A stretch of DNA of 54,375 bases from Candidatus Peregrinibacteria bacterium (GTDB lineage: Bacteria > Patescibacteriota > Gracilibacteria > UBA1369 > LOWO2-01-FULL-3): NCBI GenBank assembly GCA_014729275.1, contig WJKE01000102.1:1-54375 (forward strand). The letters run 5' to 3'. The notes beneath the pieces were generated by a model. The model worked only from the letters and a program-made list of their open reading frames with translations. It ran no database searches and was not told the origin of the DNA. A program made the translations under genes and the position numbers. This document shows, piece by piece, positions 1-54,375 of this stretch. How positions within the stretch are numbered: position 1 is the first letter of the stretch; the number at the start of each line of letters is the position of its first letter.

Positions 1-732
1 GTCAAATCCCAGGCCAATATCAGCTTTTTCATCAAGAACTTTGGCAATTAGGTCTTTCATGTTTTCAAGTTCTTCGGGATTTGCTTCGTGATTTGGAAAG
101 TTGCCGTCCGGTTTACAATAAAGTTCAACTACTTCGCAGCCCAGGGATTTAAAGAATTCCGGTGCAAAGGGTCCTGCCGTGCCGTTTCCTGCATCAATAA
201 CAATTTTAAGTGGTTTACTTATTTTTGTTTTTTCTTGCAGGTCTTTTAAGTATTCAGGCCAAATGTTTGCTTCTTTTATTGGGGTGGGGGAAGAGGCTTT
301 ATTAAAATCTCGCCCCATTATTAAATTGTAGATAAGTTGGAGCTCTTCGCCGCATATTGAGTGGGCAACTTTGGAGACAATTTTTAATCCATTGTATTCT
401 TTGGGGTTGTGGCTGGCTGTTATGTTAGTGCCGGCATCAAAGCCTTTTGCGTATATAGACCAATAGACCATAGGCGAAATGGATAGGCCGATGTCCGTAA
501 CTTCCATGCCGGATTCGCTTAAACCTTTCATGTATGCTTTTTGGAGTGCAGGGCTGGTTAAGCGACAGTCGCGGCCGACCGCTATGGTGCGGGCCGAGTA
601 TTTTTCCCGGAGGTAGGTGCCTGCGCCCAGACCTATTAGATATGCGGTATCTTCAGTAAGGTCGGCCGCTTCTCCTTCTTTGGGTATTGCGATACCTCTT
701 ATGTCGTATGCTCTGAAAATGTTTTTATTCAT
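1..732 (-). CDS. phosphoglucomutase/phosphomannomutase family protein (N-terminal 244 codons; 3' end runs off the window)
   Basis: Absent from the ORF track because it is open to the window edge. Manual minus-strand translation from the ATG (complement of 730-732) gives MNKNIFRAYDIRGIA...GRDCRLTSP...GTNITASHNPKEYNGLKIV. The TASHNP phosphoserine loop is typical of alpha-D-phosphohexomutases. Confidence 0.8.
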   Translation of the reverse strand, partial: MNKNIFRAYDIRGIAIPKEGEAADLTEDTAYLIGLGAGTYLREKYSARTIAVGRDCRLTSPALQKAYMKGLSESGMEVTDIGLSISPMVYWSIYAKGFDAGTNITASHNPKEYNGLKIVSKVAHSICGEELQLIYNLIMGRDFNKASSPTPIKEANIWPEYLKDLQEKTKISKPLKIVIDAGNGTAGPFAPEFFKSLGCEVVELYCKPDGNFPNHEANPEELENMKDLIAKVLDEKADIGLGFD

Positions 733-742
733 ATGATTGTTT

Positions 743-1234
743 TTATAGATTTATTTTTTCTGCAATAGCTTTGGGTACTAAATGTTTCCACTTTTTGCCC
801 TCTTTAATTAATTGCCTGATTTTACTTGCGCTAATGTTTTCAATTCTTTCTAATTTTATAATATCATTTTTTTCCAAAATCTTTGGGCCGCCAAACTTAC
901 CTAAAAAGCAGTTCCGAACAATATCTGAACCTGTGAAAAGTTTTTGAAAAGGCGGGACAGACTCTTTTATCATGCTTGCCCATAGGGAATAATCGTTTAT
1001 GTCATCTATTTTTTTTATAATAATTTTTTCTGAAGAAATTTTAGATTCCTTTAGGCTTTTTAAAATTAATTCCTCTCTTTTAACTCCGGATAATGGATTT
1101 TTTTCTTCATCTTTTGCTTGTGCTGACCCAATAACAATAATTACTCTGTCGAATTCTTTTAGAATATTTTTAATTACATGCAGGTGTCCATTATGAAATG
1201 GTTGAAATCTTCCAATAAAAAGTGCGGACTTCAT
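743..1234 (-). CDS. nadM: nicotinamide-nucleotide adenylyltransferase (archaeal/NadM type)
   Basis: 163 aa. Has the GRFQPFHNGH (HxGH) motif and the C-terminal ISASKIR (ISxxxxR) motif of cytidylyltransferase-fold NMNATs. Overlaps nadE by 4 nt, suggesting an operon. Confidence 0.85.
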   Translation of the reverse strand: MKSALFIGRFQPFHNGHLHVIKNILKEFDRVIIVIGSAQAKDEEKNPLSGVKREELILKSLKESKISSEKIIIKKIDDINDYSLWASMIKESVPPFQKLFTGSDIVRNCFLGKFGGPKILEKNDIIKLERIENISASKIRQLIKEGKKWKHLVPKAIAEKINL

Positions 1235-1998
1235 AGATTTTTAGTTTTTGCAGAAATAACCGGGGTAGGATTAGTTTTATGGCTGTTAATGTTAACCAGT
1301 CTATATACTTTGTGAACTGAATTCGGATTTAGCCCTTTATTTATTAATTCTTCTTTGGCAGTTCCTTTTTCGATGTATTTGAGCACGTTGTCAATTTCTT
1401 TATAACTTAGGCCAAGTTCGTCTTCGTCGGTTTGACCGGGATATAATTCTGCGGATGGTGGTTTTTCTATAAGTTCGTTTGGAAGTCCCAAATGTTCAGC
1501 AAGTTTGAAAACATCTTCTTTATATAGGTCTCCAATAATATCAATATCTACAGCAAGGTCGCCGTGTTTAGTTCCGTATCCGATCATAAGCTCTGTTTTA
1601 TTCGAGGTCCCTACAACGAGGCAATTTCGCGTATTGGCAAAATTGTATAGAATAATCATTCGAATTCTGGCTTTGGTATTTATTTGCGCTAAATCATTTG
1701 GTTTCCAGGGTAAGGTAAGAAAATCTGTTAAGAATTTGTTTATTGAAATTGTAAAATAATCCACCTTTAGAAAATTGCATAGCATCTTTGCATGTTGCAT
1801 ATTTTCTTCGTTTGTGATTCCTTTTTCGGGCATTAATATTGCTGTAACATTGTCCGCGCCCAATGTGTCGACAAGTAATTTTAGACAGAGTGATGAATCA
1901 ATTCCACCGCTAACACCTATTACAGCCTTATCAACTCGAGCTTCTTTGAAATATTTATGAATTCCAGCAATAATTTTTGTGTATGTGTTGTGCATCAT
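1231..1998 (-). CDS. nadE: NH3-dependent NAD+ synthetase
   Basis: 255 aa. Has the SGGIDS PP-loop ATP pyrophosphatase motif and NadE-like length and sequence throughout. Confidence 0.9.
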   Translation of the reverse strand: MMHNTYTKIIAGIHKYFKEARVDKAVIGVSGGIDSSLCLKLLVDTLGADNVTAILMPEKGITNEENMQHAKMLCNFLKVDYFTISINKFLTDFLTLPWKPNDLAQINTKARIRMIILYNFANTRNCLVVGTSNKTELMIGYGTKHGDLAVDIDIIGDLYKEDVFKLAEHLGLPNELIEKPPSAELYPGQTDEDELGLSYKEIDNVLKYIEKGTAKEELINKGLNPNSVHKVYRLVNINSHKTNPTPVISAKTKNL

Positions 1999-2025
1999 CG
2001 TGAATTATAAAAGATTTTGAAGATA

Positions 2026-2481
2026 TTACCAGGAGTATTTTTTCAGTGCCTTTGCTATCTCTTTATCCTGGGCGCGCTTTTTTAGTTCTTTCCGTTTATC
2101 GTAAAGTTTTTTACCTTTACAAATCCCTATTTTTAATTTTATAAGTCCTCCTTTTCCGTATAGTTCAAGGGGTAAACCCGTAATTCCTTTGGTTGATATG
2201 GCGTTATCGATTTTTTCTATCTCTTTTTTATGTAGAATTAGTTTTCGCGGGCGAACAGGGTCGTAGTTTTTTCTAGCCGAATGTTTGTATCGCGAAATGT
2301 GTAATTCTTTTACAAAAGCCTGGGTTTTTTCAATTGATATATAAGATCCTTTTAAATTTGCATTGCCAAGCCTGATGGCTTTTACTTCATCACCGTTAAG
2401 CACCAGTCCTGCTTCAAAATCATCCAGTACTTCGTTGTCAAAATATGCCTTTTTGTTTTTTGCAAATAATTTAGTTTTCAC
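2026..2481 (-). CDS. smpB: SsrA-binding protein SmpB
   Basis: 151 aa. SmpB pattern: GLVLNGDEVKAIR, RPRKLILHKKEI, GKGGLIKLKIGICKGKKLYDKR. Confidence 0.9.
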   Translation of the reverse strand: MKTKLFAKNKKAYFDNEVLDDFEAGLVLNGDEVKAIRLGNANLKGSYISIEKTQAFVKELHISRYKHSARKNYDPVRPRKLILHKKEIEKIDNAISTKGITGLPLELYGKGGLIKLKIGICKGKKLYDKRKELKKRAQDKEIAKALKKYSW

Positions 2482-2887
2482 AGTTTTCCGTTATGCTTTC
2501 TTTTTGCCGATTTATCTTAACACAAATATCCGCTAATTTTCCAAAAAAGAAAATCCCTGTGTAATCAAAAAACATATCGCTCAGTGAAAAAGTTCTAAAT
2601 TGGAGAAATATTTGTGAAAATTCTTCTATAGTTACTATGCTAAATACGATCAAGCTTCCAAGTAAAAACTTTTGTGAGGAAATTTTTACTTTTTTAGCTC
2701 CAAGCCAGTAATTTACTAAGAATGCGGAAATTCCCATTAGGAATAAATGTCCAATTTTATCGTAAAAGGGTATACGAACGATTAGTGGAAAAAACTTGTT
2801 AATAAGCCCATGATTAGCAACAAGTATGCCAAAAATTGCGGTCGAAAAAAATGCCAGGGTTAAGAGTCCCAGTAATTTTTTGTTCAT
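2471..2887 (-). CDS. VanZ-like membrane protein
   Basis: 138 aa with 4 predicted TM segments. Has YDKIGHLFLMG and C-terminal DMFFDYTGIFFFG motifs resembling the VanZ family. Confidence 0.45.
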   Translation of the reverse strand: MNKKLLGLLTLAFFSTAIFGILVANHGLINKFFPLIVRIPFYDKIGHLFLMGISAFLVNYWLGAKKVKISSQKFLLGSLIVFSIVTIEEFSQIFLQFRTFSLSDMFFDYTGIFFFGKLADICVKINRQKESITENCEN

Positions 2888-3297
2888 TATTTTTTGAATT
2901 TATCAAATAATGCGGCTATGAAAAGTAGAAGTACAAATCCACCAATAACCCAACACCATTCGCAAATGCTTCCAATAACCGCAAACTCCAGGTAGCGTAA
3001 GTAAATAACGAAAATCATTCCCCAGAAAACAGCAATGAGTAGAATCAGCTCGATTAACTTGTGTTTTATAAAAAATCTTTCAAAAGCCAAAAATGCCAAT
3101 CCCATGAAGTAAAAAGTTCCGTAAACCGCCATTGGAACTCCAAATATTTTTGAGTATTCGCTTTTCAGTACATTATTGCACCCGTCCAGTGTGCATGGAA
3201 TTAATAGACCGGATATCTGAAACCACCAAAGGTAGGCTGATAAAAGCACACCCAGTATTGAAATGATGAAAATAAATGTGTTTAAGTGTTTTTGCAT
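2887..3297 (-). CDS. vitamin K epoxide reductase (VKOR) family membrane oxidoreductase
   Basis: 136 aa with 4 TM segments. Has a loop cysteine pair (CTLDGC...SKIFGVPMAVYG) plus a CEWC (CxxC) in the last TM, as in bacterial VKOR homologues. Confidence 0.7.
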   Translation of the reverse strand: MQKHLNTFIFIISILGVLLSAYLWWFQISGLLIPCTLDGCNNVLKSEYSKIFGVPMAVYGTFYFMGLAFLAFERFFIKHKLIELILLIAVFWGMIFVIYLRYLEFAVIGSICEWCWVIGGFVLLLFIAALFDKFKK

Positions 3298-3349
3298 CTT
3301 ATTAAATTAGGAAAATTTTAGTATTATATTAGCATATTAATTAAATGAG

Positions 3350-4465
3350 ATGAGAATTTTAAGAAAAATTGTAGCGATTTTATATAAATATGCTTTAAAG
3401 CCGGTTTTGTTTTTGTTTGATCCGGAAAAAGTTCATGAATTATTTTTATGGGTTGGCGAAAAACTGGGTTCTTATAAATGGGCAAAAACTTTTACCCGCA
3501 AGCTTTTTAGGTATGATAATAAAATTCTTCGAATTGAAATTGATGGGATTAAATTGAAAAATCCCATAGGTTTGTCTGCGGGGTTTGACAAGGATGCTAA
3601 TCTTCAGAATATTTTGTATGAAGTTGGATTTGGATATATGCAAATTGGATCTGTTACGGCAAAGCCTTATGGGGGGAATCAGGGCCCGAGGCTACATAGA
3701 CTTAAGAAATCCAGGGGGATTGTGGTAAATTATGGTTTAAAGAATCTTGGAGTTAATAAGATAATTGAAAAACTTGAAGGGTATAAAAATTTGCGGTTTC
3801 CTGTAAGTATATCTATTGCAAGGTCTAACCATCCTGATACTTCAAGCATAGAGTCTGCAATTGAGGATTATTTTTATAGTTTTGAAAAATTATATGAAAA
3901 TAATATTGGGGATTTTTATACATTGAATATTTCATGTCCAAATGTGAAGGATAGAGATCTTTTTTATAAGACCGGTTTTCTAGAAAAACTGCTTGAAAAA
4001 ATTTCAGAACTAGGTATACAAAAACCGATTTTTGTTAAGATGCCACCACTTGAATGGAATAAATTAAAGGGACTTTTAGAAGTTATTATTAAATATGAAT
4101 TGAAAGGAATTATTTTAAGTAATTTGGAAAAGGATAAAGAACGACTTAATTTGAGGGATAAAGTGCCTGGGCATGTTAGTGGGGGAATAAGTGGAAAGCC
4201 CATTGAGAAATTGACGAACGAACTAATTAAAAAAACTTATAAAGAATATGGAGAAAAACTGGTGATTATTGGCTGTGGGGGAGTTTTTAGTGCTGCAGAT
4301 GCTTATACAAAAATAAAGTCAGGAGCAAGCCTTGTTCAGCTAATTACCGGAATGATTTATGAGGGGCCTCAATTAATTGGTCAGATTAATCATGGATTGA
4401 AAAAGTTGCTTAAGAGGGATGGGTATAAACATGTTTCTGAGGCGGTGGGGGTGGATGTTAAATGA
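3350..4465 (+). CDS. pyrD: dihydroorotate dehydrogenase (quinone), class 2
   Basis: 371 aa. Has an N-terminal extension, NPIGLSAGFDKD, LNISCPN and the GCGGV...GASLVQLITG motifs of family 2 DHODH. Confidence 0.9.
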   Translation: MRILRKIVAILYKYALKPVLFLFDPEKVHELFLWVGEKLGSYKWAKTFTRKLFRYDNKILRIEIDGIKLKNPIGLSAGFDKDANLQNILYEVGFGYMQIGSVTAKPYGGNQGPRLHRLKKSRGIVVNYGLKNLGVNKIIEKLEGYKNLRFPVSISIARSNHPDTSSIESAIEDYFYSFEKLYENNIGDFYTLNISCPNVKDRDLFYKTGFLEKLLEKISELGIQKPIFVKMPPLEWNKLKGLLEVIIKYELKGIILSNLEKDKERLNLRDKVPGHVSGGISGKPIEKLTNELIKKTYKEYGEKLVIIGCGGVFSAADAYTKIKSGASLVQLITGMIYEGPQLIGQINHGLKKLLKRDGYKHVSEAVGVDVK

Positions 4466-4523
4466 GCGGTGATGGGTAGCGACGGTGCTTTGGATGGCAC
4501 AGTTTCTGAGGCGGTGGGGGATG

Positions 4524-5228
4524 TTAAATAAGCCCCTTTAGGTATTTTTGTCTATGTGATTCTTCGAATTTTTCAATGGCATATCTAAGCATTGTTCTTG
4601 GCATTTTTTTGTAATGCTTTTTTAAGAAATTTTCTTCGGTTTCTAGATCGCGATTTCCAATCTCTCTTAGCATCCAGCCAACTGCTTTGTGAATTAAGTC
4701 GTGATCATCTTTCAGTAAGATTTTTGATATTTTAAGTGTATCTTCGAATTTTGAATTTTTAATAAAATGAAAAGTCGAGAGAATGGCAATCCTTTTTTTC
4801 CAAAGATTGTTTGAGTTTGCATATTTATAGAGAATGTCTTTGGGCTTATGCTCTAAGTAGACTCCAAGAATTTGAGGTGCGGATAAATCTACTAAATCCC
4901 AATTATTTATATATTTTATTTGAGAAATATAAATTTTGACCAAATTGGTTCTTGTTTTTTCAGATTGAGCTTTTTGAAACTTATGATTAAGGATTATTAA
5001 TGCTGTTAGCCTATGCTCGTGATAGGGTGAGCTTAAAAGAGATTTAAGGTCTGATAGGTTTATGTTTTGAAATTTTTTTGCAACTTTTCTTTGAATTGGA
5101 ACTTTTATACCAAGAAATTTGTCACCTTCTCCGTATTGTCCTTTACCTGTTTTAAAAAACCGGGCAAGGTTTTTTGCTTGTTTTTCGTTTGCGAGAGAGT
5201 TTAATTCTTTTTTTGTTTGAGTTAGCAT
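4524..5228 (-). CDS. DNA alkylation repair protein (AlkD/AlkC-like HEAT-repeat glycosylase family)
   Basis: 234 aa. N-terminal pattern KQAKNLARFFKTGKGQYGEGDKFLGIKVP and C-terminal KAVGWMLREIG are typical of this family. Confidence 0.75.
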   Translation of the reverse strand: MLTQTKKELNSLANEKQAKNLARFFKTGKGQYGEGDKFLGIKVPIQRKVAKKFQNINLSDLKSLLSSPYHEHRLTALIILNHKFQKAQSEKTRTNLVKIYISQIKYINNWDLVDLSAPQILGVYLEHKPKDILYKYANSNNLWKKRIAILSTFHFIKNSKFEDTLKISKILLKDDHDLIHKAVGWMLREIGNRDLETEENFLKKHYKKMPRTMLRYAIEKFEESHRQKYLKGLI

Positions 5229-5402
5229 GTGGGAAGGGTTGCAGCTTAGTTATTTCTTGATGGACAGTTTTTTTGTCGATTAATATAAAAAACTATATGT
5301 CTACTGTATATCATTTAATAAGTTTAAAAATAGCAAAGAGAGAATTGTAATAAATTTGATTTATTGTTAAACTTTCTTTTGAAGATTTTTTACCTCAAAC
5401 CT

Positions 5403-6455
5403 ATGAAAAAGCTTATTATAAGGCTCTTTACAGCCTGCCTTGTCCTGTCATTTGTCATTCTGTTTTCATCCTGCCAGTTTGGCGACAAAGATAATCAAAC
5501 TAGGGAACAAACTCCAATTGATTCTGAGAATGAATCCATAATTATTGGGGTGCCATATTTTCCTACCTCATTTTTTTGGTTTTTGGCAGATGGACTTGGA
5601 TATCTTGAAGAAGAAGGACTTGATGCAGAAATAATAATTTATGACAACAACTCTGAAAACATTGAAGCAATAGAAAATAATGAAATAGATATTTTTGGAA
5701 CCGCCTATATGCAGTTGTTTAGTTTATGGGATTCTTCAGACCCATTGGTTGCCATTGCTGCTGCCGATTATTCATATGGAGGAGATGCCATAATTACTCG
5801 TAAGAATAAAAATCTTGATTCAATATCTGATCTAAAGGACGGAAAAATAGCTGTGGAATCCGGAACAATTTCTGAGTTTTTCCTGGATTTTGTTCTTACT
5901 TATCGAGGAGAAATAACTCCTGAAGATGTAGAAAAAGTAAATTATACGGTTGATGAAGCTACAGAAGCATTCTTGAATAATGAAATTGATGGAGTTGTTA
6001 CGTTTGAACCATTTATGCAGGATATTCTTTCACAGTCGGATGAGGCCCAAATTATTTTTGATTCAGCGAATGAACGAGGTCTTATTATGGATGTTTGTGC
6101 TGTCAGAAAAGAAAATCTTGACAAAAATCCTGAAAAATTTATCAAAGCTTTCCGCGCTTGGTTTAAAGCCATTGAATTTTATAAAAAATCACCTGATGAG
6201 GCTATTAAAATAATGGCTGATGCTATTGAAATGTCACCTGAAGAATTTGCAATGCACTTGAATGGCATCTACATAATGGATTTAAGGGATAATGTAACAG
6301 CTTTTTCTATTGCTTCCGGATTCGAATCTTTATATGGAAGCGGTCGCTTAATAAGAGACTTCATACAGGAAAAGGGGCTTTTGGTGGAAATTCCTGAAAT
6401 CGAAGTAATAATTAACGACACCGTTGTGCAGGCAGTTGCAGAAGATATTAAATAA
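5403..6455 (+). CDS. ABC-transporter-type periplasmic substrate-binding lipoprotein (NMT1/NitT-TauT-like)
   Basis: The track ORF begins at a TTG (5364). The ATG at 5403 gives MKKLIIRLFTACLVLSFVILFSSC, a lipoprotein signal. The body resembles aliphatic sulfonate/nitrate/NMT1-type SBPs. Confidence 0.65.
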   Translation: MKKLIIRLFTACLVLSFVILFSSCQFGDKDNQTREQTPIDSENESIIIGVPYFPTSFFWFLADGLGYLEEEGLDAEIIIYDNNSENIEAIENNEIDIFGTAYMQLFSLWDSSDPLVAIAAADYSYGGDAIITRKNKNLDSISDLKDGKIAVESGTISEFFLDFVLTYRGEITPEDVEKVNYTVDEATEAFLNNEIDGVVTFEPFMQDILSQSDEAQIIFDSANERGLIMDVCAVRKENLDKNPEKFIKAFRAWFKAIEFYKKSPDEAIKIMADAIEMSPEEFAMHLNGIYIMDLRDNVTAFSIASGFESLYGSGRLIRDFIQEKGLLVEIPEIEVIINDTVVQAVAEDIK

Positions 6456-6472
6456 TTATTAAAAAAATAAAA

Positions 6473-8461
6473 ATGGAATCTAAGGAATTGTTAGAAACGA
6501 TTGAAAGACCGGGGTATGTTGACTTTGACTCAGTCCATAGTAATGGTCATGAATTAATTCGGGCGCAAGCAGGTTTTCATGCTAATGGGTGTGAATGGCG
6601 CCAAAAACTTGTTGATGCAGGTAAGCCGCCATGCTTTATGTACTGCGCTTGGCCTGAACTTGCAAGCACAGTATCTCGTTTAAGAGAGTCCCCCATAAAT
6701 GATCAGGAGTTTATTTCTCAGACAGATTTTTTTATACAGGATATCCATCAAAAAAATCGGCAACTTGAAGCAGATGGAAGTACTCAAAGAGTTGAAAGAG
6801 CCGAATTCTATATAGGAGGTAGTCATTTGAATCCAAATGAACTCAATCCGGCTATATTAGAAACAATTTATAGGAATCTTGCAAAAATTCCTTCTGTAAG
6901 AGAGATTGGAATTGAAGCCAGAATGGGGGAGCTGAAAGACGAAAAGCTTGAAAAACTGGATCAATTGGCAGCTGAAACCGGAACGACCTGTATTATTGAA
7001 GTTGGTGTGGAAACTACCAATCCCATTCTTTTGAAAAAAAGCAAAAAAGGTTTGTCTAGAGGTACAATTCAAAGAGGTGTTGAAAAAATATTTAATAGAG
7101 AGAATCTACAGATGCAGGTATATTTTTTACAAAAGCCCGGTGTAATGAATGATGAAGCATCAATAAAACAATCTCTTGAAGATTTGCAGTTTTTGGCAGA
7201 TGTAATAAAATTGGTAAAGGCAAAAAAGGGGAAACAACAAAAAAAAATATTTGTTAACATGGCTCCTTTATCCGCAATGGAAGGAACAGGAGCTCATTTG
7301 AATGATGCTTATGAGGCCTGTTCACTTTGGAATATTATTGAGATAATAAAAAGGCTTCCTAAAGAGCAGCTTGATCATATTGATTTGTTTTTCGGACTTA
7401 ATACCGAAGTTGAAAGTGCTTCAGACGAAATAAAAGCTCTAAATATAGATGATGAAGTAACTTCGGTTTTAAAAAAAGTTACTTCTTGTGCTTCATGTGA
7501 GGAAGATGTTTTAAGAATAATTAAAAATTTTAATAAAACTCAGGATCCCTCGGTTCTTGGGGAACTGCCTGATTGTGATTGTGAAAATGAATGGGAAAAG
7601 CAAAAAGATAGGCCCTTTTTTATTGGTAGAGTTAAAGCTCCGGTTGGTGATGATCCTTTTGAAAAAGCTCTTTTTGAAGAAATGGCAGAAGGAATAATGG
7701 AAGTGGAAGGAGCGGCTTTTGATCCCAGAGCAAGAGCCTCATGGGAAATGATGATTAAAAGAATGACATCTCCAAAATCTTGGTCTTTAGTTGCATATGA
7801 CTCTAAGGGCGAATTGACTGCATATCTTATGTCTGAAAGAATAAAAACTGAAGATTTAGAAAAAATACCAATAGAGGAAAGAGGATGGGACAGGTTGATT
7901 CAGGTTCCGCCTTCTCCGGATGGAGATGCCTTAAAAATAGTTTCACTCGGAGCAAAAGCAAATTCTCCAGATGGGGCTGCCAGAGCTCTTGCTAAGAAAA
8001 CAGTGCCTGATTTTGTTGATTTTCATCCTGAAATTACAAACGGTGGATTGGGGGTTCCAAGAATGCCGGGAATGTCGATTGTTAAGGATGAAATCGAGAA
8101 TCAAATTAGGAGAGAAATAACAGAAGATGAATTATTAAATATTGCCCGACAATATAAGGATTCACATTATAAAAGATTTGCCGACGAAATGGAGACACAA
8201 CAGGTTGACAATTCAACAATTGAAACGACTTTTAATATTAATGATCGACAAATAACTCTCAAGCATCCTGTTGACAGTAATCTTGGGCTATGGGGGCGGC
8301 TTTTGTATCCAATTAGAGGAGTAGTAGTTCATTCAATGGAATCTGATCCTGAATCATGCTATCTGGGTGTTTATTATCATTATCCGGGGAGAAATCCTGA
8401 AAAAATAAGAACCAATATTTCATCTGCAGCAGAAAAAACGCTTGCAGTTAATAAATCCTAA
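6473..8461 (+). CDS. radical-SAM-like (Elp3/HemN-type barrel) protein with a large uncharacterised C-terminal half
   Basis: 662 aa. Cys triad C40-x13-C54-x3-C58 (GCEWRQKLVDAGKPPCFMYC). Has FYIGGSHLNP (GGE-like), IGIEARMGEL and IIEVGVETTNPILLKKSKKGLS, resembling radical SAM core strands. The C-terminal ~280 aa is unassigned and may be GNAT-like. Confidence 0.4.
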   Translation: MESKELLETIERPGYVDFDSVHSNGHELIRAQAGFHANGCEWRQKLVDAGKPPCFMYCAWPELASTVSRLRESPINDQEFISQTDFFIQDIHQKNRQLEADGSTQRVERAEFYIGGSHLNPNELNPAILETIYRNLAKIPSVREIGIEARMGELKDEKLEKLDQLAAETGTTCIIEVGVETTNPILLKKSKKGLSRGTIQRGVEKIFNRENLQMQVYFLQKPGVMNDEASIKQSLEDLQFLADVIKLVKAKKGKQQKKIFVNMAPLSAMEGTGAHLNDAYEACSLWNIIEIIKRLPKEQLDHIDLFFGLNTEVESASDEIKALNIDDEVTSVLKKVTSCASCEEDVLRIIKNFNKTQDPSVLGELPDCDCENEWEKQKDRPFFIGRVKAPVGDDPFEKALFEEMAEGIMEVEGAAFDPRARASWEMMIKRMTSPKSWSLVAYDSKGELTAYLMSERIKTEDLEKIPIEERGWDRLIQVPPSPDGDALKIVSLGAKANSPDGAARALAKKTVPDFVDFHPEITNGGLGVPRMPGMSIVKDEIENQIRREITEDELLNIARQYKDSHYKRFADEMETQQVDNSTIETTFNINDRQITLKHPVDSNLGLWGRLLYPIRGVVVHSMESDPESCYLGVYYHYPGRNPEKIRTNISSAAEKTLAVNKS

Positions 8462-8463
8462 AA

Positions 8464-10212
8464 ATGAGGCAAAAATTCCGAACAAAATTTATTATCCTTC
8501 TTCTTCTTGTTTCTCTTATCCCTACAATTTTTATCGGAATTATGAGCTATGAGATAAGTAAAACCGCTCTTTACGATCGAATAATAACTGATTTAAATAC
8601 CCAGGCTTCTCATGTTTTAGATCAAATAGATCGCTTTCTTTATGAATCATACAAGGATACCCAGCTTCTAATATCTGATACGACTTTGATTGATCCCAAA
8701 ACATCTACGGCGCAAAAAGAAACGGTTTTAAAAGAATATCTCATCAATCTTGGGCTTTATGATAATCTTTATCTCCTGGATTTAGAGGGGAACATTATCG
8801 CTTCTACAAACATTAATGCCAAGAGGGCGGAAATAAAAAACGCACAATGGTTTATTAATACAAAGAAGCTTTTTTTTAATGCCAGTGATGCCCTTGTTTC
8901 TCCTTTTACGGGAAAACCTACGATTCTTTTTTCTAATCTTATTTTAGATGAAAATAATGAGCCTACGGGAATAATTGTCGCCGAGTTAACATGGGCAGTC
9001 GTTCTTGATTTTCTTGATAATGTCCCAAGAGATACTGAGGCTATACTTTTAAATGATAATTATATACAGATAGGAGGAACCGAAGATGAAACATTTTTTG
9101 AGAAAGAATGGGGGCTTAAGTTAGCGGAACAATTAAATAATGAGATCTATTTGACTAGTTTTGTTAATTCCCAGGGATATCTTGTTTATAAAGGAAATAA
9201 TTGGAAACTTTTTTTACGAATGCCCGTGGATATAGCTCTTGCTCCTTTGCAAAGGCTTTTTAAGCTTATAGGTCTTATTTTGATCGGAACAATTTTGGCT
9301 ACCGGCCTGACAGGATTAATTTTTGGAGACCGATTTGTTAGCCCTATACAAAAGCTTATAATTGGAGCTGAGGCAATTCAGAAGGGTAATCTCAATCAAA
9401 AAATAAAAGTTAAATCGAAAGATGAAATTGGATATCTTGCTCGTGCTTTCAACGAAATGAGTAGTTCTCTTAAGGAAAAGCAGCAAAAGCTAAAGCGTGC
9501 TCTGAAAAAACAAAAACAACTTGAGAAAACTAAAGATGCAATATGGTCCACTGCTTCGCATAAACTTCGTACTCCTTTGACCGGGATGCGCTGGTCTATT
9601 GAGCTTCTTTGTTCAAATAATCTTGGAAATCTCAATAAAGAGCAAATTGATACAGTAAATCAAATTTATAAAAGCACTTTGCGCCTTAATTTTCTAGTGG
9701 ATCTTCTTTTAAATGCTACCCGCCTGGAAGAAGGAAAGATGAAATTAAACAAAGAAAAATTCTATTTGGAAGAAGTTATTGAGAAATCCATTGATAAACA
9801 AAAAATAGAAATCATAGAAAAGAATATTAAACTTCAAAAACCTGAAAAAAAGAAAGAAACTATCAAAGTAAATTTAGATAAAAACCGTATTCAGCAAGTC
9901 TTTGACAGTATTATTGAGAATGCAATTGTTTATAATCAGGAAAAAGGTGGGATAACAATTGATTTAAATAAAAAAGGAAAAAAAGTGATTTGTGAAATTG
10001 CAGATACAGGCGTGGGAATACCCGATGAAGATAAAGGAATAGTTTACCTGAAATTTCATAGAGGAAAAAATTCAGCAAAATATTACACTGAGGGGGTTGG
10101 ACTGGGGCTTTATTTAGCAAAGTACATTATTGAATCATCAAAAGGAAAAATTTGGTTTGAAAGTAAAATTAACGAAGGAACAAAATTTTATATTGAATTA
10201 CCTCTCGCCTAA
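8464..10212 (+). CDS. sensor histidine kinase (TM - Cache-like periplasmic domain - TM - HAMP - HisKA - HATPase)
   Basis: 582 aa. HAMP region (DEIGYLARAFNEM), H-box STASHKLRTPLTGM, N-box ENAIVYN, G-boxes DTGVGIP and GVGLGLYLAK. Confidence 0.85.
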   Translation: MRQKFRTKFIILLLLVSLIPTIFIGIMSYEISKTALYDRIITDLNTQASHVLDQIDRFLYESYKDTQLLISDTTLIDPKTSTAQKETVLKEYLINLGLYDNLYLLDLEGNIIASTNINAKRAEIKNAQWFINTKKLFFNASDALVSPFTGKPTILFSNLILDENNEPTGIIVAELTWAVVLDFLDNVPRDTEAILLNDNYIQIGGTEDETFFEKEWGLKLAEQLNNEIYLTSFVNSQGYLVYKGNNWKLFLRMPVDIALAPLQRLFKLIGLILIGTILATGLTGLIFGDRFVSPIQKLIIGAEAIQKGNLNQKIKVKSKDEIGYLARAFNEMSSSLKEKQQKLKRALKKQKQLEKTKDAIWSTASHKLRTPLTGMRWSIELLCSNNLGNLNKEQIDTVNQIYKSTLRLNFLVDLLLNATRLEEGKMKLNKEKFYLEEVIEKSIDKQKIEIIEKNIKLQKPEKKKETIKVNLDKNRIQQVFDSIIENAIVYNQEKGGITIDLNKKGKKVICEIADTGVGIPDEDKGIVYLKFHRGKNSAKYYTEGVGLGLYLAKYIIESSKGKIWFESKINEGTKFYIELPLA

Positions 10213-10434
10213 ACATAAAATTTTGCCTGCGCCTCCGTTTCGATCTCACATAGTTCGTCGAAACTGCGGCTTCGGCACGCTACCTCGCCATTATGTTCAA
10301 TGGGGGCTCACTGAAAAAGCTTGAAAAATTTACGGCCTGACCGGCCAATTTTTCATCGCTTTTTCTCTTTCGCCTTCGGCCACGCTAAGATCGCGTGGCT
10401 CTGCGGCTTCAGACCGTGAGCCTCGCTACTTTCA
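10213..10434. repeat. tRNA-trailer repeat region: two copies of a hairpin module (10225..10290, 10372..10430) plus a GTTCAATGGGG...CTGAAAAAGCTTGA block
   Basis: Shares the blocks AATTTTGCCTGCGCCTCCG, CTGCGGCTTCGG, CTCGCTACT and CTGAAAAAGCTTGA with 41160..41387. Each module contains a hairpin whose stem sequence differs between copies but stays complementary. Confidence 0.6.
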
Positions 10435-10522
10435 TGGCGGAGAGAGGGGGATTTGAACCCCCGGTGAGTTGCCCCACACACGCTTTCCAAGCGTGCGCCT
10501 TCGACCGCTCGGCCACCTCTCC
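10435..10522 (-). tRNA. tRNA-Ser(GGA), class II with long variable arm, CCA encoded
   Basis: Minus strand reads GGAGAGGTGGCCGAGCGGTCGAAGGCGCACGCTTGGAAAGCGTGTGTGGGGCAACTCACCGGGGGTTCAAATCCCCCTCTCTCCGCCA. It has a 7-bp acceptor, anticodon stem CACGC/GCGTG, loop TTGGAAA, and T arm GGGGG/CCCCC. Confidence 0.9.
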
Positions 10523-10613
10523 ATAAATTTCTCCAATGAGTTATATCATAAAAGCGTGATTTTTGTTAATTAATTTCTTGTTAGTTTTGAGCTTTTATGG
10601 CTAATATAGTTAC

Positions 10614-11249
10614 ATGTTAAATTTAGTTCAAATTTTCTTTTTTATTGTTGCGCTTTTGGTCACTTTAACTGTCCATGAAGCTTCTCATGCACTTGCCGCT
10701 TACTATTTGGGGGACCCAACCGCAAAAAATCGCGGCAGGCTTACTCTTAATCCGATTGCTCATCTGGATTTACTTGGTACTTTGGTTTTTATTGTAACTC
10801 AGCGAATTGGTTGGGGGAAACCAGTGCCCGTAAATCCCGCAAATTTTAAAAATCCTATTCGGGATAATGCGTTAACGTCTTTGGCCGGGCCAATGTCTAA
10901 TTTTATTTTGGCGTTTTCAGTTTCTTTGCCACTAAAGTATTTATCTGCATATATGCACGATTACTTGAGTCTGGCGCTGTGGATGATTTTTGACGTTAGT
11001 GTGTTTTTGGGTATTTTTAATTTGCTTCCTATTCCGCCACTTGATGGCTCTAAAATTTTGGGACTTATTCTGCCAAGACGATTGCATTTGAGATATGACC
11101 ATTACTTGAGTGAGGGTGGGAAATATTTTGTTGCGATAATCTTGATTGATGTTTTTATTTTGCGCTCGTTGGTTGGTTTTTCATTTTTGGCTTATATACT
11201 TAGTTTTTTGCATGAATGGGTAAGCGTGATTTTGTTGTTGGGTAGTTAG
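10614..11249 (+). CDS. site-2 protease family (peptidase M50) membrane metalloprotease
   Basis: 211 aa, polytopic. Has the HEASHALAA (HExxH) motif in TM1 and the LLPIPPLDG motif typical of M50/SpoIVFB-like proteases. Confidence 0.8.
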   Translation: MLNLVQIFFFIVALLVTLTVHEASHALAAYYLGDPTAKNRGRLTLNPIAHLDLLGTLVFIVTQRIGWGKPVPVNPANFKNPIRDNALTSLAGPMSNFILAFSVSLPLKYLSAYMHDYLSLALWMIFDVSVFLGIFNLLPIPPLDGSKILGLILPRRLHLRYDHYLSEGGKYFVAIILIDVFILRSLVGFSFLAYILSFLHEWVSVILLLGS

Positions 11250-11507
11250 TTTTTTGTAGATTTTGCCTGTACCGCGGTCATGAGGGGGCTTTACATTTTT
11301 TTATAATTTATTACTATGGGGATACTCTACCTTAATCGTCAGAGTCTTAACTACTCTCTCTATCATAAAAATATAAGGGATCCTGACATCACTTAAGGTT
11401 GCGACCTCGGGCTGAGGGAACCCACTTGACGGCTAAGGGGGCCAGTACGGAAAGAAATTCAACGTTAATGTAGAGTGTCTTAAAAAAAATGTAGCCATAA
11501 ATTTGGC

Positions 11508-11702
11508 TCATTTTTTTATTTTGGATTTTATCCAGTCAGTAATTTTTTTGCCACGCTCAGGGGCAATTAAAAGGATTCCAAGAATTATCATCAGCCATCC
11601 CTGGAGTATGGGAACTGCCAAGCCAATGATCCCGAGGATCAATATTATTGTGCCAAGACTTGTTTTAATAACTCTTTTTATCATCAGAATGAATGATAAC
11701 AT
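11508..11702 (-). CDS. small two-TM membrane protein (PGPGW-like)
   Basis: 64 aa and hydrophobic (LGIIGLAVPILQGWLMIILGILLIAPE). A weak hairpin plus T-run lies downstream. The overlapping plus-strand ORF 11503..11730 looks like a shadow ORF. Confidence 0.4.
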   Translation of the reverse strand: MLSFILMIKRVIKTSLGTIILILGIIGLAVPILQGWLMIILGILLIAPERGKKITDWIKSKIKK

Positions 11703-11804
11703 AATTTTGTACTCTACAAAGAAATGTTAAAAGATTTTGCTTGAGTTTTGAAGGTGTGTGTGTAATATTTATTTTTGAATAACTTCATAATTTAATTATT
11801 TGAT

Positions 11805-12005
11805 ATGAAAAAGAAATTATTCTCTCTGTTGATGGTTCTAACAGTATCTGCAACTGTTTTTGCAGGATGTAATTGGTTCCAGGAAAGTGAAGATATGGAA
11901 CCGGCTGAAGGTGAAAACGAAGCAAATCTGGAAGCTACAGTTCAGGTTATGCCAGCTCCAACAGCTAGTTTAACTGCTACAGTTCAGGTTGCTGCTGCTG
12001 AGTAG
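11805..12005 (+). CDS. small secreted lipoprotein
   Basis: 66 aa. Signal peptide with lipobox VFAGC. The 3' end overlaps the convergent VIT1 gene by 22 nt. Confidence 0.45.
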   Translation: MKKKLFSLLMVLTVSATVFAGCNWFQESEDMEPAEGENEANLEATVQVMPAPTASLTATVQVAAAE

Positions 12006-12721
12006 TATAAAAATTTAAGAAGAAAACCTATTAGGTAGGATATGGCGGCCGCAAGGCCGCCTATTATAAGTACCTCCATCCCGGATCTGTACCAGCTTTT
12101 AACGGTAAAGAAGGATTTTACTGTTCCGACCAGGAATAATGCCAGTAATGTGGTAGTACAAGTAATTATGAATGTGCTTTTTTGTTCAAGTCCAAATAAT
12201 GGTCTGAATAAGTAGGCGAGCAGCGGAATCAATCCAATTATAAAGAATGATGTAAATGTTGTCAGTGCTCCTTTCATGGGAGAAATGTTTTCTGAGGTCA
12301 TGTTAAATTCGTTTCTCATCATTAAATCTACCCAAGCCTCAGGATTGGATGTGATAATTTGTGTTGCTTTTTCAAGATCTTTCCCCTTAAATCCATATTT
12401 TTTAACTATTTGTCTCACTTCTTCTCTTTCTTCTTCTTCTTTTTCTTTAATGTGCTTAAATTCAATTTTGCGAATTTTTTCCTGTAATTCGCATTGGGCT
12501 TTGTCACTTAAATATTTTCCGGAAGCCATTGAAAATCCATCTGCAAACAGGTTGGCAAAACCCAAAATTAATATTATTGGTAAATTTAAAGCTGCACCTT
12601 CAACTCCCGCAACTACAGCAAAGGTGGTTACTGCTCCATCTATCCCGCCGTATACAAAATCCCGGAGCCAGGGGTATCTCCCGTTTCCACCTATTGAACC
12701 GTGCTCGTCATTATTAATCAT
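11984..12721 (-). CDS. VIT1/CCC1 family iron/manganese transporter
   Basis: 245 aa. Has the DFVYGGIDGAVTTFAVVAGVEGA signature, a cytosolic acidic helix region (KEKEEEEREE), and C-terminal TM segments. Confidence 0.8.
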   Translation of the reverse strand: MINNDEHGSIGGNGRYPWLRDFVYGGIDGAVTTFAVVAGVEGAALNLPIILILGFANLFADGFSMASGKYLSDKAQCELQEKIRKIEFKHIKEKEEEEREEVRQIVKKYGFKGKDLEKATQIITSNPEAWVDLMMRNEFNMTSENISPMKGALTTFTSFFIIGLIPLLAYLFRPLFGLEQKSTFIITCTTTLLALFLVGTVKSFFTVKSWYRSGMEVLIIGGLAAAISYLIGFLLKFLYYSAAAT

Positions 12722-12888
12722 AATTAAAATTTAGAGTTTTTGTTTAAAAAGATCAATGAATATTTAGGACTTGAAATGAAATCCTGGCAGTCTATAATGG
12801 TGAGTGCTAAAAAGATTCAGTTTTTGGCTGTCAAGTAATTTTTTGACACACACTTCGTTACAAAAATTACAATTTAACCCAAAGCGTT

Positions 12889-14139
12889 ATGAACAAAAAC
12901 AATGTGCAAAAAAATGTTTTAATTGGAGCACTTTCCGGTGGAGTAAGTTCGGTTTTGATCAGTTTCTTAATTGTGAATTTTTTAGTGACGCCGACTCAGT
13001 CGAATAATGAGGAAAAATTTGAGGCTCCTAAGGTGGAGGAAATTCACCATGAACAAGGCCTTATTTTAGAAGATTATATAGTTAATGCGGTAGAAAATTC
13101 TACCAGCGCAGTTGTTTCAATTATTGTTAGCCAGGATGTGCCTGTGCTTGAGCAGTATTATGAAGAATATAATTCTGATCCGTTTGGAGGAATGTTTAAT
13201 TCTCCTTTTGGTGGTTCTCCATTTAGTTTTCAGGTGCCCAAGTATCGTGAGACAGGTGAAACCGAGTTGAGGCAAATTGGAGGCGGATCTGGATTTTTGG
13301 TTTCTTCTGATGGATATATAATTACGAATAAGCATGTAGTTAGTGAGGAAGATTTTGAATATACGGTTTTTTTGGATGATGGGAGTGAATATGAGGCACA
13401 GGTTATTGCTCGGGATCCATTAAATGATATCGCTGTTTTGAAAATTGAGGGAAATGAATTTCCTTATCTGGAATTTGGTGATTCTGATGCTTTAAAATTA
13501 GGGCAGACTGTAATTGCAATTGGTAATCCTTTGCTTGAATATAATAATTCGGTCTCTACCGGTGTTGTTTCGGGATTGGGTAGGTCCATAATTGCGGGGA
13601 ATCGAGGTTTTGGTGGATCTGCTGAGGAGTTGGATGGTGTTATTCAAACAGATGCAGCTATTAATCCGGGAAATTCCGGTGGCCCTCTTTTGAATTTAAA
13701 CGGGCAGGTTATTGGGGTTAATGTAGCTGTTGCAAGTGCTGAAAATATTGGTTTTTCTCTTCCTGCAAATACTGTGAAATCCGCATTTCAATCTGTTAAG
13801 GAAAATGGGAAGATTGTCAGGCCCTTTTTGGGAATAAGATATATGCAAATAACAGAACAGTTAAAGGAGGCAAATAATCTGGATACGGATTATGGAGTTT
13901 TAATTGTCAGAGGACAGAAATTGGAGGATTTGGCTGTGATTCCCGGATCTCCCGCGGATAAAGCCGGTTTAATGGAAAATGACATTATTTTGGAGATTGA
14001 CGGTGAGAAGCTTGATGGAGAAAAATCTCTTGCCAAAATAATTGCCGCAAAGTCGGTGGGTGATAAGGTTGTGTTTAAGGTTTTGCATAAGGGAAAAGAG
14101 AAGACAATTGAAGTGGTTCTGGAGGCTTTGGATGATTAG
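12889..14139 (+). CDS. htrA: HtrA/DegP family serine protease with one PDZ domain
   Basis: 416 aa. N-terminal TM anchor, catalytic His (ITNKHV), Asp (DIAVLKI) and Ser (GNSGGPLLN), and a PDZ (GSPADKAGLMENDIILEIDG). Confidence 0.9.
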   Translation: MNKNNVQKNVLIGALSGGVSSVLISFLIVNFLVTPTQSNNEEKFEAPKVEEIHHEQGLILEDYIVNAVENSTSAVVSIIVSQDVPVLEQYYEEYNSDPFGGMFNSPFGGSPFSFQVPKYRETGETELRQIGGGSGFLVSSDGYIITNKHVVSEEDFEYTVFLDDGSEYEAQVIARDPLNDIAVLKIEGNEFPYLEFGDSDALKLGQTVIAIGNPLLEYNNSVSTGVVSGLGRSIIAGNRGFGGSAEELDGVIQTDAAINPGNSGGPLLNLNGQVIGVNVAVASAENIGFSLPANTVKSAFQSVKENGKIVRPFLGIRYMQITEQLKEANNLDTDYGVLIVRGQKLEDLAVIPGSPADKAGLMENDIILEIDGEKLDGEKSLAKIIAAKSVGDKVVFKVLHKGKEKTIEVVLEALDD

Positions 14140-14200
14140 GCCTTTGACGGTTTCGCATAAATATAGTATTTTTATATAGCTATTTAATAATCTTTATAAT

Positions 14201-16429
14201 ATGTTAAAAAAGATTTTGATTTCATTGATTGCAATCGGATTATTGTCTGTAGTTGCGGTCAGTTATGCGGCGGATTTGTATGATGTCGGTGGGCATGATA
14301 ATGAAACTGCGATCCAGTATCTTTATGATAATGGAGTGATCTCCGGCTATCCGGATGGAAGTTTTAGGCCTGATAGTGTTGTGAATAGGGCTGAACTCTT
14401 GAAAATATTGGTTGGAGGAACTGGTGTGACTCCTTCGGTATCTCAGTATAATAATTGTTTTCCGGATGTGAAGGATGATTGGTACGCGCCTTTTGTTTGT
14501 TATGCAAAGTCCGAAGGCTGGGTAGATGGTTATCCGGATGGAACTTTTAAGCCTGAGCAATATGTGAATAAGGTTGAGGCGATTAAAATGGTGGTGAATT
14601 CTCAGGAGTATTATGTGCCGAATACGGTTTCGGGTTATGACACAGTGCTATTTGATGATATTGATATGAATGAGTGGTATGCTCCTTATTTGCATACTGC
14701 TTCGCAGCGAGGGCTTTTGGAAGAGGAAGGAAGTTTTTCTCCTGAAGCTTTAATGCGACGTGGACAAATTAGTGAAAATATTTATAGAGCAATGATTATT
14801 GAGGCTCACGGATTGTATACTTTTGATGATTATAGAAGCGATAGAGTGGTTTCGCCTTATTTTGAAAATGGAGATATTGATTTTGGTGAATTAACTCCGT
14901 TTGATGCAACTGCTATAATGGCGGGAAAGACGGATACTATTGTTAATGGATATTATGAAGGTTTTGGTAATGATGAAATTACACAGGCTGATAAGGATTA
15001 TCTTCTTGGTTTACTGAATTGGTATGAGGCAGGAACAATTAAGGTTGAACCTTATGAAGGATGGAAACTACTTCTTCTTGAACTTCAGTGTGATGGAATG
15101 TGTTTTAGATCTGATGTATATAGACTTGCTTATAATAGCGAAACAAATGAGCTTAAATATTTAGTTGATTATTCTGATGGAGCGGATCACGATTATTTGG
15201 AGGTTCTAATTGGAAATCAGGATAGTGATGTGAGTTTAAGTGGATTGAATCCTCCTCAAACGGTTTCGGTTCCCGGAATGGACGTTACTCTTGAGTTGGA
15301 GTCAGCTTTTGCGGATTTTAATTCTGCTACTTATATAGGAGAAGTTGCTTTTACTGAATCTAAATATGGTCAGTTATATTTTGCGCCTGAACAATATGGT
15401 TATGGGTGTTTGTATTTTGAATCACCTGATGGAGTGATTAGTCAGTATAAATACGATATTGGTTTGCTTGATGATAGCGTTGTGATTAATTGGGAAGAAG
15501 GTGGCGAAACTAATCTTTCCTCAAATTATAGTTTGACCCATAGGGGGTGTGGAATAGCGGGGTCTTGTTATTTTGTTGATACTATTGATGAAAGTGAGAT
15601 TGTATTGGCAGGTGTTACTAATGATGGAGTTGAATTATATGAGGTTGCTGATCCTATTGAAGGGTATTCTGAAAATAAAGATCCAGAGGGAATATCAAGA
15701 AAGCCACAATATTTGTTGGATTCTTATTATCAGATTTATTTGAGGTTAAATGAGGATACATCGGTTACTTTTGATGATTATGTTGATCAGAAACCGCTTC
15801 TTTACTGGCAGGATCCTTTTGGAAGGTGGTCGAGTATTTTGCTTGATGATTTTATGCCTGCTGCTGAATGCGGTAAGCCAGTGATTTATTTGTATCCTGA
15901 GGAAACGACAGATGTGAGTGTGGAGGTTGGAATTAGCGAAATGACTGTGAGCATTCCGGATTATAATGAGGGATGGAAGGTAAAGGCGTATAGTGATGGA
16001 ACTCTTTATAATTACGAGGATAAACAAACATATCCTTATTTGTTTTGGGAAGGGCATAGTGATAAGGAATTGAAAGTTGATAAGGGGTTTATGGTTTCTA
16101 AAAAGGAGCTTGAATCGTTTTTGACCGGTAGCTTGAAGGAGTTAGGGTTAAATGCTCAGGAGAGTGATGATTTTATGGAATTTTGGTATCCGATTATGAT
16201 GGATAATTCTGAGAATTATTTTTATGTGACATTTGTTGGAACACAGGATTTTAATAAGATTGCACCTTTGGCAATTGAGCCTTGTCCCGATACTTTGCTT
16301 AGGGTGTTTATGTATTATGAACCGGTCGCAGCTCCTTACGCAGTGATTCCTCAAGAATTAAAAGGTATGGAACGAAGAGGGTTTACTGTTGTTGAATGGG
16401 GAGGAACATCATCCAGAACATGGAAATAA
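14201..16429 (+). CDS. S-layer homology (SLH) domain surface protein
   Basis: 742 aa. Signal peptide followed by three SLH-like repeats (GVISGYPDGSFRPDSVVNRAELLKIL; GWVDGYPDGTFKPEQYVNKVEAIKMV; a third degenerate copy). The large C-terminal region is unassigned. Confidence 0.8.
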   Translation: MLKKILISLIAIGLLSVVAVSYAADLYDVGGHDNETAIQYLYDNGVISGYPDGSFRPDSVVNRAELLKILVGGTGVTPSVSQYNNCFPDVKDDWYAPFVCYAKSEGWVDGYPDGTFKPEQYVNKVEAIKMVVNSQEYYVPNTVSGYDTVLFDDIDMNEWYAPYLHTASQRGLLEEEGSFSPEALMRRGQISENIYRAMIIEAHGLYTFDDYRSDRVVSPYFENGDIDFGELTPFDATAIMAGKTDTIVNGYYEGFGNDEITQADKDYLLGLLNWYEAGTIKVEPYEGWKLLLLELQCDGMCFRSDVYRLAYNSETNELKYLVDYSDGADHDYLEVLIGNQDSDVSLSGLNPPQTVSVPGMDVTLELESAFADFNSATYIGEVAFTESKYGQLYFAPEQYGYGCLYFESPDGVISQYKYDIGLLDDSVVINWEEGGETNLSSNYSLTHRGCGIAGSCYFVDTIDESEIVLAGVTNDGVELYEVADPIEGYSENKDPEGISRKPQYLLDSYYQIYLRLNEDTSVTFDDYVDQKPLLYWQDPFGRWSSILLDDFMPAAECGKPVIYLYPEETTDVSVEVGISEMTVSIPDYNEGWKVKAYSDGTLYNYEDKQTYPYLFWEGHSDKELKVDKGFMVSKKELESFLTGSLKELGLNAQESDDFMEFWYPIMMDNSENYFYVTFVGTQDFNKIAPLAIEPCPDTLLRVFMYYEPVAAPYAVIPQELKGMERRGFTVVEWGGTSSRTWK

Positions 16430-17280
16430 TAAAGAAAATTTTAGTTGTTGGTTTGCTTGTGAGTAGTATGACTGCCTGCAAGCAAACCAATGTTTCAGAT
16501 AATATATTTTTATCTGAAATAGATGATGTGGAAAATGCTTGTGAGACTTTTGGTGTTATTTTGCCTCATCATTTGCTTGTAGAACAATATATTGCTGAAG
16601 TTTACGGGTCTTTGAGTGATTGTGGTTTTGAGCGTGTGATTGTTGTGAGTCCCAATCATTTTAATTATGGTGCCAGATATATTCAAAGTTCGGATAAGGG
16701 GGTTTTATCCGAAATGGATAATTTGGATGTTGAAAATATTTTAATGCTTAAGCGCAGTAGTCCGCTTTCTATTGAGCCAAGATATTTTAGTTTGGAACAT
16801 GGAATAAGTGTGCAGCTTGAATTTTTGAACCAATACCTGCCAGAAGCGAAAGTTATCCCCATAATTATTAAAAAGGGAACTCCGGTTAATCAGTTGGAAC
16901 TTCTTGTTGGTGCGATTATGTCTTTGGATCTTTCTAATACTTTAGTTGTTGCCAGCATAGATTTTACTCATTTTGAGGGCGAAGATGCGGCTTTAATTAA
17001 TGATTCTAATACGGTTACCTGGATGCAGGAATTTAGTGAGAATAAGGGGAGTGAAAATATGTATGAGGAACTTTTAAATTTGGTCAAAGCCCTGGATGAA
17101 ACTAATGAAGAAGCAGTGGCATTTGATTCTGTTGAAAGTTTGTATGTGTTTTTATCGCTGATGTCGAGAACTGAAAATTTTAATTTTGGGTTTCTGCGCA
17201 GAACTTCGTCTGCTTCAATGTTGGGTTTGACAGATCCTTTGGATAACACAAGTCATATTTTTGCGAAGTTTTCAAAGTAG
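16420..17280 (+). CDS. MEMO1 / AmmeMemoRadiSam-B family lipoprotein
   Basis: The track start at 16396 overlaps the upstream gene. The ATG at 16420 gives MEIIKKILVVGLLVSSMTAC (lipobox). Memo-like motifs: ILPHH...RVIVVSPNH, SLEHGISVQLEFL, ASIDFTHF. Confidence 0.6.
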   Translation: MEIIKKILVVGLLVSSMTACKQTNVSDNIFLSEIDDVENACETFGVILPHHLLVEQYIAEVYGSLSDCGFERVIVVSPNHFNYGARYIQSSDKGVLSEMDNLDVENILMLKRSSPLSIEPRYFSLEHGISVQLEFLNQYLPEAKVIPIIIKKGTPVNQLELLVGAIMSLDLSNTLVVASIDFTHFEGEDAALINDSNTVTWMQEFSENKGSENMYEELLNLVKALDETNEEAVAFDSVESLYVFLSLMSRTENFNFGFLRRTSSASMLGLTDPLDNTSHIFAKFSK

Positions 17281-17322
17281 TTTATAATGGGAGGGAAAAA
17301 AAGAAAATAACCCCTCATAACT

Positions 17323-18447
17323 ATGACTACCCCAGCGAAATTGATAAAGGAAATTACTTCAGTGGAAGAGCTTCTTAAGCATAAGGATATGCTTTTGAAT
17401 TTGACCCTTCAGAATTTGGATTTGAGGGAAGTGGATGTTGATTGGAAAGACGTGAAGATTGCAAATACAAGTTTTTTGGGATGTGAGATGGATGAGGAAA
17501 CTGAGCTAATTTTGCGTAAGAAGGGTGCGATTATTTATCCGAAATTTGTGGGTCTTCCATATAATCCTTATAGAAAGGATTTGTATACCTGGCAGGAGCT
17601 CATGGATGGCTATACTCCGGAGAATGATGCGAGTCTGGATTTGAAAATTTATAATCACTTTAAGCTGTTTAGGAATTCGGGGGATGTTAATGAGGCGTTG
17701 AGTCAGAGGATTCATGATCATGCGATTGATGATGCGCTTTTGGAGCTAATTGGGCGTGATAAAAGTGGTATGACTAAGAAAAAATGTATTGGTGTTATGG
17801 GTGGTCATTCTATTTTGAGGACTGATGCTTTTTATGAAAAGGTTGCGATTGCGTCTAAGAGGCTAACTGAGGAAGGGTATTTGATTGTTTCGGGTGGAGG
17901 TCCGGGGATTATGGAGGCTTCGAATTTGGGAGCTTATTTTGCGGGAAAACAGGATGATGAACTAATGGAGTCTATTGAAATTTTGAAGGCTGCGCCAAAA
18001 TATACTGATAAGGATTTTGTAGTTAAGTCACAGGAAATTATTGATAAATATCCTGAGGGACAGGAGAATATTGCTATTCCTACATGGTTTTACGGGCATG
18101 AGCCTTCTAATTTGTTTGCCACAAAAATTGCCAAGTATTTTTCGAATGCTATTCGTGAAGATATTTTGCTTGCGATTGCTATTTATGGAATTATTTACGC
18201 GCCCGGTTCTGCAGGAACACTTCAGGAGGTTTTTGCGGATGCAGCGCAAAATCATTATGTGAGTTTTGGTTATGCAAGCCCAATGGTGTTCTTTGGTAGA
18301 AAATTTTGGAGTGAGGATTCCTTTATTTATCAATTGGTAAAACAGCTATCTGAAGGATATAAGTATCATGATATGCTTGCGATTTCTGATGATCCGGATG
18401 AGATTGTGAAATTTATTAAGACGCATCCGCCAGTTCAGGAAGATTAG
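17323..18447 (+). CDS. LOG family nucleotide 5'-monophosphate nucleosidase-like protein (long form, PpnN/YgdH-like)
   Basis: 374 aa. Has GGGPGIMEA and APGSAGTLQE (PGGxGTxxE-type) motifs of the LOG/lysine-decarboxylase-like family, preceded by a ~150-aa N-terminal extension. Confidence 0.65.
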   Translation: MTTPAKLIKEITSVEELLKHKDMLLNLTLQNLDLREVDVDWKDVKIANTSFLGCEMDEETELILRKKGAIIYPKFVGLPYNPYRKDLYTWQELMDGYTPENDASLDLKIYNHFKLFRNSGDVNEALSQRIHDHAIDDALLELIGRDKSGMTKKKCIGVMGGHSILRTDAFYEKVAIASKRLTEEGYLIVSGGGPGIMEASNLGAYFAGKQDDELMESIEILKAAPKYTDKDFVVKSQEIIDKYPEGQENIAIPTWFYGHEPSNLFATKIAKYFSNAIREDILLAIAIYGIIYAPGSAGTLQEVFADAAQNHYVSFGYASPMVFFGRKFWSEDSFIYQLVKQLSEGYKYHDMLAISDDPDEIVKFIKTHPPVQED

Positions 18448-19855
18448 TTTTTTGTATACCGAAGTCTGGTGGCACAAGTCCTCCGTCGCTCCAACGTCTT
18501 TTGTGTTTGGGGTGGGTGTAGTTTTTTGAATATATACGTTCGAGTATTTTTAGAAATCTTTCTTGTTTAATTTTTCTGGTACAAATTCCGGTTTGTTCAC
18601 TTACTTCTTCTGCAATCATATCAATATAATCTTCACTTACTGTTCTAAAAAGACGACAAACTACTGATATTTTGCTAAGTGCTTTAAATATCCTATGGTC
18701 GTTTAAACCCTCATTGTTTTTATTGTTGACCAGGTTGATTTGGATTTCAAAAGTTCTAAGTATAGGATCGTTCTTTGGATCTCCATTAAATGGTACTACG
18801 GTTTCGCCTATAATTTTTGCTGTTTGAAAGTCGTTTCCGGAACAATCATTTGAGGTTTCATCGTATCCTATATTGTTTTCTTGCATATCGCTTTGAACAA
18901 TTTCCGCATAGTCGCCTTCAAAAAATTTTACATTTTCAACATTTAGGTTTTTTGCTCCCAATTCTTGTAAATGTATTGCGAGAAAGGCTAAACAATCTAC
19001 TGCGTCCTCTTTAGTTTTTACTTCAAGTTCAAATCCAATACCGTCTTTCATTACGTCAATCCATTTTTTCTTGGGTTTATTAAGAAGTTTTAGAATACAG
19101 CTTTCTTTACTTTTACCTCTAAATTTTTTTCCTTCAAGAGGTATCCACCTTGAATTTTTTGTGATAATTCCATTTTCTCTTATTCTTTTAAAGCCTTCAT
19201 GATCTTTACGTAATCGGTTAAATAAGAATTCACCTTCGTTATTTAGTCCGTTAAGTTGTTCTTGATTGAATTCCCAAAAGGCTAAAGTAATTTTTGCAAG
19301 GGTGCAGTAAAAAACTGCTGTTATGGGGTGTGATTTATCTTTTGAAATTCCTGTGTTTTTTAGGAAGTCAATTATATCTTTTTCTGAACTAAAATCTTGC
19401 TTATCTTTAAGTTTTGATTTAAGTCCTATGCCAAGATAGTTTTGAAGAAATTCTTTGGCTTGTATAAAACAGTTGCTTAGTTCCTGGAGAACTTTTTTAT
19501 CAAATTCCTCTATGCCTAATGTTTTTAGAGCTAACTTTTTATAGCTTTTGTATTCAACATCATTTGGGGTGTACATTAAGTCAAAAATTGTTACTTCATA
19601 TCCATTAGGGGTAGTGACGGTCCCCTCAGCAGCTTTTACTATTTCCCTCGCTGTTTCTTTTGCTTGTGTGCTTGTGTATGTGACAATTTCAGAAATTATT
19701 CCCATTTCTTCCGGGATTTTTTCGCCCTGTATAGGATAGGGGATAGTCAATGTGCTGAGTGTTGGCTCAGGACAGCTTATTGTACTGTTATCTATGTGTC
19801 GCATTTGAGCATTAATGAAGTGAAAAACATTACAACTTTTTCTTTCTTTTGTCAA
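18416..19855 (-). CDS. hypothetical protein with RelA/SpoT-like (RSH) nucleotidyltransferase-type motifs
   Basis: 479 aa. By-eye matches to the synthetase fold: RGKSKESCILKLLNK (RxKxxxSxxxK), DGIGFELEV (D-x-G-x-R-type strand) and TFEIQINLV (EIQIRT-like). No HMM was run. Confidence 0.4.
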   Translation of the reverse strand: MTKERKSCNVFHFINAQMRHIDNSTISCPEPTLSTLTIPYPIQGEKIPEEMGIISEIVTYTSTQAKETAREIVKAAEGTVTTPNGYEVTIFDLMYTPNDVEYKSYKKLALKTLGIEEFDKKVLQELSNCFIQAKEFLQNYLGIGLKSKLKDKQDFSSEKDIIDFLKNTGISKDKSHPITAVFYCTLAKITLAFWEFNQEQLNGLNNEGEFLFNRLRKDHEGFKRIRENGIITKNSRWIPLEGKKFRGKSKESCILKLLNKPKKKWIDVMKDGIGFELEVKTKEDAVDCLAFLAIHLQELGAKNLNVENVKFFEGDYAEIVQSDMQENNIGYDETSNDCSGNDFQTAKIIGETVVPFNGDPKNDPILRTFEIQINLVNNKNNEGLNDHRIFKALSKISVVCRLFRTVSEDYIDMIAEEVSEQTGICTRKIKQERFLKILERIYSKNYTHPKHKRRWSDGGLVPPDFGIQKTNLPELADAS

Positions 19856-20038
19856 GCGGTCTTGAAGTTGTTTTGCTTTAATGTAATAAAATTATTGGTC
19901 TGTTGACAAGTAAAATTCTGTGGGAAGCCTTATGAGGCATCATTTTTTACGATATATCAATATGAAATTAAGGTAAGCGATTGTATTGGGGTTCTAAAAT
20001 TAAGTAAATTGAAGTTAATAATCTTATTTAATCATCAA

Positions 20039-20893
20039 ATGGTATATCCAATTGAGTTGTCGAATGAGGAGTTAGCGCTTAAGGCCATACAAATGCGGCG
20101 GGATATTGTTGAAATGACTTGTAGTGCCGGGTCCGGGCATCCGGGAGGATCGCTTTCTTCTGTGGAAATTTTAGTGACTCTTTATAATACTGTGTTAAAG
20201 CATGATCCGGATAATGTTAAGTGGGAAGATAGAGATAGAATGATTTTTTGTAAGTGTCATATTACACCTGCGATTTATTCGATTTTGGCGCGCACAGGGT
20301 ATTTTAGCCCGGAGGATTTAATGACTTTTCGAAAATTGGGGTCTGATCTTCAGGGTCATCCTTCACGGTTTCATCCTAGAGGTATTGAAATGTCGGGGGG
20401 AAGTCTTGGGCAGAATTTGTCCGTTGCGACCGGTGTGGCTTTGGGGTTGAAGCATCAAAAAAAGCTGAATCGGGTTTTTGCACTTTCCAGTGAAGGGGAT
20501 CTTCAGGAAGGACAAAGTTGGGAGGCTGTAATGTCTGCAGCTCATTTTAAATTAGGTAACCTTTGTTTATTTGTTGACTATAATAAGCTGCAAATTGATG
20601 GTTATGTGGAAGATGTTATGGGAATTCATCCGCTGGATGAAAAATTTAAGGCGTTTAACTGGAATGTGCAGGTGATTGATGGGCATAAGTTTGATGAAAT
20701 TAGGGATGCTATAAAGAATGCGATTGCTTTTGAGGGGGGGCCGTCAGTGATTATCGCAAATACAATTAAAGGAAAAGGGATATCCTTTATGGAGAATGAG
20801 GCGGGCTGGCACGGGAAGGCCCCTTGTGGTGAAGATATGGAAAAGGCAATTGAGGAGCTTAAACATGAGGAATCTTTATTAACGACCAAATAA
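20039..20893 (+). CDS. transketolase, N-terminal (TPP-binding) subunit
   Basis: The track ORF starts at TTG 20009; the ATG at 20039 is more likely. Has GSGHPGGSLS, GSLGQNL and SEGDLQEGQSWEA motifs of split transketolase subunit A. Confidence 0.9.
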   Translation: MVYPIELSNEELALKAIQMRRDIVEMTCSAGSGHPGGSLSSVEILVTLYNTVLKHDPDNVKWEDRDRMIFCKCHITPAIYSILARTGYFSPEDLMTFRKLGSDLQGHPSRFHPRGIEMSGGSLGQNLSVATGVALGLKHQKKLNRVFALSSEGDLQEGQSWEAVMSAAHFKLGNLCLFVDYNKLQIDGYVEDVMGIHPLDEKFKAFNWNVQVIDGHKFDEIRDAIKNAIAFEGGPSVIIANTIKGKGISFMENEAGWHGKAPCGEDMEKAIEELKHEESLLTTK

Positions 20894-20901
20894 TAAAATA
20901 T

Positions 20902-21852
20902 ATGTCAGAAAGAGAAATGATGTTAACAAGAAAGGGATTTGCAGATGCTTTGATTGAAATAGGCGAGCAGGATGAAAAACTTGTTGTGCTTGATGCAGAT
21001 TTATCTAAGTCGACTTTAACTTCTCTTTTTAAGGAGAGATTTCCGGATAGACATTTTAATGTTGGAATTGCTGAGCAGAATTTGATTAATGTTGCCGGTG
21101 GGCTTTCTTTAACAGGTCTTACACCTTTTGTTTCTACTTATGGTGTGTTTTTGGCTGGAAGGGCATGGGAACAAATTAGAACAAGTGTTTGTTATGGTAA
21201 GTTGAATGTGAAATTTGGTGGAGCGCATGGAGGAATTTCGGTTGGTCCGGATGGAGCGACTCATCAGGCTTTGGAAGAAATTGCAATTATGCGTGTGATC
21301 CCTGAAATGAAAATTTGTGTACCCGCGGATTATTATGAGACAAAGAAAGCTGTAAAGGCTAGTATGGAGATTGATGGTCCTGTATATATAAGATTCGGAC
21401 GCGAAAAGGTGCCAGTAGTTACAAGTGAGGATCATGATTTTGAATTTGGTAAGGCTTATAAGCTTAAAGAAGGAAAGGATGTTAGTGTGATTGCTTGTGG
21501 AACTATGGTTAGCGAGGCTTTAGATGCAGCGGAGGCTCTTAAATCTGAAGGAGTAGATGTTGAAGTAGTTAATCTCCACACTATTAAGCCTATTGACGCC
21601 GATACAATTGTTGAAACTGCCAGGAAAACCGGGTGTATAGTTACTGCTGAAGAGCATCAGAAAAATGGTGGAATGGGATCTGCAGTGATGGAGGTTTTGG
21701 CTCAGAATTATCCGGTTCCTGTTGAAATGGTGGGGATTAATGACACTTTTGGTGAGTCGGGTTCGCCGAGTGAGTTAATGGAAAAATATGGAATTACATC
21801 TAAGAATATTATTGAAATGGTTAAAAAAGTTTTGACCAGAAAAAAATCTTAA
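20902..21852 (+). CDS. transketolase, C-terminal (pyrimidine-binding) subunit
   Basis: 316 aa. Has FNVGIAEQNL and GATHQALEEIAIMR motifs. Lies 8 nt after subunit A. Confidence 0.9.
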   Translation: MSEREMMLTRKGFADALIEIGEQDEKLVVLDADLSKSTLTSLFKERFPDRHFNVGIAEQNLINVAGGLSLTGLTPFVSTYGVFLAGRAWEQIRTSVCYGKLNVKFGGAHGGISVGPDGATHQALEEIAIMRVIPEMKICVPADYYETKKAVKASMEIDGPVYIRFGREKVPVVTSEDHDFEFGKAYKLKEGKDVSVIACGTMVSEALDAAEALKSEGVDVEVVNLHTIKPIDADTIVETARKTGCIVTAEEHQKNGGMGSAVMEVLAQNYPVPVEMVGINDTFGESGSPSELMEKYGITSKNIIEMVKKVLTRKKS

Positions 21853-21862
21853 ATAAAAACAT

Positions 21863-23050
21863 ATGAAGCCCTTTTCAAAAAGAATGCCCCATCTTGGAAC
21901 TGAAAATGCTTTTTCTGTTATTACAAAAGCTAAACAGTTTGAAAAAGAATCGGGGGTGAAGCTTGTATATCTTCAAATTGGTGAGCCCGGATTTGATACT
22001 CCAAAAAATATTAATGATGCGGCAAAAGCTGCAATTGATGATAACCAAACTCACTATACTCCAACTGCGGGAATTCCTGCTCTGCGTGAGGCAATTGCTG
22101 CATATCACACTAAATATAGTGCCGAACCTTATGAAGCTTCTGACACTGTAGTGGTTCCAGGTGGTAAGCCGGTAATGTTTTACATGATAAATGCGTTAAT
22201 TGATGAGGGCGATGAGGTGATTGTGCCAAATCCCTGTTATCCAATTTATGAGTCTGTAACTGAGTATTTGGGAGGAAAAGTTGTGCCTATTGCGCTAAAA
22301 GAAGAAAATGAATTCAATTTTTCTGCTGATGAGCTTGAAAAGTTGATTACTCCAAAAACAAAATTAATTATTTTGAATTCTCCACAGAATCCAACAGGGG
22401 CTGTGTATACTCGTGAATTGTTATGGGATATTGCTGAGTTAGCGAAAAAGCATGATTTGTGGATTCTTTCCGATGAAATTTATGACCAAATGGTACATGA
22501 TGGAGAGCATATTTCTATTACAAGTATTGAAGGTATGCCTGAGAGAACCGTTGTGTTAAACGGTTGTTCAAAAACTTATGCAATGACAGGTTATAGAGTT
22601 GGATGGGCAGTTACCAAAAATGCACAAATGGCTTCTTATATTGAACAATTTGCTTGTAATGATGTTTCTTGTGTGAATGTGCCTGCTCAATATGCTGCTC
22701 TTGAAGCTTTGACAGGTCCTCAGAAGGCGGTTAAGGATATGCTTAAGGCTTACAAAAAAAGGCGTGACCTTATGGTTGGATTAATCAATCAAATATCAGG
22801 AATGCGGTGTCATGCCCCTAAGGGTGCTTTTTATCTTATGGTGAACGTGCGCCAGATTTTGGATAAGTTGGATATTGATGCAGCCGAGCTTTGTGATCGG
22901 ATTATGCGTGAGGCACACGTGCTTGTGCTTCCCGGAACGGTTTTTGGGAAGTTTGGTGATGATTTTATTCGTCTTTCTTATGTTTCTACAGAGGAGCAGA
23001 TTAAAGATGGCTTATCTAAAATAAAGAAATATATTGATAAGATTTATTAA
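21863..23050 (+). CDS. class I/II pyridoxal-phosphate aminotransferase (aspartate/serine-type)
   Basis: 395 aa. Has LNSPQNPTG and the SKTYAMTGYRVGW Lys-PLP region typical of AspC-like aminotransferases. Confidence 0.85.
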   Translation: MKPFSKRMPHLGTENAFSVITKAKQFEKESGVKLVYLQIGEPGFDTPKNINDAAKAAIDDNQTHYTPTAGIPALREAIAAYHTKYSAEPYEASDTVVVPGGKPVMFYMINALIDEGDEVIVPNPCYPIYESVTEYLGGKVVPIALKEENEFNFSADELEKLITPKTKLIILNSPQNPTGAVYTRELLWDIAELAKKHDLWILSDEIYDQMVHDGEHISITSIEGMPERTVVLNGCSKTYAMTGYRVGWAVTKNAQMASYIEQFACNDVSCVNVPAQYAALEALTGPQKAVKDMLKAYKKRRDLMVGLINQISGMRCHAPKGAFYLMVNVRQILDKLDIDAAELCDRIMREAHVLVLPGTVFGKFGDDFIRLSYVSTEEQIKDGLSKIKKYIDKIY

Positions 23051-23059
23051 TTTAAAATT

Positions 23060-24040
23060 ATGAAAATCTATGTTACAAGGAGGATTCCGGAGAAAGGGCT
23101 TGATATGATCCGTGAAAAATTTGGAGAAGTGGATATGAATCCGGATAACAGAGTTTTGTTACATGAGGAGTTGATAGAGAATGTGAAAGGTGCGGATGCT
23201 GTGCTTTGCCAATTGACCGATAAGATTGATGCTGATGTTATGGATAGTGCGGGGCCGAGTTGTAAAATATTTTCGAATTATGCTGTGGGCGTGAATAATA
23301 TAGACTTTGACGCAGCAAATGAGCGTAAAATTATGATAGGCAACACTCCCGGTGTTCTTACCGATGCAACTTCCACCCTTGCAATTTCTTTAATGTTTAG
23401 TGTGGCGAGGCGAATTGTTGAGGCTGACAGGTTTATGCGTGGAGAGAATTTTGAAGGCTGGGATCCCATGCTGCTTCTTGGAAATAAAGTTAGCGGGCAA
23501 ACCCTTGGAATTATTGGTGCAGGTCGAATTGGTGAGGATATTGCCATAAAAATGCACAAAGGTTTTGGTATGAATGTTCTTTATACGGATTTGAATGGAA
23601 ATGAATTTCTTGAGGATAAGACCGGGGCCAAAAAGGTAGATATGGATACTTTATGCAAGGAAAGTGATTATATTTCTGTGAATGTGAATTATTATCCTGA
23701 AACGCATCATTTAATTAATGAAGAACGCCTAAGTTTAATGAAGGAAAATGCAATAATTGTGAATACTGCGCGGGGTCCTGTGGTTGATGAGGAAGCCCTT
23801 GTAAAGGCATTACAGCAAAAATGGATTTTTGGTGCGGGCCTGGATGTTTTTGAAAATGAACCTAAAATGAAGCCGGGACTTAAGGATTTAGATAATGTTG
23901 TTATTGTTCCTCATATAGGTTCTGCTACTTTTGAGGCGAGGACAAAAATGTCGGAAATGGCTGCTCAAAATTTAATTGATGCTTTGGAAGGACGACTTCC
24001 CGAGTTTTTGGTGAATAAAGAGGTTTTTAATGTTAAGTAA
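23060..24040 (+). CDS. D-2-hydroxyacid dehydrogenase (glyoxylate/hydroxypyruvate reductase)
   Basis: 326 aa. NAD-binding GIIGAGRIG and the catalytic region NTARGPVVDE...PHIGSAT. Confidence 0.85.
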   Translation: MKIYVTRRIPEKGLDMIREKFGEVDMNPDNRVLLHEELIENVKGADAVLCQLTDKIDADVMDSAGPSCKIFSNYAVGVNNIDFDAANERKIMIGNTPGVLTDATSTLAISLMFSVARRIVEADRFMRGENFEGWDPMLLLGNKVSGQTLGIIGAGRIGEDIAIKMHKGFGMNVLYTDLNGNEFLEDKTGAKKVDMDTLCKESDYISVNVNYYPETHHLINEERLSLMKENAIIVNTARGPVVDEEALVKALQQKWIFGAGLDVFENEPKMKPGLKDLDNVVIVPHIGSATFEARTKMSEMAAQNLIDALEGRLPEFLVNKEVFNVK

Positions 24041-25256
24041 TAACGAAGAAACTTATATTCAACTTTTTAAGGATTTAATTGATCCTCTTTTTGAGAAAAT
24101 TAGCCCCAGGAATTTAATTAGGGATGCTTTACGGGGAAGGGATTTTTCCAAATATAAAAGAATTTTTGTTATTGGTGCAGGTAAGGCATCTGTGGTTATG
24201 GCTAAGAGTGTTGAAAATTATTTTAATGCTCTTGAGCAAGGCCATATTATATATCCGGATAATCAAAATAAGCTGTGTTTGAAAAAAATTACTGCAACTG
24301 CGGCTTCTCATCCTCTTCCAAATGAGAAAGGCATAGAAGGAAGCCGGAAAATTATGAAAATTGCTGATAAGGCGCAGGCAGGGGATTTGGTTATTAGTTT
24401 GATTTCAGGAGGAGGATCCGCTCTTATGCCGTTACCGGTTGAAGGGCTTGAGTTAAACGAAAAAATTGATTTGAGTAAACAGCTTATACGCTCCGGGGCG
24501 ACTATTAATGAAATTAATGTTGTGAGGAAGCATGTTTCAAAAATAAAGGGCGGGTATTTGGCTAGGGCTGTGTATCCAGCTGATTGTTTAAATTTAGTAA
24601 TTTCTGATGTTGTGGGAGATGATTTGAGTACTATTGCTTCTGGTCCTCTTTCACCTGATCCTTCGAGCAGGGAGGATGCAAAGGAGATTTTAGATAAATA
24701 TAATATTGATCTGCCTGATGTTATGAAGGAAACTCCAAAACCCGGGGATGAGTGTTTTACTAAAGTGGAAACTAAAATTTTGGCGAATCATGAAACCAGT
24801 GCTTTGGCTGCATTTGATTTACTTGAGGATGTGGACAAGGAAATCATTGATACTAATCTGGAAGGTAATGTTAAAGAGGTTGTAGAAAAGATTTTAGGAG
24901 ATTGCACAATAAAGCATAAAATTTATATATATAGCGGAGAAACAACAGTTGAGGTAAAAGGAGACGGCTATGGTGGGAGGAATCAGGAGTTTGTGCTTTT
25001 AGCTTTAAAGGAAATGCGAGATATGAGGAAAAATTTTGTGATTATGTCTTTAGCAACTGATGGGGTTGATGGTTTTTGTCCTGAGGATGTTGCTGGGGCA
25101 GTTGTGGGGCCATCTACAATAAAGAAAAATCCGGAAATTGATAAATATCTTGATAATAATGATTCTTATTCTTACTTTAAAAGTGTGGGGGGGCTTATAA
25201 GGACAGGTTCTACAGGTAATAATTTGGGTGATTTAATGCTTGTTGTTTTGATATAA
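24030..25256 (+). CDS. glycerate 2-kinase (MOFRL / TtuD family)
   Basis: 408 aa. Has VIGAGKAS, ISGGGSALMP, GGRNQEFVL and ATDGVDG motifs. Overlaps the upstream dehydrogenase by 11 nt. Confidence 0.8.
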   Translation: MLSNNEETYIQLFKDLIDPLFEKISPRNLIRDALRGRDFSKYKRIFVIGAGKASVVMAKSVENYFNALEQGHIIYPDNQNKLCLKKITATAASHPLPNEKGIEGSRKIMKIADKAQAGDLVISLISGGGSALMPLPVEGLELNEKIDLSKQLIRSGATINEINVVRKHVSKIKGGYLARAVYPADCLNLVISDVVGDDLSTIASGPLSPDPSSREDAKEILDKYNIDLPDVMKETPKPGDECFTKVETKILANHETSALAAFDLLEDVDKEIIDTNLEGNVKEVVEKILGDCTIKHKIYIYSGETTVEVKGDGYGGRNQEFVLLALKEMRDMRKNFVIMSLATDGVDGFCPEDVAGAVVGPSTIKKNPEIDKYLDNNDSYSYFKSVGGLIRTGSTGNNLGDLMLVVLI

Positions 25257-25316
25257 TCTCTTTACAAATCTTTAAAATAGTTTTAGGGTAGGTTTCCATT
25301 AAATAATTTATTATTA

Positions 25317-26822
25317 ATGAGTGAAAAATATGATGGAATTGAGCTTGGTGGGGGAGTTATAGAGCTTGCTTCAGAGGATATGGAAGCAATATTGGGATTT
25401 GATGAAAATGCCGTTAATGTGAGCTGCGATGAGTTTAGGGCAAAGATTGCTGAGCTTTTTGGAAAGGATGCGATTGAAAATATGGAAGAGGATAATTTGG
25501 TACTTGCTTTAATACGAATGGGAGTGATGGATTTGGATGAAAAGCATGGTATGCCCGTATTTATTTTAAAGAGAGGGGCCTTGAATGAGTTTGTTAGAGT
25601 AATTTTGAATCATTTGAGTGAGGAGGAATTTGAAAGTTTTTTCCCTGAGGAATTTGGAATTGATTTGAGTAGGAAAGCTGTTACTGATGAGGATTTAAGG
25701 TTTTTTGAACAATCTGAGCGCTTGAGGGGATTAAAGCATCTGAATTTATCTTTTTGTAAATTAACAGAAAATGGAGTGCTAAAGCTTTCTAAAATGCAGT
25801 GTTTTTCCGGATTGAAAAGTCTTAATTTAAGTGGAAATAATATTGGGCTTAAGGGAGTGCAGAATCTTTTGTCTTCACCTGTTTTACAGAATTTGGAGGA
25901 GTTATTTTTGTCTAATTGTGGACTTCATAATGTTTATAGTGAGGGTGGGCTTAATTTCCAGAATTTAAGGGATTTGCGCAGCTTGGATTTATCGGATAAT
26001 GATTTGGGGGATTGCGATATTCCGACAATATTTAGCCTGAATACTGTTGGATCTATTAAAACTCTAAATCTTAGAGGAAATAAAATTTCCAAAAGTGTTG
26101 TGTTTTTGGCTAAATGTCCTGCTTTGCAGGGGGTGGAGCAGATGAATTTGAGTGAGAATGATCTTGATACAGACAGTGTTATTACATTTGTAAGATCCGG
26201 TAATCTTGTTGCTTTGAAATCTTTGGATTTGAGCTCGAATCGTATTCTTTCCAGAGCTTTAAGTGAACTGGGCCTACATTTTAAGTCTCAACTTGAGGAA
26301 TTAAAAATTGCTGATAATCAGATTGATTCCATGGGATGTATGATTATTGCGAGTTTGCCGGCATTTTGGGATTTGAAAAGTCTTGATTTAAGTTTTAATC
26401 CTGTTAGGAACGAGGGACTTGAATATCTTTCTTATGCAAAATTTCGAGATGGCTTGAATTCTTTATGTATTAAGCAAAGTGGAATTAGTGATTTGGGTTT
26501 TGTCGCATTTTGTGAAAACGGAAATTTTCCAAGCCTTGAAAATTTGAATGTTTCGAACAGAGCAGATTTAAATAAAGGCAATTATATGAACAGAATCGGG
26601 AAAAACGGTTTTAGAGCTTTGCTTGATGCAGAGGGGTTTCCAAAACTTGAAAGTTTGGATGTTTCTGAAAATTTGATAGATGAAAAAGCATTAGAGATTT
26701 TGGAGTTGGTAGCTTTACGTTACGGTCTTAAATATATTGGGCTCAGAGCCGGGCAACCCGATATTGAAACTTACAACAAATTGAAATATTTAATAGAAAA
26801 GGGCTGCAGTTTTGATTGTTAA
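25317..26822 (+). CDS. leucine-rich repeat protein, ribonuclease-inhibitor (RI/LRR_6) type
   Basis: 501 aa. At least 10 consecutive ~28-aa repeats of the form LKxLNLSxNxIGxxGxxxL (for example LKSLNLSGNNIGLKGVQNLL, LRSLDLSDNDLGDCD, LKSLDLSFNPVRNEGLEYL). Confidence 0.8.
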   Translation: MSEKYDGIELGGGVIELASEDMEAILGFDENAVNVSCDEFRAKIAELFGKDAIENMEEDNLVLALIRMGVMDLDEKHGMPVFILKRGALNEFVRVILNHLSEEEFESFFPEEFGIDLSRKAVTDEDLRFFEQSERLRGLKHLNLSFCKLTENGVLKLSKMQCFSGLKSLNLSGNNIGLKGVQNLLSSPVLQNLEELFLSNCGLHNVYSEGGLNFQNLRDLRSLDLSDNDLGDCDIPTIFSLNTVGSIKTLNLRGNKISKSVVFLAKCPALQGVEQMNLSENDLDTDSVITFVRSGNLVALKSLDLSSNRILSRALSELGLHFKSQLEELKIADNQIDSMGCMIIASLPAFWDLKSLDLSFNPVRNEGLEYLSYAKFRDGLNSLCIKQSGISDLGFVAFCENGNFPSLENLNVSNRADLNKGNYMNRIGKNGFRALLDAEGFPKLESLDVSENLIDEKALEILELVALRYGLKYIGLRAGQPDIETYNKLKYLIEKGCSFDC

Positions 26823-26849
26823 TAAAAATCTTTATTTATTACATTTATT

Positions 26850-28442
26850 ATGATATCTGAAGAATTAATTGAAATTAAGGATTTTGGAGAAAAAGAAGCT
26901 TTAGCTTCGGAGTTTGCCTATAAAAGAGCTTGTGATCCGGATTATTTGAATTCCAGAGAACAAGATTTTGAGAATTTTGGTGATGAATATTTTAAAATAA
27001 TTGAAATTATTGATGGAATTAGTTCTGATTGTTTGGATGGAATGCTGTCCGGCGATCCTGAAATAGATATTTTAACATTGGTCAGAAAGGTAAAAGGAGA
27101 AGTTATTGGCCTTACCGGGAGAGATAAAATTTTTAAAATTTCCTGTTTAAGAAAGTGGATGATGGATTTTTTTCAGAATAAGGAAGATGTTTATAATAAT
27201 GGGAATAATATAAGGACTAAGAATCCCAGAAGGTTGTCTATTCAGAAACGAGTTAATTCAGAGCTGATGGAATGCGCAGAATCGGTGAGGAAGAAGGAGG
27301 GAAAATTATCAGATATAATTGATATTTTAAAAAGAAAAAGAACTTTTATTAATGGATGTCATATTGCGACTGTAATGCATAGGGTTGATCTTCAGGCGAT
27401 TGATCAGGAGGCTTCGGCTTTTTTGTATGAGCTTAATGAGATTTTAAAGAATCGCATGATTATTTTTTCGGTTTGGGAGGCTTGTCAATGTGTTATGGCT
27501 TTGAAGGATATGGACAGTGCGACACTACCTGATGATTTTATCAGTAATGTTATGAAAGGACAGAAGGGGGAATATAATAACGTCAGATATAGAAGGCTGT
27601 TAGTGTTTTGTTTAACGGGCTTAAGAAATCTTTCAGCCAACCAGGTTCCAAGAGAGTTTTTGGAAATGATTGCTGCAGAGATAAACGGGCAATATCGTTT
27701 TAATGAGGAGGAAATTGGTATTGGTGTTTTCTCTTTGAGGAATATGATAGATGAGAATGTACCAAGGGAGTTATTTGAGGGATTTATTCGGTCTTTTGAT
27801 CCTGAAAACATGAGTTTTAATAATTCTTTTATCGGGCGTTGTCTTTATGGATTACAAGGGCTTAGTAACGAGTCTGTGCCGGAAGAATTTTTTGAAGCAT
27901 TTTCTTCAAATATTGATGAGTATATCTTAAATTTGTCGGGAATGACGTTAATAAATTCTTTGTGGGGATTGGCTAATTTTAGCAATATTTCAGGGGCAAA
28001 GGTTATAATTGAAAAGTTTTTTGAAAAAATTGAATATTTATTGGAGATGGGTATATCTGATCTGATTTATATTCCTTATATTGTTCAGGTTTATAGACTT
28101 TACGGAAAATTTCTTCCTCTGAAATTGAGTAATTTATATCAATCTGTGATTAGAATCAACCCGGATCCCAGTGAAAGTTATTATGAAGAGATTGTTTCAG
28201 AAGTTGTTTTGAATAATTTTCCTTCAGTTAGTATTAATAAATTTTTGGATGGTTTTGAAATGGACTTTTTTGATAGTAATAAACGAATTAATCTGGAAAT
28301 TGATGGTAGGCAACATGCAAAAGAACCTTTAAAAGATGAAATTCGAGATAAATTTTTGCGATTACACCACGGAATTAAAGTTGTAAGAATAAATGTTCCT
28401 TCAAACTCTTTAAAAAGAAGAGTTTTTCAATTATTTAAATAA
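26850..28442 (+). CDS. helical-repeat (HPR/OPR/FASTK-like, ~39-aa period) protein with C-terminal RAP/DUF559-like (Vsr-fold) nuclease domain
   Basis: 530 aa. About six ~39-aa repeats (LVFCLTGLRNLSANQVPREFLEMIAAEI; IGVFSLRNMIDENVPRELFEGFIRSF; IGRCLYGLQGLSNESVPEEFFEAFSSNI; LINSLWGLANFSNISGAKVIIEKFFEKI). The C-terminus FEMDFFDSNKRINLEIDGRQHAKEPLKDEIRDKFLRLHHGIKVVRI matches the D...E-x-D-G-x-x-H core of RAP/DUF559 domains. Confidence 0.55.
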   Translation: MISEELIEIKDFGEKEALASEFAYKRACDPDYLNSREQDFENFGDEYFKIIEIIDGISSDCLDGMLSGDPEIDILTLVRKVKGEVIGLTGRDKIFKISCLRKWMMDFFQNKEDVYNNGNNIRTKNPRRLSIQKRVNSELMECAESVRKKEGKLSDIIDILKRKRTFINGCHIATVMHRVDLQAIDQEASAFLYELNEILKNRMIIFSVWEACQCVMALKDMDSATLPDDFISNVMKGQKGEYNNVRYRRLLVFCLTGLRNLSANQVPREFLEMIAAEINGQYRFNEEEIGIGVFSLRNMIDENVPRELFEGFIRSFDPENMSFNNSFIGRCLYGLQGLSNESVPEEFFEAFSSNIDEYILNLSGMTLINSLWGLANFSNISGAKVIIEKFFEKIEYLLEMGISDLIYIPYIVQVYRLYGKFLPLKLSNLYQSVIRINPDPSESYYEEIVSEVVLNNFPSVSINKFLDGFEMDFFDSNKRINLEIDGRQHAKEPLKDEIRDKFLRLHHGIKVVRINVPSNSLKRRVFQLFK

Positions 28443-28571
28443 ATTATGAAATTAAAAGAATTAAAGAAGGTAGAGGAATTTTATACGCGGACTCTTGAGG
28501 AGGAATTTTTGGGCTTGCTGAATGAGCTTGAAAAGTGATTAATTTGAAATAAATATTTTAACTTAAATAAT

Positions 28572-28835
28572 ATGAGATTACGAATGAATGAAGGGGGAAT
28601 TGAGGGGGAATCGCAAAGGCAGTTAGAGAGGGATGAATTTGCCGGTCATGTTTTTGATTTAATGAGAGGAAGTGATGTTGTTCCTTTTACTGAGGGGATT
28701 AGGGATGCTTTACCAAAGACTTGTTTATCTATTAATAGGGCTTGGGCTGATCAGTTTGGTTTGTTGTGGATAGATTCAGAGCTTATTGAGCGATTAAGGT
28801 CTCAAGGTTTTAACTACGAAGATTTGGGGCTTTAG
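28572..28835 (+). CDS. hypothetical protein
   Basis: 87-aa ORF in the same orientation as its neighbours. No recognisable motif. Confidence 0.35.
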   Translation: MRLRMNEGGIEGESQRQLERDEFAGHVFDLMRGSDVVPFTEGIRDALPKTCLSINRAWADQFGLLWIDSELIERLRSQGFNYEDLGL

Positions 28836-28857
28836 TTTTATTATTTAATTTATAAAA

Positions 28858-29457
28858 ATGAAAGAACGAAATTATTATGGGGAAGTTAGGGAGCAAATAG
28901 ATGAATTGCGGGAATTATCACAGGAAGCTGAATTGTTAGTTACTCTTGTTCAAGATGATAATGCTGAAATTTTAGATTGCCTGCATGAATTTTCAAGTAA
29001 ACTTTTAAAATGGATGGCTGCTTTACAATTAACCATGGGTGATATGTCTGAGGAGATAAGCGGTGAATTGGATGTGTATAATATTGAGGAAAATAATTCA
29101 TGTTCAATTTCTTTGTTTTCTATTGAGGAGCTTGAGGTTGTTATTTCAAATGCTGAGAATATTGATGAACGAGGTAGAAGGATGATTGTATTGAGGGATG
29201 AGGAGGAGATTTTTGATCAGTTTAGAACTGAATGCCCATTGTATTATGCTTCCGATATAGAAGTGAGTGAGCCAATTTGTTTTAGAGTGGGGAAAAGTGA
29301 GAGGCTGGTGCGAACAAGTGGAGTTGTTAAGAGAATTATTAGAGATGAGGGAGCAATTCATGTTGTTACTACTTGTGATAATGTTTTTAAAATTCAGGAA
29401 GGAATGATTTTTGCTTCGGGAGAGGAAAATAATTGGTATTTGGATAGGACGTTTTAG
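28858..29457 (+). CDS. hypothetical protein
   Basis: 199-aa ORF, 22 nt after the previous ORF. No recognisable motif. Confidence 0.45.
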   Translation: MKERNYYGEVREQIDELRELSQEAELLVTLVQDDNAEILDCLHEFSSKLLKWMAALQLTMGDMSEEISGELDVYNIEENNSCSISLFSIEELEVVISNAENIDERGRRMIVLRDEEEIFDQFRTECPLYYASDIEVSEPICFRVGKSERLVRTSGVVKRIIRDEGAIHVVTTCDNVFKIQEGMIFASGEENNWYLDRTF

Positions 29458-29507
29458 AGGTAAAGAAAAAAGCGCGGCCCCACTTTTCTATTTTTGTTTT
29501 TCTATTC

Positions 29508-30143
29508 TTATGTTTCGATATCGTAACCGGCATCGACCCATGCAGAGTAGTTCCCCTCCAGTCTGTAAACGTTTGTGAATCCGGCATCAACCAGTTTTTG
29601 TGCTCCCAGTCTTGATGGCTCTTCACCGTGACAATAAACAAGATACATAGCTTCTGTATCGAGAGTTGGAATTGTATCATCAAGAGTACCATCTCCAACA
29701 GGGTAATTTACAGCTCCAGGAACGTGTCCATCCGCATAATGAGGAGACACATCAACAACTATCAGTTCCGGCGTAGTGTCAATCAGATCTTTAGCTTCAC
29801 TAGCTGTAAGATCAGTATAGTCGTATTCCATAACTTCTTCTTCAACTACTTCTTCCTCCATTGTATCATCTTCTTCAGCCATGCCCATTTTGTCCATCAT
29901 ATACATGTCGTATCTGTACATGATTGTTGCAAGTTGCGCACGTGTTACATTTCCTTCAGGTACGAAGTTTCCGTCAATACCTGTAATCAGACCGGCTTCG
30001 CCAGCCCAGTTTGCCGCATCTTCATACCAAGAACCTTCTTCCACATCAGGGAAAAGCATTTCAGATACAGCGTATGCTGCAGTGTTAAGAATAAATATCG
30101 CGAAAATCGCAACACCTACCTTTACCGCCTTCTTCATTTTCAT
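29508..30143 (-). CDS. secreted SLH-like domain + rhodanese-domain sulfurtransferase
   Basis: 211 aa. Signal peptide; SLH-like segment (WYEDAANWAGEAGLITGIDGNFVPEGNVTRAQLATIMYRY); an acidic linker; and a rhodanese domain with the active-site loop CHGEEPS and C-terminal YRLEGNYSAW. Confidence 0.75.
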   Translation of the reverse strand: MKMKKAVKVGVAIFAIFILNTAAYAVSEMLFPDVEEGSWYEDAANWAGEAGLITGIDGNFVPEGNVTRAQLATIMYRYDMYMMDKMGMAEEDDTMEEEVVEEEVMEYDYTDLTASEAKDLIDTTPELIVVDVSPHYADGHVPGAVNYPVGDGTLDDTIPTLDTEAMYLVYCHGEEPSRLGAQKLVDAGFTNVYRLEGNYSAWVDAGYDIET

Positions 30144-30283
30144 AAAAAGAGGGGTTAAATGATTATTAAAAAATCTTTTCCAATTTAGAAGATTTTAATG
30201 TTTTGGTCAAATTTTTATGTGTTCACAGAGTATAAGGTTTTGTGTTAATTTGATCTCTAAAAGTAAAATATAATTTATGAAAA

Positions 30284-30661
30284 ATGACATTAAATAATAA
30301 GTCAAAACAACAGAATTGGCCTAGTTTTGATGAAACTGAATTATCTTTAGAGTTTTTTAGAGGATTAAATTCTCGAGAAAAAGATATTGTTTTGACTAAT
30401 GCTGCAAAAGTTCACGAAGAACAATTAGCTAAATTTTTTGCCGTTACCAGTGCTAACTGGGTGGTTATTGCCGGTTGTACAATAGTTGCCATGGGTAGTG
30501 ATAAGATGAAATTGAATGAAGAAGATATTTCTGGAATTGAGGAACAAGCCGGGTCTATTTGTTTTGTTTATACACGTCCGGAGGGGCAAGAGGGAGATTT
30601 TTTATTGGCTGAGGAAAGAGAAGGGGTTAATATGAAGCTAAGGGAAAATTCGGAATTGTAG
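30284..30661 (+). CDS. small protein, paralog family member 1 (WV-I-G---VA-G module, DUF5678-like by recollection)
   Basis: 125 aa. Aligns by eye with 30692..31054 and 33994..34488 (NWVVIAGCTIVAMGSD...ICFVYTRPE). Confidence 0.5.
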   Translation: MTLNNKSKQQNWPSFDETELSLEFFRGLNSREKDIVLTNAAKVHEEQLAKFFAVTSANWVVIAGCTIVAMGSDKMKLNEEDISGIEEQAGSICFVYTRPEGQEGDFLLAEEREGVNMKLRENSEL

Positions 30662-30691
30662 TTAATAATTAAACATCTTTAATCAAACAAT

Positions 30692-31054
30692 ATGAAATCT
30701 TTAAAAGGTCCGCGTTATAAACCGGAAAAAGATGAATGGTGGGGAAGGGGCGAAACTAAAGAAGTTAGAGCTCCGGGGGAGGAAGTGAGTAATGTTATGG
30801 AGATCATGGATTTTTGTGCAGAAATTCATTTTATGCGCGGAATGAATCTTCAAAATATTAATAAACGGGCAGAGGTGAATAGAATTGTGGCAGACACTGT
30901 TTTTGCTACTTTAGATGATGATTGGGTGATTGTTCAAGGTTCAAACGTTATTTGCAAGGGAAAGGACACTGACCCTGTTAGCGCAAAAGATAGGTTAATT
31001 GCTTTACAGAAAACTGCAGGATTTAATGATATTTGTTATTTGTTTAGAAAATAA
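30692..31054 (+). CDS. small protein, paralog family member 2
   Basis: 120 aa. DWVIVQGSNVICKGKD...ICYLFRK aligns with its two paralogs. Confidence 0.5.
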   Translation: MKSLKGPRYKPEKDEWWGRGETKEVRAPGEEVSNVMEIMDFCAEIHFMRGMNLQNINKRAEVNRIVADTVFATLDDDWVIVQGSNVICKGKDTDPVSAKDRLIALQKTAGFNDICYLFRK

Positions 31055-31182
31055 ATTATGAAGGTCTCGTTGAGAAGTGTTTTGTAGACTTATTGCTTTT
31101 GACTTTTTGCGTGTTTTATGGTATGTTTAAAGGTAGTATTGCTTGATTAATATAAACATATATATTTTAATAAAAAAAACAA

Positions 31183-31779
31183 ATGGTAAAAATAAAAAAA
31201 AATTGGCTTACGGTATCTGTTGTAGTTGTTTCGGTTTTGGTTCTGGTCTTAGGTTTAGCAGTAATTGTTGGGCCGGGATCGGATTTGTTTATGGGCTACA
31301 CAAGATTAGTAAGTTATCAGACAAAAACTGTGGATTGTATTTCTGATGGAAACAGTCTGGAAGAATGTGCTGATAATCAGGGGATTGTTGCAAGAGATGT
31401 TACTTATTTGAATGAGAAGTATAACAATTGTCTTTCAACTTATGGAAAAGATGTAACCGCAGTATTAACTTGTTTTGATGAGGAAGTATTGAATTATACT
31501 CCTATAATTGAAGCAAATATTAAAGAAGAAGCTGTTTCGAATTTTGAAGCCGGAGTGGTTGCTTTATTACCGAAAGCGGATTTGCTTGATCTTAAAATAA
31601 CCACAGCTGATTCAAAAGAAATTGCCTTTAATGAGGTAAAATCATTCAAAGTATTGCCTACTGATTCGGATTTATCATTTGTTCCCAAGGGAACAGTTGA
31701 TTTAATGCTTTATTTTGCTGATGGAACATCAAAAAAAGTTATTAATGTTGTAGATTTAGTGGGGTTTGTTCATTATTAA
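31183..31779 (+). CDS. membrane-anchored hypothetical protein
   Basis: 198 aa. Has an N-terminal TM/signal anchor (WLTVSVVVVSVLVLVLGLAVIV). Followed by a clear intrinsic terminator. Confidence 0.55.
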   Translation: MVKIKKNWLTVSVVVVSVLVLVLGLAVIVGPGSDLFMGYTRLVSYQTKTVDCISDGNSLEECADNQGIVARDVTYLNEKYNNCLSTYGKDVTAVLTCFDEEVLNYTPIIEANIKEEAVSNFEAGVVALLPKADLLDLKITTADSKEIAFNEVKSFKVLPTDSDLSFVPKGTVDLMLYFADGTSKKVINVVDLVGFVHY

Positions 31780-31803
31780 TCTTAAGAATTAGAATAATTA
31801 TTG

Positions 31804-31834
31804 CCCCGGCCTAAATTTATGGTCGGGGTTTTTT
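31804..31834 (+). terminator. rho-independent terminator
   Basis: CCCCGGCC-taaatttat-GGTCGGGG forms an 8-bp stem with one G-U pair, followed by TTTTTT. Confidence 0.65.
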
Positions 31835-31949
31835 AATTAAATAGAGTTGTTATGGTACATGTAAGGTCTTTTGTATAAAATAAATCAAAATTAGGTGATA
31901 TTACACTGCTATATATACGGGAGATGCAAGACCTTTGTATAAAAATAAA

Positions 31950-33170
31950 TCAATGGAAGAATGTCATGTAGAATTGAAAGACGAAGAGTCCGGTAGAGAA
32001 AAATAAACCGAGTATCGGTACTATCATGGGATAGCTTTTAACTCCTTTTACCTTTGGTGTTTTTCTTTTTATGATTATTAGAGATAGATTAATTAAGGAA
32101 AATACGATTAGAAGAATGTAATTAGTAGCTTTTGCCAGTGATTCAAGGTCAAAAAGCAAGGCGAGAGCCAAAATTATTCCGCTTGCAAAAATTGTTGACC
32201 AAATTGGGGTGCGCGTGCGCTTGTTTAATTTTCCGAAAATTTTGGGTGCCAGGTTTTTTCTTGCCATACCATAAAGCACTCTTGCATTCATAACAATTTG
32301 TACAAGTACTCCATTGATTATTGCGATTAATCCTATCGCACTTATTATATATGGATATGATGGATTCTTTTTTGCCAGGATATCTGCCAATGGGGCAGTG
32401 CTGCTATCTAATTCTTCGGGGGAAAGGCCTAAAATTCCAATTATTGATATGATGATATATAAAACAGTTAGTATCAGTAATGAACAAATTATGGCTCTTG
32501 GCATGTCTTTTTGAGGATTTTTGGATTCTTCTGCAACATTGACTACATCTTCAAATCCTATAAACGTGAAAAAAGCTAAAAATGCTCCCATAAAGATTCC
32601 TTTCCATACATTGGCATCTAAACTTGGTACAAATTCCATAGCCCGTTCCGGAAAATGTACTAAATTATCACCGGCTAAAAGAATTACTAAAAAAATACCA
32701 AGTAATTCGATAGAGGTGATTACTGTAATAGTCGCGGCGGATTGGGTTATTCCCCAAATGGCAACTCCTGAAAGGACAATTGTTACAATTGAAATAATGA
32801 TCCAGGGGGCGATTTCAACAAAAACATGCACGTATCCCACGTATCCATTTAAAACTGTAGCCGTTGAAATAATTGCAGATACTACCAACATCCAACCGGA
32901 TATTTTGGATAGCCAGTCTTTGTGAAACGCTTCATCAACATAATTCACTACGCCTCCGCTTTTGGGAATTCTTGCCGATAATTCGCTATAAGAAAATCCT
33001 GAAAAAATTGCTAAAATTGAAGCAACTAAAAAGGCAATAGGCGCCAAAGTTCCTGCTTCACCGATGATTTTTCCAAGTATAACGTAGATGCCTAATCCAA
33101 GGATTGTGCCAGTGCTGTAAAATAGTAAAAGTGGAAAATTTAGGCTTTTTTTGAGTTTTATTTGCGGCAT
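31950..33170 (-). CDS. APC superfamily amino acid permease
   Basis: 406 aa with ~12 TM segments. The N-terminal region LFYSTGTILGLGIYVILG and the overall pattern are typical of amino acid/polyamine/organocation transporters. Confidence 0.85.
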   Translation of the reverse strand: MPQIKLKKSLNFPLLLFYSTGTILGLGIYVILGKIIGEAGTLAPIAFLVASILAIFSGFSYSELSARIPKSGGVVNYVDEAFHKDWLSKISGWMLVVSAIISTATVLNGYVGYVHVFVEIAPWIIISIVTIVLSGVAIWGITQSAATITVITSIELLGIFLVILLAGDNLVHFPERAMEFVPSLDANVWKGIFMGAFLAFFTFIGFEDVVNVAEESKNPQKDMPRAIICSLLILTVLYIIISIIGILGLSPEELDSSTAPLADILAKKNPSYPYIISAIGLIAIINGVLVQIVMNARVLYGMARKNLAPKIFGKLNKRTRTPIWSTIFASGIILALALLFDLESLAKATNYILLIVFSLINLSLIIIKRKTPKVKGVKSYPMIVPILGLFFSTGLFVFQFYMTFFH

Positions 33171-33210
33171 GTTTTATATATAACAGATTTACGTCGGGCC
33201 TGCCAGTGGG

Positions 33211-33373
33211 CTATTTTTGTGAAAATTGATGAATAATTGTGTTTCACCGCTGTGTTCGTAAAACCGGCTTTAAGGCTATTTTTGTGAAAATTGATAAATA
33301 ATTGTGTTTCACCGCTGTGTTCGTAAAACCGGCTTTAAGGCTATTTTTGTGAAAATTGATAAATAATTGTGTT
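33211..33373. repeat. 65-bp tandem direct repeat, 2.5 copies
   Basis: Units at 33211..33275, 33276..33340 and a partial one at 33341..33373 (CTATTTTTGTGAAAATTGAT[G/A]AATAATTGTGTTTCACCGCTGTGTTCGTAAAACCGGCTTTAAGG). Nearly identical; one G/A difference was seen. Confidence 0.9.
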
Positions 33374-33417
33374 AGATAATTTTTTTGTGATAAGTTTTAA
33401 TCCAATTTTTTAATAAT

Positions 33418-33747
33418 ATGGAAATGAAATTATCAAATGGACCAAAATCGTACGAAAATGCGTCTTTGGGGGTGGCTACGGAAATGTTGATTGCAGAACT
33501 TGAGGCGGTGAAACCAGAAGTAAGGGAAAGCCAGACAATTATGTCACTAGGGGATTATGAGTCGGTTGATGATTTGCTTGAGGGGCTTAAGAAAAGGGAA
33601 CCTGCGGCAATGGAGATTGTGGAGGCACGGATGCAATTGGAGAATTTGCAGGAGAAAAAGGGCAAAGAGGGCGTGCTTAAAGGCATGATAAGCTATGTTG
33701 GCAGGAAGATTGATGAAGTAATTTATGGGGCAGAGTATGAGGGGTAG
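33418..33747 (+). CDS. hypothetical protein
   Basis: 109-aa ORF followed by an intrinsic terminator. No recognisable motif. Confidence 0.45.
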   Translation: MEMKLSNGPKSYENASLGVATEMLIAELEAVKPEVRESQTIMSLGDYESVDDLLEGLKKREPAAMEIVEARMQLENLQEKKGKEGVLKGMISYVGRKIDEVIYGAEYEG

Positions 33748-33774
33748 GGGGAATTTTTGGTTGAAAATTGTATA

Positions 33775-33807
33775 GTCCGGGCAATTAAAATTATCCCGGG
33801 CTTTTTT
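33775..33807 (+). terminator. rho-independent terminator
   Basis: GTCCGGG-caattaaaattat-CCCGGGC forms a 7-bp stem with one G-U pair, followed by TTTTTT. Confidence 0.6.
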
Positions 33808-33993
33808 GCTGTATGGTTTAGAGCTGTATATTAGCCTTGTTTTTACTGTAAATTTTGGCATAATTTGTGGGCGTTAGATAGTATGTTTATATTTTCTATC
33901 TTACCCCTTTTTTAGACACATAAAATTTTACAGTACCGTTGATTTTTCCCGATTTAACTGTTACATTTTTTTCTAATTTTTTAACTGTATATC

Positions 33994-34488
33994 ATGGCTT
34001 TAAACGAAAAATCAGTGGAAGAATCAGAATTTGACTTGGGGCAGCTGGATCTGGATTATTATAAAGATTTATCCCAGAATGAACGAAGTGAGGTTTTTAA
34101 GCGGATTTACGAATTTCATGAACCAATTGTGAAAGAAACTTTCAAAAAATGGGATTTATCCTGGGTGGCAATTGTAGGAGATGAAGTGGTTGCTGTAGGA
34201 ACTGAACAGGACACCCTATCGGATAGGCAAATTATTATTTTTGAGAACCAATATAATATGGTTTGTGTTATATATTATCGACCGGAGACATTTTTAGATG
34301 AAATGAGTGAAGAAGAAAAAGCACAACTTCGTGATGTAGATTATATAAATAAAGTCGTAAGGGCTCAGGTGAGCGAAGCGCGGGACAGTAAGGAGAGCGG
34401 TAATAATACGGATACACAAAAACCGATTGAATATTTAGTTAGATTGTTGGATGATGCTATGGAAAGATTTCAGACTGAAAATAACTAA
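33994..34488 (+). CDS. small protein, paralog family member 3 (with C-terminal acidic extension)
   Basis: 164 aa. SWVAIVGDEVVAVGTE...VCVIYYRPE aligns with 30284..30661 and 30692..31054. Confidence 0.5.
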   Translation: MALNEKSVEESEFDLGQLDLDYYKDLSQNERSEVFKRIYEFHEPIVKETFKKWDLSWVAIVGDEVVAVGTEQDTLSDRQIIIFENQYNMVCVIYYRPETFLDEMSEEEKAQLRDVDYINKVVRAQVSEARDSKESGNNTDTQKPIEYLVRLLDDAMERFQTENN

Positions 34489-34505
34489 TTTCAAAATAAT
34501 CCGTT

Positions 34506-35411
34506 ATGCAAGTTATTTCTGTTAAGTCATTGGAGAAAATTTATGCGAATGGGGTTAGGGCTTTGGATTGCGTGGATTTTGAAATGAAAAAAGGGGATTT
34601 TTTAGGACTTTTGGGAGCAAATGGTGCAGGAAAAACAACCATGATAAGCATATTTACGGGAACAGTTAACAAAACAGCAGGTAGTGTAAATATTTTTGGA
34701 ATTGATATTGATAAGGATCATAATAGTGCAAAGAAGAAGATTGGGGTTGTACCTCAAGAATTCAATTTTAATATTTTTGAAAAAGTGATTGATATTGTTG
34801 TGCAGCAAGCAGGATATTTTGGAATTCCGAGAAAAAAGGCTCTAAAAAATGCTGAAAAACTTTTAAAGGATTTGGGACTTTGGTCAAAGAGAAACAATCC
34901 TGCAAAAGAACTTTCTGGGGGGATGAAAAGGAGATTGATGATTGTTCGTGCTCTTGTCCATGATCCCAAATTATTAATTTTGGATGAACCTACTGCCGGA
35001 GTTGATGTAGAGCTTAGACACAGTATGTGGGAATATTTAAAAAAATTAAATGAATCAGGAGTAACAATACTTTTAACAAGTCATTATCTGGAAGAGATTG
35101 AAGAACTTTGCAATGATGTAGTAATGATTAAAAAGGGCAAAATTGTTATTAAGGATACTGTTTCACATGTCCTTAAATCTATAGATGAAGTGACTTATGT
35201 GATTGATGTGGATAAGGTTAAAAAAACTTTTGTTGCTCATAATTTTGTATATAAGATTATTGATGAGAATACTTTGGAGGTTAGAATAACTCAAAAACAT
35301 ACTTTAAATGAATTTTTACGAATACTGGATCGTAATGGAATGATGATTTCAAATTTACGCCCCAAAAGTAATCGCCTTGAACAGTTATTTTTAAATATTT
35401 TAAATGCTTAG
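34506..35411 (+). CDS. ABC transporter ATP-binding protein (ABC-2/DrrA-like exporter)
   Basis: 301 aa. Walker A GANGAGKTT, signature LSGGMKRR, Walker B LLILDEPT. Confidence 0.9.
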   Translation: MQVISVKSLEKIYANGVRALDCVDFEMKKGDFLGLLGANGAGKTTMISIFTGTVNKTAGSVNIFGIDIDKDHNSAKKKIGVVPQEFNFNIFEKVIDIVVQQAGYFGIPRKKALKNAEKLLKDLGLWSKRNNPAKELSGGMKRRLMIVRALVHDPKLLILDEPTAGVDVELRHSMWEYLKKLNESGVTILLTSHYLEEIEELCNDVVMIKKGKIVIKDTVSHVLKSIDEVTYVIDVDKVKKTFVAHNFVYKIIDENTLEVRITQKHTLNEFLRILDRNGMMISNLRPKSNRLEQLFLNILNA

Positions 35412-36168
35412 TTGGATATCTTATAAAACCATTGCCAGAAAAGAAATTGTAAGATTTTTGAGAATCTGGCGTCAGACTTTGTTGCCGCCTGTGATTACAC
35501 AAACGCTTTATTTTGTGATTTTTGGAGCATTTATAGGTTCACAGGTGCGTGATATAAATGGTGTCTCTTATATGGCTTTTTTGGTACCCGGTTTAGTAAT
35601 GATGGCTGTTATTAATAATTCTTTTGCTAATGTGGTTTCATCATTTTTTGGTTCAAAGTTTCAAAAAAATTACGAGGAATTGATGGTTTCTCCGACACCA
35701 AACCGGATTGTAGTAGCTGGTTATATAAGCGGGGGAGTATTTAGAGGACTTTTGGTTGGTTTTATTGTTTTTTTGGTCTCTATATTTTTCACACAAATTG
35801 AAATTTATAATTTACCGATTGTATTTTTGTTTGTGCTTCTTACTTCAATTTTGTTTTCTTTAGCCGGTTTTATTAACGCAATTTTTTCAAAAAAATTCGA
35901 TGATATAAGTATTTTTTCGAATTTTGTGCTTATCCCTTTAACCTATTTTGGGGGAGTTTTCTATTCCATAAAATCTTTGCCGGATTTTTGGCAAATGGCT
36001 TCCAGGCTCAACCCGATACTTTATATGATTGATGGATTTAGGTACGGATTTCATGGTTTTAACGATGTTTCTTTGCAAATAAGCTTGTTGGTCATTATTT
36101 TTTTAACGGCTTTTCTTTTGTTGTTTGCTCTTTATTTAATGAAAAAAGGAATTGGTTTGAAAGCTTGA
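35404..36168 (+). CDS. ABC-2 type transporter permease
   Basis: 254 aa with 6 TM segments. Overlaps the ATPase gene by 8 nt. Typical ABC-2 membrane-subunit pattern. Confidence 0.85.
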   Translation: MLSWISYKTIARKEIVRFLRIWRQTLLPPVITQTLYFVIFGAFIGSQVRDINGVSYMAFLVPGLVMMAVINNSFANVVSSFFGSKFQKNYEELMVSPTPNRIVVAGYISGGVFRGLLVGFIVFLVSIFFTQIEIYNLPIVFLFVLLTSILFSLAGFINAIFSKKFDDISIFSNFVLIPLTYFGGVFYSIKSLPDFWQMASRLNPILYMIDGFRYGFHGFNDVSLQISLLVIIFLTAFLLLFALYLMKKGIGLKA

Positions 36169-36340
36169 TGTTTTTAGAAATTTGTTGACGTGAAAATTGC
36201 GGGAGCTGTCAAAGCTGCTTCGATACTAAAGCGCTTGATGTGAAAATTGCTGAAGAGATCTAAACCATTTTTTCCAATGATGAGACAATTAAAGTGTTCA
36301 TTTTAGATGATCTTAAGTTATGTCTTAAGGGTGGGGTTAG

Positions 36341-37135
36341 TCAATCAAACAGTGTTGTGTTCAGCTTAACTTTTTTCGGTAAAGTTATTGTCAGTATAGT
36401 GCTAATAAAAACAACAAGTAAAAAGGATGCGACTATGAAGATTGAGTTATTAATGATGTTAGAGTAAATGAATAACGGCACCCCAATTACAAATGATATT
36501 GCTATGCCTAAAAATACTCCTTTTTCGCTCAATCTTTTTTTGTATAAACTTAAAACTGTTGGAACCATCACACATGCTGCGATTGTATTGAAGATCCACC
36601 ATAAGTGTTTGAGTCCGAATTCCGGAATGTAATGTGTAATATAAGCAATGACCAGGCCTATGATTCCTATTCCAACCATGGCTAACCGGGCTGATGTGAT
36701 TTGTGATTTTTCGGAATTATTTTTACTAACATCGGTAATCCAGAGTGAACTTGTTGCCATTAGTCCGGAATCTAAGGTGGAACTTAAGCCCGAAAGCAAC
36801 ATTATAATAAAAAGAAGAATTGCCCATGATGGAAGTAGGGTTGTAACAGTTTGAATTCCGATCATGGAAGGGTCAATGCCCTGTGGCAAAGTTATTCCAA
36901 GATTAGGATTTACTGCCATGAATCCTAGAATGGATAAAGCAACCGGAACAATTCCAAAAATTAGGCTTCCGAAAATGAATGATTTTTTTAAATCTTTTTT
37001 CTTGATAGCAAATGAGCGCTGCCAATACTGTTGATCAGAAATAGAGCCCGCTAATAATCCAATTGCTGTAACAATTCCAAAAGAGAAGGCGACATCTGGA
37101 TTAAAAATACTGTCTATATTCGAAGTTCCTTCCAA
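36341..37135 (-). pseudogene. sodium:solute symporter (SSS) family gene fragment, N-terminally truncated
   Basis: 264 aa corresponding only to the C-terminal TM bundle (SDQQYWQRSFAIKKK motif). The frame is open upstream only to 37168, then hits a stop. The ~200 aa N-terminal half expected for this family is absent. Confidence 0.55.
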
Positions 37136-37307
37136 ACCTGATTTAATTATTTCTATTCCGCCACCTGCTTATGATCCGCCGGTTTATGATCTACCTACAT
37201 ATACTCCACCTGCGTATACTGTTCCTAAAGATACAACTACTTATGAATCCGAGTCTACTCCTGTAGTTACAAAGCCTTCGTGTCCGCTAAATTCTACATA
37301 TGATTCT

Positions 37308-37709
37308 GTGAATAAAGAGTGTGATTGTAAGGAAAGGTATGCTCCGTCTTTGAGTAAAACTAAGTGTATAAAGATTCCGGAACATGCGCATGAGGTTGAT
37401 AGTGATACGGATGTTTGGCTTTGTGATGATGGTTATGAGGAGGCAGGGAATAGTTGTGTGGAGATTGTTGAGGAGGAGGTTAGTTATGGGGTGGATGATG
37501 GAAGTGGGGAGATGGAGAAGATTTCAGTTGAGAGGAGTGTGGAGAGTGAGGGGGAGGAAGTTGATGTGGGTGAGGAAGTTGGTGAGGAGGTGGTGGGTGA
37601 TAAAGAGAATGACGCAGATAAAGATGCCGGGAAAGGATTTTTGGCGGTTTTGGGGTTATTGGGATTTTCTTATGGGTTGTTGAAGTGGGAGAAGAGGAAG
37701 GGGAGGTAG
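37308..37709 (+). CDS. Cys-containing, highly acidic protein with C-terminal TM anchor; probably a 5'-truncated remnant
   Basis: The track ORF starts at GTG 37308, but the frame stays open back to 37035 and encodes a Pro-rich stretch (IPPPAYDPPVYDLPTYTPPAYTVP) with no ATG. The C-terminus GFLAVLGLLGFSYGLL is a TM anchor. Confidence 0.35.
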   Translation: MNKECDCKERYAPSLSKTKCIKIPEHAHEVDSDTDVWLCDDGYEEAGNSCVEIVEEEVSYGVDDGSGEMEKISVERSVESEGEEVDVGEEVGEEVVGDKENDADKDAGKGFLAVLGLLGFSYGLLKWEKRKGR

Positions 37710-38306
37710 GGGGTTGAGAATCTTTACTGTACTTAGTAAAGATAATTCAATATAATTTTTATAGTTTTTATCAATCGAAAATATGTTTGATTTATTACTT
37801 GAATATAAATTTGTTATCGGCTTTATTGTGATAATTTGTGTTGGTGGGGGGGGTATTTTTTTGATTATGCTTATAGGGAAGGGTTTAAGGCAGGAAGAAA
37901 AGATCATGCTTATGAATTAAAAGTTGCAAAAAAAGAATAAAGAGATTGCTGAAAATCAGGTTAGAATGTTAGAAAATGAAGATGTTTAAAATTTTTGTTT
38001 TTTAATCTTAAATAGTTAAAATAAATTTGTTGATATTGATGACGTTAAAAATAAAGAGATAGAAAGATAAAAAAATGGTGAAATAACACCTGTACAAAAA
38101 AAATCATTTACGAGAAATGTCTTGATAATAATTGTTGTTGTTTTTGTTGTATTTTTTAGCGTTTATTATCTTATTTTTTATTTGCTAACATTTTAAAACC
38201 TAGTCGAAAGGGGGGTGGAGGAGATGGGGAATTTGTTGGAGTGAAAATTTTGATATTTTTTTAATTGGTATCTATACTTTAGTTAACTTAATAAAAAGAC
38301 ATTAAC

Positions 38307-39005
38307 ATGGGACAAATATATAATATTTATTGTGACGAGAGTTGTCATTTGGAAAATAGTAAAGATAACTCAATGGTTTTAGGCGGAATATGGTGTTTAG
38401 CCGATAAATATCACGACATATCAAAGAGAATTTTGGAAATAAAATCAAAATATAAAATTGCACCTGACTTTGAAATTAAATGGACCAAGGTCTCTCCAGC
38501 TAAAAAAAATTTTTATTTAGAGCTAATTGATTATTTTTTTGATGATGATGATATTCATTTTCGATGTGTTGTTGTTCCTGATAAATCAAAATTAGATCAT
38601 GAAAAATTTGATCAGACGCATGACCAATTTTATTACAAATTGTATTTTGATATGTTGAAAAACATTTTAACACCAAATGAACAATACCGTATTTATATTG
38701 ATATTAAAGATACAAGAGGGGCAATGAAAGTTAAAAAATTACAAGAGGTATTATGTAATAATATGTATGATTTCGATAGAAAAATAGTACAAAGATTTCA
38801 ACAGGTCCGTTCTCATGAAGTAACAATAATGCAAGTAACCGATCTATTAATTGGTGCTGTATCTTATCTATTCAGAGCTTTACAAACTAATTCAGCTAAA
38901 AAAGAACTTGTTGAAAGAATTAAAGAAAGATCCGGTTATTCACTTTATAAATCAACTCTTCTTAAAGAAGAAAAATTTAATCTTTTAGTTTGGGAACCGT
39001 CTTAA
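38307..39005 (+). CDS. DUF3800 family protein
   Basis: 232 aa. The N-terminal IYCDESCH (D-E-S motif) and the later YIDIKDTRG pattern are typical of DUF3800. Confidence 0.6.
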   Translation: MGQIYNIYCDESCHLENSKDNSMVLGGIWCLADKYHDISKRILEIKSKYKIAPDFEIKWTKVSPAKKNFYLELIDYFFDDDDIHFRCVVVPDKSKLDHEKFDQTHDQFYYKLYFDMLKNILTPNEQYRIYIDIKDTRGAMKVKKLQEVLCNNMYDFDRKIVQRFQQVRSHEVTIMQVTDLLIGAVSYLFRALQTNSAKKELVERIKERSGYSLYKSTLLKEEKFNLLVWEPS

Positions 39006-39030
39006 TAATTTTATACTACTTTATACTCTT

Positions 39031-39498
39031 ATGCTAAATTTACCTAATTTGATTAAACTTGAAGATTTTGGTGGAAATTGGGGAAAATATATTGATGCTG
39101 TTTACATGGTTTTTAAGGTTGATTTTTTAGATAAAAACCCAACCTTAAATGGAAAAAGAATCATTTTATGTAATAAAGATTTATATAGAGGTAAAGAAAA
39201 CACATTTTGGCATATAACCTCAGCTGGAAAAGAGGAAGAAGAGCGAATTCCCGATTTTTCAAAATGTGAAAGAATTAGGTGGATTGATTATTATATTAAT
39301 GAAGCCAATAATGATAATGAGTCTATTGTAATATGGGAAGAGGATAGAAAAGTTAAGATTTCTAATGATCAATGGGATTACGTTATTATTTTAATACCAA
39401 CAAGAAACTGCTATTTGTTATTAACTGCATATCCTGTTGAAAGGGAACACCGTAGATTAAAAATTAAAAAATCTTACTTACGCTCAAAATCCGCCTAG
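39031..39498 (+). CDS. hypothetical protein co-oriented with the DUF3800 gene
   Basis: 155-aa ORF, 25 nt downstream of the DUF3800 gene. No confident motif. A hairpin AAATCCG/CGGATTT spans the stop codon. Confidence 0.45.
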   Translation: MLNLPNLIKLEDFGGNWGKYIDAVYMVFKVDFLDKNPTLNGKRIILCNKDLYRGKENTFWHITSAGKEEEERIPDFSKCERIRWIDYYINEANNDNESIVIWEEDRKVKISNDQWDYVIILIPTRNCYLLLTAYPVEREHRRLKIKKSYLRSKSA

Positions 39499-39775
39499 TA
39501 ATAGACGGATTTCGTACTCCTTCTACGCATGGTAGATGAGCTATCTTAATGTTACGGTTTTAGTATTATATTGTCAATATGATTCGTCGGTTATTTGCTT
39601 AATAGTGCGCTTTTGTGAGATTAAAATTAATTCATCAGTATGAGCAATACAAGACTAAGTACTATACAAATATAGTTGAGTGCTAACTCTTAAATAGAGT
39701 TGAAAGTGTTTTTGATTAATTGAATAAAAATTTTTTTTGAAGTATAGATAGGTATATAATTTATATTTATGATTT

Positions 39776-40060
39776 ATGGAAAAAGGACCACAGCTAATTT
39801 TTTTAGGTGTTTGTGATAAATTTAAAGAAACTTTACTTGCAAGTGGAAGATTGGAAGATGGAAAAACTTTTCCAATTACAATGACCAATCTTTTGGGTTT
39901 ACGTTATTTTTATATTTCTTATGTCTATCCCTTACCAATCGATTTTTTTTATTTTGTATTTGCTATAGATATTGCAGATGACTTTGATCAGACATATAAA
40001 ATTAACATTATTGAAGAGGAGTCGATGCAAGAGGCCGGACATATGGAATTAAATATTTAA
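39776..40060 (+). CDS. hypothetical protein (possible accessory ORF or remnant upstream of the Shedu-like gene)
   Basis: 94-aa ORF, 51 nt upstream of 40112. No motif. Very AT-rich context. Confidence 0.3.
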   Translation: MEKGPQLIFLGVCDKFKETLLASGRLEDGKTFPITMTNLLGLRYFYISYVYPLPIDFFYFVFAIDIADDFDQTYKINIIEEESMQEAGHMELNI

Positions 40061-40111
40061 ACGGGATCATATGGATTACAAAAAGGACAGAAGCCCCAAA
40101 ATTATAAAATT

Positions 40112-41086
40112 ATGGGGGTAAAATTAAATGAAAATAATGGCGTAATTTTTAAAAAACCAGCTACTTATCTTATTTCATTGGAGAAAGAAAAAGGTAGTAC
40201 CTTATTAGGTAAAATTCAAATGGAGTATCAACTTTTACCAGAATATACAGATAAGGATCTTAATTTTATTAAAAATGATCCCATGGCTATGAAAAATGTT
40301 AGATTTACTATAGCCTGCAATAAATGTGATGATTTTATAAAACCTTACGTAGGGCTAAAAAAGGATGATGAATTAGCTAAAAAAGACCAACTGATTTGGT
40401 ATAAAGATGTTCCAGATCAATTTATTTGTGGTTGTGGAAAAACAATTGTTGATCTTAAATATATTAAACAAAATTTTCATGCCTTATTAGGAAGGAGGGG
40501 CTTAATTTTTCAAAATAATGGTTCATTTGAGATGGACTTTAATAAATCAGCATTTATTCAGGTTATTACAGATTTTAAAAAGTTAGTTGAAGATGAAACA
40601 AAGGCTCCTACTGGTGAAGCAACGTTACAAGACTTTATTGAAAAGAATCCTATAGTTTTAAGTTGTTTTTCCCCAGAATTGATAGAGCCGAAGGCCCCAA
40701 TTGGTTCAAAATATGAAACAGATTTTGCATTAATTAATCAGAAAAAAGAATTGATATTGATAGAAATTGAAAAACCTTCAACAAAATTGTTTAAAGCAAA
40801 AGGAGGAAGGCATAGTGAAGTTGGGGTAGCTTTTGATCAAGTTGAAGATTGGTTGAAAGAATGTCGTGAAGATAAATTAGGAGTCATTAGAAATTTAAAG
40901 ATGGAAGGTGTAAAAAATGATGATATTTGTGAAATTAGAGGTGTTATTATTGCCGGAAGAACTAAAGAAGAAGATATGGAATATATGGGAAAATTATTGA
41001 ATGGTCATAAGCATATAGACTTTTTTACTTATGACCATTTAATTGAGCAATTAATAGCAATATCTAGATCTTTAAGAGATCTTTAA
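40112..41086 (+). CDS. Shedu-like (DUF4263, PD-(D/E)xK) nuclease-domain protein with N-terminal Cys-rich region
   Basis: 324 aa. C-terminal half: YETDFALINQKKELILIEIEKPSTKLF (D...E-x-K), FDQVEDWL, VIIAGR...FFTYDHLIEQL, which matches my recollection of the DUF4263/SduA core. N-terminal CNKCDDF...CGCGK may be a zinc ribbon. Confidence 0.55.
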   Translation: MGVKLNENNGVIFKKPATYLISLEKEKGSTLLGKIQMEYQLLPEYTDKDLNFIKNDPMAMKNVRFTIACNKCDDFIKPYVGLKKDDELAKKDQLIWYKDVPDQFICGCGKTIVDLKYIKQNFHALLGRRGLIFQNNGSFEMDFNKSAFIQVITDFKKLVEDETKAPTGEATLQDFIEKNPIVLSCFSPELIEPKAPIGSKYETDFALINQKKELILIEIEKPSTKLFKAKGGRHSEVGVAFDQVEDWLKECREDKLGVIRNLKMEGVKNDDICEIRGVIIAGRTKEEDMEYMGKLLNGHKHIDFFTYDHLIEQLIAISRSLRDL

Positions 41087-41159
41087 ATCAATTTATGCGA
41101 ACTGGGATGATTGTTGTAATTCATCTGTTATTAATAAGAGATTATATTGAAAAAAAGTA

Positions 41160-41387
41160 GATTTTTTTCAATGCTAATATTGCGTTCAATAGGGATTTGC
41201 TGAAAAAGCTTGAGATTTTTGCAACCTTCTAATTAGGTATAGCGTTCAATTGGGTCCGCTAAAATTTCGTTGTAATTTGCGGACGCTTTAAGCTGCAAAT
41301 TACTCGAAATTTTGCCTGCGCCTCCGATCAAGTCTCTTTGGAGCTCGCTTGATCTGCGGCTTCGGATCGCAAATCTCGCTACTACCC
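41160..41387. repeat. tRNA-trailer repeat region: one hairpin module (41314..41383) plus two GTTCAAT-GGG blocks
   Basis: Shares AATTTTGCCTGCGCCTCCG, CTGCGGCTTCGG, CTCGCTACT and CTGAAAAAGCTTGA with 10213..10434. The module ends exactly 4 nt from the tRNA 3' end at both loci. Confidence 0.6.
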
Positions 41388-41433
41388 TGGAGCTGCGGAT
41401 GAGATTTGAACTCACGACCCCTTCCTTACCATG
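41388..41433 (-). pseudogene. 3' half of the split host tRNA-Thr(GGT) (anticodon loop to CCA); attR side
   Basis: Minus strand reads CATGGTAAGGAAGGGGTCGTGAGTTCAAATCTCATCCGCAGCTCCA. No matching 5' half lies adjacent; the complementary half is at 51850..51878. Confidence 0.85.
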
Positions 41434-41594
41434 TAGATACTGTAGGGGGTGTGCGGGGTTTTTATTTACTTTAAGCCGAGTTGTTATGAGCGTGCCGGTA
41501 GGTGTGCTGAGGGTGTGGTGAGGCACATCCGGAGTGAAATTTAAGTTGAGTATATCTTCAAAGAAATTAAAATAAAAGTTTAATTTTTAAATCG

Positions 41595-42650
41595 TTATTT
41601 TAGCTTATTTATAATTGTTTTTAGAGATTTTTCGTAACCTTTAATATTTGATGGGTATCTTTTTGATTCGATCCATTTAATTTTTTTAAAATTTAAACCT
41701 TTTCCTTTATATTCAATATTTTGATTTATGTCAGCTGCATCAATATGAGATATTATCCCCGTAGGAATTATGGATGGACCAATTTTAAACTCACGTGAGG
41801 CATATAATGGGAAATTTTTATCAAAATTGCATGGGTCAAAAATGAAAAGAAAAATTTTATAATCATATTCTTTTCTTCTTTTAAATTTGAATTCTCCTAA
41901 CTCTGCATAATGTGAAAGCAAATGCATTGAATGATCTCCTACTCCTATGTCTTCTAAATCAATTTTTCTTAATTTTGCTTTTTTATCTATGATAGAAAAT
42001 TTCTTAAAAAATAGATTCTTTTTTTCATCAAAAATTAACACCAAATATTTGTAACCTATTAAGGGGAAAGTTGTTGATATGCTAATTATTTTGGGAAGAT
42101 TTTTTATACTTGTTTTGCTTCTAACATCAGGAATCCCGATAGACAGTTGGAAGTTAGCGCAATTTATTAGGTCTTCTTGATTAAAGCCTTGTTTATTAAG
42201 TAAATAATCCCAATCAGAAAATTTTGATGGATGCGGGATATAATAATGATAAGAGTAAATAGATATAAATATTAGTGCAGTAATTGTGGCAAGCATTATT
42301 AATGAAGTACTATTAAGATTATTGATACTGAAATTTGCTGAAAATAGGAAAATCATGAACAAACCTATATCAATAATAATTATCCCTAAATAAGAAAGTG
42401 TTATTAGTTTTTGAATATCTTCGTATTCAGATTTATATTTTAAGATTAATTGATTATATTTTCGTATTCTTAGGACCTGTTTATTTTTTTGTTCTAAGTC
42501 TGTTGCGGAGGTTGTTCTTGGCAAGTAAAAGGCAAATAATTTATTCTTTAACTCTCTAATAGTTTTTAGTTGTGGTACTACATAAATTGCAAAAAAATAT
42601 GAATTAATAATGTAAAGAGCTAGGTTAATGTAAGGTTCAAAATTATCCAT
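41595..42650 (-). CDS. multi-TM hypothetical protein (island cargo)
   Basis: 351 aa. One N-terminal TM and a cluster of TM segments around residues 85-135, then a ~200-aa soluble C-terminal region. No motif recognised. Divergent from the RM gene. Confidence 0.5.
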   Translation of the reverse strand: MDNFEPYINLALYIINSYFFAIYVVPQLKTIRELKNKLFAFYLPRTTSATDLEQKNKQVLRIRKYNQLILKYKSEYEDIQKLITLSYLGIIIIDIGLFMIFLFSANFSINNLNSTSLIMLATITALIFISIYSYHYYIPHPSKFSDWDYLLNKQGFNQEDLINCANFQLSIGIPDVRSKTSIKNLPKIISISTTFPLIGYKYLVLIFDEKKNLFFKKFSIIDKKAKLRKIDLEDIGVGDHSMHLLSHYAELGEFKFKRRKEYDYKIFLFIFDPCNFDKNFPLYASREFKIGPSIIPTGIISHIDAADINQNIEYKGKGLNFKKIKWIESKRYPSNIKGYEKSLKTIINKLK

Positions 42651-42787
42651 TGTATTTATTAAAACAATTAGTAATCTACTTTAATAAAAATGTCATAGCA
42701 ATTTAAACAACAAAAAATAGGACTATATTCGAGTTTCATTATCATTTTCAGATAGATATAATAAGGGTGATTTATTAAAAAATTGTC

Positions 42788-45700
42788 GTGGCATCAATTT
42801 TTAAACAAAAAAAATTAAAAGAAGAACTTGAGAAATTTGAAATTCTGGAATTTGAGCAAAAGTTAGAAATAGTCAAAAAATGGCATAAGGCTTATGAAGA
42901 TGGAAGTTTGCAAAAAAAGAGTGAGAAAGAGGTTGAACAAGAGTTTATTCAGAGCTTTTTTGTGGATATTTTAGGATATACTCGATTCCCAGAAAATCCA
43001 CATACAATTATTCCACAGGGAAAAGTTCAAAAGGCTGGAGGTCAAAAACCTGATGCAATTTTGGGGTGTTTTGAGGAAGATAAGAAAATAAAAAGAGTTA
43101 GTGCGGTTTGTGAGATTAAAGATGCAAATACACCTTTAGATAAATCACAACAGAGAGCTGGGAGTATGACTCCGGTCCAGCAAGCTTTTAAATATAAATA
43201 TCAATATGATCGGTGTGATTTTGTGATTGCTACTAACTTTTTTGAAATCCGTCTTTTACAAGATACGGAATTGCATTATGAGAAATGGACATTAAAAACA
43301 CTTGTAGATGAAAAAAATGACTATTTTGACTTTAAAAAGTTTTACTATTTACTCTGTGAGAAAAATTTTGTGGCAAAGACGGGACAAAGTAGAACAGAAA
43401 AACTTCTATCGGAAATTCGGATTGAGGAAGAAGCAATTACCAAAAAGTTTTATGGTGAATACAAGAGTTTAAGATTAAGTTTGATTGGAAATATTTTGGC
43501 TAATAATGAGGAATTCTTAGGAGAGAATGCCTTGGATATTGCGATTGAAAAAGCTCAAAAGATTATTGATAGGATTGTTTTTGTATGTTTTTGTGAGGAC
43601 CTTGATTTGCTGCCTCAGCATAAATTGAAGGAAGTAGTCAATCATACTGAGAAAGTTGGTTTAGCTTTGCCGATTTGGGATATTATGAAAGGATTCTTTA
43701 ATGCTATTGATAGAGGTAGTGAAAAATTAGAGATTCCGCATGGTTTCAATGGTGAGTTATTTAAACAAGATCCTTTATTAGAAGGACTTAGAATTGATGA
43801 TGAACTTTGTAAGAGGTTTGTAGATTTAGGAAAATATGATTTTAGCGAAGATTTGACTGTAAATATTTTAGGACATATCTTTGAGCAATCAATAAGCGAT
43901 ATTGAAGATTTGAAGGCTTTGGATGATGTTGAAGAGCTTACAAAGAAGAAGTCAAAAAGGAAGAAGGAAGGCATTTTCTACACTCCCGAGTATATTGTTG
44001 ATTATATTGTAAAAAATTCAGTTGGGACTTGGCTTAAGGAAAGAGAAAAGGAATTATTAAAAAAACATGGGGTTAAGGAAGGTATTGAAGATAAAAATTA
44101 TAAGAAAAGATATCAAGCGGCTTATGAGGAATATCAAGGAGTTTTACAAAATATTAAAGTGTTAGATCCGGCCTGTGGTAGTGGTGCTTTTTTGGTGAAA
44201 GTATTTGATTATTTATTAGAAGAGAATAAAAGAGTGGGAGAGATTTTAGGAAATATATTTAGTGATGAAGGTTATATTAAAGACATTTTGCAGAATAATA
44301 TTTATGGTGTGGATTTAAATGAAGAGAGCGTGGAGATAACAAAATTATCTTTATGGTTAAAGACCGCAGAGAAAGGGAAAAAATTAACAACTTTAAAAGA
44401 AAATATAAAATGTGGAAATAGCTTAATAGATGATGTGGAAGTCGCTGGGGATAAAGCTTTTATATGGGAAAAGGAATTTAAAGAGATTATGGAAGCAGGG
44501 GGATTTGATGTGATTGTGGGAAATCCTCCATATGTAAGACAAGAACTGTTGAATTCAAAAATTAAAGAATTTTTAAATGTTAAGTATGATAATGTTGGCT
44601 CTTTTACTGCGGATCTTTATGTTTATTTTTTTGGGCTTTCATTGAGATTGCTTAATAGTAAAGGATTTTTAGGTTTTATTGCTCCAAATAAATGGATGGA
44701 AAGAAAATACGGATTTAACATGAGATGTTATATAAAAAATTATAATATTATTTATATAGTTAATTATGGAGAATTAAAGATTTTTGAGGATGCGAGTACT
44801 GAACCTGCAATATATATAATTAAAAATATCGAATCTCAAGATGATATCAACTATTCAAGATTAGAAAATTTAGCTTTAGCGCAAGCTACAGCCAATTATC
44901 ATTATGAAAAATATAAAAAATTTAATTTAGATGATAAAATATGGAGGTTTATTCCAAAAGAAAATCAAGTAATTTTAAATAAATTTCTAAAGAGCAATAA
45001 AAAAATATCTACTATTGGTGATTATACAAAGGGTGGTATCAAATATGGGATAAAAACTGGTTATAATACTGCTTTTATTATTAAAGAAGAGCAAAAAGAA
45101 CTTTTGATTGAAAATGATATAAAATCTTCTGAAATAATTAAACCTATGGTGGAAGGGGATGATTTTTCTGACTGGCATTTAATAAAGCAGGATAAATATA
45201 TGCTTGCTACTGGATATGATCTTGATATTCCTTCAGTATATCCTGCCATCTATGAATATTTAAAAAGTTACGAAGAAAAATTAATCAATAGATATGATAA
45301 AGGAGTAAATTATTGGAATCTAAGAGCTTGTGACTATTATGACTTGTTAGAGAAACCTAAAATTATCTTTTATCACACTGCAAAGCATCATTCTTTTTAT
45401 TATGATGAAGAGGGATTATATATAAGTGCAAATTGTTATTTTATTACAAATGTAGATAGATATTTGCAATGCTTTTTGAATTCGAAATTGTTTCAATTTG
45501 TTAAGAGGTATTTATTTCCGTCTTTTGGAGATCCAGAAAAAGGAGGACGTATGAGACTAGATGCAAATCAAATGAGAAAGGTTCCTATTGTTATTCCCGA
45601 AGCAAATCAAAAAGATGAATTTCATAAATTGGCAGAAAAAATTTCAAAATTTTCGACAGAAAGGCAGAGTGTTTTGGATAAGTTCGATAAGTTATTAAAA

Positions 45701-45952
45701 CAAGAATATAGTTTTAAATTTAAGAGTTCTCACATTTACAACTGGGATAAATTTATAGAAGAATTTAAGAAACAAAAAATTAAATTATCTTTATCTCAAA
45801 AAGATGAATTACTTCAAATTTTTGAAAAATATCAAAAGGAAATATTTGATTTTGATAATAAGATTAAGGCCATCGAGGAACAAATAAATAATGAAGTATT
45901 TGATTTATATGACTTAACTGATGATGAGAGAAGAATCGTATTAAATTTTTAA
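42788..45952 (+). CDS. type IIG/IIL restriction-modification fusion enzyme (N-terminal PD-ExK nuclease + Eco57I-like N6-adenine methyltransferase + TaqI_C-like target-recognition domain)
   Basis: 1054 aa with a GTG start. Nuclease-like PDAILG...VCEIKDAN. Methyltransferase motif I VLDPACGSGAFL and motif IV VIVGNPPYV. TRD-like region IWRFIP...GGIKYGIKTGYNTAFII. Confidence 0.8.
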   Translation: MASIFKQKKLKEELEKFEILEFEQKLEIVKKWHKAYEDGSLQKKSEKEVEQEFIQSFFVDILGYTRFPENPHTIIPQGKVQKAGGQKPDAILGCFEEDKKIKRVSAVCEIKDANTPLDKSQQRAGSMTPVQQAFKYKYQYDRCDFVIATNFFEIRLLQDTELHYEKWTLKTLVDEKNDYFDFKKFYYLLCEKNFVAKTGQSRTEKLLSEIRIEEEAITKKFYGEYKSLRLSLIGNILANNEEFLGENALDIAIEKAQKIIDRIVFVCFCEDLDLLPQHKLKEVVNHTEKVGLALPIWDIMKGFFNAIDRGSEKLEIPHGFNGELFKQDPLLEGLRIDDELCKRFVDLGKYDFSEDLTVNILGHIFEQSISDIEDLKALDDVEELTKKKSKRKKEGIFYTPEYIVDYIVKNSVGTWLKEREKELLKKHGVKEGIEDKNYKKRYQAAYEEYQGVLQNIKVLDPACGSGAFLVKVFDYLLEENKRVGEILGNIFSDEGYIKDILQNNIYGVDLNEESVEITKLSLWLKTAEKGKKLTTLKENIKCGNSLIDDVEVAGDKAFIWEKEFKEIMEAGGFDVIVGNPPYVRQELLNSKIKEFLNVKYDNVGSFTADLYVYFFGLSLRLLNSKGFLGFIAPNKWMERKYGFNMRCYIKNYNIIYIVNYGELKIFEDASTEPAIYIIKNIESQDDINYSRLENLALAQATANYHYEKYKKFNLDDKIWRFIPKENQVILNKFLKSNKKISTIGDYTKGGIKYGIKTGYNTAFIIKEEQKELLIENDIKSSEIIKPMVEGDDFSDWHLIKQDKYMLATGYDLDIPSVYPAIYEYLKSYEEKLINRYDKGVNYWNLRACDYYDLLEKPKIIFYHTAKHHSFYYDEEGLYISANCYFITNVDRYLQCFLNSKLFQFVKRYLFPSFGDPEKGGRMRLDANQMRKVPIVIPEANQKDEFHKLAEKISKFSTERQSVLDKFDKLLKQEYSFKFKSSHIYNWDKFIEEFKKQKIKLSLSQKDELLQIFEKYQKEIFDFDNKIKAIEEQINNEVFDLYDLTDDERRIVLNF

Positions 45953-45958
45953 TTAATT

Positions 45959-46711
45959 ATGTCCGAATATTACACACCAAAAAGAACCAGAAATTTATAT
46001 GCCACTAAAAGTAAAGAACCTTTTAAATTAAGTCGGTCCAAAATAGATTTATTTGTTGAATGTCCTAAATGTTTTTATTTAGATAGAAAATTGGGAGTTG
46101 CAAGACCTCCTGGCTTTCCTTTTGCTCTTAATAGTGCTGTAGATGCTTTGTTAAAACAAGAGTTTGATATTCACAGACTTAAAGGGACAAAACATCCTTT
46201 GATTAAAAAATATGGTATTGATGCTATTCCAATTTCACATGTTGAACTTGATAATTGGAGAAATAATTTTAAAGGCGTGCAATATCTTCACAAATCCACA
46301 AATTTACTCATTTTTGGAGCTATAGACGATCTTTGGCAGAATTCAAAGGGTGAGTTCATTGTTGTAGATTACAAGGCTACAGCGAAAGCTGAAGATATCA
46401 CGGTGCTTGATAAAAGTTGGCATGAGGGTTATAAGAGGCAAATGGAAGTTTACCAATGGCTATTGAGAAAAAATGGATACAAGGTCTCTGACATCGGTTA
46501 TTTTGTTTATTGTAATGGGAAAGCGGACCGAAAGGCTTTTGATGGAAAACTTGAATTTGATGTTACCGTGATCCCTTATAAAGGTTCTGATAAATGGGTG
46601 CCGAAAAAAATTAAAGAAACTTATAAGTGTTTGAATTCTTCAAAGATTCCAAAAGCTTCTGAGGATTGTGATTATTGTAATTATAGAGATGCTGTTTCAA
46701 GTGTACTTTAA
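45959..46711 (+). CDS. Cas4/RecB-like PD-(D/E)xK nuclease with four-Cys cluster
   Basis: 250 aa, 6 nt after the RM gene. N-terminal CPKC, core GAIDDLW...FIVVDYKAT (D...D-Y-K), QMEVYQWL (QxxxY), C-terminal CDYC. Confidence 0.65.
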   Translation: MSEYYTPKRTRNLYATKSKEPFKLSRSKIDLFVECPKCFYLDRKLGVARPPGFPFALNSAVDALLKQEFDIHRLKGTKHPLIKKYGIDAIPISHVELDNWRNNFKGVQYLHKSTNLLIFGAIDDLWQNSKGEFIVVDYKATAKAEDITVLDKSWHEGYKRQMEVYQWLLRKNGYKVSDIGYFVYCNGKADRKAFDGKLEFDVTVIPYKGSDKWVPKKIKETYKCLNSSKIPKASEDCDYCNYRDAVSSVL

Positions 46712-46800
46712 TCTAAAATTACAATAGTTTTTGAGGCTTATAAAAAAGAGTCCCTTAAGCGAAAATTTGAGTTTTTCGTCTATATAAAAAAGGGGCAAAA

Positions 46801-46839
46801 AAATAGTATTTTCGGGTATATAAAAAGAGATTATTTTTT
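46801..46839 (+). promoter_or_regulatory. conserved upstream motif, copy 1 (AAATAGTATTTTCGGGTATATAAAAAGAGATTATTTTTT)
   Basis: Nearly identical to 47670..47709. Contains a TATATAA -10-like element. A degenerate extra copy lies at 46772..46793. Lies 47 nt upstream of the ATG at 46886. Confidence 0.45.
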
Positions 46840-46885
46840 AATAAATATTTTATAGATGATATAATCATTGCCTTAATAATTTATT

Positions 46886-47671
46886 ATGAAAAGTTCTTTT
46901 ACGATAAAAGTTTCTAAGCCATTATCGGAGGGAGAGGCAAAACCAGAAGCTATGGTGGGAGATGCTGAAGGTAATTGGAAACCTACGGACAAAATAATTT
47001 GGGCTAGAATGCATGTTGAAAATGACATTAAAGAATTGGAAGAAATTTTTAATCCGTATAAAGAATATTTTTCAACTGGTCGAATAAAAAATATTCGATA
47101 TAAATTATATGCTTTAAGATATGAAAAAGAAGCTTATATAAAGGCTGAAGAAGAAAAAGAGCGTGAATATAAAAAAGGATTTCAACCGGGTTTAGGAATG
47201 GAATTTACAGAATCAAATTTGAGAGCTCTATATCGAGTAGAGTCTTTTCTTTTTCAAGCAAAAAGTACATTAGATATTATGTCTCTTATTTTAAAGGATA
47301 AAATCCAAAATTATACCTTTGAGGGGTTTGGAAAATCTTGTGACGAAAATAATGAGGAGCTTGCAGGTCAAAAGATTATAAAGGAATTAAAAAAAATAGA
47401 TTCTGAACATGATTTTGAACCCTTGATAAAATTAATAAAGGACAATCAGTCTTGGCTTACTGAATTAGTAAAAGAAAGAGACAAGATTGCTCATAATACT
47501 TCTATTCAAGCTTTATGGTTTGTTGAGCTTACATATAAAGGGGGTGATTATCTTGAAATTGTTTATCCCCATATGCCCAACGATATTCGAATAAAAGAAT
47601 ATTTAGAATTAGTTGAAAGAAGGTTACATATTTTTGTGCAGAATTTTTTATCTTTGGTTTCAAAATTTTAA
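46886..47671 (+). CDS. hypothetical protein with HEPN-like R-x4-H motif (RDKIAH)
   Basis: 261 aa. ELVKERDKIAHNTS resembles the R[ND]xxAH catalytic motif of Abi-type HEPN RNases. This is single-motif evidence only. Confidence 0.4.
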   Translation: MKSSFTIKVSKPLSEGEAKPEAMVGDAEGNWKPTDKIIWARMHVENDIKELEEIFNPYKEYFSTGRIKNIRYKLYALRYEKEAYIKAEEEKEREYKKGFQPGLGMEFTESNLRALYRVESFLFQAKSTLDIMSLILKDKIQNYTFEGFGKSCDENNEELAGQKIIKELKKIDSEHDFEPLIKLIKDNQSWLTELVKERDKIAHNTSIQALWFVELTYKGGDYLEIVYPHMPNDIRIKEYLELVERRLHIFVQNFLSLVSKF

Positions 47672-47709
47672 ATAGTTTTTTCGGGTATATAAAAAGAGAT
47701 TAATTTTTT
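47670..47709 (+). promoter_or_regulatory. conserved upstream motif, copy 2 (AAATAGTTTTTTCGGGTATATAAAAAGAGATTAATTTTTT)
   Basis: Nearly identical to 46801..46839. Starts at the stop codon of the preceding gene and ends 10 nt before the ATG at 47719. Confidence 0.45.
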
Positions 47710-47718
47710 GGAATAAAA

Positions 47719-48423
47719 ATGTATTATTCGGCTATGGAAGATTTTTTGTTTTACCTGCAATTACTGATTAAATCAGTGCCTTCATTTAATGAGGGGGTCG
47801 AGGCTATTCGAAATAAATATAAATGCTACCCTTCGACCTCTATGCATGATAACAGGGCTGATTTAAGAGATGTCCGGAAATTAATGGAAGAACATTTTAT
47901 TCCGGATAAGGAAAAATATTTGGACCTCGTTTGTAAATTTATATACACAAATACCTTTTCCAATAAATATCTCGTTAGAGACTGTTTAAATGCCTCTGAG
48001 GAGCATCCCAGAGAGTTGGTCGTTACACGCCCGGCTATAACAATACATATTTTTGAAAAGATGAATGAGGAGGAATGGAGGGATATTTGGAGTAAATATA
48101 TAAAAGAGGGGCATTTAGAAATTAATTATGGAGATCATATCGAAGGACCGGCGTGGTTAGAAAAAGAAGATAAAAGGGAATACTTGAATAAAATGTCTAT
48201 TGAAGCTTTAAAGCGTCCTCATAGTGATATTAAGAAACAATTAAATTTTCGTTTGGCTTTTAAACTTTTTGGGCTTCGTAAGAATCGAGTTGAAATTTCT
48301 GAAATTTTAGATAAAATGGCATCGATAAAGGAAGAATGTGGAATTAGTAAGAAGAGAATATTTACAAAAGAAGAGGTTAATCAAATGATTTCCGACTTCG
48401 CAAAAGAGTTAGAAAAGCTTTAG
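47719..48423 (+). CDS. hypothetical protein (island cargo)
   Basis: 234-aa ORF preceded by the conserved motif. No domain recognised. Confidence 0.45.
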   Translation: MYYSAMEDFLFYLQLLIKSVPSFNEGVEAIRNKYKCYPSTSMHDNRADLRDVRKLMEEHFIPDKEKYLDLVCKFIYTNTFSNKYLVRDCLNASEEHPRELVVTRPAITIHIFEKMNEEEWRDIWSKYIKEGHLEINYGDHIEGPAWLEKEDKREYLNKMSIEALKRPHSDIKKQLNFRLAFKLFGLRKNRVEISEILDKMASIKEECGISKKRIFTKEEVNQMISDFAKELEKL

Positions 48424-48520
48424 TCTAGAGCACGATAAATCCCCGCGAACTTTACTCTGAGGATTTTTTTATAATGTTGATTTACCATCGGGTTGCTTTT
48501 GTAATTAAAGAAAACATCCC

Positions 48521-49504
48521 GTGATAGATGAATCAAACAAATTGTGGAAATTACTGCCGGATTCGGAAATTAAATCTTTCAAATCCAAAGTACCCCCAAA
48601 CCAAAAACCATTATGGTTTTACTGGAATGAATTTGTCCATAAATATTTAAGAACCGGTAAAAGTGAAATAACGGTTAGTAATGTTCGTGATGCATTAAGG
48701 TTTATAATCCGGAATGTGAGTCTGTATTCTATTGAACAGGTTAATGATCACCGGACTTTGGAAGATTTTTTGCATAAGGTAAAAGACAAGAGGGGGCTTA
48801 ATCCAACGACATTTAATACTTATTTGAAAAATCTAAATACATTTTTTATTTGGCTTCACAGACAGGATTATATTGCTGATAACAATATTTTGAAGGTTCA
48901 AAAATGCAAACAGACCGAGAACGAACAATATATATTATCCGAGACTCAGGTTAAACAGATTGTCTCTCATATTCATGACCGGAGACAAACACGTTTATTG
49001 AGATTCAGAAATATTTTTTTTATTGATTTGCTTAGGTTTACCGGGGCAAGGCCTTGTGAGATACAGGAAATTCAATGTAAGGATATAAGAGGTGAAAAAG
49101 GGACATACGTCTTAGTGATTCATGGGAAAAAGCAGAAAGGAAAACCACGGTATTATAGATTCCCTTCGTGGCTTAGGGATTCTTATGAGAATTATGTTTC
49201 TTACCGGTCCCGTGTCCGTGATAACGAGTCTTATTTGTTCATTTCTTCGTCAACACAGGGGCGGTGGACTTCTAAGGGGATGAAATGCCTCTTTAACAAA
49301 CTGTCTGATGAATTGGGCTTTAGAGTAATTGCTTACGGTTTCAGGAGGTATGTGGCAACAAAGCTATATTTAGCTGAGGTCCCGATGACAGACATTCAAC
49401 AATATTTAGGGCATACAAGGATTACTACGACTATAAGGTATGTTGAGAGGACATGTGCTTTGACTAAGAAGGGGGCGGATGTGATGGGGAAGGCGTTAAA
49501 TTAA
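48521..49504 (+). CDS. tyrosine recombinase/integrase (second, inward-facing copy)
   Basis: 327 aa with a GTG start. Has FTGARPCEI (Arg I), HGKKQKGK (Lys), YGFRRYVAT (box II, with the His apparently replaced) and LGHTRITTTIRY (His/Tyr). Confidence 0.75.
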   Translation: MIDESNKLWKLLPDSEIKSFKSKVPPNQKPLWFYWNEFVHKYLRTGKSEITVSNVRDALRFIIRNVSLYSIEQVNDHRTLEDFLHKVKDKRGLNPTTFNTYLKNLNTFFIWLHRQDYIADNNILKVQKCKQTENEQYILSETQVKQIVSHIHDRRQTRLLRFRNIFFIDLLRFTGARPCEIQEIQCKDIRGEKGTYVLVIHGKKQKGKPRYYRFPSWLRDSYENYVSYRSRVRDNESYLFISSSTQGRWTSKGMKCLFNKLSDELGFRVIAYGFRRYVATKLYLAEVPMTDIQQYLGHTRITTTIRYVERTCALTKKGADVMGKALN

Positions 49505-50709
49505 TTTATTCCTCTAAAGAACGGATATAATTCTTTAATTTCATTTGAAAGCCCAAACTTATTGAAAGTTGTCATGGCTATTCTCAAAATATGAGGGTGC
49601 TCTTCTAAATTTTCATAAATATCTAATTTTAATCTTTGAAGTCTTTCTCTTTTATTTAATATTTTTGAGAAATATAAAATTATTAAATTTTCAAGATTGT
49701 TTATATCTGTGATATTTATATTATTAAGTTCGGATTCTATTTCTATATGATTTTTTATTGATAAATAAGTAAATACTAGACTATTAGGGAATAATTCATC
49801 TTGGATTTTTGATATTTGTAAATTTTGAATAAACTTATTAAGAGTTTTTTGTCCAAATATTTTTTTAAAAAAATTTTGAAATCCAGTTCCCCATAATATT
49901 TCATTTGATTTAATTCTACATAAATCTGAAGTCTGATATGTAATTAGTGAAGAATTAAATAAATTTTTTGGTGAATAAATAATTAATAATAAATTCATTA
50001 TTTTTAAACACTTAATATGAAAAACTAAAATTTTTTTTACTTTCAGAATTTCTCGAATAATAAAGTCGTTTTGTAATAAAGTCTCAGAGCATAATGCCCC
50101 TTGCTTATGGGTATATTTTGATAAGTTATGATACATTTCTCCAATAAAGTTTTTAGAAATAATCGAATCATTATTTGCAAAGTCTGTATTATAGAGCTGA
50201 ATTGTATTTTTAAAATATTTTGCTTGATAATCTAAAATTGGTGTTAATGCCCCCTTAAAACTTATAGGGCAACTTCCGTTATCCCAACTTGTTAACTCAC
50301 TATTTATATTATCTTTTTGAAATAGAAGACCAAAAATTTTTACTACTGTCTCCAAACAATTTCTCAATAAGCTTGCACTGGAATTAATTTTGAAATTTTT
50401 AAGAAGAAGTAATGAATTTTCGATTTCAGAATATGATTCAAGAAAATATTTTAATATTTGTGAATAATTGTTTTTATTCTCCTTTTTGATTACGCTTAGA
50501 GATAGATTAAAAGTTTTAAACCAATTTGATTCAATAAATTCTATTTGCTTGAAATCTTCATCTTCACATATTTTTGTAAATAAAATTCTAAAAATTATAT
50601 CTAACTCTGGAAGATTTAATTTAACGTCTGTGTCATTTTGAATCATTAATTTATATACCTGTTGACTCTCTTTAATTTTATTTTCGACAATAGTTGGATC
50701 AGTAATCAT
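49501..50709 (-). CDS. hypothetical protein co-transcribed with the att-proximal integrase
   Basis: 402 aa in extremely AT-rich sequence. Starts 3 nt after the integrase stop. Its 3' end overlaps the convergent recombinase gene by 4 nt. No domain recognised. Confidence 0.45.
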   Translation of the reverse strand: MITDPTIVENKIKESQQVYKLMIQNDTDVKLNLPELDIIFRILFTKICEDEDFKQIEFIESNWFKTFNLSLSVIKKENKNNYSQILKYFLESYSEIENSLLLLKNFKINSSASLLRNCLETVVKIFGLLFQKDNINSELTSWDNGSCPISFKGALTPILDYQAKYFKNTIQLYNTDFANNDSIISKNFIGEMYHNLSKYTHKQGALCSETLLQNDFIIREILKVKKILVFHIKCLKIMNLLLIIYSPKNLFNSSLITYQTSDLCRIKSNEILWGTGFQNFFKKIFGQKTLNKFIQNLQISKIQDELFPNSLVFTYLSIKNHIEIESELNNINITDINNLENLIILYFSKILNKRERLQRLKLDIYENLEEHPHILRIAMTTFNKFGLSNEIKELYPFFRGIN

Positions 50710-50712
50710 GCC

Positions 50713-51609
50713 TTAATTTAACGAATGCATCTCAATCGATTTACTCAGTTGTTGATTTGAACAATAAAGGTAAATCGTGGTTGTGGTTATTCTACTATGT
50801 CCCATTATCTTAGATAAAGTATAAATGTCACAGCCCCCTTCGAGCATAAGGCGGGCGAATGCATGTCTTAAAATATGAGCGGAAAAATCTATTTCGGTCC
50901 TTTGTTTGATTTTATTTATAAGCTTCTTTATGCAACTCTCTGTTATTGGTTCATCTTTTTGAGCACCGGTGAAAAAGTGGATGCACGTTTTATTCATCCG
51001 GTCCCGTTCCTTCAAATATTCCTCCAATATTTGAGCAAGTTTGCAGTTTACGGGAACCAAGCGATCTTTACTCCATTTTGCCTGTGAGATGAATATTGTC
51101 CGGTTTTCCAACGAGACATCATTTAACTTTAGCTTTATGACCTCTTGCCTTCTCAGTCCGGCTAAGACCATAATTCCGATGATTGCACGATTCCGGTATC
51201 TTTCAATTTTAAAGTGATATCGCATATGATATGAGGTATCCAAAATCAGAGTTGCTTCGTCCTTTGATAAGGTTCGGGGGAGTTTGTGCTCTATGCGTGG
51301 TTTTTCAATCGATTCCAAATGATTCTCTTCAATGTGCTTTTCCCGAATAAGCCATTTGATAAAAGGATTTAAATGTTTATAGTGATCCCGAAATGTGGAA
51401 GCGGACCATTTCCTTTCAAGCCTTCCATTGTAAAACCATTTCTCCAAAAGATCCCTTGTTAGGTCCTGTGGATATTCGGCACCGGATTCTCTTAAGAATA
51501 ATTTAAAAGTAGTTTGGTATGATTTGATTGTGTACTTTGAAAAGTTTCGGATAATCGTGCAAAACTGGAGATAGCGAAACATAAGGTCCTTTAACTTTGG
51601 GGTGTCCAT
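50713..51609 (-). CDS. tyrosine recombinase/integrase (XerC/D-like), att-proximal
   Basis: 298 aa. Has LAGLRRQEV (Arg I), SAHILRHAFA (HxxR) and MGHSRITTTTIYLY (His, Tyr nucleophile). Adjacent to and co-oriented with the island tRNA-Thr. Confidence 0.85.
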   Translation of the reverse strand: MDTPKLKDLMFRYLQFCTIIRNFSKYTIKSYQTTFKLFLRESGAEYPQDLTRDLLEKWFYNGRLERKWSASTFRDHYKHLNPFIKWLIREKHIEENHLESIEKPRIEHKLPRTLSKDEATLILDTSYHMRYHFKIERYRNRAIIGIMVLAGLRRQEVIKLKLNDVSLENRTIFISQAKWSKDRLVPVNCKLAQILEEYLKERDRMNKTCIHFFTGAQKDEPITESCIKKLINKIKQRTEIDFSAHILRHAFARLMLEGGCDIYTLSKIMGHSRITTTTIYLYCSNQQLSKSIEMHSLN

Positions 51610-51649
51610 AAATAAGTGATTAAGAAATAAATCTTTATCACTCCAAACG

Positions 51650-51725
51650 TGGAGCCACCAAGCAGAATTGAACTGCTGACCTCGCCCTTACCATGGGCGC
51701 GCTCTACCAACTGAGCTATGGTGGC
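51650..51725 (-). tRNA. tRNA-Thr(GGT), complete, CCA encoded; island-borne
   Basis: Minus strand reads GCCACCATAGCTCAGTTGGTAGAGCGCGCCCATGGTAAGGGCGAGGTCAGCAGTTCAATTCTGCTTGGTGGCTCCA. Acceptor GCCACCA/TGGTGGC, anticodon stem CGCCC/GGGCG, loop ATGGTAA, T arm AGCAG/CTGCT. Confidence 0.9.
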
Positions 51726-51838
51726 TTAAAGTAATTTTTCAGGGCCACATCTCCGCAGGTGTGGCGTTTGTACTGATTTTCAATTGTTCGATTTCCTTAT
51801 CTTCCAGAGCAGAGTCGGTTCTTTTTTCGAGGGTCGCA

Positions 51839-51878
51839 TCCTTACCATGGAAGTGCTCTACCCCTGAGCTACCGCAGC
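51839..51878 (-). pseudogene. 5' half of the split host tRNA-Thr(GGT) (acceptor 5' strand to anticodon loop); attL side
   Basis: Minus strand reads GCTGCGGTAGCTCAGGGGTAGAGCACTTCCATGGTAAGGA and is then followed by non-tRNA sequence. The acceptor and anticodon-stem strands are exactly complementary to those in 41388..41433. Confidence 0.85.
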
Positions 51879-52086
51879 CGGTATAAAAATTCGCATCGAA
51901 TTTTACGGCATAGTTAGGGCTTTTTCAAGTTTTTGTGCAAAGTGTTTTTGTGCGGTATTTGGCTTAAAAAAAAGCGGAGAGCTCCTAGAAAGGATTCTCC
52001 GACTTTTATCTGCTTCTAGAATTATTTTATCTGATTAATCAAAATATGCAAGCTTTTCTATCCGGTTCTAAAAATACGCAGAGGTA

Positions 52087-52114
52087 TTGACTTTGTGCAA
52101 TTTTTCGCTAGTAT
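52087..52114 (+). promoter_or_regulatory. candidate sigma-70-type promoter for rpmG
   Basis: TTGACT, a 16-nt spacer, then TAGTAT, about 40 nt upstream of the rpmG ATG. Confidence 0.3.
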
Positions 52115-52152
52115 TTGCTTACATTCTTAAATTTTGATATCTAAAAATAATT

Positions 52153-52329
52153 ATGACAAAGGGAAAAAGTCAATGTTGTACATGGTTCTGCGGTCAATGT
52201 AATAAAGCCAATTATGTGACTTTCTACAATAGATCACGCAATGACGAAATTACAAAAGTATTAAAAAAATTCTGTCCCCAATGCCGAGCTCACTCTGAGC
52301 ACAAAAGGAAAGACACCAAAAAAGGGTAA
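52153..52329 (+). CDS. rpmG: 50S ribosomal protein L33
   Basis: 58 aa, below the ORF-track cutoff. Manual translation: MTKGKSQCCTWFCGQCNKANYVTFYNRSRNDEITKVLKKFCPQCRAHSEHKRKDTKKG. It has the CxxC...CxxC zinc ribbon and the KKFCPxCRxHxxHKE-like tail of L33. Confidence 0.85.
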   Translation: MTKGKSQCCTWFCGQCNKANYVTFYNRSRNDEITKVLKKFCPQCRAHSEHKRKDTKKG

Positions 52330-52345
52330 AAATTAACTTATTCAT

Positions 52346-54097
52346 ATGAAAAAGACACTATTTATTACGGTGTTTACAGTATTTTTTGCATTATTTGCCT
52401 CTGCCTGCTCGCTTGGTAAGGATAAGGCTGAAAATAAGCCCGCTGAAGCGCTTCTTCCACAAAATCCTTTAATGATTATGGCTGTGGATTACTCAAATAA
52501 AGACCAGCGCAAATTGCTGCATAATCTAATAAAAACTTTTCCTGAAACTAATATTAAGCAGGTTATTAGCGAGGAAATGGCTAAAAACTCTGAAACGCTG
52601 ACTTATGAAAATTTAATCGCGCCTTATGTTTCGGATGATTGGAAGCTGCTTTTTGCAATGAAAATCCCTGAGAATGTAGAAAAGATCGATCAGGATGCTG
52701 AAATTTATGTTGCGGGAAAGTTTGAGAAGGCTGATGCTTTTGAGGGATCGATGAAAACGGCGCTTAATGATGAATATGGTGAGGCTATTTTGGAGGAAAA
52801 AAAGGGGGCTTTTACTTATTGGACCAATGCGGATGATGATCTTTATATTGGTCGTTATGGTGATGTTTTTTGGCTTACTAATTCCGAGGCGAATCGCGAT
52901 AAGGCGGTTAAGCGCTTGACTGATGGCGGGGGCTTTGAGTTGAAAAAGGAATTGCCTGATAATCTTGCTTATATGTATGCAAATTATGGGGATTTAGTTG
53001 AGCTTATTAAGGCTATTGAAGAAATGGAGGAGAATTTTGAAATGGCTGATGTGGGGCTAATGAATGCTTATTTGACCGGTTTTGGTGAACTATATATGTA
53101 TGTACAAGCTGAGGATAAGGGAATTCGAACGATTTCTGATTTTGAGGTGAAGGAAAGTAGTTTTTTTGATGAACTTTATGAGGGAAAGGATTTATCTTTA
53201 GTGTCAAAGGTGCCGGCGAATGGGACTATGATGTATTTTGAGGATGTGTCGTTTAAGCAGAGTGTGAGTATGTTTGGTATGAGTATGCAATCCGCTTATT
53301 TGGATGCGAGCAAGGAGCCGGAACTTAACGTTAGTGCCGAGGAAATTGCTGAAAAGTTTAATGAGGATTTTTACGAGCCTCTTCTTGAAACACTGGCTCA
53401 AAGTAGCAGCTTGAGCGCGGCTCAAATTGATGCAAAGTTGGATAGTCCGTTTGCTTTTGGTATTTATGATACGGGGCAATTGGTTCCGGGAGTTGTGTTT
53501 TATCTGGACGTGACTGATAGTGAGGGGCTTACTGAAATTGTTGATGATTTTGTAGATGGCGTGGTAAAGGGTATGGCTCAAAATTTGGGGGGATCGATGT
53601 TTAGTGCTGATTTAATTCAGAGGGATATTGCGGTTATTGACGGTACTCCTCTTAAAAAAATCTATATTGATTATTCTAAGTTGCCTGAGGGAACTTTGGA
53701 TGATTTTTCTACGATGGTTGGTACGAATTTGTCTGCACAAAAAGTTGAACTTTATTATGGGCCAACCAATGATGATGTATTTGTAATTGCTTTCTATCCC
53801 GAATTTAATGATATTTATGGGGAAGATGTTTTGGAGGAGAATGCGGATTATAAGGCGGCAATTTCAAGTTTAAACGGCTTGGGGGCGAACCTGGTTTATC
53901 TTGATACAGCACCTATTTTAACTTATGCTGACACTTTATTTACTTTTAATGAGCAATTGAATGCTGTTACTGATGAGCAAAAGGAATCTTTCGAAAAGTT
54001 TAAAAGGTGGATGGGGAATATAGATTATGTAGTTAGCTCGAATAAATTTTTGGATGGCAAGCTTGAAGCTGAGATGTTTATGCGAATAGGGAAGTAA
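52346..54097 (+). CDS. large secreted lipoprotein, function unknown
   Basis: 583 aa. Signal peptide with lipobox LFASAC. No catalytic motif recognised. Confidence 0.55.
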   Translation: MKKTLFITVFTVFFALFASACSLGKDKAENKPAEALLPQNPLMIMAVDYSNKDQRKLLHNLIKTFPETNIKQVISEEMAKNSETLTYENLIAPYVSDDWKLLFAMKIPENVEKIDQDAEIYVAGKFEKADAFEGSMKTALNDEYGEAILEEKKGAFTYWTNADDDLYIGRYGDVFWLTNSEANRDKAVKRLTDGGGFELKKELPDNLAYMYANYGDLVELIKAIEEMEENFEMADVGLMNAYLTGFGELYMYVQAEDKGIRTISDFEVKESSFFDELYEGKDLSLVSKVPANGTMMYFEDVSFKQSVSMFGMSMQSAYLDASKEPELNVSAEEIAEKFNEDFYEPLLETLAQSSSLSAAQIDAKLDSPFAFGIYDTGQLVPGVVFYLDVTDSEGLTEIVDDFVDGVVKGMAQNLGGSMFSADLIQRDIAVIDGTPLKKIYIDYSKLPEGTLDDFSTMVGTNLSAQKVELYYGPTNDDVFVIAFYPEFNDIYGEDVLEENADYKAAISSLNGLGANLVYLDTAPILTYADTLFTFNEQLNAVTDEQKESFEKFKRWMGNIDYVVSSNKFLDGKLEAEMFMRIGK

Positions 54098-54158
54098 TTA
54101 GGCAAAGCTTTTTAATTGATAAAGCGCCTCAGTTTTTGTATATTTTGTGTACGCATTT

Positions 54159-54233
54159 AGGCCCATAGTGTTAATGGTAGCACGTCGGTCTCCAAAACCG
54201 AAAGTAGGGGTTCAAATCCTCTTGGGCCTGCCA
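54159..54233 (+). tRNA. tRNA-Trp(CCA), CCA encoded
   Basis: AGGCCCATAGTGTTAATGGTAGCACGTCGGTCTCCAAAACCGAAAGTAGGGGTTCAAATCCTCTTGGGCCTGCCA. Acceptor AGGCCCA/TGGGCCT, anticodon stem TCGGT/ACCGA, loop CTCCAAA. Confidence 0.9.
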
Positions 54234-54288
54234 GAATGGAATTTTTCAAACGATTAATTTGGCTTTTTTAAGCCCTTTTTGTTCTGTG

Positions 54289-54308
54289 ATCCTGGACCGG
54301 TCCAGGAT
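54289..54308 (+). terminator. perfect palindromic hairpin downstream of tRNA-Trp (possible terminator)
   Basis: ATCCTGGAC-CG-GTCCAGGAT forms a 9-bp stem, followed by TGTTTTATTG (a weak U-tract). Confidence 0.4.
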
Positions 54309-54375
54309 TGTTTTATTGTCAAAATTTGAGTTTTTTGGGTTTCAGCTTTTGTGGAAGAAATGGTTAGGTATCAAC

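Follow-up and report, generated by a model that had tools for sequence, protein, structure and literature searches.

An alpha-solenoid protein with a C-terminal Vsr/DUF559-type nuclease domain in Candidatus Peregrinibacteria resembles organellar OPR-RAP, HPR-RAP, and FASTK proteins in layout and predicted fold

The window analyzed here is a stretch of 54,375 nucleotides from a Candidatus Peregrinibacteria contig. Within it, we examined two forward-strand genes, ORF1 (501 aa) and ORF2 (530 aa), which are separated by exactly the 27 nt first described. Their features, with the evidence for each in parentheses, are as follows:

25317..26822, + strand: ORF1 (NCBI GF354_04680), a leucine-rich repeat (LRR) protein (ORF list, Pfam, PDB sequence matches)
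25317..25706, + strand: N-terminal non-LRR acidic domain of ORF1, aa 1-130 (LRR matches all begin at about aa 117-139)
25719..26741, + strand: LRR array of ORF1, aa ~135-475, with ~12 RI/CC-like repeats (motif positions, LRR_6)
26823..26849, + strand: AT-rich 27-nt spacer between ORF1 and ORF2 (sequence)
26850..28442, + strand: ORF2 (NCBI GF354_04685), with an N-terminal helical domain, an OPR-like alpha-solenoid, and a Vsr/DUF559-type nuclease domain
26850..27290, + strand: N-terminal helical domain of ORF2, aa 1-147 (alignment A2, AlphaFold helices 14-147)
27291..28157, + strand: alpha-solenoid of ORF2, aa 148-436, six bihelical repeats and capping helices (spacing, repeat HMM, model)
28179..28439, + strand: C-terminal Vsr-like PD-(D/E)XK (DUF559) domain of ORF2, aa 444-530 (DUF559, invariant residues, topology)

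The two genes lie downstream of core metabolic genes on the same strand, as the initial annotation had noted: a split transketolase, an aminotransferase, a 2-hydroxyacid dehydrogenase, and a glycerate kinase (MOFRL). A terminator scan of the + strand from 24800 to 29600 found no terminator-like site, and the arrangement makes co-transcription of ORF1 and ORF2 plausible. The base composition is that of the contig, and no N-terminal signal peptide or hydrophobic stretch is seen in either protein. With PADLOC-DB models at E ≤ 0.1, neither ORF1 nor ORF2 nor any of four downstream ORFs gave a match, and no methyltransferase or mobile-element genes adjoin ORF2 in the ORF list and Pfam matches.

Judged by its sequence, ORF1 is an RI-type LRR protein, with LRR_6-type repeats of the form LxxLxLxxN/CxL. 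Its Pfam matches include LRR_4 (1e-21), LRR_6 (8e-19; 66.5 bits against a cut-off of 23.4), LRR_1, and LRR_8, and its top sequence match among solved structures is the ribonuclease inhibitor 4peq (6e-13), with Legionella 4q62 also matched. The LxxLxLxxNxL units run from residue 139 to ~470 with a period of 26-27 aa (motif positions 139, 166, 193, 220, 300, 326, 353, 380, and 444). The earlier description of this protein as almost entirely LRR was right about the RI/CC type of the repeats and slightly overstated their extent, as residues 1-130 form an acidic, non-LRR region (pI 4.23, compared with 4.7 for the whole protein) that has no family match. No ortholog of ORF1 above 26% identity was found among 5.8 billion proteins, and the best match is confined to the LRR region. 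ORF1 thus appears to be an orphan RI/CC-type LRR protein upstream of ORF2 rather than a demonstrable partner.

ORF2 begins with a domain (aa 1-147) that has no family match and is common to the closest bacterial relatives, in which DFExF..EY.. and LRKWAL motifs are found in an alignment of 12 divergent sequences with 22-26% identity (alignment A2). It is followed by a repeat region with cores near residues 175, 215, 255, 293, 332, and 371, which are 38-40 aa apart; four of the repeats are detectable by sequence, while about two are degenerate. A repeat HMM made from other family members, with ORF2 left out, finds 4 copies (257, 288, 328, and 369) with a score of 26.5 bits, compared to at most 7.7 bits in 500 shuffles. 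Spacing, HMM, and modeled helix hairpins together bear out the initial count of about six ~39-aa helical repeats. Across the family, the repeats are spaced by 38 aa (54 cases), 39 aa (69), or 40 aa (259) with the consensus L-x-x-Q-x-I-G-N-A-L-Y-G-L-Q-N-[LM], to which the bacterial subgroup adds V-P-x-E-[LF]-[LF]. ORF2 therefore has the tandem, degenerate, two-helix solenoid repeats of 38-40 aa that characterize OPR proteins. Neither the repeat profile nor the whole-family profile finds a solved OPR, HPR, or FASTK chain. The solenoid is acidic (pI 5.1, net charge -7; whole ORF2 pI 5.2), which is atypical for RNA-binding PPR/OPR tracts, equally suits a protein-binding scaffold, and argues for caution.

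The C-terminal domain of ORF2 passes the DUF559 (PF04480) cut-off of 20.6 bits both within the whole protein (21.6 bits) and in isolation (25.3 bits, E 1.4e-5). RAP (PF08373), by comparison, finds no match in ORF2 at E ≤ 1 and none at E ≤ 10 when the C-terminal domains of ORF2 and 7 relatives are scanned on their own, such that only the DUF559 half of the “RAP/DUF559-type” label first given to this region stands. The motif reads E446 ... DGFEMD472 ... NLE483-I-D485-G-RQ-H489 ... R499-D500..L503 ... R513 and is present again in 54 family members; D472, E483, D485, G486, H489, R499, D500, L503, and R513 are invariant in alignment A2. The sequence has the DUF559/Vsr active-site pattern (second-strand Asp, third-strand acidic-x-Asp-Gly, His, and RD..L helix) and appears to retain metal- and catalysis-related residues. 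From an alignment to the Vsr sequence made by hand, we take D472 and H489 to correspond to Vsr D51 and H69. The predicted topology is helix-beta-beta-beta-helix-helix-beta-helix (H444-456, E461-466, E469-475, E480-485, H487-491, H493-507, E510-515, and H521-529), and the nuclease core is basic, with a pI of ~10. The only nuclease in the PDB matched by profile A2 is the DUF559 structure 3hrl (E 0.12). RAP domains themselves have been modeled on a Neisseria gonorrhoeae DUF559 structure and Vsr (PMC5449608); that N. gonorrhoeae structure and 3hrl are the same PDB entry.

The AlphaFold model of ORF2 has a pLDDT of 82 (mostly 80-94 in the solenoid) and a pTM of 0.69, with helix hairpins spanning residues 150-435. 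Its best Foldseek neighbors are chains of the Toxoplasma gondii mitoribosome large subunit (9i05_Xr/Xl/Xv/Xi and 9g6k_Li; E 1.4e-5 to 1.5e-4), which align over ~400 columns at 10-15% sequence identity. Other neighbors include the Chlamydomonas mitoribosome chains 7pkt_O/P, Polytomella mitoribosomal chains of 8a22, and both designer and natural PPR-RNA complexes. The FAST1-FAST2-RAP structure of FASTKD4 (9gek) is a weak match (E 0.029, probability 1.0, TMq 0.30, 426 columns), which on the model suggests resemblance and falls short of proving homology. The TM-scores on query length are only 0.30-0.35; flexible solenoids usually give such low values, which are weak as proof. At the level of sequence families, FAST_1 (PF06743) scores below its cut-off on ORF2 (13.5 versus 27.4 bits, E 0.068), and FAST_2 has no match. 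The proposed architecture, in which a Vsr/RAP-like PD-(D/E)XK domain comes after helical repeats in the manner of FASTK, OPR, and HPR RAP proteins, therefore holds, and the likeness to FASTK and OPR-RAP proteins applies to the fold and not to the sequence family, where RAP, FAST_1, and FAST_2 all fail.

A search of 1.84 billion proteins at E ≤ 1e-3 recovered 175 cluster representatives of the ORF2 family, which appears sparse and so far undescribed. MAGs assigned to Peregrinibacteria, Pseudomonadota, and Melainabacteria encode members, as do SAR protists (Amorphochlora, Biecheleria, and Chlorochromonas). In two sets of relatives, DUF559 matches 34/61 and 23/71 sequences and RAP matches 0/61 and 1/71 (E 5e-4), while FAST_1 and FAST_2 match none in either set; weaker matches to MTES_1575 and PvuRts1I-like restriction endonucleases also appear. 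DUF1601 (PF07671), presumably a Coxiella burnetii repeat family, matches five relatives weakly and ORF2 itself not at all. Elsewhere in the family, the repeat array is joined to a TrmB-type methyltransferase (Pfam Methyltransf_4, the tRNA m7G methyltransferase family), and two distant relatives carry it with an Ntox44 toxin domain; these fusions are consistent with the array serving as a nucleic-acid-targeting module. One relative has an OTU protease domain, and very large repeat proteins are found in Gram-negative MAGs, including P0003 (1662 aa), P0004 (1871 aa, adjoining LptFG and porin genes), and P0029 from Pseudomonadota. An ortholog with the same N-terminal domain occurs in another Peregrinibacteria genome and others are found in ordinary chromosomal settings in bacteria, which argues for a resident cellular function. 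Orthologs are surrounded by housekeeping genes that differ between genomes, with no conserved gene neighbor. The nearest relatives with placeable loci are all in bacterial gene contexts, one of them in Peregrinibacteria, and the suggested eukaryote-to-bacterium transfer shows no sign of having happened recently.

On balance, we favor the interpretation of ORF2 as a bacterial alpha-solenoid joined to a Vsr/DUF559-type nuclease, with the layout and predicted fold of OPR-RAP, HPR-RAP, and FASTK proteins, and likely a nucleic-acid-targeting RNA factor. ORF2 is most likely a nuclease that binds nucleic acid, probably RNA, with its RNA substrate, sequence specificity, and cleavage activity all putative. 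The solenoid would direct ORF2 to a specific single-stranded nucleic acid, with RNA the most probable, and the bound strand would be cut or clamped by the Vsr-like domain. ORF2 may thus be the bacterium's own cytoplasmic RNA-processing or stability factor. Against this interpretation, convergence of a generic alpha-solenoid is possible given the lack of a sequence link to OPR, HPR, or FASTK proteins.

It is also possible, if unlikely, that ORF2 is a DNA-directed enzyme akin to Vsr, homing, or restriction endonucleases, with repeats that recognize DNA or tether the protein to others and with a role such as nicking mismatches or lesions or serving as a selfish or defense nuclease. Vsr/DUF559 relatives of known activity act on DNA, and the characterized members of the Vsr clade cut it. 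DUF559 is moreover the only family model that ORF2 passes, the weaker matches in its relatives are to MTES_1575 and PvuRts1I-like enzymes, and a designed PPR solenoid among its fold matches (5orq) shows that such solenoids bind ssDNA too. Members of the Vsr clade cited in the literature include 1VSR and I-Bth0305I (PMC11879112). However, the best fold neighbors are RNA-bound organellar proteins, the orthologs reside in housekeeping contexts that vary between genomes, and the locus has neither a PADLOC match nor adjoining methyltransferase or mobile-element genes.

We consider it improbable that ORF1 and ORF2 are both secreted to manipulate a host as eukaryote-like effectors, with ORF2 targeting host or organellar RNA in the way suggested for the OPR/RAP-like and SKWP proteins of intracellular bacteria and plant pathogens. 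LRRs and OPR-like repeats are typical modules of such effectors, the family is shared with protists, and its bacterial members include the very large repeat proteins of Gram-negative MAGs and the OTU protease fusion. Yet both proteins lack an N-terminal signal peptide or hydrophobic segment, the base composition matches the contig, and orthologs with the conserved N-terminal domain recur in Peregrinibacteria housekeeping neighborhoods. Neither infection of eukaryotes nor a T3SS or T4SS is known from Peregrinibacteria. Bacterial OPR/RAP-like proteins do occur in Orientia and Coxiella (PMC7729196, PMC8635915).

A very improbable reading is that the likeness to FASTK, OPR, and HPR proteins is convergent and that ORF2 is a generic protein-binding TPR/HEAT-like solenoid that has no function on nucleic acids and whose DUF559 domain is either degenerate or regulatory. 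The acidic solenoid, the low TM-scores, and the absence of sequence similarity to solved OPR, HPR, or FASTK chains would fit this reading, and FASTKD4 provides an example of a nuclease domain of this kind without catalytic activity (PMC11879112). Nonetheless, the catalytic-type residues are invariant in the 12 divergent sequences of alignment A2, the nuclease core is basic, and the top folds are organellar RNA-binding repeat proteins with the same C-terminal domain, not TPR/HEAT proteins.

We give least credence to ORF1 and ORF2 forming a toxin-immunity-like pair in which the LRR horseshoe caps the nuclease as ribonuclease inhibitor caps RNase A: the genes share a strand with a 27-nt gap and no terminator-like site between them, ribonuclease inhibitor is the closest solved structure to the ORF1 repeats by sequence, and Ntox44 occurs in two distant ORF2 relatives, but a search by phmmer, motif scan, and Pfam on neighbors found an LRR gene at 0/13 loci encoding ORF2 relatives, ORF1 has no ortholog, ORF2 orthologs evidently do without a partner of this kind, the large LRR gene precedes the nuclease gene, both proteins are acidic, and ribonuclease inhibitor acts on enzymes of the RNase A family, to which PD-(D/E)XK folds are not related. 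With an LRR gene at none of these 13 loci and no ORF1 ortholog, the pairing shows no conservation across genomes, and both the proposed nuclease/inhibitor-like module and a co-evolving effector pair are unsupported. ORF1 instead seems to be an unconserved neighbor that nothing marks as a dedicated partner or inhibitor of ORF2.

When compared to known systems, ORF1 resembles the RI/CC-type LRR proteins (PDB 4peq; Legionella 4q62) in matching LRR_6 and ribonuclease inhibitor by sequence, whereas its repeat period is 26-27 aa rather than the classical 28-29, and it has an extra 130-aa N-terminal domain and no sign of nuclease binding. For ORF2, the last ~90 aa belong with the bacterial DUF559/Vsr family (PF04480; 3HRL, 1VSR), passing its cut-off with a conserved D...ExDGxxH...RD..L...R. 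Typical DUF559 domains are small and stand alone or are fused to DNA-related domains, whereas that of ORF2 caps a 290-aa repeat solenoid at its C-terminus.

With FASTK proteins such as human FASTKD4 (9gek), ORF2 shares a helical repeat region and a Vsr-like C-terminal domain without matching the FAST_1 or FAST_2 models. ORF2 keeps the His that we hand-aligned to Vsr H69, whereas in FASTKD4 an Asn replaces the corresponding His and the site is inactive (PMC11879112). RAP and HPR proteins, both described as peripheral RNA-binding helical-repeat proteins, are reported from the T. gondii mitoribosome (PMC11652630), and the best fold matches of ORF2 are chains of this particle (9i05, 9g6k). Unlike ORF2, the T. 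gondii proteins are components of an organellar ribosome, sequence identity is 10-15%, and the HPR period of 37 aa differs from the 38-40 aa of ORF2, which is thus not an HPR protein by this measure.

The initial view that no bacterial system of this kind had been described was too strong, as there is an OPR-like repeat and RAP protein in Orientia tsutsugamushi (“OtRAP”), OPR proteins in Coxiella burnetii, and related repeats in RipS/SKWP type III effectors (PMC7729196, PMC8635915). Compared by description only, these are likewise bacterial proteins with OPR-like helical repeats. Their sources are obligate intracellular bacteria or plant pathogens, and they are considered to be effectors; OtRAP has a C-terminal RAP domain, for which ORF2 has no match, and SKWP repeats are 42 aa long as opposed to 38-40 aa.

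Finally, the OPR-RAP proteins of green algae, plants, and Paulinella (Arabidopsis RAP, Chlamydomonas NCL/Tab1-type proteins, and Paulinella chromatophore OPRs) show no HMM or profile link to ORF2 through RAP or the solved Chlamydomonas OPR chains, and Pfam contains no OPR model (PMC13126933). ORF2 is instead bacterial and acidic, lacks a transit peptide, and has an extra conserved N-terminal helical domain. Like ORF2, these proteins consist of a tandem 38-40-aa two-helix solenoid followed by a small Vsr-like PD-(D/E)XK domain. The published OPR motif is “FxxQxxxxxLNAxAKL...P....L” (PMC7729196; example in PMC12691811). Compared by eye, the two repeats appear to correspond at Q4, at hydrophobic positions 6/10/13/16, and at an aromatic position 11, and then in a turn with a Pro followed by an aromatic residue or Leu, with ORF2 having Q4, N8, an aromatic 11, L13, L16, and “VPxEF/VPxELL” at 21-26. 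Where OPR proteins have PPPEW, ORF2 has “VPEEF/VPREF”, with the Pro 1-2 residues later.

The window spans one entire contig of 54,375 bp from a Candidatus Peregrinibacteria bacterium. ORF2, the second gene of the pair, encodes a solenoid of repeats that leads into a Vsr/DUF559-type domain with invariant catalytic-type residues. It follows ORF1, the gene of a leucine-rich repeat (LRR) protein, downstream of a compact metabolic operon, and our ORF listing confirms the initially annotated arrangement, including the 27-nt spacing between ORF1 and ORF2. The operon looks like a serine/hydroxypyruvate-to-glycerate route tied to the pentose-phosphate pathway. The genes, and the parts of ORF2 in its AlphaFold2 model, are as follows:

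20009-25256, forward strand: compact operon of a split transketolase (N and C halves), a class I/II aminotransferase, a D-2-hydroxyacid (hydroxypyruvate/glyoxylate-type) dehydrogenase and a DUF4147/MOFRL glycerate kinase
25317-26822, forward strand: ORF1 (GF354_04680), 501 aa
26850-28442, forward strand: ORF2 (GF354_04685), 530 aa
ORF2 aa 14-147: predicted N-terminal helical domain
ORF2 aa 150-435: predicted helix hairpins
ORF2 aa 444-529: predicted C-terminal helix-beta-beta-beta-helix-helix-beta-helix domain

This model, built on a 12-sequence alignment of ORF2 and 11 relatives at 22-26% identity, is confident (pLDDT 82, pTM 0.69), whereas a single-sequence model (pLDDT 54) was unusable. The helical repeats of about 39 aa described in the initial annotation are well supported: the repeat cores (h-x-G/S-L-x-N-h) are spaced 38-40 aa apart, at about aa 175, 215, 255, 293, 332 and 371, and a 39-position repeat HMM trained solely on other members of the family detects four ORF2 copies (257, 288, 328 and 369; 26.5 bits vs. 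at most 7.7 bits in 500 shuffles). The C-terminus had been assigned a RAP/DUF559 fold, of which the DUF559 part stands. The last about 90 residues match Pfam DUF559 (21.6 bits in the full protein and 25.3 bits as an isolated domain, with a cut-off of 20.6 bits), whereas Pfam RAP and FAST_2 give no match to ORF2 and FAST_1 reaches 13.5 bits, below its cut-off of 27.4. Invariant across the 12 sequences are Y333, L335, E446, G468, E470, D472, N481 and E483, as well as D485, G486, H489, R499, D500, L503 and R513. The invariant set includes the Vsr/DUF559 signature D...E-x-D-G-x-x-H...R-D..L...R. By manual alignment to the Vsr sequence, D472 and H489 apparently correspond to Vsr D51 and H69. FASTKD4, whose site is inactive, has Asn at the His position (PMC11879112).

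When 1.84 billion cluster representatives are searched exhaustively with phmmer, ORF2 falls into a family that we call GNALYGLQ-repeat/DUF559 after its repeat consensus; 175 proteins reach E ≤ 1e-3, and 46 of them reach E ≤ 1e-10. The family surfaced through this search and not through a word-indexed protein search, which returned ORF2 itself and one relative only and gained nothing from the 12-sequence alignment as the query. The relatives have far cleaner repeats than ORF2 does (consensus LxxQx[IV]GNALYGLQ[NG][ML]), with periods of 38 aa (54 cases), 39 aa (69) and 40 aa (259). Pfam scans of two sets of relatives detect DUF559 in 34/61 and 23/71, MTES_1575 in 11/61 and 16/71, RAP in 0/61 and 1/71, and DUF1601 (PF07671), which we take to be a Coxiella burnetii repeat family, in 3/61 and 2/71. 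The family includes small soluble members (410-570 aa). Several relatives carry the repeat array without the nuclease domain (P0062, P0003, P0004 and P0029, and the relative at locus L010); the array is also seen in 1400-1900-aa proteins of Gram-negative MAGs, where P0003 has as many as about 17 nearly identical repeats of 38 aa. One of the proteins without the nuclease domain, from the dinoflagellate Biecheleria, joins the array to a methyltransferase of the TrmB type (Pfam Methyltransf_4, the tRNA m7G methyltransferase family). Ntox44 is fused to the array in two relatives and an OTU protease in one. Literature searches found no paper on this family and returned nothing on DUF1601 or on DUF559 with helical repeats.

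Drawing an analogy with OPR-RAP, HPR and FASTK proteins, and in view of the RNA-modifying or toxin domains to which the array is fused, we consider it somewhat probable that the ORF2 solenoid recognises a particular single-stranded nucleic acid, which is probably an RNA, that the C-terminal domain would then cut or hold the bound strand, and that the protein would serve as a resident function in the bacterial cytoplasm. The charge distribution is mixed, with a basic nuclease core (pI about 10) and an acidic solenoid (pI 5.1), the latter calling for caution. Characterised Vsr-clade enzymes act on DNA, and a DNA-directed nuclease is an alternative that we judge unlikely.

The distribution of the family bears on where such a protein would act. 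Named relatives come from the protists Amorphochlora, Biecheleria and Chlorochromonas and from one Pseudomonadota MAG, and a scan of genome collections yielded only 3 loci, in MAGs of Pseudomonadota, of Melainabacteria and of unclassified bacteria. Those relatives that match ORF2 best (E 1e-41 to 1e-30) have its N-terminal domain as well and, where contigs are long enough, sit among bacterial housekeeping genes: purA, purB, purC and purE, murJ, ftsH and secDF, macB-type ABC transporter genes, and, for P0011 (locus L012), a DNA polymerase X gene and an SLH-domain gene. The PurA adjoining the ortholog P0012 falls in a cluster at ≥90% identity with Candidatus Peregrinibacteria PurA. In that Peregrinibacteria genome, the next gene downstream of P0012 on the same strand encodes a DEAD-box helicase (locus L007, 11490-12728), a suggestive hint at an RNA role from one locus only. 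The eukaryote-to-bacterium transfer raised in the initial annotation finds no support as a recent event: because the nearest relatives occur in bacterial contexts and those eukaryotic members that have a name match less closely (E 7e-11 to 3e-7), nothing in these comparisons points to a recent transfer from eukaryotes to Peregrinibacteria. That ORF2 is a secreted effector seems improbable to us, given the housekeeping neighbourhoods. Alpha-solenoids can arise by convergence, and a scaffold without a nucleic-acid role, set beside the invariant catalytic-type residues, appears more improbable still.

ORF1 is confirmed as a ribonuclease inhibitor (RI)-type LRR protein by its Pfam matches (LRR_4 1e-21, LRR_6 8e-19) and by its closest solved structures in sequence, the ribonuclease/angiogenin inhibitor 4peq (6e-13), which ranks best, and the Legionella LRR protein 4q62. 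It is not almost entirely LRR, as had been proposed: LxxLxLxxNxL units recur with a 26-27-residue period from aa 139 to about 470, but aa 1-130 make up a domain of their own that is strongly acidic (pI 4.2) and matches no family. Among 5.8 billion proteins, we find no ORF1 ortholog and only generic LRR similarity, the best match having 26% identity over 71% of the query. Because ORF1 is an orphan, its pairing with ORF2 is specific to this genome. Neither an ORF1 relative nor any LRR-rich ORF occurs near ORF2 relatives (0/13 loci, L001-L013), Pfam annotation of the neighbours reveals no recurrent partner gene, and PADLOC defence models do not match the pair. The nuclease/inhibitor and paired-effector ideas lack comparative support, and we give hardly any credence to an LRR-inhibitor pair; the LRR partnership does not look meaningful and is best set aside for now. 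Co-transcription is plausible since our scan found no terminator-like site between ORF1 and ORF2, although promoter and terminator counts around the pair equal the shuffled expectation and are thus uninformative. The window contains no paralogs of either gene. A horizontal-transfer island for the pair was rejected because its GC content (0.335-0.352) equals the contig mean of 0.346.

Other features of the window are listed here:

14201-16429, forward strand: SLH protein, 742 aa, two SLH domains
17323-18447, forward strand: 374-aa protein with a weak SLOG cluster4 (LDcluster4) match
18416-19855, reverse strand: 479-aa ORF convergent with the LDcluster4 gene, no Pfam match
28572-28835 and 28858-29457: unannotatable ORFs
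29508-30143, reverse strand: SLH and rhodanese protein, 211 aa, signal-like N-terminus
30284-30661 and 30692-31054, forward strand: adjacent small paralogous ORFs, 125 and 120 aa (BLASTP 1e-7), no Pfam or PADLOC match
42788-45952, forward strand: Eco57I/MmeI-type (type IIG) restriction-modification enzyme, 1054 aa, TaqI_C specificity domain

Around the type IIG enzyme (about 38000-50000), GC falls to 0.26-0.33 vs. 0.35 for the contig, and this stretch may be an acquired island.

When the ORF2 model is compared with the PDB by Foldseek, the top matches are Toxoplasma gondii mitoribosome large-subunit chains (9i05_Xr/Xl/Xv/Xi and 9g6k_Li; E 1.4e-5 to 1.5e-4), spanning about 400 aligned columns. 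These are followed by the Polytomella ATP synthase chain 6rd4_2, a Tetrahymena mitoribosomal protein and Chlamydomonas mitoribosome chains 7pkt_O/P, and then by designer and natural PPR proteins and the FAST1-FAST2-RAP portion of human FASTKD4 (9gek; E 0.029, probability 1.0). Flexible solenoids are expected to give modest TM-scores, as they do here (0.30-0.35 on query length). By sequence, no OPR, HPR, FASTK or RAP chain in the PDB is found with ORF2, the family profile or a repeat-only profile; the sole nuclease found is the DUF559 "endonuclease-like protein" 3hrl (E 0.12, family profile), which we take to be the N. gonorrhoeae protein used for RAP modelling. RAP domains were first modelled on an N. 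gonorrhoeae DUF559 protein, in a paper that gives no PDB code (PMC5449608). The periphery of the T. gondii mitoribosome is reported to bear RAP and HPR proteins (PMC11652630), which may include the matched chains.

The initial annotation knew of no described bacterial system of this composition, but the kind is already known, since bacterial OPR-/RAP-like proteins have been noted in scattered cases: OtRAP of Orientia and the RipS/SKWP effectors (PMC7729196), OPR proteins of Coxiella (PMC8635915) and, in the proteomes of some prokaryotes, a RAP candidate or two (PMC8190603). HPR proteins are reported absent from sampled bacteria (PMC6212722). What looks undescribed is the GNALYGLQ-repeat/DUF559 family, along with its occurrence in Peregrinibacteria and an active site that is apparently intact. 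Helical-repeat and RAP proteins (FASTK, OPR and HPR) play a major but little understood part in regulating the RNA of mitochondria and plastids, down to their RNA code, catalytic status and evolutionary origin. More speculatively, and in our estimate rather unlikely, the family could be their prokaryotic counterpart, possibly the ancestral stock, acting as a repeat-programmed active RNA endonuclease in the bacterial cytoplasm and, in Peregrinibacteria, as a resident RNA-processing enzyme that would, for example, mature rRNA or mRNA in organisms with such reduced genomes. If so, the helical-repeat and Vsr-like-nuclease design would be of bacterial, not eukaryotic, origin. The family would offer a handle on that origin, and its small soluble members, with an apparently intact Vsr-type site, a tractable test of the sequence-directed nuclease idea.

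Domain databases hold no OPR model (PMC13126933). By eye, without statistics, the family repeat positions line up with the Paulinella OPR motif FxxQxxxxxLNAxAKL...P....L (PMC7729196) and likewise with a Chlamydomonas example (PMC12691811), ORF2 having VPEEF/VPREF/VPREL in place of the OPR PPPEW turn. The initially proposed FASTK/OPR/HPR-RAP architecture survives as a resemblance in predicted fold and not as a sequence relationship: ORF2 falls outside RAP, FAST_1/FAST_2 and HPR by sequence and within DUF559 only, while it may be likened to helical-repeat and RAP proteins in its modelled fold and, by analogy, in function.

Follow-up and report, generated by a model that had tools for sequence, protein, structure and literature searches.

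A putative mobile defence island that divides a tRNA-Thr(GGT) gene and carries an intact one in Candidatus Peregrinibacteria

Introduction

In tRNA-dependent lysogeny, described in the actinobacteriophages Fionnbharth, LeBron, Gaia and others, phages with common cores of 8-17 bp disrupt the host tRNA gene and need a cognate tRNA gene of their own, as shown experimentally (Guerrero-Bustamante and Hatfull, mBio 2024, PMC10865867), and the same strategy has been suggested for prophage Lj965 of Lactobacillus johnsonii (PMC10865867). Classical tDNA-integrating islands include elements whose crossover lies in the anticodon loop (the 'A' sublocation; Williams, 2002; Islander database, PMC4383910), and archaeal split or disrupted tRNA genes have been linked to mobile elements, in Nanoarchaeum and at the Caldiarchaeum tRNA-Thr(GGU) locus (Sugahara, 2012, PMC3293823).

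Here we analyze a stretch of 54,375 nucleotides from a Candidatus Peregrinibacteria bacterium (GCA_014729275.1, WJKE01000102.1:1-54375; the window), in which a first inspection had pointed to a host tRNA-Thr(GGT) gene divided by an insertion (the original prediction). We consider it likely, with a probability of about 0.8, that a 10.4-kb integrative island split this host gene (A) by means of its own recombinase or recombinases, and that it carries a replacement gene (B) together with a defence cargo. The demonstrated parts of this reading are the split, the core, tRNA B, the recombinases, a recurring architecture, a classical arrangement in a sister lineage and an empty site. Given the precedent of tRNA-dependent lysogeny (PMC10865867), the phenomenon is less novel than the original prediction implied.

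Results

The 5' half of A (tRNA positions 1-29; 51850..51878, minus strand) comprises the acceptor 5' strand, the D arm and the first four nucleotides of the anticodon-stem 5' strand, whose fifth base is the first base of an 11-bp common core, CATGGTAAGGA. One copy of this core lies at attL (51839..51849, minus strand) and one at attR (41423..41433, minus strand), and each spans the final base of the stem's 5' strand, the 7-nt loop ATGGTAA and three nucleotides of the 3' stem strand. The remainder of the 3' half (41388..41422, minus strand) provides the 3' anticodon stem, variable loop, T arm, acceptor 3' strand and CCA. Both halves were found exactly where the original prediction had placed them, and its proposal that they join into a tRNA-Thr(GGT) was borne out: when 41434..51849 was deleted in silico, ARAGORN called a 75-nt tRNA-Thr(ggt) across the junction, and the joined 75-mer folds into a canonical cloverleaf. 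By BLAST, the reassembled tRNA matches the window in two pieces only, both 100% identical, one corresponding to tRNA positions 30-75 (41433..41388, E-value 9e-22) and the other to positions 1-40 (51878..51839, E-value 3e-18).

On the plus strand, the window contains exactly two copies of the 11-bp repeat TCCTTACCATG, one at each junction (41423 and 51839), and identity ends directly beyond the 11 bp on both sides, as had been predicted. The GC content of the intervening DNA is 0.306, versus 0.36-0.38 in its flanks. The reassembly and the presence of the core at both junctions uphold the predicted base-resolution boundaries, and we read 41434..51849 as a mobile island inserted in the host tRNA-Thr(GGT) at its anticodon loop, with the crossover inside the 11-bp core. 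Neither ARAGORN nor Rfam called a tRNA at either junction, in agreement with the prediction that the target had been disrupted and not regenerated at attL or attR; beyond the core at attL, the sequence is no longer that of a tRNA. Because attP lacks a tDNA 3' fragment beside the core, neither junction rebuilds A, and its halves are left 10.4 kb apart.

The original prediction had also stated that both halves lack an adjacent partner. This holds for their own partners, yet the same tRNA has a complete gene, B, only 113 nt from the junction, inside the island (124 nt from the 5' half, the 11-bp core included). Likewise, A is indeed split and not rebuilt, but this is not a simple loss of the host gene, since the island brings a full-length tRNA-Thr(GGT). 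B is 76 nt long with an encoded CCA (51650..51725, minus strand; ARAGORN, and 65.5 bits with the Rfam tRNA model), is 71% identical to A (identity matrix), and is located 40 nt upstream of the recombinase gene int1. Since this full-length gene stands beside the junction and the arrangement is kept across the island family, the biological meaning would be replacement rather than loss, with B presumably making up for A.

The tyrosine recombinase genes that had been noted at the island end are two. The first, int1 (50713..51609, minus strand), begins about 230 nt from attL and encodes a 298-aa Xer-like tyrosine recombinase (Pfam PF00589, E = 9e-32), in which the catalytic set R, H-x-x-R, H, Y (R153, H245, R248, H271 and Y280) is invariant in an alignment of 32 homologs (A2). 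We found 490 homologs of int1, the best 120 of which show 54-77% identity and a length of about 298 aa. The second, int2 (48521..49504, plus strand), encodes a 327-aa protein with a Pfam Phage_integrase domain, is convergent to int1 and only 23% identical to it in pairwise alignment, and is kept in nearly all related islands (tblastn, 33-57% identity at most loci). The best solved-structure matches of the two proteins are XerC-like, XerD, XerA and XerH, and, as far as can be seen from their sequences, neither has a lambda-type arm-binding N-domain. We rejected their assignment as XerC/XerD chromosome-dimer resolvases, because their scores fall far under the NCBIfam equivalog cut-offs: int1 reaches 168 bits for XerD (cut-off 329.6) and 159 bits for XerC (cut-off 335), and int2 73-80 bits. 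The conservation of int1 and int2 as a pair suggests a heteromeric recombinase.

The same layout is shared by 18 distinct loci from Peregrinibacteria and related candidate phyla: the 5' half, the core, a conserved spacer of ~115 nt, tRNA B, int1, a convergent int2, variable cargo, the core again and the 3' half. On the attL side, the pattern reads 5' half, C(A/T)TGGTAAGG, a 110-135-nt spacer starting from (GG)ATGTACTCCTC, tRNA-Thr(GGT) and int1. Homologs of int2 are convergent to int1 in almost all loci, and the remaining cargo is unrelated. Both ends were captured in eight loci, in which the islands measure 6.2-10.7 kb and are bounded by exact repeats of 10-13 bp; the halves reassemble into a tRNA-Thr in seven of the eight, the exception being L059, the sole two-ended locus with decay, where the 5' half has decayed.

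This recurrence bears on whether the divided gene could be a chimeric assembly, or tRNA-like fragments brought side by side by chance. The contig does belong to a metagenome-assembled genome, but the architecture was found in at least 18 independent assemblies (NCBI, JGI, ENA and Logan), the acceptor stems of the halves of A are mutually complementary over 7 bp, and the 10-mer CATGGTAAGG occurs three times in the window versus 0.07 expected by chance, the third copy being the anticodon loop of B. We therefore give practically no credence to an artefact.

Two further loci represent other states of the target. In L061, from a sister lineage whose int1 is 60% identical, an intact tRNA is followed by int1 and, 5.3 kb away, by a perfect 46-nt repeat that spans CATGGTAAGG to CCA, i.e. 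the tRNA 3' half; this locus shows the classical regenerating mode, and it places the crossover of the family in the anticodon loop. L085 has a single uninterrupted tRNA-Thr(GGT), 69/75 (92%) identical to A, at the syntenic site, together with an ortholog of the 583-aa gene flanking the island, in the same divergent orientation, and neither int1 nor int2 is present at the locus. We take L085 as an empty site in a distant relative, the flanking protein being only 30% identical. A is closer to the L085 tRNA (92%) than to B (71%). The uninterrupted tRNA that the original prediction anticipated elsewhere was thus recovered, and the central 39 nt are moreover contiguous in 46 genomes.

The spacer, B, int1 and int2 might instead form a resident docking module, long inherited vertically in Peregrinibacteria, whose cargo alone is exchanged, for instance when related islands recombine, and in which the halves are relics of one ancient insertion kept by chance or gene conversion. 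Such a history would fit the uniformity of the int1 homologs, which are present in many Peregrinibacteria and Gracilibacteria, on contigs of 1-2 Mb, a recurring neighbourhood of tRNA-Thr, tRNA-Ser(GGA) and tRNA-Trp, and the synteny of the 583-aa flanking gene in L060, L071 and L062. It would also fit the 88-100% identity of A and B within L057, L063, L068 and L072; in L072 the two are identical, for which gene conversion or local capture would be a better fit than simple import. Moreover, searches for an excised circle or attP junction were negative: the family attL motif (core plus conserved spacer start) had no match in IMG/VR viral contigs, and a metagenome scan for the 5' half plus core gave none. 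However, an ancient unselected relic would decay more widely, and the perfect rejoining of halves 6-11 kb apart in 7/8 loci counts against this scenario. The pairwise identities of int1, A and B do not correlate, which makes this comparison uninformative. L054 and L072, on the other hand, have int1 proteins 85% identical and host tRNAs A just 73% identical, which argues against a resident module, as do the presence of the recombinase in two copies (P0083 and P0089) on one 1.93-Mb contig, the location of remoter family members beside other tRNAs or bare 3' halves (L077, L073 and L084), and the empty site at L085. We consider a resident module unlikely, and favour a mobile island.

The mobile island has two candidate attP arms. 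The right arm is the island-borne spacer (51726..51838, minus strand; alignments A1 and A3, reconstructed attP sites), which starts with TGCGACCCTC (family consensus TGTACTCCTC) and is conserved together with int1 across loci whose host flanks differ; in relatives it contains a GGCTAA/G motif ~30 nt from the core. The left arm is the island end beside attR (41434..41500, minus strand), which contains GGCTTAA; in relatives, motifs of the GGCTAA/TTAGCC type occur at a distance of 35-45 nt from the core. The reconstructed attP sites have GGCTAA/G and GTACA motifs in common on both arms, those in the window being weaker than those of the relatives. A 9-bp hairpin (51744..51765; GCCACATCTCCGCAGGTGTGGC on the plus strand) lies 18 nt upstream of B, and a hairpin of variable sequence occupies the same position in most relatives (mean z -1.5, with 10/18 loci below -1.5), which is only suggestive of a conserved structure.

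In a consensus scan, the 5' half of A is preceded, at a distance of about 21 nt, by a sigma-70-like promoter (TTGAAA-17-TAAAAT, 10/12; 51900..51928, minus strand), and the spacer that leads from this half to B gave no promoter-like site. We infer that this promoter is a candidate driver of read-through transcription into B. Its retention by the 5' half, the intactness of both halves and the division in the anticodon loop, as in archaeal split tRNAs, could also be expected if A were a working bacterial split tRNA, whose halves, made as separate transcripts, are joined or annealed in trans like those of Nanoarchaeum equitans. Yet the sequence after the 5' half is not complementary to that before the 3' half (duplex of -5.5 kcal/mol vs a shuffle mean of -6.3, z = +0.4), the scan did not pick up any promoter-like site preceding the 3' half on the tRNA strand, this architecture never lacks a full replacement gene, and the 5' half has decayed in L059. 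To our knowledge, bacteria also lack the archaeal splicing endonuclease. A functional split tRNA is in our opinion extremely improbable, and the halves of A rather appear to be by-products of reversible site-specific integration than functional genes.

The cargo includes a type IIG restriction-modification enzyme of the Eco57I/MmeI type (42788..45952, plus strand; Pfam Eco57I, E = 3e-46; PADLOC REase_MTase_IIG, 464 bits, full length) and a PD-(D/E)XK / Cas4-like nuclease (45959..46711, plus strand; Pfam PDDEXK_1, E = 2.5e-12; PADLOC Cas4 models), and its predicted function is anti-phage defence. There are also a 351-aa predicted membrane protein (41595..42650, minus strand) and three proteins without family match, of 261 aa (46886..47671, plus strand), 402 aa (49501..50709, minus strand; GC 0.228) and 234 aa (47719..48423, plus strand). 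The last is encoded upstream of int2 and is weakly conserved beside it in L071 and L055 (tblastn); more speculatively, it could be an accessory or directionality factor.

The att logic, i.e. a short core, a tRNA that is not reconstructed and a cognate tRNA gene on the element, is that of a temperate prophage with tRNA-dependent lysogeny in the strict published sense. However, matches to PHROGs in the island are limited to integrases, a methyltransferase-like and an exonuclease-like protein, with no capsid, tail, terminase, lysis, repressor, structural or immunity gene; the element is merely 10.4 kb long; relatives carry NTPases, nucleases and restriction-modification genes; and the family attL motif had no match in IMG/VR, as noted above. 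A prophage is therefore very unlikely, and a non-phage defence island accounts better for this content.

Discussion

We propose that the island recombinase or recombinases recombined attP with the anticodon loop of A in the Candidatus Peregrinibacteria chromosome, the two sites sharing the 11-bp core only. int1 would act, probably with its conserved partner int2. After integration, the orphan 5' half and its promoter would immediately precede B, which would presumably be transcribed from there and take over decoding, and precise excision would restore A. The choice of the acting recombinase, the expression of B and its compensation for A, and the remaining ability of the element to excise are the inferred parts of this scheme.

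Archaeal split and disrupted tRNA genes share with A a physical break in the anticodon loop, and in both cases an element that encodes a recombinase separates a tRNA fragment from an intact tRNA-Thr(GGU) gene; here, however, the host is a bacterium and trans-splicing signals are absent. With classical tDNA islands, which L061 fits exactly through its 46-nt repeat of the 3' half, the island shares direct repeats from tDNA as boundaries, an integrase beside the tRNA end, an anticodon-loop-centred crossover, atypical GC and variable cargo. It differs in that attP has no tDNA 3' fragment by the core, the target is not restored, and the displaced parts include a 5' as well as a 3' half. The limits of such an island would be misplaced by a search based on a tDNA and a single fragment.

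Xer-like recombinases are exploited or carried by other elements, such as IMEXs and, with XerT, Helicobacter TnPZ. int1 and int2 resemble XerC/XerD and these systems in length, sequence and occurrence as a conserved pair, whereas, unlike XerC/XerD, their target is a tRNA anticodon loop and not a dif site, and their genes lie inside the mobile unit.

The proposed mechanism matches tRNA-dependent lysogeny, here in a non-phage island with an Xer-like recombinase pair. In both cases a tyrosine recombinase would use an attB inside a host tRNA gene, the element's own tRNA has the same anticodon, neither attL nor attR restores a functional tRNA because the common core is just 8-17 bp (11 bp here), and close relatives follow the classical, regenerating mode (Boilgate and Ximenita, PMC10865867; L061 here). 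The differences are that the element is a small defence island rather than a temperate phage, that its host is a candidate-phyla-radiation bacterium, that a conserved pair of short Xer-like enzymes is present, that the tRNA is fixed ~115 nt from the core, between attP and int1, and that the requirement for the element's tRNA, known by experiment in the phages, is here presumed. A strategy earlier shown by experiment only in actinobacterial phages would thus extend to a defence island of Peregrinibacteria.

The split host tRNA and its attachment core

The two half-tRNA sequences quoted in the original prediction are present on the minus strand, the 5' half at 51878..51850 and the 3' half at 41433..41388. 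When the intervening 10.4-kb island (41434..51849) is deleted in silico, ARAGORN recognises a tRNA-Thr(ggt) of 75 nt that spans the junction. The rejoined gene (hereafter A) folds as a canonical cloverleaf, has 7 bp in its acceptor stem and encodes its CCA; it reads ...GAGCACTTCCATGGTAAGGAAGGGGTCG... across the predicted attB junction, while the predicted attP junction of the island reads ...CTACAGTATCTACATGGTAAGGATGCGACCCTCG... BLAST of A against the window returned only its positions 1-40 (51878..51839) and 30-75 (41433..41388), both 100% identical. The window contains exactly two copies of the 11-bp core TCCTTACCATG, at attL (51839..51849) and attR (41423..41433), and identity stops at once on either side of both copies. 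The proposed insertion of an island into a host tRNA-Thr gene was right, and it is site-specific, lying in the anticodon loop and using an 11-bp core. We also considered that the two halves might be joined by trans-splicing of the Nanoarchaeum type, and rejected this as very unlikely because they do not have Nanoarchaeum-like complementarity.

A repeat element of ~65 nt (41312-41378, 10222-10285 and 10375-10432, all on the minus strand) is found immediately downstream of the 3' half of A and near tRNA-Ser(GGA). It has the form GTAGCG..CCGAAGCCGCAG - hairpin - CGGAGGCGCAGGCAAAATTT, with hairpin stems that vary yet stay paired (ATCAAG/CTTGAT vs TTTCGA/TCGAAA), and was not found in any of the fetched loci of relatives.

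The island carries its own tRNA-Thr(GGT)

It had also been claimed that integration disrupted the target instead of regenerating it. No tRNA is indeed rebuilt at either junction, but this is only part of the picture, since a spare comes with the island. A 10-mer within the core, CATGGTAAGG, occurs three times in the window (0.07 expected by chance), and the third copy belongs to a complete tRNA-Thr(GGT) gene at 51650..51725 on the minus strand (hereafter B), where it forms the anticodon loop; the original prediction had missed this gene. B is within the inserted DNA: 113 nt separate it from the attL core, and a tyrosine recombinase gene (int1) follows 40 nt downstream. ARAGORN calls B, and in an Rfam scan restricted to its region the tRNA model gives it 65.5 bits; the Rfam scan of the whole window at gathering threshold omitted it (51650-51725), a filter artefact that is relevant to automated passes. 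A and B share 71% identity, and B has an acceptor stem of its own that is perfectly paired, and is therefore no hybrid of the halves of A. We also searched the window for other pieces of A or B that would point to tandem or older islands, and found none.

A promoter-like site, TTGAAA-17-TAAAAT, lies ahead of A at 51928..51900 (minus strand), and none was found in the spacer between the attL core and B (51726..51838). We infer that B functionally replaces A, and that it is transcribed by read-through from the promoter of A. In most of the related loci described below, per-sequence folding gives moderate support (mean z -1.5) for a hairpin 10-25 nt ahead of B whose sequence varies; RNAalifold on the spacer alignment did not recover it, and returned only a 4-bp stem (AGGA/TCCT) directly after the core.

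Gene content of the island and its surroundings

The GC content of the island is 0.306, against 0.36-0.38 in the flanks. Starting from B, it encodes int1 (50713-51609, minus strand; 298 aa, Phage_integrase domain), a functionally unassigned 402-aa protein of GC 0.23 (49501-50709, minus), and a second tyrosine recombinase, int2 (48521-49504, plus; 327 aa, Phage_integrase domain), which is 23% identical to int1 and convergent to it. These are followed on the plus strand by two proteins with no assigned function (234 aa, 47719-48423; 261 aa, 46886-47671), a PD-(D/E)XK / Cas4-like nuclease (45959-46711) and a type IIG restriction-modification enzyme (42788-45952; PADLOC 464 bits, full length), and finally by a 351-aa predicted membrane protein on the minus strand (41595-42650). 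A search against PHROGs found no phage structural, lysis or immunity genes in the island.

Homologues of int1 are numerous (490 at E <= 1e-20) and occur in Peregrinibacteria, Gracilibacteria and other Patescibacteria; the best 120 of the 490 are 54-77% identical and nearly all ~298 aa long. This uniform length and breadth led us to consider that int1 might be the housekeeping XerD, and its closest solved structures are Xer-type recombinases. We rejected this possibility because int1 scores about half of the NCBIfam XerD and XerC cut-offs, sits inside a repeat-bounded unit and has a second copy on one contig, and on account of the att structures of two relatives, L061 and L073 (see below).

Abutting the outer side of attR is a second low-GC patch (38000-41100, GC 0.28) of defence genes: PDC-M04A (38307-39005), PDC-M04B (39031-39498) and a Shedu SduA-like nuclease (40112-41086). 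Neither a recombinase nor a further tRNA fragment was found in it. Near its edge, a sodium:solute symporter ORF (36341-37135, minus strand) aligns only to positions 201-404 of the 406 in profile PF00474, its C-terminal half, and may be a truncated gene. Further away, an intergenic region (33209-33403) contains a 65-nt unit in three tandem copies (100%, 98% and 66% identical).

A family of islands with the same architecture

We collected locus contexts both by looking up exact proteins and by scanning metagenomes with an alignment of int1. Nearly all int1 homologues with at least 55% identity have a tRNA-Thr(GGT) 40-150 nt upstream. In 18 distinct loci (the window; L047, with the near-identical contigs L049 and L050; L051-L055, L057, L059, L060, L063-L066, L068 and L070-L072), that tRNA is preceded by the 5' half of another tRNA-Thr(GGT), ending C(A/T)TGGTAAGG, and by a spacer of 110-135 nt starting (GG)ATGTACTCCTC (ATGCGACCCTC in the window). 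The core and the anticodon loop of B are 154 nt apart in the window, L047, L049 and L050, and 153 nt apart in L051. Both ends were captured in eight loci, where the islands measure 6.2-10.7 kb and are bounded by exact repeats of 10-13 bp; the halves reassemble into an ARAGORN-accepted tRNA-Thr in seven of them. The only decayed case among these eight complete islands is L059 (9680-9725), whose orphan 5' half is without the D-arm region (GCCACCATAGCTGCGTT-core) and has an acceptor strand mismatched to the 3' half.

Homologues of int2 (33-57% identical) are convergent to int1 in almost all loci, and the reconstructed attP sites have in common GGCTAA/G motifs ~30-45 nt either side of the core, which is flanked by GTACA-type inverted repeats. 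This common architecture and these attP motifs indicate that the spacer, B, int1 and int2 move as one and form the conserved backbone of a mobile unit. The remaining genes are unrelated between islands, and include type III restriction-modification, KAP NTPases, SMC/AAA ATPases, an SF1 helicase, a HerA-like ATPase and a PIN protein; since an SLH protein and an aminotransferase are encoded too, defence does not account for all of the cargo. Pairwise identities of int1, A and B, compared with regard to transfer versus vertical descent, showed no correlation. In one locus (L072:9743-18020), B is 100% identical to the reassembled A, as against 71% in the window and 73% in L054, which suggests that in some lineages the replacement tRNA derives from gene conversion or local capture.

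One relative (L076:9461-9889, metagenome contig Ga0316203_1000336; int1 47% identical) has a 214-nt insertion in its island-borne tRNA-Thr(GGT), directly after the anticodon (...CATGGT / 214 nt / AAGGGTG...). With a folding energy of -76 kcal/mol (z = -3.6) the insertion is highly structured, and it has no match to group I or group II introns in Rfam. The interrupted tRNA is accepted by the intron option of ARAGORN, and removing the insertion gives a clean tRNA-Thr. The insertion takes the att core out of B, and the upstream copy of the core has no preceding tRNA 5' half. If it were a self-splicing intron, this would be a natural example of an intron shielding a tRNA gene from integrases.

A regenerating sister and an empty site

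One relative whose int1 is 60% identical to that of the window (L061:2380-7783) has an intact tRNA-Thr followed by int1 and int2 homologues, with no 5' half upstream. [quoted passage not shown] This is a textbook regenerating island, and its repeat indicates that the int1 recombinase family crosses over in the anticodon loop. Two other loci, L058 and L062, are likewise without an upstream 5' half; in L062 a homologue of the window's 583-aa flanking gene lies ~3 kb upstream of the tRNA. Among loci with distant recombinase homologues (40-49% identical), L073 (9790-10000) has a bare core plus tRNA 3' half directly upstream and L084 (9790-10000) a 3' tRNA fragment in the same place, neither with a 5' half, and both arrangements could represent attP-like sites or tandem junctions. 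The recombinase homologue of L077 adjoins tRNA-Lys(TTT).

Homologues of the 583-aa protein, encoded outside the island, are rare. On contig L085, the gene of one of them (P0122, 30% identical) neighbours a lone, uninterrupted tRNA-Thr(GGT), and the two diverge just as they do in the window. This tRNA is 69/75 identical to the reassembled A and occupies the syntenic position, and the contig has one copy of the core only and neither int1 nor int2. The empty site indicates that A is native to the locus and that B arrived with the element.

The central 39 nt of A are contiguous in tRNA-Thr genes of 46 unrelated genomes among the genome contigs scanned, mostly from Lewinellaceae; we rejected these as true empty sites since none has the acceptor stem of A (8-15 mismatches), and they show contiguity in principle only. 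Metagenome contigs scanned for the 5' half of A plus the core gave no match, nor did viral contigs scanned for the attL motif of the island family, CATGGTAAGGATGTACTCCTC. Exact-protein look-up of int1 and the flanking proteins found no encoding contigs on record.

A possible stabilising role for the replacement tRNA

Integration would be catalysed by int1, with int2 as its probable partner in a XerC/D-like pair, and precise excision would restore A. We tentatively propose, at roughly one chance in five, that the replacement tRNA is a stabilising device of this defence-island family, combining three elements. The first would be a hostage effect: a cell that lost the island imprecisely would be left without its tRNA-Thr(GGT), because the island destroys the chromosomal gene and would hold the only working copy. 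The second would be integration-dependent expression, where B, lacking a promoter of its own, would be expressed only once integration sets it behind the captured promoter of the host tRNA. Finally, the conserved int1/int2 pair might act as a XerC/D-like heteromer on an asymmetric attP. If both the hostage and the intron readings were true, they would provide a link to the hypothesis that tRNA disruption and introns were shaped by conflict with integrating elements.

Comparison with known systems

Classical tDNA islands restore their target gene (Islander, PMC4383910), and this is the one defining feature that the island here lacks. Programs that look for an intact tDNA and a single fragment will set wrong boundaries for islands of the family described here, and tRNA annotation of their host genomes will list the island-borne gene as the organism's tRNA-Thr(GGT).

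The closest parallel is tRNA-dependent lysogeny, shown in 2024 in actinobacteriophages (Guerrero-Bustamante & Hatfull, PMC10865867). As in those phages, a tyrosine integrase uses a core within a host tRNA gene (8-17 bp there), the tRNA is not reconstructed, the element brings a tRNA gene with the matching anticodon, and close relatives use the regenerating mode. Possible wider occurrence was suggested by the authors, citing Lj965 (PMC10865867), and a later paper mentions Mesorhizobium-phage-like prophages; we found no published account of a tRNA-dependent strategy in Peregrinibacteria or in non-phage islands. Unlike the phages, the element described here is a small non-phage island from another host phylum, with variable and mostly defence-like cargo, a conserved pair of short Xer-like recombinases, and a tRNA in a fixed place between attP and int1. 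The att sites at base resolution, the classical sister and the empty site together form a set for studying how a regenerating attP evolves into a non-regenerating one, and the strategy of breaking a tRNA and bringing one's own is widened to widespread small non-phage defence islands of Peregrinibacteria and related candidate-phyla-radiation bacteria.

Follow-up and report, generated by a model that had tools for sequence, protein, structure and literature searches.

Regulators and directionality factors that are encoded beside integrases have iterated binding sites; the lambda Xis sites and the Cox boxes of phage P2 are examples. For the proteins of the HEPN superfamily, the criterion is that an Rx4-6H motif be conserved, the R being followed by a polar residue (N, D or H) (PMC3710099), and the gene cassettes of integrons include an 'integron cassette HEPN' family (PDB 3jrt, PMC3710099). 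Rugutis, a lactococcal single-gene antiphage protein of 359 aa, carries SEC-C at its N terminus, its fold being otherwise unknown (PMC11381338, PMC13064643).

The locus described here lies in the window, i.e., the whole stretch of DNA that was analysed (54,375 nt from a Candidatus Peregrinibacteria bacterium). It is part of an island of ~10.4 kb, by which the host tRNA-Thr(GGT) gene is split in the anticodon loop. The island has its own copy of the split tRNA-Thr(GGT), and the tRNA-like fragment at ~41388-41433 is the displaced 3' half of the host tRNA-Thr gene (51840-51878 read). The locus shows an ordinary island anatomy plus one repeat array without explanation. The anatomy is ordinary because the gene of a 261-aa protein is probably a stand-alone HEPN gene and that of a 234-aa protein is an integrase companion, the two not being a toxin/immunity pair. 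Taken as a whole, we consider it reasonably probable that the HEPN gene is stand-alone cargo, that the 234-aa and recombinase genes form an operon, and that the array, of four units with the HEPN segment between the third and the fourth, provides protein-binding sites for that operon. The features concerned are as follows.

46722..46750, + strand: array unit a, degenerate, corresponding to r0 of the array in a second island, G454 (72% over 39 nt; array alignment)
46765..46795, + strand: array unit b, degenerate, with the core TTTTTCGTCTATATAAAAAAGGGGCAAA, corresponding to r1 of the G454 array (repeat comparison, array alignment)
46801..46839, + strand: array unit c, the first near-identical copy (exact 25-mer, repeat comparison)
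46838..46865, + strand: sigma-70-type promoter of the HEPN gene, TTAATA, 16 nt and the extended -10 TGATATAAT at 46856-46864 (10/12 matches, with TG)
46886..47671, + strand: gene of the 261-aa predicted HEPN-superfamily protein, without SEC-C (ORF list, profile and family searches)
47477..47494, + strand: codons of R198-D-K-I-A-H203, the Rx4H motif and putative catalytic site (direct sequence reading)
47670..47709, + strand: array unit d, the second near-identical copy (exact 25-mer, repeat comparison)
47719..48423, + strand: gene of the 234-aa all-helical protein, first of a conserved two-gene module (family searches, synteny)
48521..49504, + strand: gene of a 327-aa Xer-like tyrosine recombinase, conserved as a partner together with the 234-aa gene (family searches, synteny)

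The first-pass annotation had reported two copies of a ~40-bp motif, and both (units c and d, the latter ending at 47708 or 47709) were recovered: they are 95% identical, the differences being a single A/T exchange and an additional A. Two exact copies of the 25-mer TTTTCGGGTATATAAAAAGAGATTA are present in the window, at 46809-46833 and 47678-47702, against 0 predicted by shuffles. The degenerate copy that had been proposed at 46772 is real as well, since the segment 46772-46790 shows 84-89% identity over 19 nt (p ≤ 0.0005, 2000 shuffles). A fourth copy, absent from that annotation, was found at ~46722-46750 (unit a; score 31, shuffle mean 14, p ≤ 0.0005), and it begins ~10 nt past the stop codon of a Cas4-like gene that is located immediately 5' of the array; a restriction-modification (RM) gene is also near the HEPN gene. 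The spacings between the units are 44, 36 and then 869 nt, and a segment of ~830 bp, consisting of the extended -10 promoter and the HEPN gene, lies between units c and d. The HEPN stop codon and unit d overlap, and the 3' end of this unit lies 9 nt short of the start of the 234-aa gene.

The occurrence of the motif outside the array was also examined. In the 1.44-Mb genome, the 39/40-nt motif is found nowhere else; its 19-mer core, with up to 3 mismatches, is found at this locus and at one other site, which is the level of the control patterns, and a relaxed core pattern, by which copy c was missed, gave 8 matches, 3 of them here. The genome contigs collection yielded 21 scattered matches from unrelated taxa, equal to the chance level, and the metagenome contigs and viral contigs collections yielded none. 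Two candidate interpretations of the motif were rejected: a structured RNA or terminator, for which the folding z-scores were -0.2 to -1.2, and a sequence travelling with the Cas4-like gene, since the 77 homologue loci have no similar downstream sequence.

Throughout the genome, TG.TATAAT and TATAAT show a peak at 11-40 nt upstream of the start codons. The TGATATAAT box sits 22-30 nt upstream of the HEPN ATG. The TATATAA box of unit d, positioned 33 to 27 nt upstream of the 234-aa start, is within this usual range, whereas the TATATAA box of unit c, 69 nt upstream of the HEPN start, is outside it. The motif had been regarded as a possible shared promoter or operator. What stands is that it is a real, non-random and locus-specific cis element; a simple shared promoter fits poorly, because the distances of the TATATAA boxes are 33 and 69 nt and the HEPN gene has its own extended -10.

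The 261-aa and 234-aa ORFs and the RDKIAH sequence were all found as had been claimed, and the view that RDKIAH is a HEPN-like signature was supported: besides the presence of the sequence, RxxxxH is invariant in the family and the relatives match HEPN Pfam models. Profile searching gathered an uncurated family of 154 representatives. In the 61-sequence family alignment, R198 and H203 (Rx4H) are the sole invariant columns, and the consensus is MRDxITH, with D after R as in the 261-aa protein. E119 is nearly invariant (≥90% conserved) and lies, like D130, in a long helix (109-139) upstream of the motif. Thus, the HEPN motif and the conserved acidic residue in the upstream helix, both used as criteria, are present in the family. 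Half of the relatives gave sub-threshold matches to Pfam HEPN models: HEPN_Cthe2314 matched 15 of the 61 members (best E 2.7e-6) and HEPN_Apea likewise 15, and a few members matched the Swt1, RiboL-PSP or MAE_28990 HEPN models. Those matches that were individually inspected fall within or beside the Rx4H segment; for the 261-aa protein itself, only HEPN_Swt1 was matched, at E 0.074 over residues 182-208. The gathering score of the curated HEPN models was reached neither by the 261-aa protein nor by ten individually scanned relatives (top, 24.8 bits). An hhalign comparison with one bona fide Cthe_2314-like protein brought the motifs into register at E 0.14.

The AlphaFold model of the 261-aa protein, which had an input of 3 sequences only and is of poor quality (pLDDT 49.6), contains helices at 65-96, 109-139 and 188-204 (the motif being at the end of the last), a hairpin, and a helix at 234-258. 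Since the motif is placed at the end of helix 188-204 and is followed by the hairpin and the final helix, the modelled order agrees with the published HEPN description (PMC3710099). Foldseek of this model against PDB gave no match at E ≤ 0.001 and nothing meaningful, the profile search of the family against PDB sequences gave noise only, and no match for the 261-aa protein was found in PADLOC, NCBIfam or PHROGs. Two traits are specific to the family, namely, a helix with the conserved sequence EAFLFQxKSxLD and, past the Rx4H motif, a hairpin with YPxMP, and 27 of the 61 relatives (~44%) have an N-terminal SEC-C motif. From these sequence characteristics, the 261-aa protein is probably a HEPN-superfamily RNase, predicted to be metal-independent and to use the pair R198/H203 in catalysis. 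Its gene is stand-alone defence-type cargo with no dedicated neighbour: the neighbours of the HEPN relatives are all different, both at 17 loci from many phyla and among close homologues. A conserved trio of RM, Cas4-like and HEPN genes was also considered and rejected, as no HEPN or 234-aa relative is present at any of 80 Cas4-like loci, and the RM gene occurs at only 1 of the 80.

The 234-aa gene opens a conserved operon that also contains the island's second tyrosine recombinase (327 aa), and it has no functional relation to the HEPN gene. Six members of its family are known, each directly upstream of an orthologue of this recombinase in an island that splits tRNA-Thr, and never beside a HEPN gene; within 4 kb of the five other relatives, no HEPN gene was found. 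The relatives in G003 and G009 are 27% and 25% identical to the 234-aa protein (E 1e-12 and 3e-10), and the recombinases just downstream of them are 49-53% identical to the 327-aa recombinase; by hmmsearch, the further members, likewise positioned, were detected in L155, L157 and L162 (E 1e-33 to 3e-25). In G000, G003, G009 and G010, the tRNA-Thr and a 298-aa integrase are located beside the recombination module. The 234-aa gene had been described as cargo, a description that has to be abandoned, since with its relatives always upstream of the integrase orthologue it belongs to the recombination module of the island.

No DNA-binding domain, including HTH, was detected in the 234-aa family. Searches with Pfam, NCBIfam, PADLOC, PHROG and PDB sequences gave isolated weak matches only (E ≥ 0.004), which are mutually inconsistent and unrelated to antitoxins, and neither MNT nor a known antitoxin fold was found in them. 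The protein modelled alone gave a poor structure (pLDDT 48). Its most likely role is that of an accessory factor or regulator of the recombinase, possibly one that binds DNA. For this family of tRNA-splitting islands in candidate-phyla-radiation bacteria, an accessory gene that is conserved and a repeat array can be assigned to the second recombinase.

The array is present in only two of the six islands with a 234-aa family gene. In the second of these, also from Peregrinibacteria (L157, G454), four tandem units, spaced 45, 37 and 36 nt apart, come after the stop codon of the final cargo gene and before the 234-aa-like gene. They are followed by a TGATATGAT -10 box, and the cargo between attR and the array is co-oriented. 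When units are compared one by one between the two genomes, the similarity is not significant (p 0.09-0.17). The alignment of one whole array with the other had a score of 33 against a shuffle mean of 18, and this score was reached by none of 3000 shuffles. TTTTC-N6-7-ATAAAAARRG, which is rare genome-wide, is common to both. By this alignment, units a-d correspond to the four-unit tandem array of G454, in an equivalent position.

These relationships suggest how the present arrangement may have arisen. The ancestral array would have had the last cargo gene on one side and the 234-aa/recombinase operon on the other, and the ~830-bp segment with the extended -10 promoter and the HEPN coding sequence would have been inserted between units c and d. 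Since the HEPN segment separates these two units, the same motif precedes both genes. Unit d also contributes a -10-like box, whose distance from the start of the 234-aa gene is the usual one. The array itself most likely represents iterated protein-binding sites (operator or arm-type) of the 234-aa/recombinase module.

Several alternatives were weighed against this proposal. The closest one differs in the route only: the HEPN segment may not have entered between units 3 and 4, its insertion having been accompanied by a duplication of unit c, and this is consistent with the fact that the promoter-like leader comes after unit c here and after the last unit, r3, in G454. It is rather unlikely that the array is a neutral scar, that is, a functionless, decaying minisatellite or duplication footprint in which copy d came from illegitimate recombination at the HEPN insertion. 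The degeneracy of units a and b agrees with such a scar, as does the absence of the motif from four of the six related islands and from all the public collections searched; nevertheless, the unit number, the spacing pattern and the position are kept in the second genome, and the retention of this arrangement despite a recombinase identity of 53% and the divergence of the units points to selection on it.

Another alternative, which we regard as unlikely, is cassette capture, in which the units would be recombination sites of the 327-aa recombinase, the 234-aa protein acting as its cofactor. The HEPN gene and one unit would then be a mobile cassette, integrated site-specifically as a circle of ~869 bp with a direct repeat left on each side, and the array would be a cargo-acquisition site. 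The precise bounding of the HEPN segment by 95%-identical 39/40-nt direct repeats, with its right end at the stop codon, argues for capture, and so do the lack of similarity past the repeat ends, the restriction of the array to the two islands with cargo on this side of the recombinase operon, and the adjacency of the recombinase gene to the array/234-aa region. However, the units have no evident inverted-repeat core and no stable single-strand fold, the 327-aa recombinase is far below the integron-integrase cut-off (TIGR02249; 28 bits against 265), the units do not flank the other cargo genes of either island individually, and the HEPN homologues elsewhere lack such repeats. The broader idea is decidedly unlikely, namely, that a cargo-capture system of the Peregrinibacteria tRNA-splitting islands, integron-like and unrelated to IntI/attC, uses the tandem units for recombination, and that in this system the 327-aa recombinase and the 234-aa protein would insert promoter-bearing single-gene cassettes, e.g., the HEPN gene, between the array units. 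If the array is functional, binding or capture sites would explain how the islands regulate or acquire cargo.

The weakest alternative is the one raised in the first-pass annotation, an undescribed toxin/immunity or abortive-infection pair of the 261-aa HEPN toxin and the 234-aa protein, independently transcribed but co-regulated through a shared motif promoter or operator, and it is very improbable: the two genes are adjacent and on the same strand with the motif before each, no terminator-like site was found between them, and adjacent antitoxins are frequent for HEPN toxins (PMC3710099), but the pair reading fails because the genes are not co-conserved in any other genome, which that annotation had itself named as the refuting outcome, the neighbours of the relatives of each gene are those given above, neither MNT nor any other antitoxin signature was seen in the 234-aa protein, and the motif-to-start distances are unequal with the HEPN gene under its own promoter. 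Thus, the presence of an unknown gene next to a HEPN gene does not by itself make a toxin-antitoxin pair, and the mis-annotation can be corrected here.

With stand-alone HEPN cargo beside a recombination module as the preferred reading, the locus can be compared with the systems described at the outset. Integron cassettes share with it a short single-gene HEPN unit that is bounded by repeats and adjoins a tyrosine recombinase gene. It differs from them in having no attC-like hairpin, in being flanked by direct repeats and not by unique attC sites, in the HEPN gene having its own promoter, and in the 327-aa recombinase not being IntI. Compared with typical Xis and Cox proteins, the 234-aa protein is far larger and has no detected HTH, and the array is 5-6 kb from the tRNA att site; in common are a small-to-medium, fast-evolving protein encoded directly upstream of a tyrosine recombinase and tandem direct repeats just upstream.

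For the 261-aa protein, the single-gene Abi HEPN proteins (AbiD/AbiF of Abi_2, AbiJ, AbiU2 and AbiV) are similar in being stand-alone and in their association with a mobile element and an adjacent RM gene, and by analogy its expected action would be RNA cleavage on infection. Neither Abi_2 (PF07751) nor the other Abi models gave a significant match; among the individually scanned members, one relative matched at E 0.043. Rugutis, by its description, is similar to many of the 261-aa relatives, which have an N-terminal SEC-C and a ~270-aa domain, no PDB match and a single gene; when two family members were searched by tblastn against the PLSDB plasmids, only SEC-C was matched and no link to Rugutis emerged, and this likeness may be taken as a lead only. 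The nearest curated families are the Cthe_2314-like (PF18730) and Apea-like (PF18739) HEPN proteins, with which the family has in common the Rx4H at a helix end, the polar residue after the R and the upstream conserved acidic residue (PMC3710099); the EAFLFQxKSxLD helix, the YPxMP hairpin and the SEC-C of ~44% of the members are its own. The family, uncurated, widely scattered, HEPN-like and often fused to SEC-C, is a candidate for the catalogues of defence genes. Like the Cthe_2314 family, it has no fixed gene context, and like the HEPN superfamily in general, it is helical, patchy in its distribution and tied to mobile or defence DNA.

The 261-aa and 234-aa genes lie among genes that are all oriented in one direction, in the following order.

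42788-45952, + strand, type IIG restriction-modification (RM) enzyme
45959-46711, + strand, Cas4-like PD-(D/E)XK protein
46886-47671, + strand, 261-aa protein (HEPN gene)
47719-48423, + strand, 234-aa protein
48521-49504, + strand, 327-aa tyrosine recombinase

Past the recombinase gene lie an orphan gene of 402 aa and, beside tRNA-Thr(GGT), the gene of a 298-aa integrase. The minus strand at 51878-51840, read directly, is GCTGCGGTAGCTCAGGGGTAGAGCACTTCCATGGTAAGG; the pairing partner of its acceptor strand is the fragment at 41388-41433. The host tRNA-Thr is interrupted in its anticodon loop by the island, which carries its own tRNA. As a separate observation, the Cas4-like protein, which has four Cys, is very highly conserved, with relatives at about 500 loci; the best 80 of these loci are 66-79% identical and belong to many candidate-phyla-radiation lineages and other MAGs. 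Since a type IIG RM gene was found nearby in only one of these best 80 loci, the Cas4-like protein is not a dedicated RM partner.

The first-pass annotation had described two near-identical copies of a motif of about 40 bp, one upstream of each of the two genes, and a degenerate third copy. All three were confirmed by the repeat comparison: unit c (46801-46839) and unit d (47670-47709), of 39 and 40 nt, differ by one substitution and one 1-nt indel, and the third copy (unit b) lies at 46772-46790. The exact 25-mer TTTTCGGGTATATAAAAAGAGATTA occurs twice (46809-46833 and 47678-47702), where shuffled sequences predict 0. A fourth copy (unit a) was found at about 46722-46750, just behind the preceding gene's stop codon, and both degenerate copies align with unit d better than 2000 shuffles do (p ≤ 0.0005). 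Outside the repeat, no significant similarity between units c and d was detected (downstream p 0.14; upstream p 0.44). The search for further copies that the annotation had proposed showed the motif to be restricted to this locus within the 1.44-Mb genome, with no occurrence in either the metagenome or the viral collection; a 19-mer gave 21 matches in 596 Gb of genomes, in unrelated taxa and at chance level. The motif has neither a significant RNA fold (z − 0.2 to − 1.2) nor a terminator signature.

The motif had been proposed to be a shared promoter or operator, and the promoter geometry differs between the two genes. Throughout the genome, TATAAT boxes peak 11-40 nt and TTGACA boxes 51-60 nt upstream of start codons, while Shine-Dalgarno-like words are not enriched upstream of the starts; this combination suggests that the organism uses very short leaders or leaderless mRNAs. 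The TATATAA box of unit d, 33 nt upstream of the 234-aa start, is inside the usual range. However, that of unit c is outside it, being 69 nt upstream of the HEPN start, and the HEPN gene has a textbook promoter of its own (TTAATA, 16 nt, TGATATAAT; 22-30 nt upstream of the start).

The decisive observation for reading the motif is the array at locus L157 of the related genome G454, where the recombinase shares 53% identity with that of the window. Here, four tandem units (r0-r3; consensus about AAATTRGGGGTTTTCTYACACGATAAAAAAGRG), followed by a TGATATGAT box, occupy the stretch from the stop codon of the last cargo gene to a 234-aa-like gene, with spacings of 45, 37 and 36 nt; in the window, the spacings are 44 and 36 nt for a-b-c, and then 869 nt to d. 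In the alignment of the two arrays, a falls opposite r0 and b opposite r1; it includes the common spacer TTAAGCSAAAA and scores 33 against a shuffle mean of 18, which was reached by 0 of 3000 shuffles. In both genomes, co-oriented cargo occurs between a displaced tRNA half and the array; the three islands in which the 234-aa gene lies right at the island end have no array. The pattern TTTTC-N6-7-ATAAAAARRG, common to both arrays, is rare, with four matches in the window's genome (three at this locus) and one in G454; G003, G009 and G010, three further related genomes, have none. The only other match to the relaxed array pattern in the window's genome is on contig C30 at 5180-5201 (TTTTCTACAAAGATAAAAAAGG).

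The simplest reading is that an ancestral four-unit array stood upstream of the 234-aa/recombinase operon, and that a segment of about 830 bp, comprising the promoter and coding sequence of the HEPN gene, now lies between units 3 and 4, its right end falling exactly at the stop codon. Alternatively, unit c may have been duplicated together with the insertion. Our preferred function for the array is that of repeated protein-binding sites belonging to the recombination module, in which unit d would also serve as the − 10 region of the 234-aa gene, a role to which we give roughly even chances. That the repeats are a functionless scar is unlikely, being hard to square with an array retained across genomes. 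Capture of the HEPN gene as a cassette is attractive because the direct repeats are precise, but neither the site structure nor the other cargo genes support it, and we consider it quite unlikely. The whole picture, in which a HEPN solo gene, a 234-aa/recombinase operon and a split array would coexist, is somewhat probable, its functional parts being putative.

The 234-aa protein was said to lack a recognisable domain, and indeed no family, PDB or defence-library match was obtained; its single-sequence structure model was poor. A six-frame search of related genomes turned up two distant relatives, one of 203 aa in G003 (27% identity, E 1e-12) and one of 211 aa in G009 (25% identity, E 3e-10), both immediately upstream, on the same strand, of orthologues of the 327-aa recombinase (53% and 49% identity, respectively). 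With an alignment of four recombinases as the query, five further loci were found, and at three of these a 234-aa family HMM recognised a member (E 1e-33, 6e-29 and 3e-25) immediately before the recombinase gene. The family gene is thus present at 6 of 9 recombinase loci, and it evolves much faster (20-28% identity) than the recombinase. From this position we infer that the 234-aa protein may be a cofactor or regulator of the recombinase. A toxin/immunity pair, as first proposed, is very improbable, as it fails on conservation: outside the window, no HEPN relative lies within 4 kb at any of the recombinase loci, and the neighbours of the HEPN relatives vary between loci.

Two other features were seen in islands of this kind. 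One is that the slot upstream of the 327-aa-type recombinase is filled by unrelated proteins in two islands (L046:2173-2766 in the related genome G010, and L159:897-1652); the G010 protein, of 197 aa, has a Cys-rich zinc-ribbon-like segment and overlaps the recombinase start by 4 nt. Another is a conserved non-coding element of about 70 nt at the island end, upstream of the 234-aa-like gene (L044:11866-12153 in G003, L045:11180-11320 in G009, and L155:2960-3060), whose stem carries compensatory changes (GGGCGTAGAG...CTCTACGCCC versus GGACGTCGAG...CTCGACGCCC). Rfam and ARAGORN gave no match to this element, and the window's genome lacks it.

Among curated models, the 261-aa protein matches only HEPN_Swt1 (E 0.074, residues 182-208), and a word-indexed search yielded just two relatives (53-55% identity). 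A full HMMER profile search extended the family to 154 representative proteins, of which 52 reach E ≤ 1e-10. In the 61-sequence family alignment, R198 and H203 are the only invariant columns, and K73, E119, L122, Q124, S127, L129, D130, W190 and P228 are at least 90% conserved; an N-terminal SEC-C motif occurs in 27 members. HEPN_Cthe2314 (best E 2.7e-6) and HEPN_Apea are each matched by 15 of the 61, and the Swt1, RiboL-PSP or MAE_28990 HEPN models by a few. The HEPN matches inspected singly fall within or beside the Rx4H segment, all below gathering scores. The published superfamily definition (PMC3710099) comprises an Rx4-6H motif that closes helix 3, a polar residue following the R, an acidic helix-2 residue and an insert that separates helices 2 and 3; the predicted secondary structure, from an otherwise poor model, fits all four features. 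The HEPN-like signature first noted therefore gains from the conserved Rx4H, the relatives' model matches and the structural fit, which make membership of the superfamily probable, although the sub-threshold curated-model matches establish membership in no named HEPN family.

The family is present in 4 of 401 Patescibacteria genomes and is scattered over Dehalococcoidia, Anaerolineales, Nitrospira, Brocadiales, Planctomycetota, Bathyarchaeia and others. Beside the close homologues are genes for a lipoprotein and a terminase small subunit, or no gene at all on the same strand; the 261-aa gene behaves as a solo gene. In a Dehalococcoidia MAG (L055:3986-4924), a SEC-C/HEPN-like gene lies between two genes of about 475 aa and a downstream gene with a product beginning MRYFDAKEWNLTKKAILVLEDGS. 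We take these neighbours to be pyrimidine-synthesis genes, the downstream one resembling carA, and the gene is a solo insertion into an apparent housekeeping cluster. The closest homologue, P0002, is convergent with a gene (L001:5426-6496 = L038:195-1265) for a 356-aa protein that may be a second HEPN protein, since it contains ...YSKRSDFVHGSYF..., which is also Rx4H-like in sequence. Just upstream of this homologue, a run of N (L001:4071-4169), standing for withheld or masked sequence, interrupts a short upstream ORF shared in conserved form by L001 and L004. A Brocadiales SEC-C/HEPN-like member (L066:3998-4863) is broken into two ORFs, of 153 and 76 aa, and probably reflects a pseudogene or a mistake in assembly.

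The likeness of the 234-aa/recombinase module and its repeat array to integrase-RDF or regulator arrangements is confined to the general layout. In their SEC-C fusion, many relatives of the 261-aa protein are reminiscent of Rugutis (PMC11381338), an antiphage protein from lactococci that is encoded by a single gene and has an unknown fold. The 261-aa protein itself is probably a HEPN protein whose family lacks a curated model, and would work like the single-gene Abi-type HEPN effectors.

Follow-up and report, generated by a model that had tools for sequence, protein, structure and literature searches.

Crossover in the anticodon loop of a tRNA gene is characteristic of the class I integration sites of Williams (2002), with P22 at thrW as an example. 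The classical islands collected in the Islander database (PMC4383910) carry the 3' part of their target tRNA, regenerate the gene and displace only a 3' fragment, and Tycheposons, too, carry classical partial tRNAs. A different principle, termed tRNA-dependent lysogeny, has been described for actinobacteriophages by Guerrero-Bustamante and Hatfull (mBio 2024, PMC10865867), among the examples of which are Fionnbharth K4, Cluster L, Gaia and BrutonGaster. These phages use cores of 8–17 bp, the host tRNA is not rebuilt, and the phage's own cognate tRNA was shown experimentally to be required for viable lysogens. These workers found that restoring and replacing phages coexist in one integrase family; the published replacing targets are tRNA-Lys-TTT, Ile2-CAT and Leu-CAA, with tRNA-Thr(GGT) not among them, and spread beyond the actinobacteriophages was posed by the authors as a question (PMC10865867). 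The principle had been mentioned earlier, for the Lactobacillus prophage Lj965 and for some Sinorhizobium prophages, the authors of the Sinorhizobium work reporting the case in prophages.

The window analysed here, a stretch of 54,375 nucleotides from a Candidatus Peregrinibacteria metagenome-assembled genome, contains at 41434–51839 a 10.4-kb non-phage integrative island with defence cargo. On the reading that we consider highly probable, this island split a host tRNA-Thr(GGT) gene by recombination in the anticodon loop, and it supplies a complete replacement with the same anticodon. The argument draws on the anatomy of the window, the statistics of the core, the folds of both tRNAs, the recurrence of the layout across a family of related islands and the covariation within their carried tRNAs. 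The principle has been known since 2024; the part for which we found no description is a non-phage family of defence islands that uses it, a non-exhaustive literature search having returned no account of a replacing design in non-phage elements, in CPR bacteria, with tRNA-Thr(GGT) as the target or with a pair of Xer-like recombinases.

The plus strand of the window has three copies of the 10-mer CCTTACCATG, at 41424, 51686 and 51840, where shuffling predicts 0.03, and none of 100 shuffles reached three. On the tRNA strand this core reads CATGGTAAGG and spans C31, the seven-nucleotide anticodon loop and G39–G40. At attL (core at 51840–51849), it ends the 5' half, nt 1–39, of a host tRNA-Thr(GGT) on the minus strand, 51878 to 51840, or GCTGCGGTAGCTCAGGGGTAGAGCACTTC-CATGGTAAGG, which comprises the acceptor strand GCTGCGG, the D arm, the anticodon-stem strand CTTCC, the loop ATGGTAA and GG. 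At attR (core at 41424–41433), it begins the 3' half, likewise on the minus strand, 41433 to 41388, or CATGGTAAGG-AAGGGGTCGTGAGTTCAAATCTCATCCGCAGCTCCA; in detail, CATGGTAAGG-AAGGGGTC-GTGAG-TTCAAAT-CTCAT-CCGCAGC-TCCA, with GGAAG, the variable loop, the T arm GTGAG/CTCAT, the acceptor strand CCGCAGC, U73 and CCA. These halves, recognised by reading the sequence and by their rejoined fold, lie 10.4 kb apart and are complementary at 7 of 7 acceptor pairs and 5 of 5 anticodon-stem pairs. Joined in silico, they yield a 75-nt tRNA-Thr(ggt) with a flawless cloverleaf.

The third core copy belongs to a complete gene. ARAGORN calls three tRNA genes over the window, one of which is a tRNA-Thr(ggt) on the minus strand at 51650–51725, in the same orientation as the host tRNA-Thr gene. 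When this region is scanned by itself, the gene scores 65.5 bits with the Rfam tRNA model (E 9e-13); a gathering-mode scan of the whole window missed it, and the filters of that mode are therefore unreliable here. A first-pass annotation of this DNA had described a full 76-nt tRNA-Thr(GGT) with the host's anticodon and different stems, and both tools, together with the fold, bear this out. The gene runs GCCACCA...CGCCC-ATGGTAA-GGGCG...AGCAG-TTCAATT-CTGCT-TGGTGGC-TCCA, with acceptor GCCACCA/TGGTGGC, anticodon stem CGCCC/GGGCG, T stem AGCAG/CTGCT and an encoded CCA. It is 71% identical to the host tRNA, and it keeps G1-C72, C2-G71, C3-G70 and U73, as the host tRNA does.

Neither junction scores as a tRNA, with ARAGORN calling none at attL or attR and Rfam finding none at E ≤ 10 over 41300–52000, in agreement with the first-pass claim that the host gene is inactivated. 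Beyond the GG of the core, the attL sequence begins ATGCGACCCTCGAAAAAAG and is not tRNA-like. It had been proposed that this junction could form neither a T arm nor an anticodon stem; the T arm is indeed absent, as is the 3' strand of the acceptor, but GGATG in the junction is still able to pair with the host CTTCC anticodon-stem strand at 4 of 5 positions. This sequence is the island-side arm of attL and attP, 114 nt at 51726–51839 on the minus strand, as judged by alignment to the family arm GGRTGTACYCCTC. The island tRNA thus lies inside attL where the first-pass annotation placed it, at a spacing of 114 nt rather than 113. The corresponding island-side arm of attR and attP, GGCTTAAAGTAAATAAAAACCCCGCACACCCCCTACAGTATCTAC on the tRNA strand (41434–41478, minus), ends at the core and has its homologue in the left arm of the family, GGCT-N5-TAAGCCAAAA...TATWC. 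A simple inverted-repeat search of reconstructed attP sites found no clear inverted-repeat pair in that of the window; some relatives have one, e.g. GGAGTACAT/ATGTACTCC in locus L010.

Several smaller elements surround the two tRNAs. The attL arm contains a hairpin, GCCACA-N10-TGTGGC (51744–51765), at the site where relatives carry a covarying hairpin (e.g. CCAGAACAC...GTGTCTCTGG), for which a recombinase or accessory site and a leader structure are candidate roles. A promoter-like site, TTGAAA-17-TAAAAT (51900–51928, minus; consensus match only), precedes the host tRNA by some 21 nt and is presumed to be the host tRNA-Thr promoter, which would now point via the 5' half and the arm into the island tRNA; the 114-nt arm itself showed no such site on the minus strand. 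At its other end, the island tRNA stands 40 nt from a recombinase ATG at 51609, directly upstream of the integrase as first described. A weak hairpin, AGTGAT-N16-ATCACT, followed by TATTT, lies in this interval (51615–51642, minus), at the place where relatives have strong terminator hairpins with T-runs.

The recombinase that follows, Int1 (50713–51609, minus; 298 aa), is a Xer-like tyrosine recombinase (Pfam PF00589, 8.8e-32) of the ~300-aa type, with a SAM-like N-terminal domain and without an arm-binding domain; its closest solved structures are XerA and XerD. It has 490 homologues at E ≤ 1e-20, and sequences at 55–77% identity occur in many CPR genomes. The possibility that Int1 is a housekeeping XerC/D was nonetheless rejected on the basis of its sub-threshold NCBIfam scores (168.1 bits for XerD against a cut-off of 329.6, and 159.1 for XerC against 335.15), its presence in several copies per genome and in phyla that are not related, and the split tRNAs to which it is invariably linked. 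Convergent with int1 is the gene for a second Xer-like tyrosine recombinase, Int2 (48521–49504, plus; 327 aa; PF00589, 4.7e-20), which is 23% identical to Int1 and likewise lacks an arm-binding domain. Between them, directly downstream of int1, lies a 402-aa ORF of no recognisable family (49501–50709, minus; no match in Pfam, NCBIfam, PHROGs or PADLOC), absent from 80 related loci and specific to the island of the window. Int2 has tblastn matches at E ≤ 1e-5 in 66 of these 80 loci, the weaker of which may be cross-matches to int1; in the 25 best-scoring loci, a distinct convergent Int2 gene (30–63% identity) stands just downstream of int1. Int1, Int2 and the tRNA form the conserved core of the family.

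The cargo region (41595–48423; annotated with Pfam, PADLOC and PHROGs) holds a 351-aa ORF, possibly a membrane protein (41595–42650, minus), a type IIG restriction-modification enzyme of 1054 aa (42788–45952; PADLOC 2.8e-139), a Cas4-like PD-(D/E)XK nuclease (45959–46711; cargo annotation) and two ORFs without assigned function (46886–47671 and 47719–48423). PHROGs matches nothing in the island other than the two recombinases, and no relatives were found in IMG/VR viral contigs. The GC content is 26–34% in the island versus 33–41% in the host part (first 37 kb). The right flank is housekeeping DNA, comprising rpmG (52153–52329), which flanks the host tRNA 5' half, and a tRNA-Trp. A low-GC Shedu/PDC-M04 region at 38.3–41.1 kb was considered as an older tandem island and set aside, no tRNA-half or arm remnants being found elsewhere in the window.

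A scan of one genome per species returned 269 loci encoding Int1 relatives, of which 80 were fetched with flanks and read by inspecting every ATGGTAA. In most of the 80, a tRNA, usually tRNA-Thr(ggt), lies 40–140 nt upstream of int on the same strand. Automatic classification assigned at least 29 of 81 loci to the class of host 5' half, full tRNA and int, with 147–190 nt from loop to loop; the same layout was seen by eye in L009 and L058, which were missed automatically on account of a variant D arm, and in 9 of 15 loci whose carried tRNA is interrupted by an intron. The replacing layout thus occurs in at least 40 of 80 related loci, and in full consists of a host 5' half, an arm of ~115 nt, a complete tRNA of the same anticodon, the recombinase, cargo and the host 3' half. 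The arm is conserved and not tRNA-like, beginning GGRTGTACYCCTC... in close relatives and TAAACAGGTCTA... in a second group; 5–11 kb downstream of int comes the left arm, then the loop, then the tRNA 3' half. The two halves are both present in 17 loci, with islands of 5.4–10.7 kb, and in all 17 the rejoined halves fold as tRNA-Thr(GGT) with acceptor strands pairing 7 of 7; host and island tRNAs are here 71–93% identical. The hosts include Peregrinibacteria, Gracilibacteria, Parcubacteria, Saccharibacteria, Gammaproteobacteria and Bacteroidota. Together with the anatomy of the window, this recurrence upholds the first-pass proposal of replacement as opposed to restoration of the 3' end.

The insertion itself is inferred from the split gene, as a before/after pair was not found. 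Searches for identical copies of Int1 and of the 583-aa host protein in the flank led to no other contig, and a metagenome scan did not recover an empty site with the flanks of the window. That single scan did find an intact tRNA with the anticodon, D arm and T arm of the host tRNA on 21 metagenome contigs, with no shared flanks, from which it follows that the joined host sequence is a natural tRNA type. The arms of the window diverge from the family consensus more than most, and its int1 and int2 are separated by the extra 402-aa ORF; this copy may therefore be immobile.

Could the carried tRNA instead be cargo of some other purpose, an anticodon-nuclease decoy or spare, or a codon-usage booster, its match to the split isoacceptor being coincidental? 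Mobile elements often carry tRNAs for such reasons, which have been raised as a possible additional selective force for the phages as well (PMC10865867), and the island of the window is a defence island. In every architecture-positive locus, however, the carried tRNA is the isoacceptor of the split one, and this holds even where the target has changed: L035 and L041 split a tRNA-Lys(CTT) and carry a full tRNA-Lys(CTT) at the same position, a joint switch which speaks for replacement of the target as the purpose of the carried tRNA. With respect to attL and int, this tRNA keeps a constant place and direction as well, within the loop-to-loop range given above, and a carried loop identical to that of the host would offer no escape from a loop-specific nuclease. 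We consider an origin as unrelated cargo improbable.

Still less probable, to a degree that we would call very unlikely, is a classical restoring island, in which 51650–51725 would be the rebuilt host tRNA and the split halves the debris of an older event. An intact tRNA followed by int does resemble an ordinary attL, and some more distant members of the recombinase family are in fact classical; in L022 and L060, for instance, the 3' half of the intact tRNA recurs unchanged further downstream as a direct repeat. In the window, on the other hand, the 3' half of the island tRNA is repeated nowhere, and the attL sequence is not tRNA-like. The only other copies of the core are at the halves of one different tRNA, bracketing int and low-GC cargo. 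Both attP arms of the window, moreover, align with the family arms, and the attL arm has homologues among the island arms of many unrelated hosts, which places the tRNA at 51650–51725 inside the mobile unit. An assembly artefact joining two tRNA-Thr loci through their shared anticodon-loop sequence is barely credible: the contig does come from a metagenome-assembled genome, and a number of related contigs end no more than a few hundred bases from the tRNA, a sign that the repeat troubles assemblers, but a repeat of 10 bp is much shorter than the k-mers that assemblers use, dozens of independent assemblies share the layout with complementary halves, and it is found in complete chromosomes (OY760177.1) and in the isolate genome of Niastella populi.

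The preferred reading, a split host gene with a carried replacement, is accompanied by clear structural selection on the carried tRNAs. Across 29 of them, 99.7% of stem cells are paired, compensatory change is seen at 13 of 21 pairs, and the covariation score is 0.624 versus 0.178 in shuffles; slid controls pair at 35–50%. Every host and island tRNA-Thr seen has the same G1-C72, C2-G71, C3-G70, U73 and anticodon loop, and other stem positions vary. The identity set of E. coli ThrRS comprises G1-C72, C2-G71, G35 and U36. As judged from sequence, the carried tRNAs have the pattern of a working tRNA gene rather than that of a relic.

In the mechanism that we propose, one or both Xer-like recombinases would join the island attP to the anticodon loop of the host tRNA-Thr(GGT) gene, Int1 probably acting jointly with its conserved partner Int2. 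The attP would take the form left arm, CATGGTAAGG, right arm, and because its identity to the tRNA is limited to the loop-centred 10-bp core, recombination would leave the gene in two non-functional pieces, its 5' half at attL and its 3' half at attR. Upon excision, the restored attB would read ...GAGCACTTC-CATGGTAAGG-AAGGGGTCGTGAG..., with the flanks running upward from 51850 and downward from 41423, and the circular attP would read ...CAGTATCTA-CATGGTAAGG-ATGCGACCCTCG...; the island may still be able to excise. The first-pass annotation also raised a role for the island as an addiction device, which is speculative. Since precise excision would rebuild the host tRNA, only an imprecise loss of the island would be penalised, and the idea is limited to that case.

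The lost gene would be compensated for by the island's own tRNA-Thr(GGT), positioned inside attL and upstream of int1, from which the hairpin separates it. This tRNA may be transcribed from the host tRNA promoter, by way of the orphan 5' half and the arm, and then freed by RNase P. Across the family, the evidence on use of the host promoter is equivocal: 10 of 35 loci have a promoter-like site ahead of the host half, and 6 of 37 have one within the arm. The hairpin between the island tRNA and int would insulate the latter, and the island tRNA would be charged and, provided that the genome has no second tRNA-Thr(GGT), needed for ACC/ACU decoding; the strong structural conservation of the carried tRNAs lends this need indirect support. 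Entry into the tRNA-Thr(GGT) gene of almost any bacterium could be possible, given that crossover needs only the universally conserved anticodon loop and that the acceptor and anticodon stems of the host need no match. By carrying a whole tRNA, the element would be freed from having to match host stems, which may explain its distribution across phyla.

A conserved insertion interrupts the carried tRNA-Thr in 15 of the related loci; it directly follows ATGGT and falls between nt 36 and 37 (ATGGT|intron|AA). A host 5' half lies just upstream in L013, L043, L048, L050, L054, L059, L065, L071 and L072; the set is completed by L033, L056, L068, L070, L075 and L078, with L070 belonging to a cultured carrier, Niastella populi CCTCC AB 208238. 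These genes are not called by ARAGORN. The insertion measures 194–234 nt in the 10 loci examined in detail, and its removal in silico gives a valid tRNA-Thr(ggt) in 10 of 10; in all 10, the 5' exon ends in a U paired with an invariant G in P1, and the insertion ends in G. RNAalifold on the insertion yields 50 pairs, 23 of which show compensatory changes, and its element AAGATACAGTC, which we take to be R/S-like, resembles AAGAUAUAGUC of Tetrahymena. The Rfam Intron_gpI model gave no match to the insertions at the gathering threshold or at E ≤ 10, and the assignment, from structure, covariation and these R/S-like elements, is hence to a probable group I intron, for which self-splicing is predicted. 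A non-exhaustive literature search found no description of group I introns in tRNA-Thr of bacteria.

The insertion takes the ATGGTAA core out of the element's own tRNA gene, and thus the intron, situated at the crossover site, may shield the carried tRNA from re-targeting. Int1-family copies are several per genome in some cases (e.g. L013/L014). Carried tRNAs that lack the intron can themselves become targets of other elements: in L043/L046 and L013/L014, an intron-bearing element lies inside the tRNA that precedes another int, and in L008 only the 3' half of the carried tRNA is left. No split was seen in any of the 15 intron-bearing genes, numbers too small for statistics. The tRNA of the window has no intron and retains the core. 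A broader picture, which we offer tentatively and regard as possible without favouring it, would be that of a pan-bacterial family of defence islands independent of the host tRNA sequence and engaged in an arms race over the loop, with one lineage shielded at the crossover by a self-splicing intron, which would take the target out of the DNA and leave the RNA in working order.

If the replacing reading is correct, disruption and replacement of a tRNA is no curiosity of a few actinobacteriophages but the usual way in which a large family of non-phage islands is built, reaching from CPR bacteria to Proteobacteria and Bacteroidota. The broad host range of a site-specific element would then have a simple explanation, in that it needs only an anticodon loop of 7–10 nt that is unable to change. 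In the minimal genomes of CPR bacteria, a tRNA for decoding may be encoded by a mobile island, which bears on estimates of the tRNA complement, on island finders that expect a restored tRNA plus a 3' fragment, and on MAG assembly, where contigs break. The recombinase pair with its short universal target could be of interest for integration across a broad range of hosts. Through the intron-bearing relatives, the old idea of tRNA protection by introns becomes directly testable, and these relatives would, if shielding is true, be the first natural example open to experiment in which an intron in a tRNA shields against site-specific integration.

Randau and Soll are said to have hypothesised in 2008 that split and intron-containing tRNA genes protect against integrating elements. 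The 15 loci with a tRNA interrupted exactly at the crossover site are in line with that hypothesis, which concerns archaeal, protein-spliced introns in host genes; here, by contrast, one deals with a probable self-splicing group I intron in the own tRNA of a bacterial mobile element. With the chromosome-dimer resolvases XerC/XerD, XerA and XerH, Int1 shares its best sequence and structure relationships, and the possible two-recombinase arrangement of the island recalls XerC/XerD, but unlike these resolvases, Int1 falls far below the equivalog cut-offs, is island-borne and is linked to att sites in tRNA genes rather than to dif. With the classical islands, the element shares crossover in the anticodon stem-loop, an int beside a tRNA and direct repeats of the core as its bounds; unlike them, it displaces both halves and supplies a whole extra gene.

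The closest likeness is to tRNA-dependent lysogeny, all three sequence-level features of which are present in the element of the window: a tyrosine recombinase with its attB in a host tRNA gene, a core of only 10 bp with no tRNA rebuilt at attL, and a complete tRNA of the same anticodon inside the island. The recombinase family, too, holds both restoring and replacing members. Unlike the integrases of the actinobacteriophages, the island recombinase is small and Xer-like, has no arm-binding domain of the lambda type and comes with a second, conserved recombinase; the island's tRNA has a constant place ~115 nt inward of attL, collinear with the host gene, and the family spans several phyla, CPR bacteria included. 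By PHROGs, by IMG/VR and by its restriction-modification and nuclease cargo, the element is not a temperate phage. The island thus works like the phage systems, yet is not a prophage.

In 15 loci related to the island, a conserved insertion with RNA structure interrupts the element-borne tRNA-Thr(GGT) between nucleotides 36 and 37 (L-numbers denote the 80 fetched loci encoding relatives of the island integrase Int1). This insertion is probably a group I intron, judging from a U-G pair at its 5' splice site, a G as its last nucleotide, and 23 compensatory pairs within it. Its length is 194–234 nt in the ten loci measured, where the insertion lies at L013:9700-9906, L043:9693-9899, L048:7109-7326, L050:9507-9700, L054:6143-6341, L059:9688-9896, L065:9702-9899, L068:9693-9899, L071:9711-9919 and L072:9680-9913; the remaining cases are L033, L056, L070, L075 and L078. 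Rfam did not recognize the insertion in these carried tRNAs, and ARAGORN did not call the interrupted genes. Owing to the insertion, the integrase crossover core is absent from the interrupted carried gene.

Nested or tandem integrations are seen in L043:9367-10001 with L046:9871-10001, on a single contig (PKTK01000006.1), and in L013:9544 with L014:9905 (OY760177.1). In both pairs, the tRNA lying directly before the second integrase copy lacks the putative intron, and it is this gene that harbors an element with an intron-bearing tRNA. L008:47-181 belongs to the same group of cases; there, only the 3' half of a carried tRNA is left. Junctions resembling attP, with the arm-core-arm arrangement, are found upstream of the carried tRNA in L056, L066 (6673) and L070, as expected for tandem arrays.

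A hairpin in the attL arm (window 51744-51765; columns ~75–115 of alignment A3) precedes the carried tRNA by 20–30 nt. Its stems covary across relatives, for example CCAGAACAC...GTGTCTCTGG, and its loop is conserved and CCCTCGNGGAA-like. The window's own carried tRNA, at 51650-51725, went unreported when the whole window was scanned with Rfam in gathering mode, despite a score of 65.5 bits, and was reported by a regional scan; whole-window Rfam scans can drop real tRNAs.

The island also encodes Int2 (48521-49504, + strand), a Xer-like tyrosine recombinase with 23% identity to Int1, and tblastn finds matches to it in 66 of the 80 loci fetched. Where the score is best, Int2 is a separate gene convergent with int1, and this suggests a two-recombinase system. 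Between the two genes, the window has a unique 402-aa ORF (49501-50709). Matches to the LOOT RNA (RF03000) lie downstream of the integrase gene in two family loci, at L065:12544-12674 (76 bits; within the island) and at L050:20260-20383 (89 bits; no attR located in this locus).

Just outside attR is a low-GC (27–30%) defense cluster (window 38307-41086), comprising PDC-M04 A/B (38307-39498), whose A component is a DUF3800 protein, plus Shedu SduA (40112-41086). An att remnant that would mark this cluster as an older tandem island was looked for and none was found; the family member L050 carries homologs of the PDC-M04 pair as cargo. Window segments 10290-10463 and 41179-41416 (repeat families D3 and D5) share ~70% identity over ~240 bp; one copy directly follows tRNA-Ser(GGA), and the other comes after the 3' half of the host tRNA-Thr. 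Neither has an Rfam match, and the repeat could represent either a small RNA or a conserved element that trails tRNA genes. tRNA-Ser(GGA) also adjoins the tRNA-Thr site in L002, L006, L007 and L010-L012. A 65-nt unit repeated three times in tandem in the host part (33209-33403; identity 100%, 98% and 66%) has no relation to tRNA replacement.

In some genomes, T replaces A at position 32 (loop TTGGTAA) in both the host and the carried tRNA-Thr(GGT) (L002:9896; L016:9742-9897; L032; L055), so that element and target vary together in the core. At L035:1291-1569 and L041:9729-10001, the gene split by relatives of this recombinase is tRNA-Lys(CTT), and these elements bring a complete tRNA-Lys(CTT), equally spaced at 147–148 nt loop to loop. 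More distant family members, located beside other tRNAs such as Lys(TTT) and Thr(CGT), look like classical restoring elements, the type that carries the tRNA 3' segment and rebuilds the gene (e.g., L022, L060).
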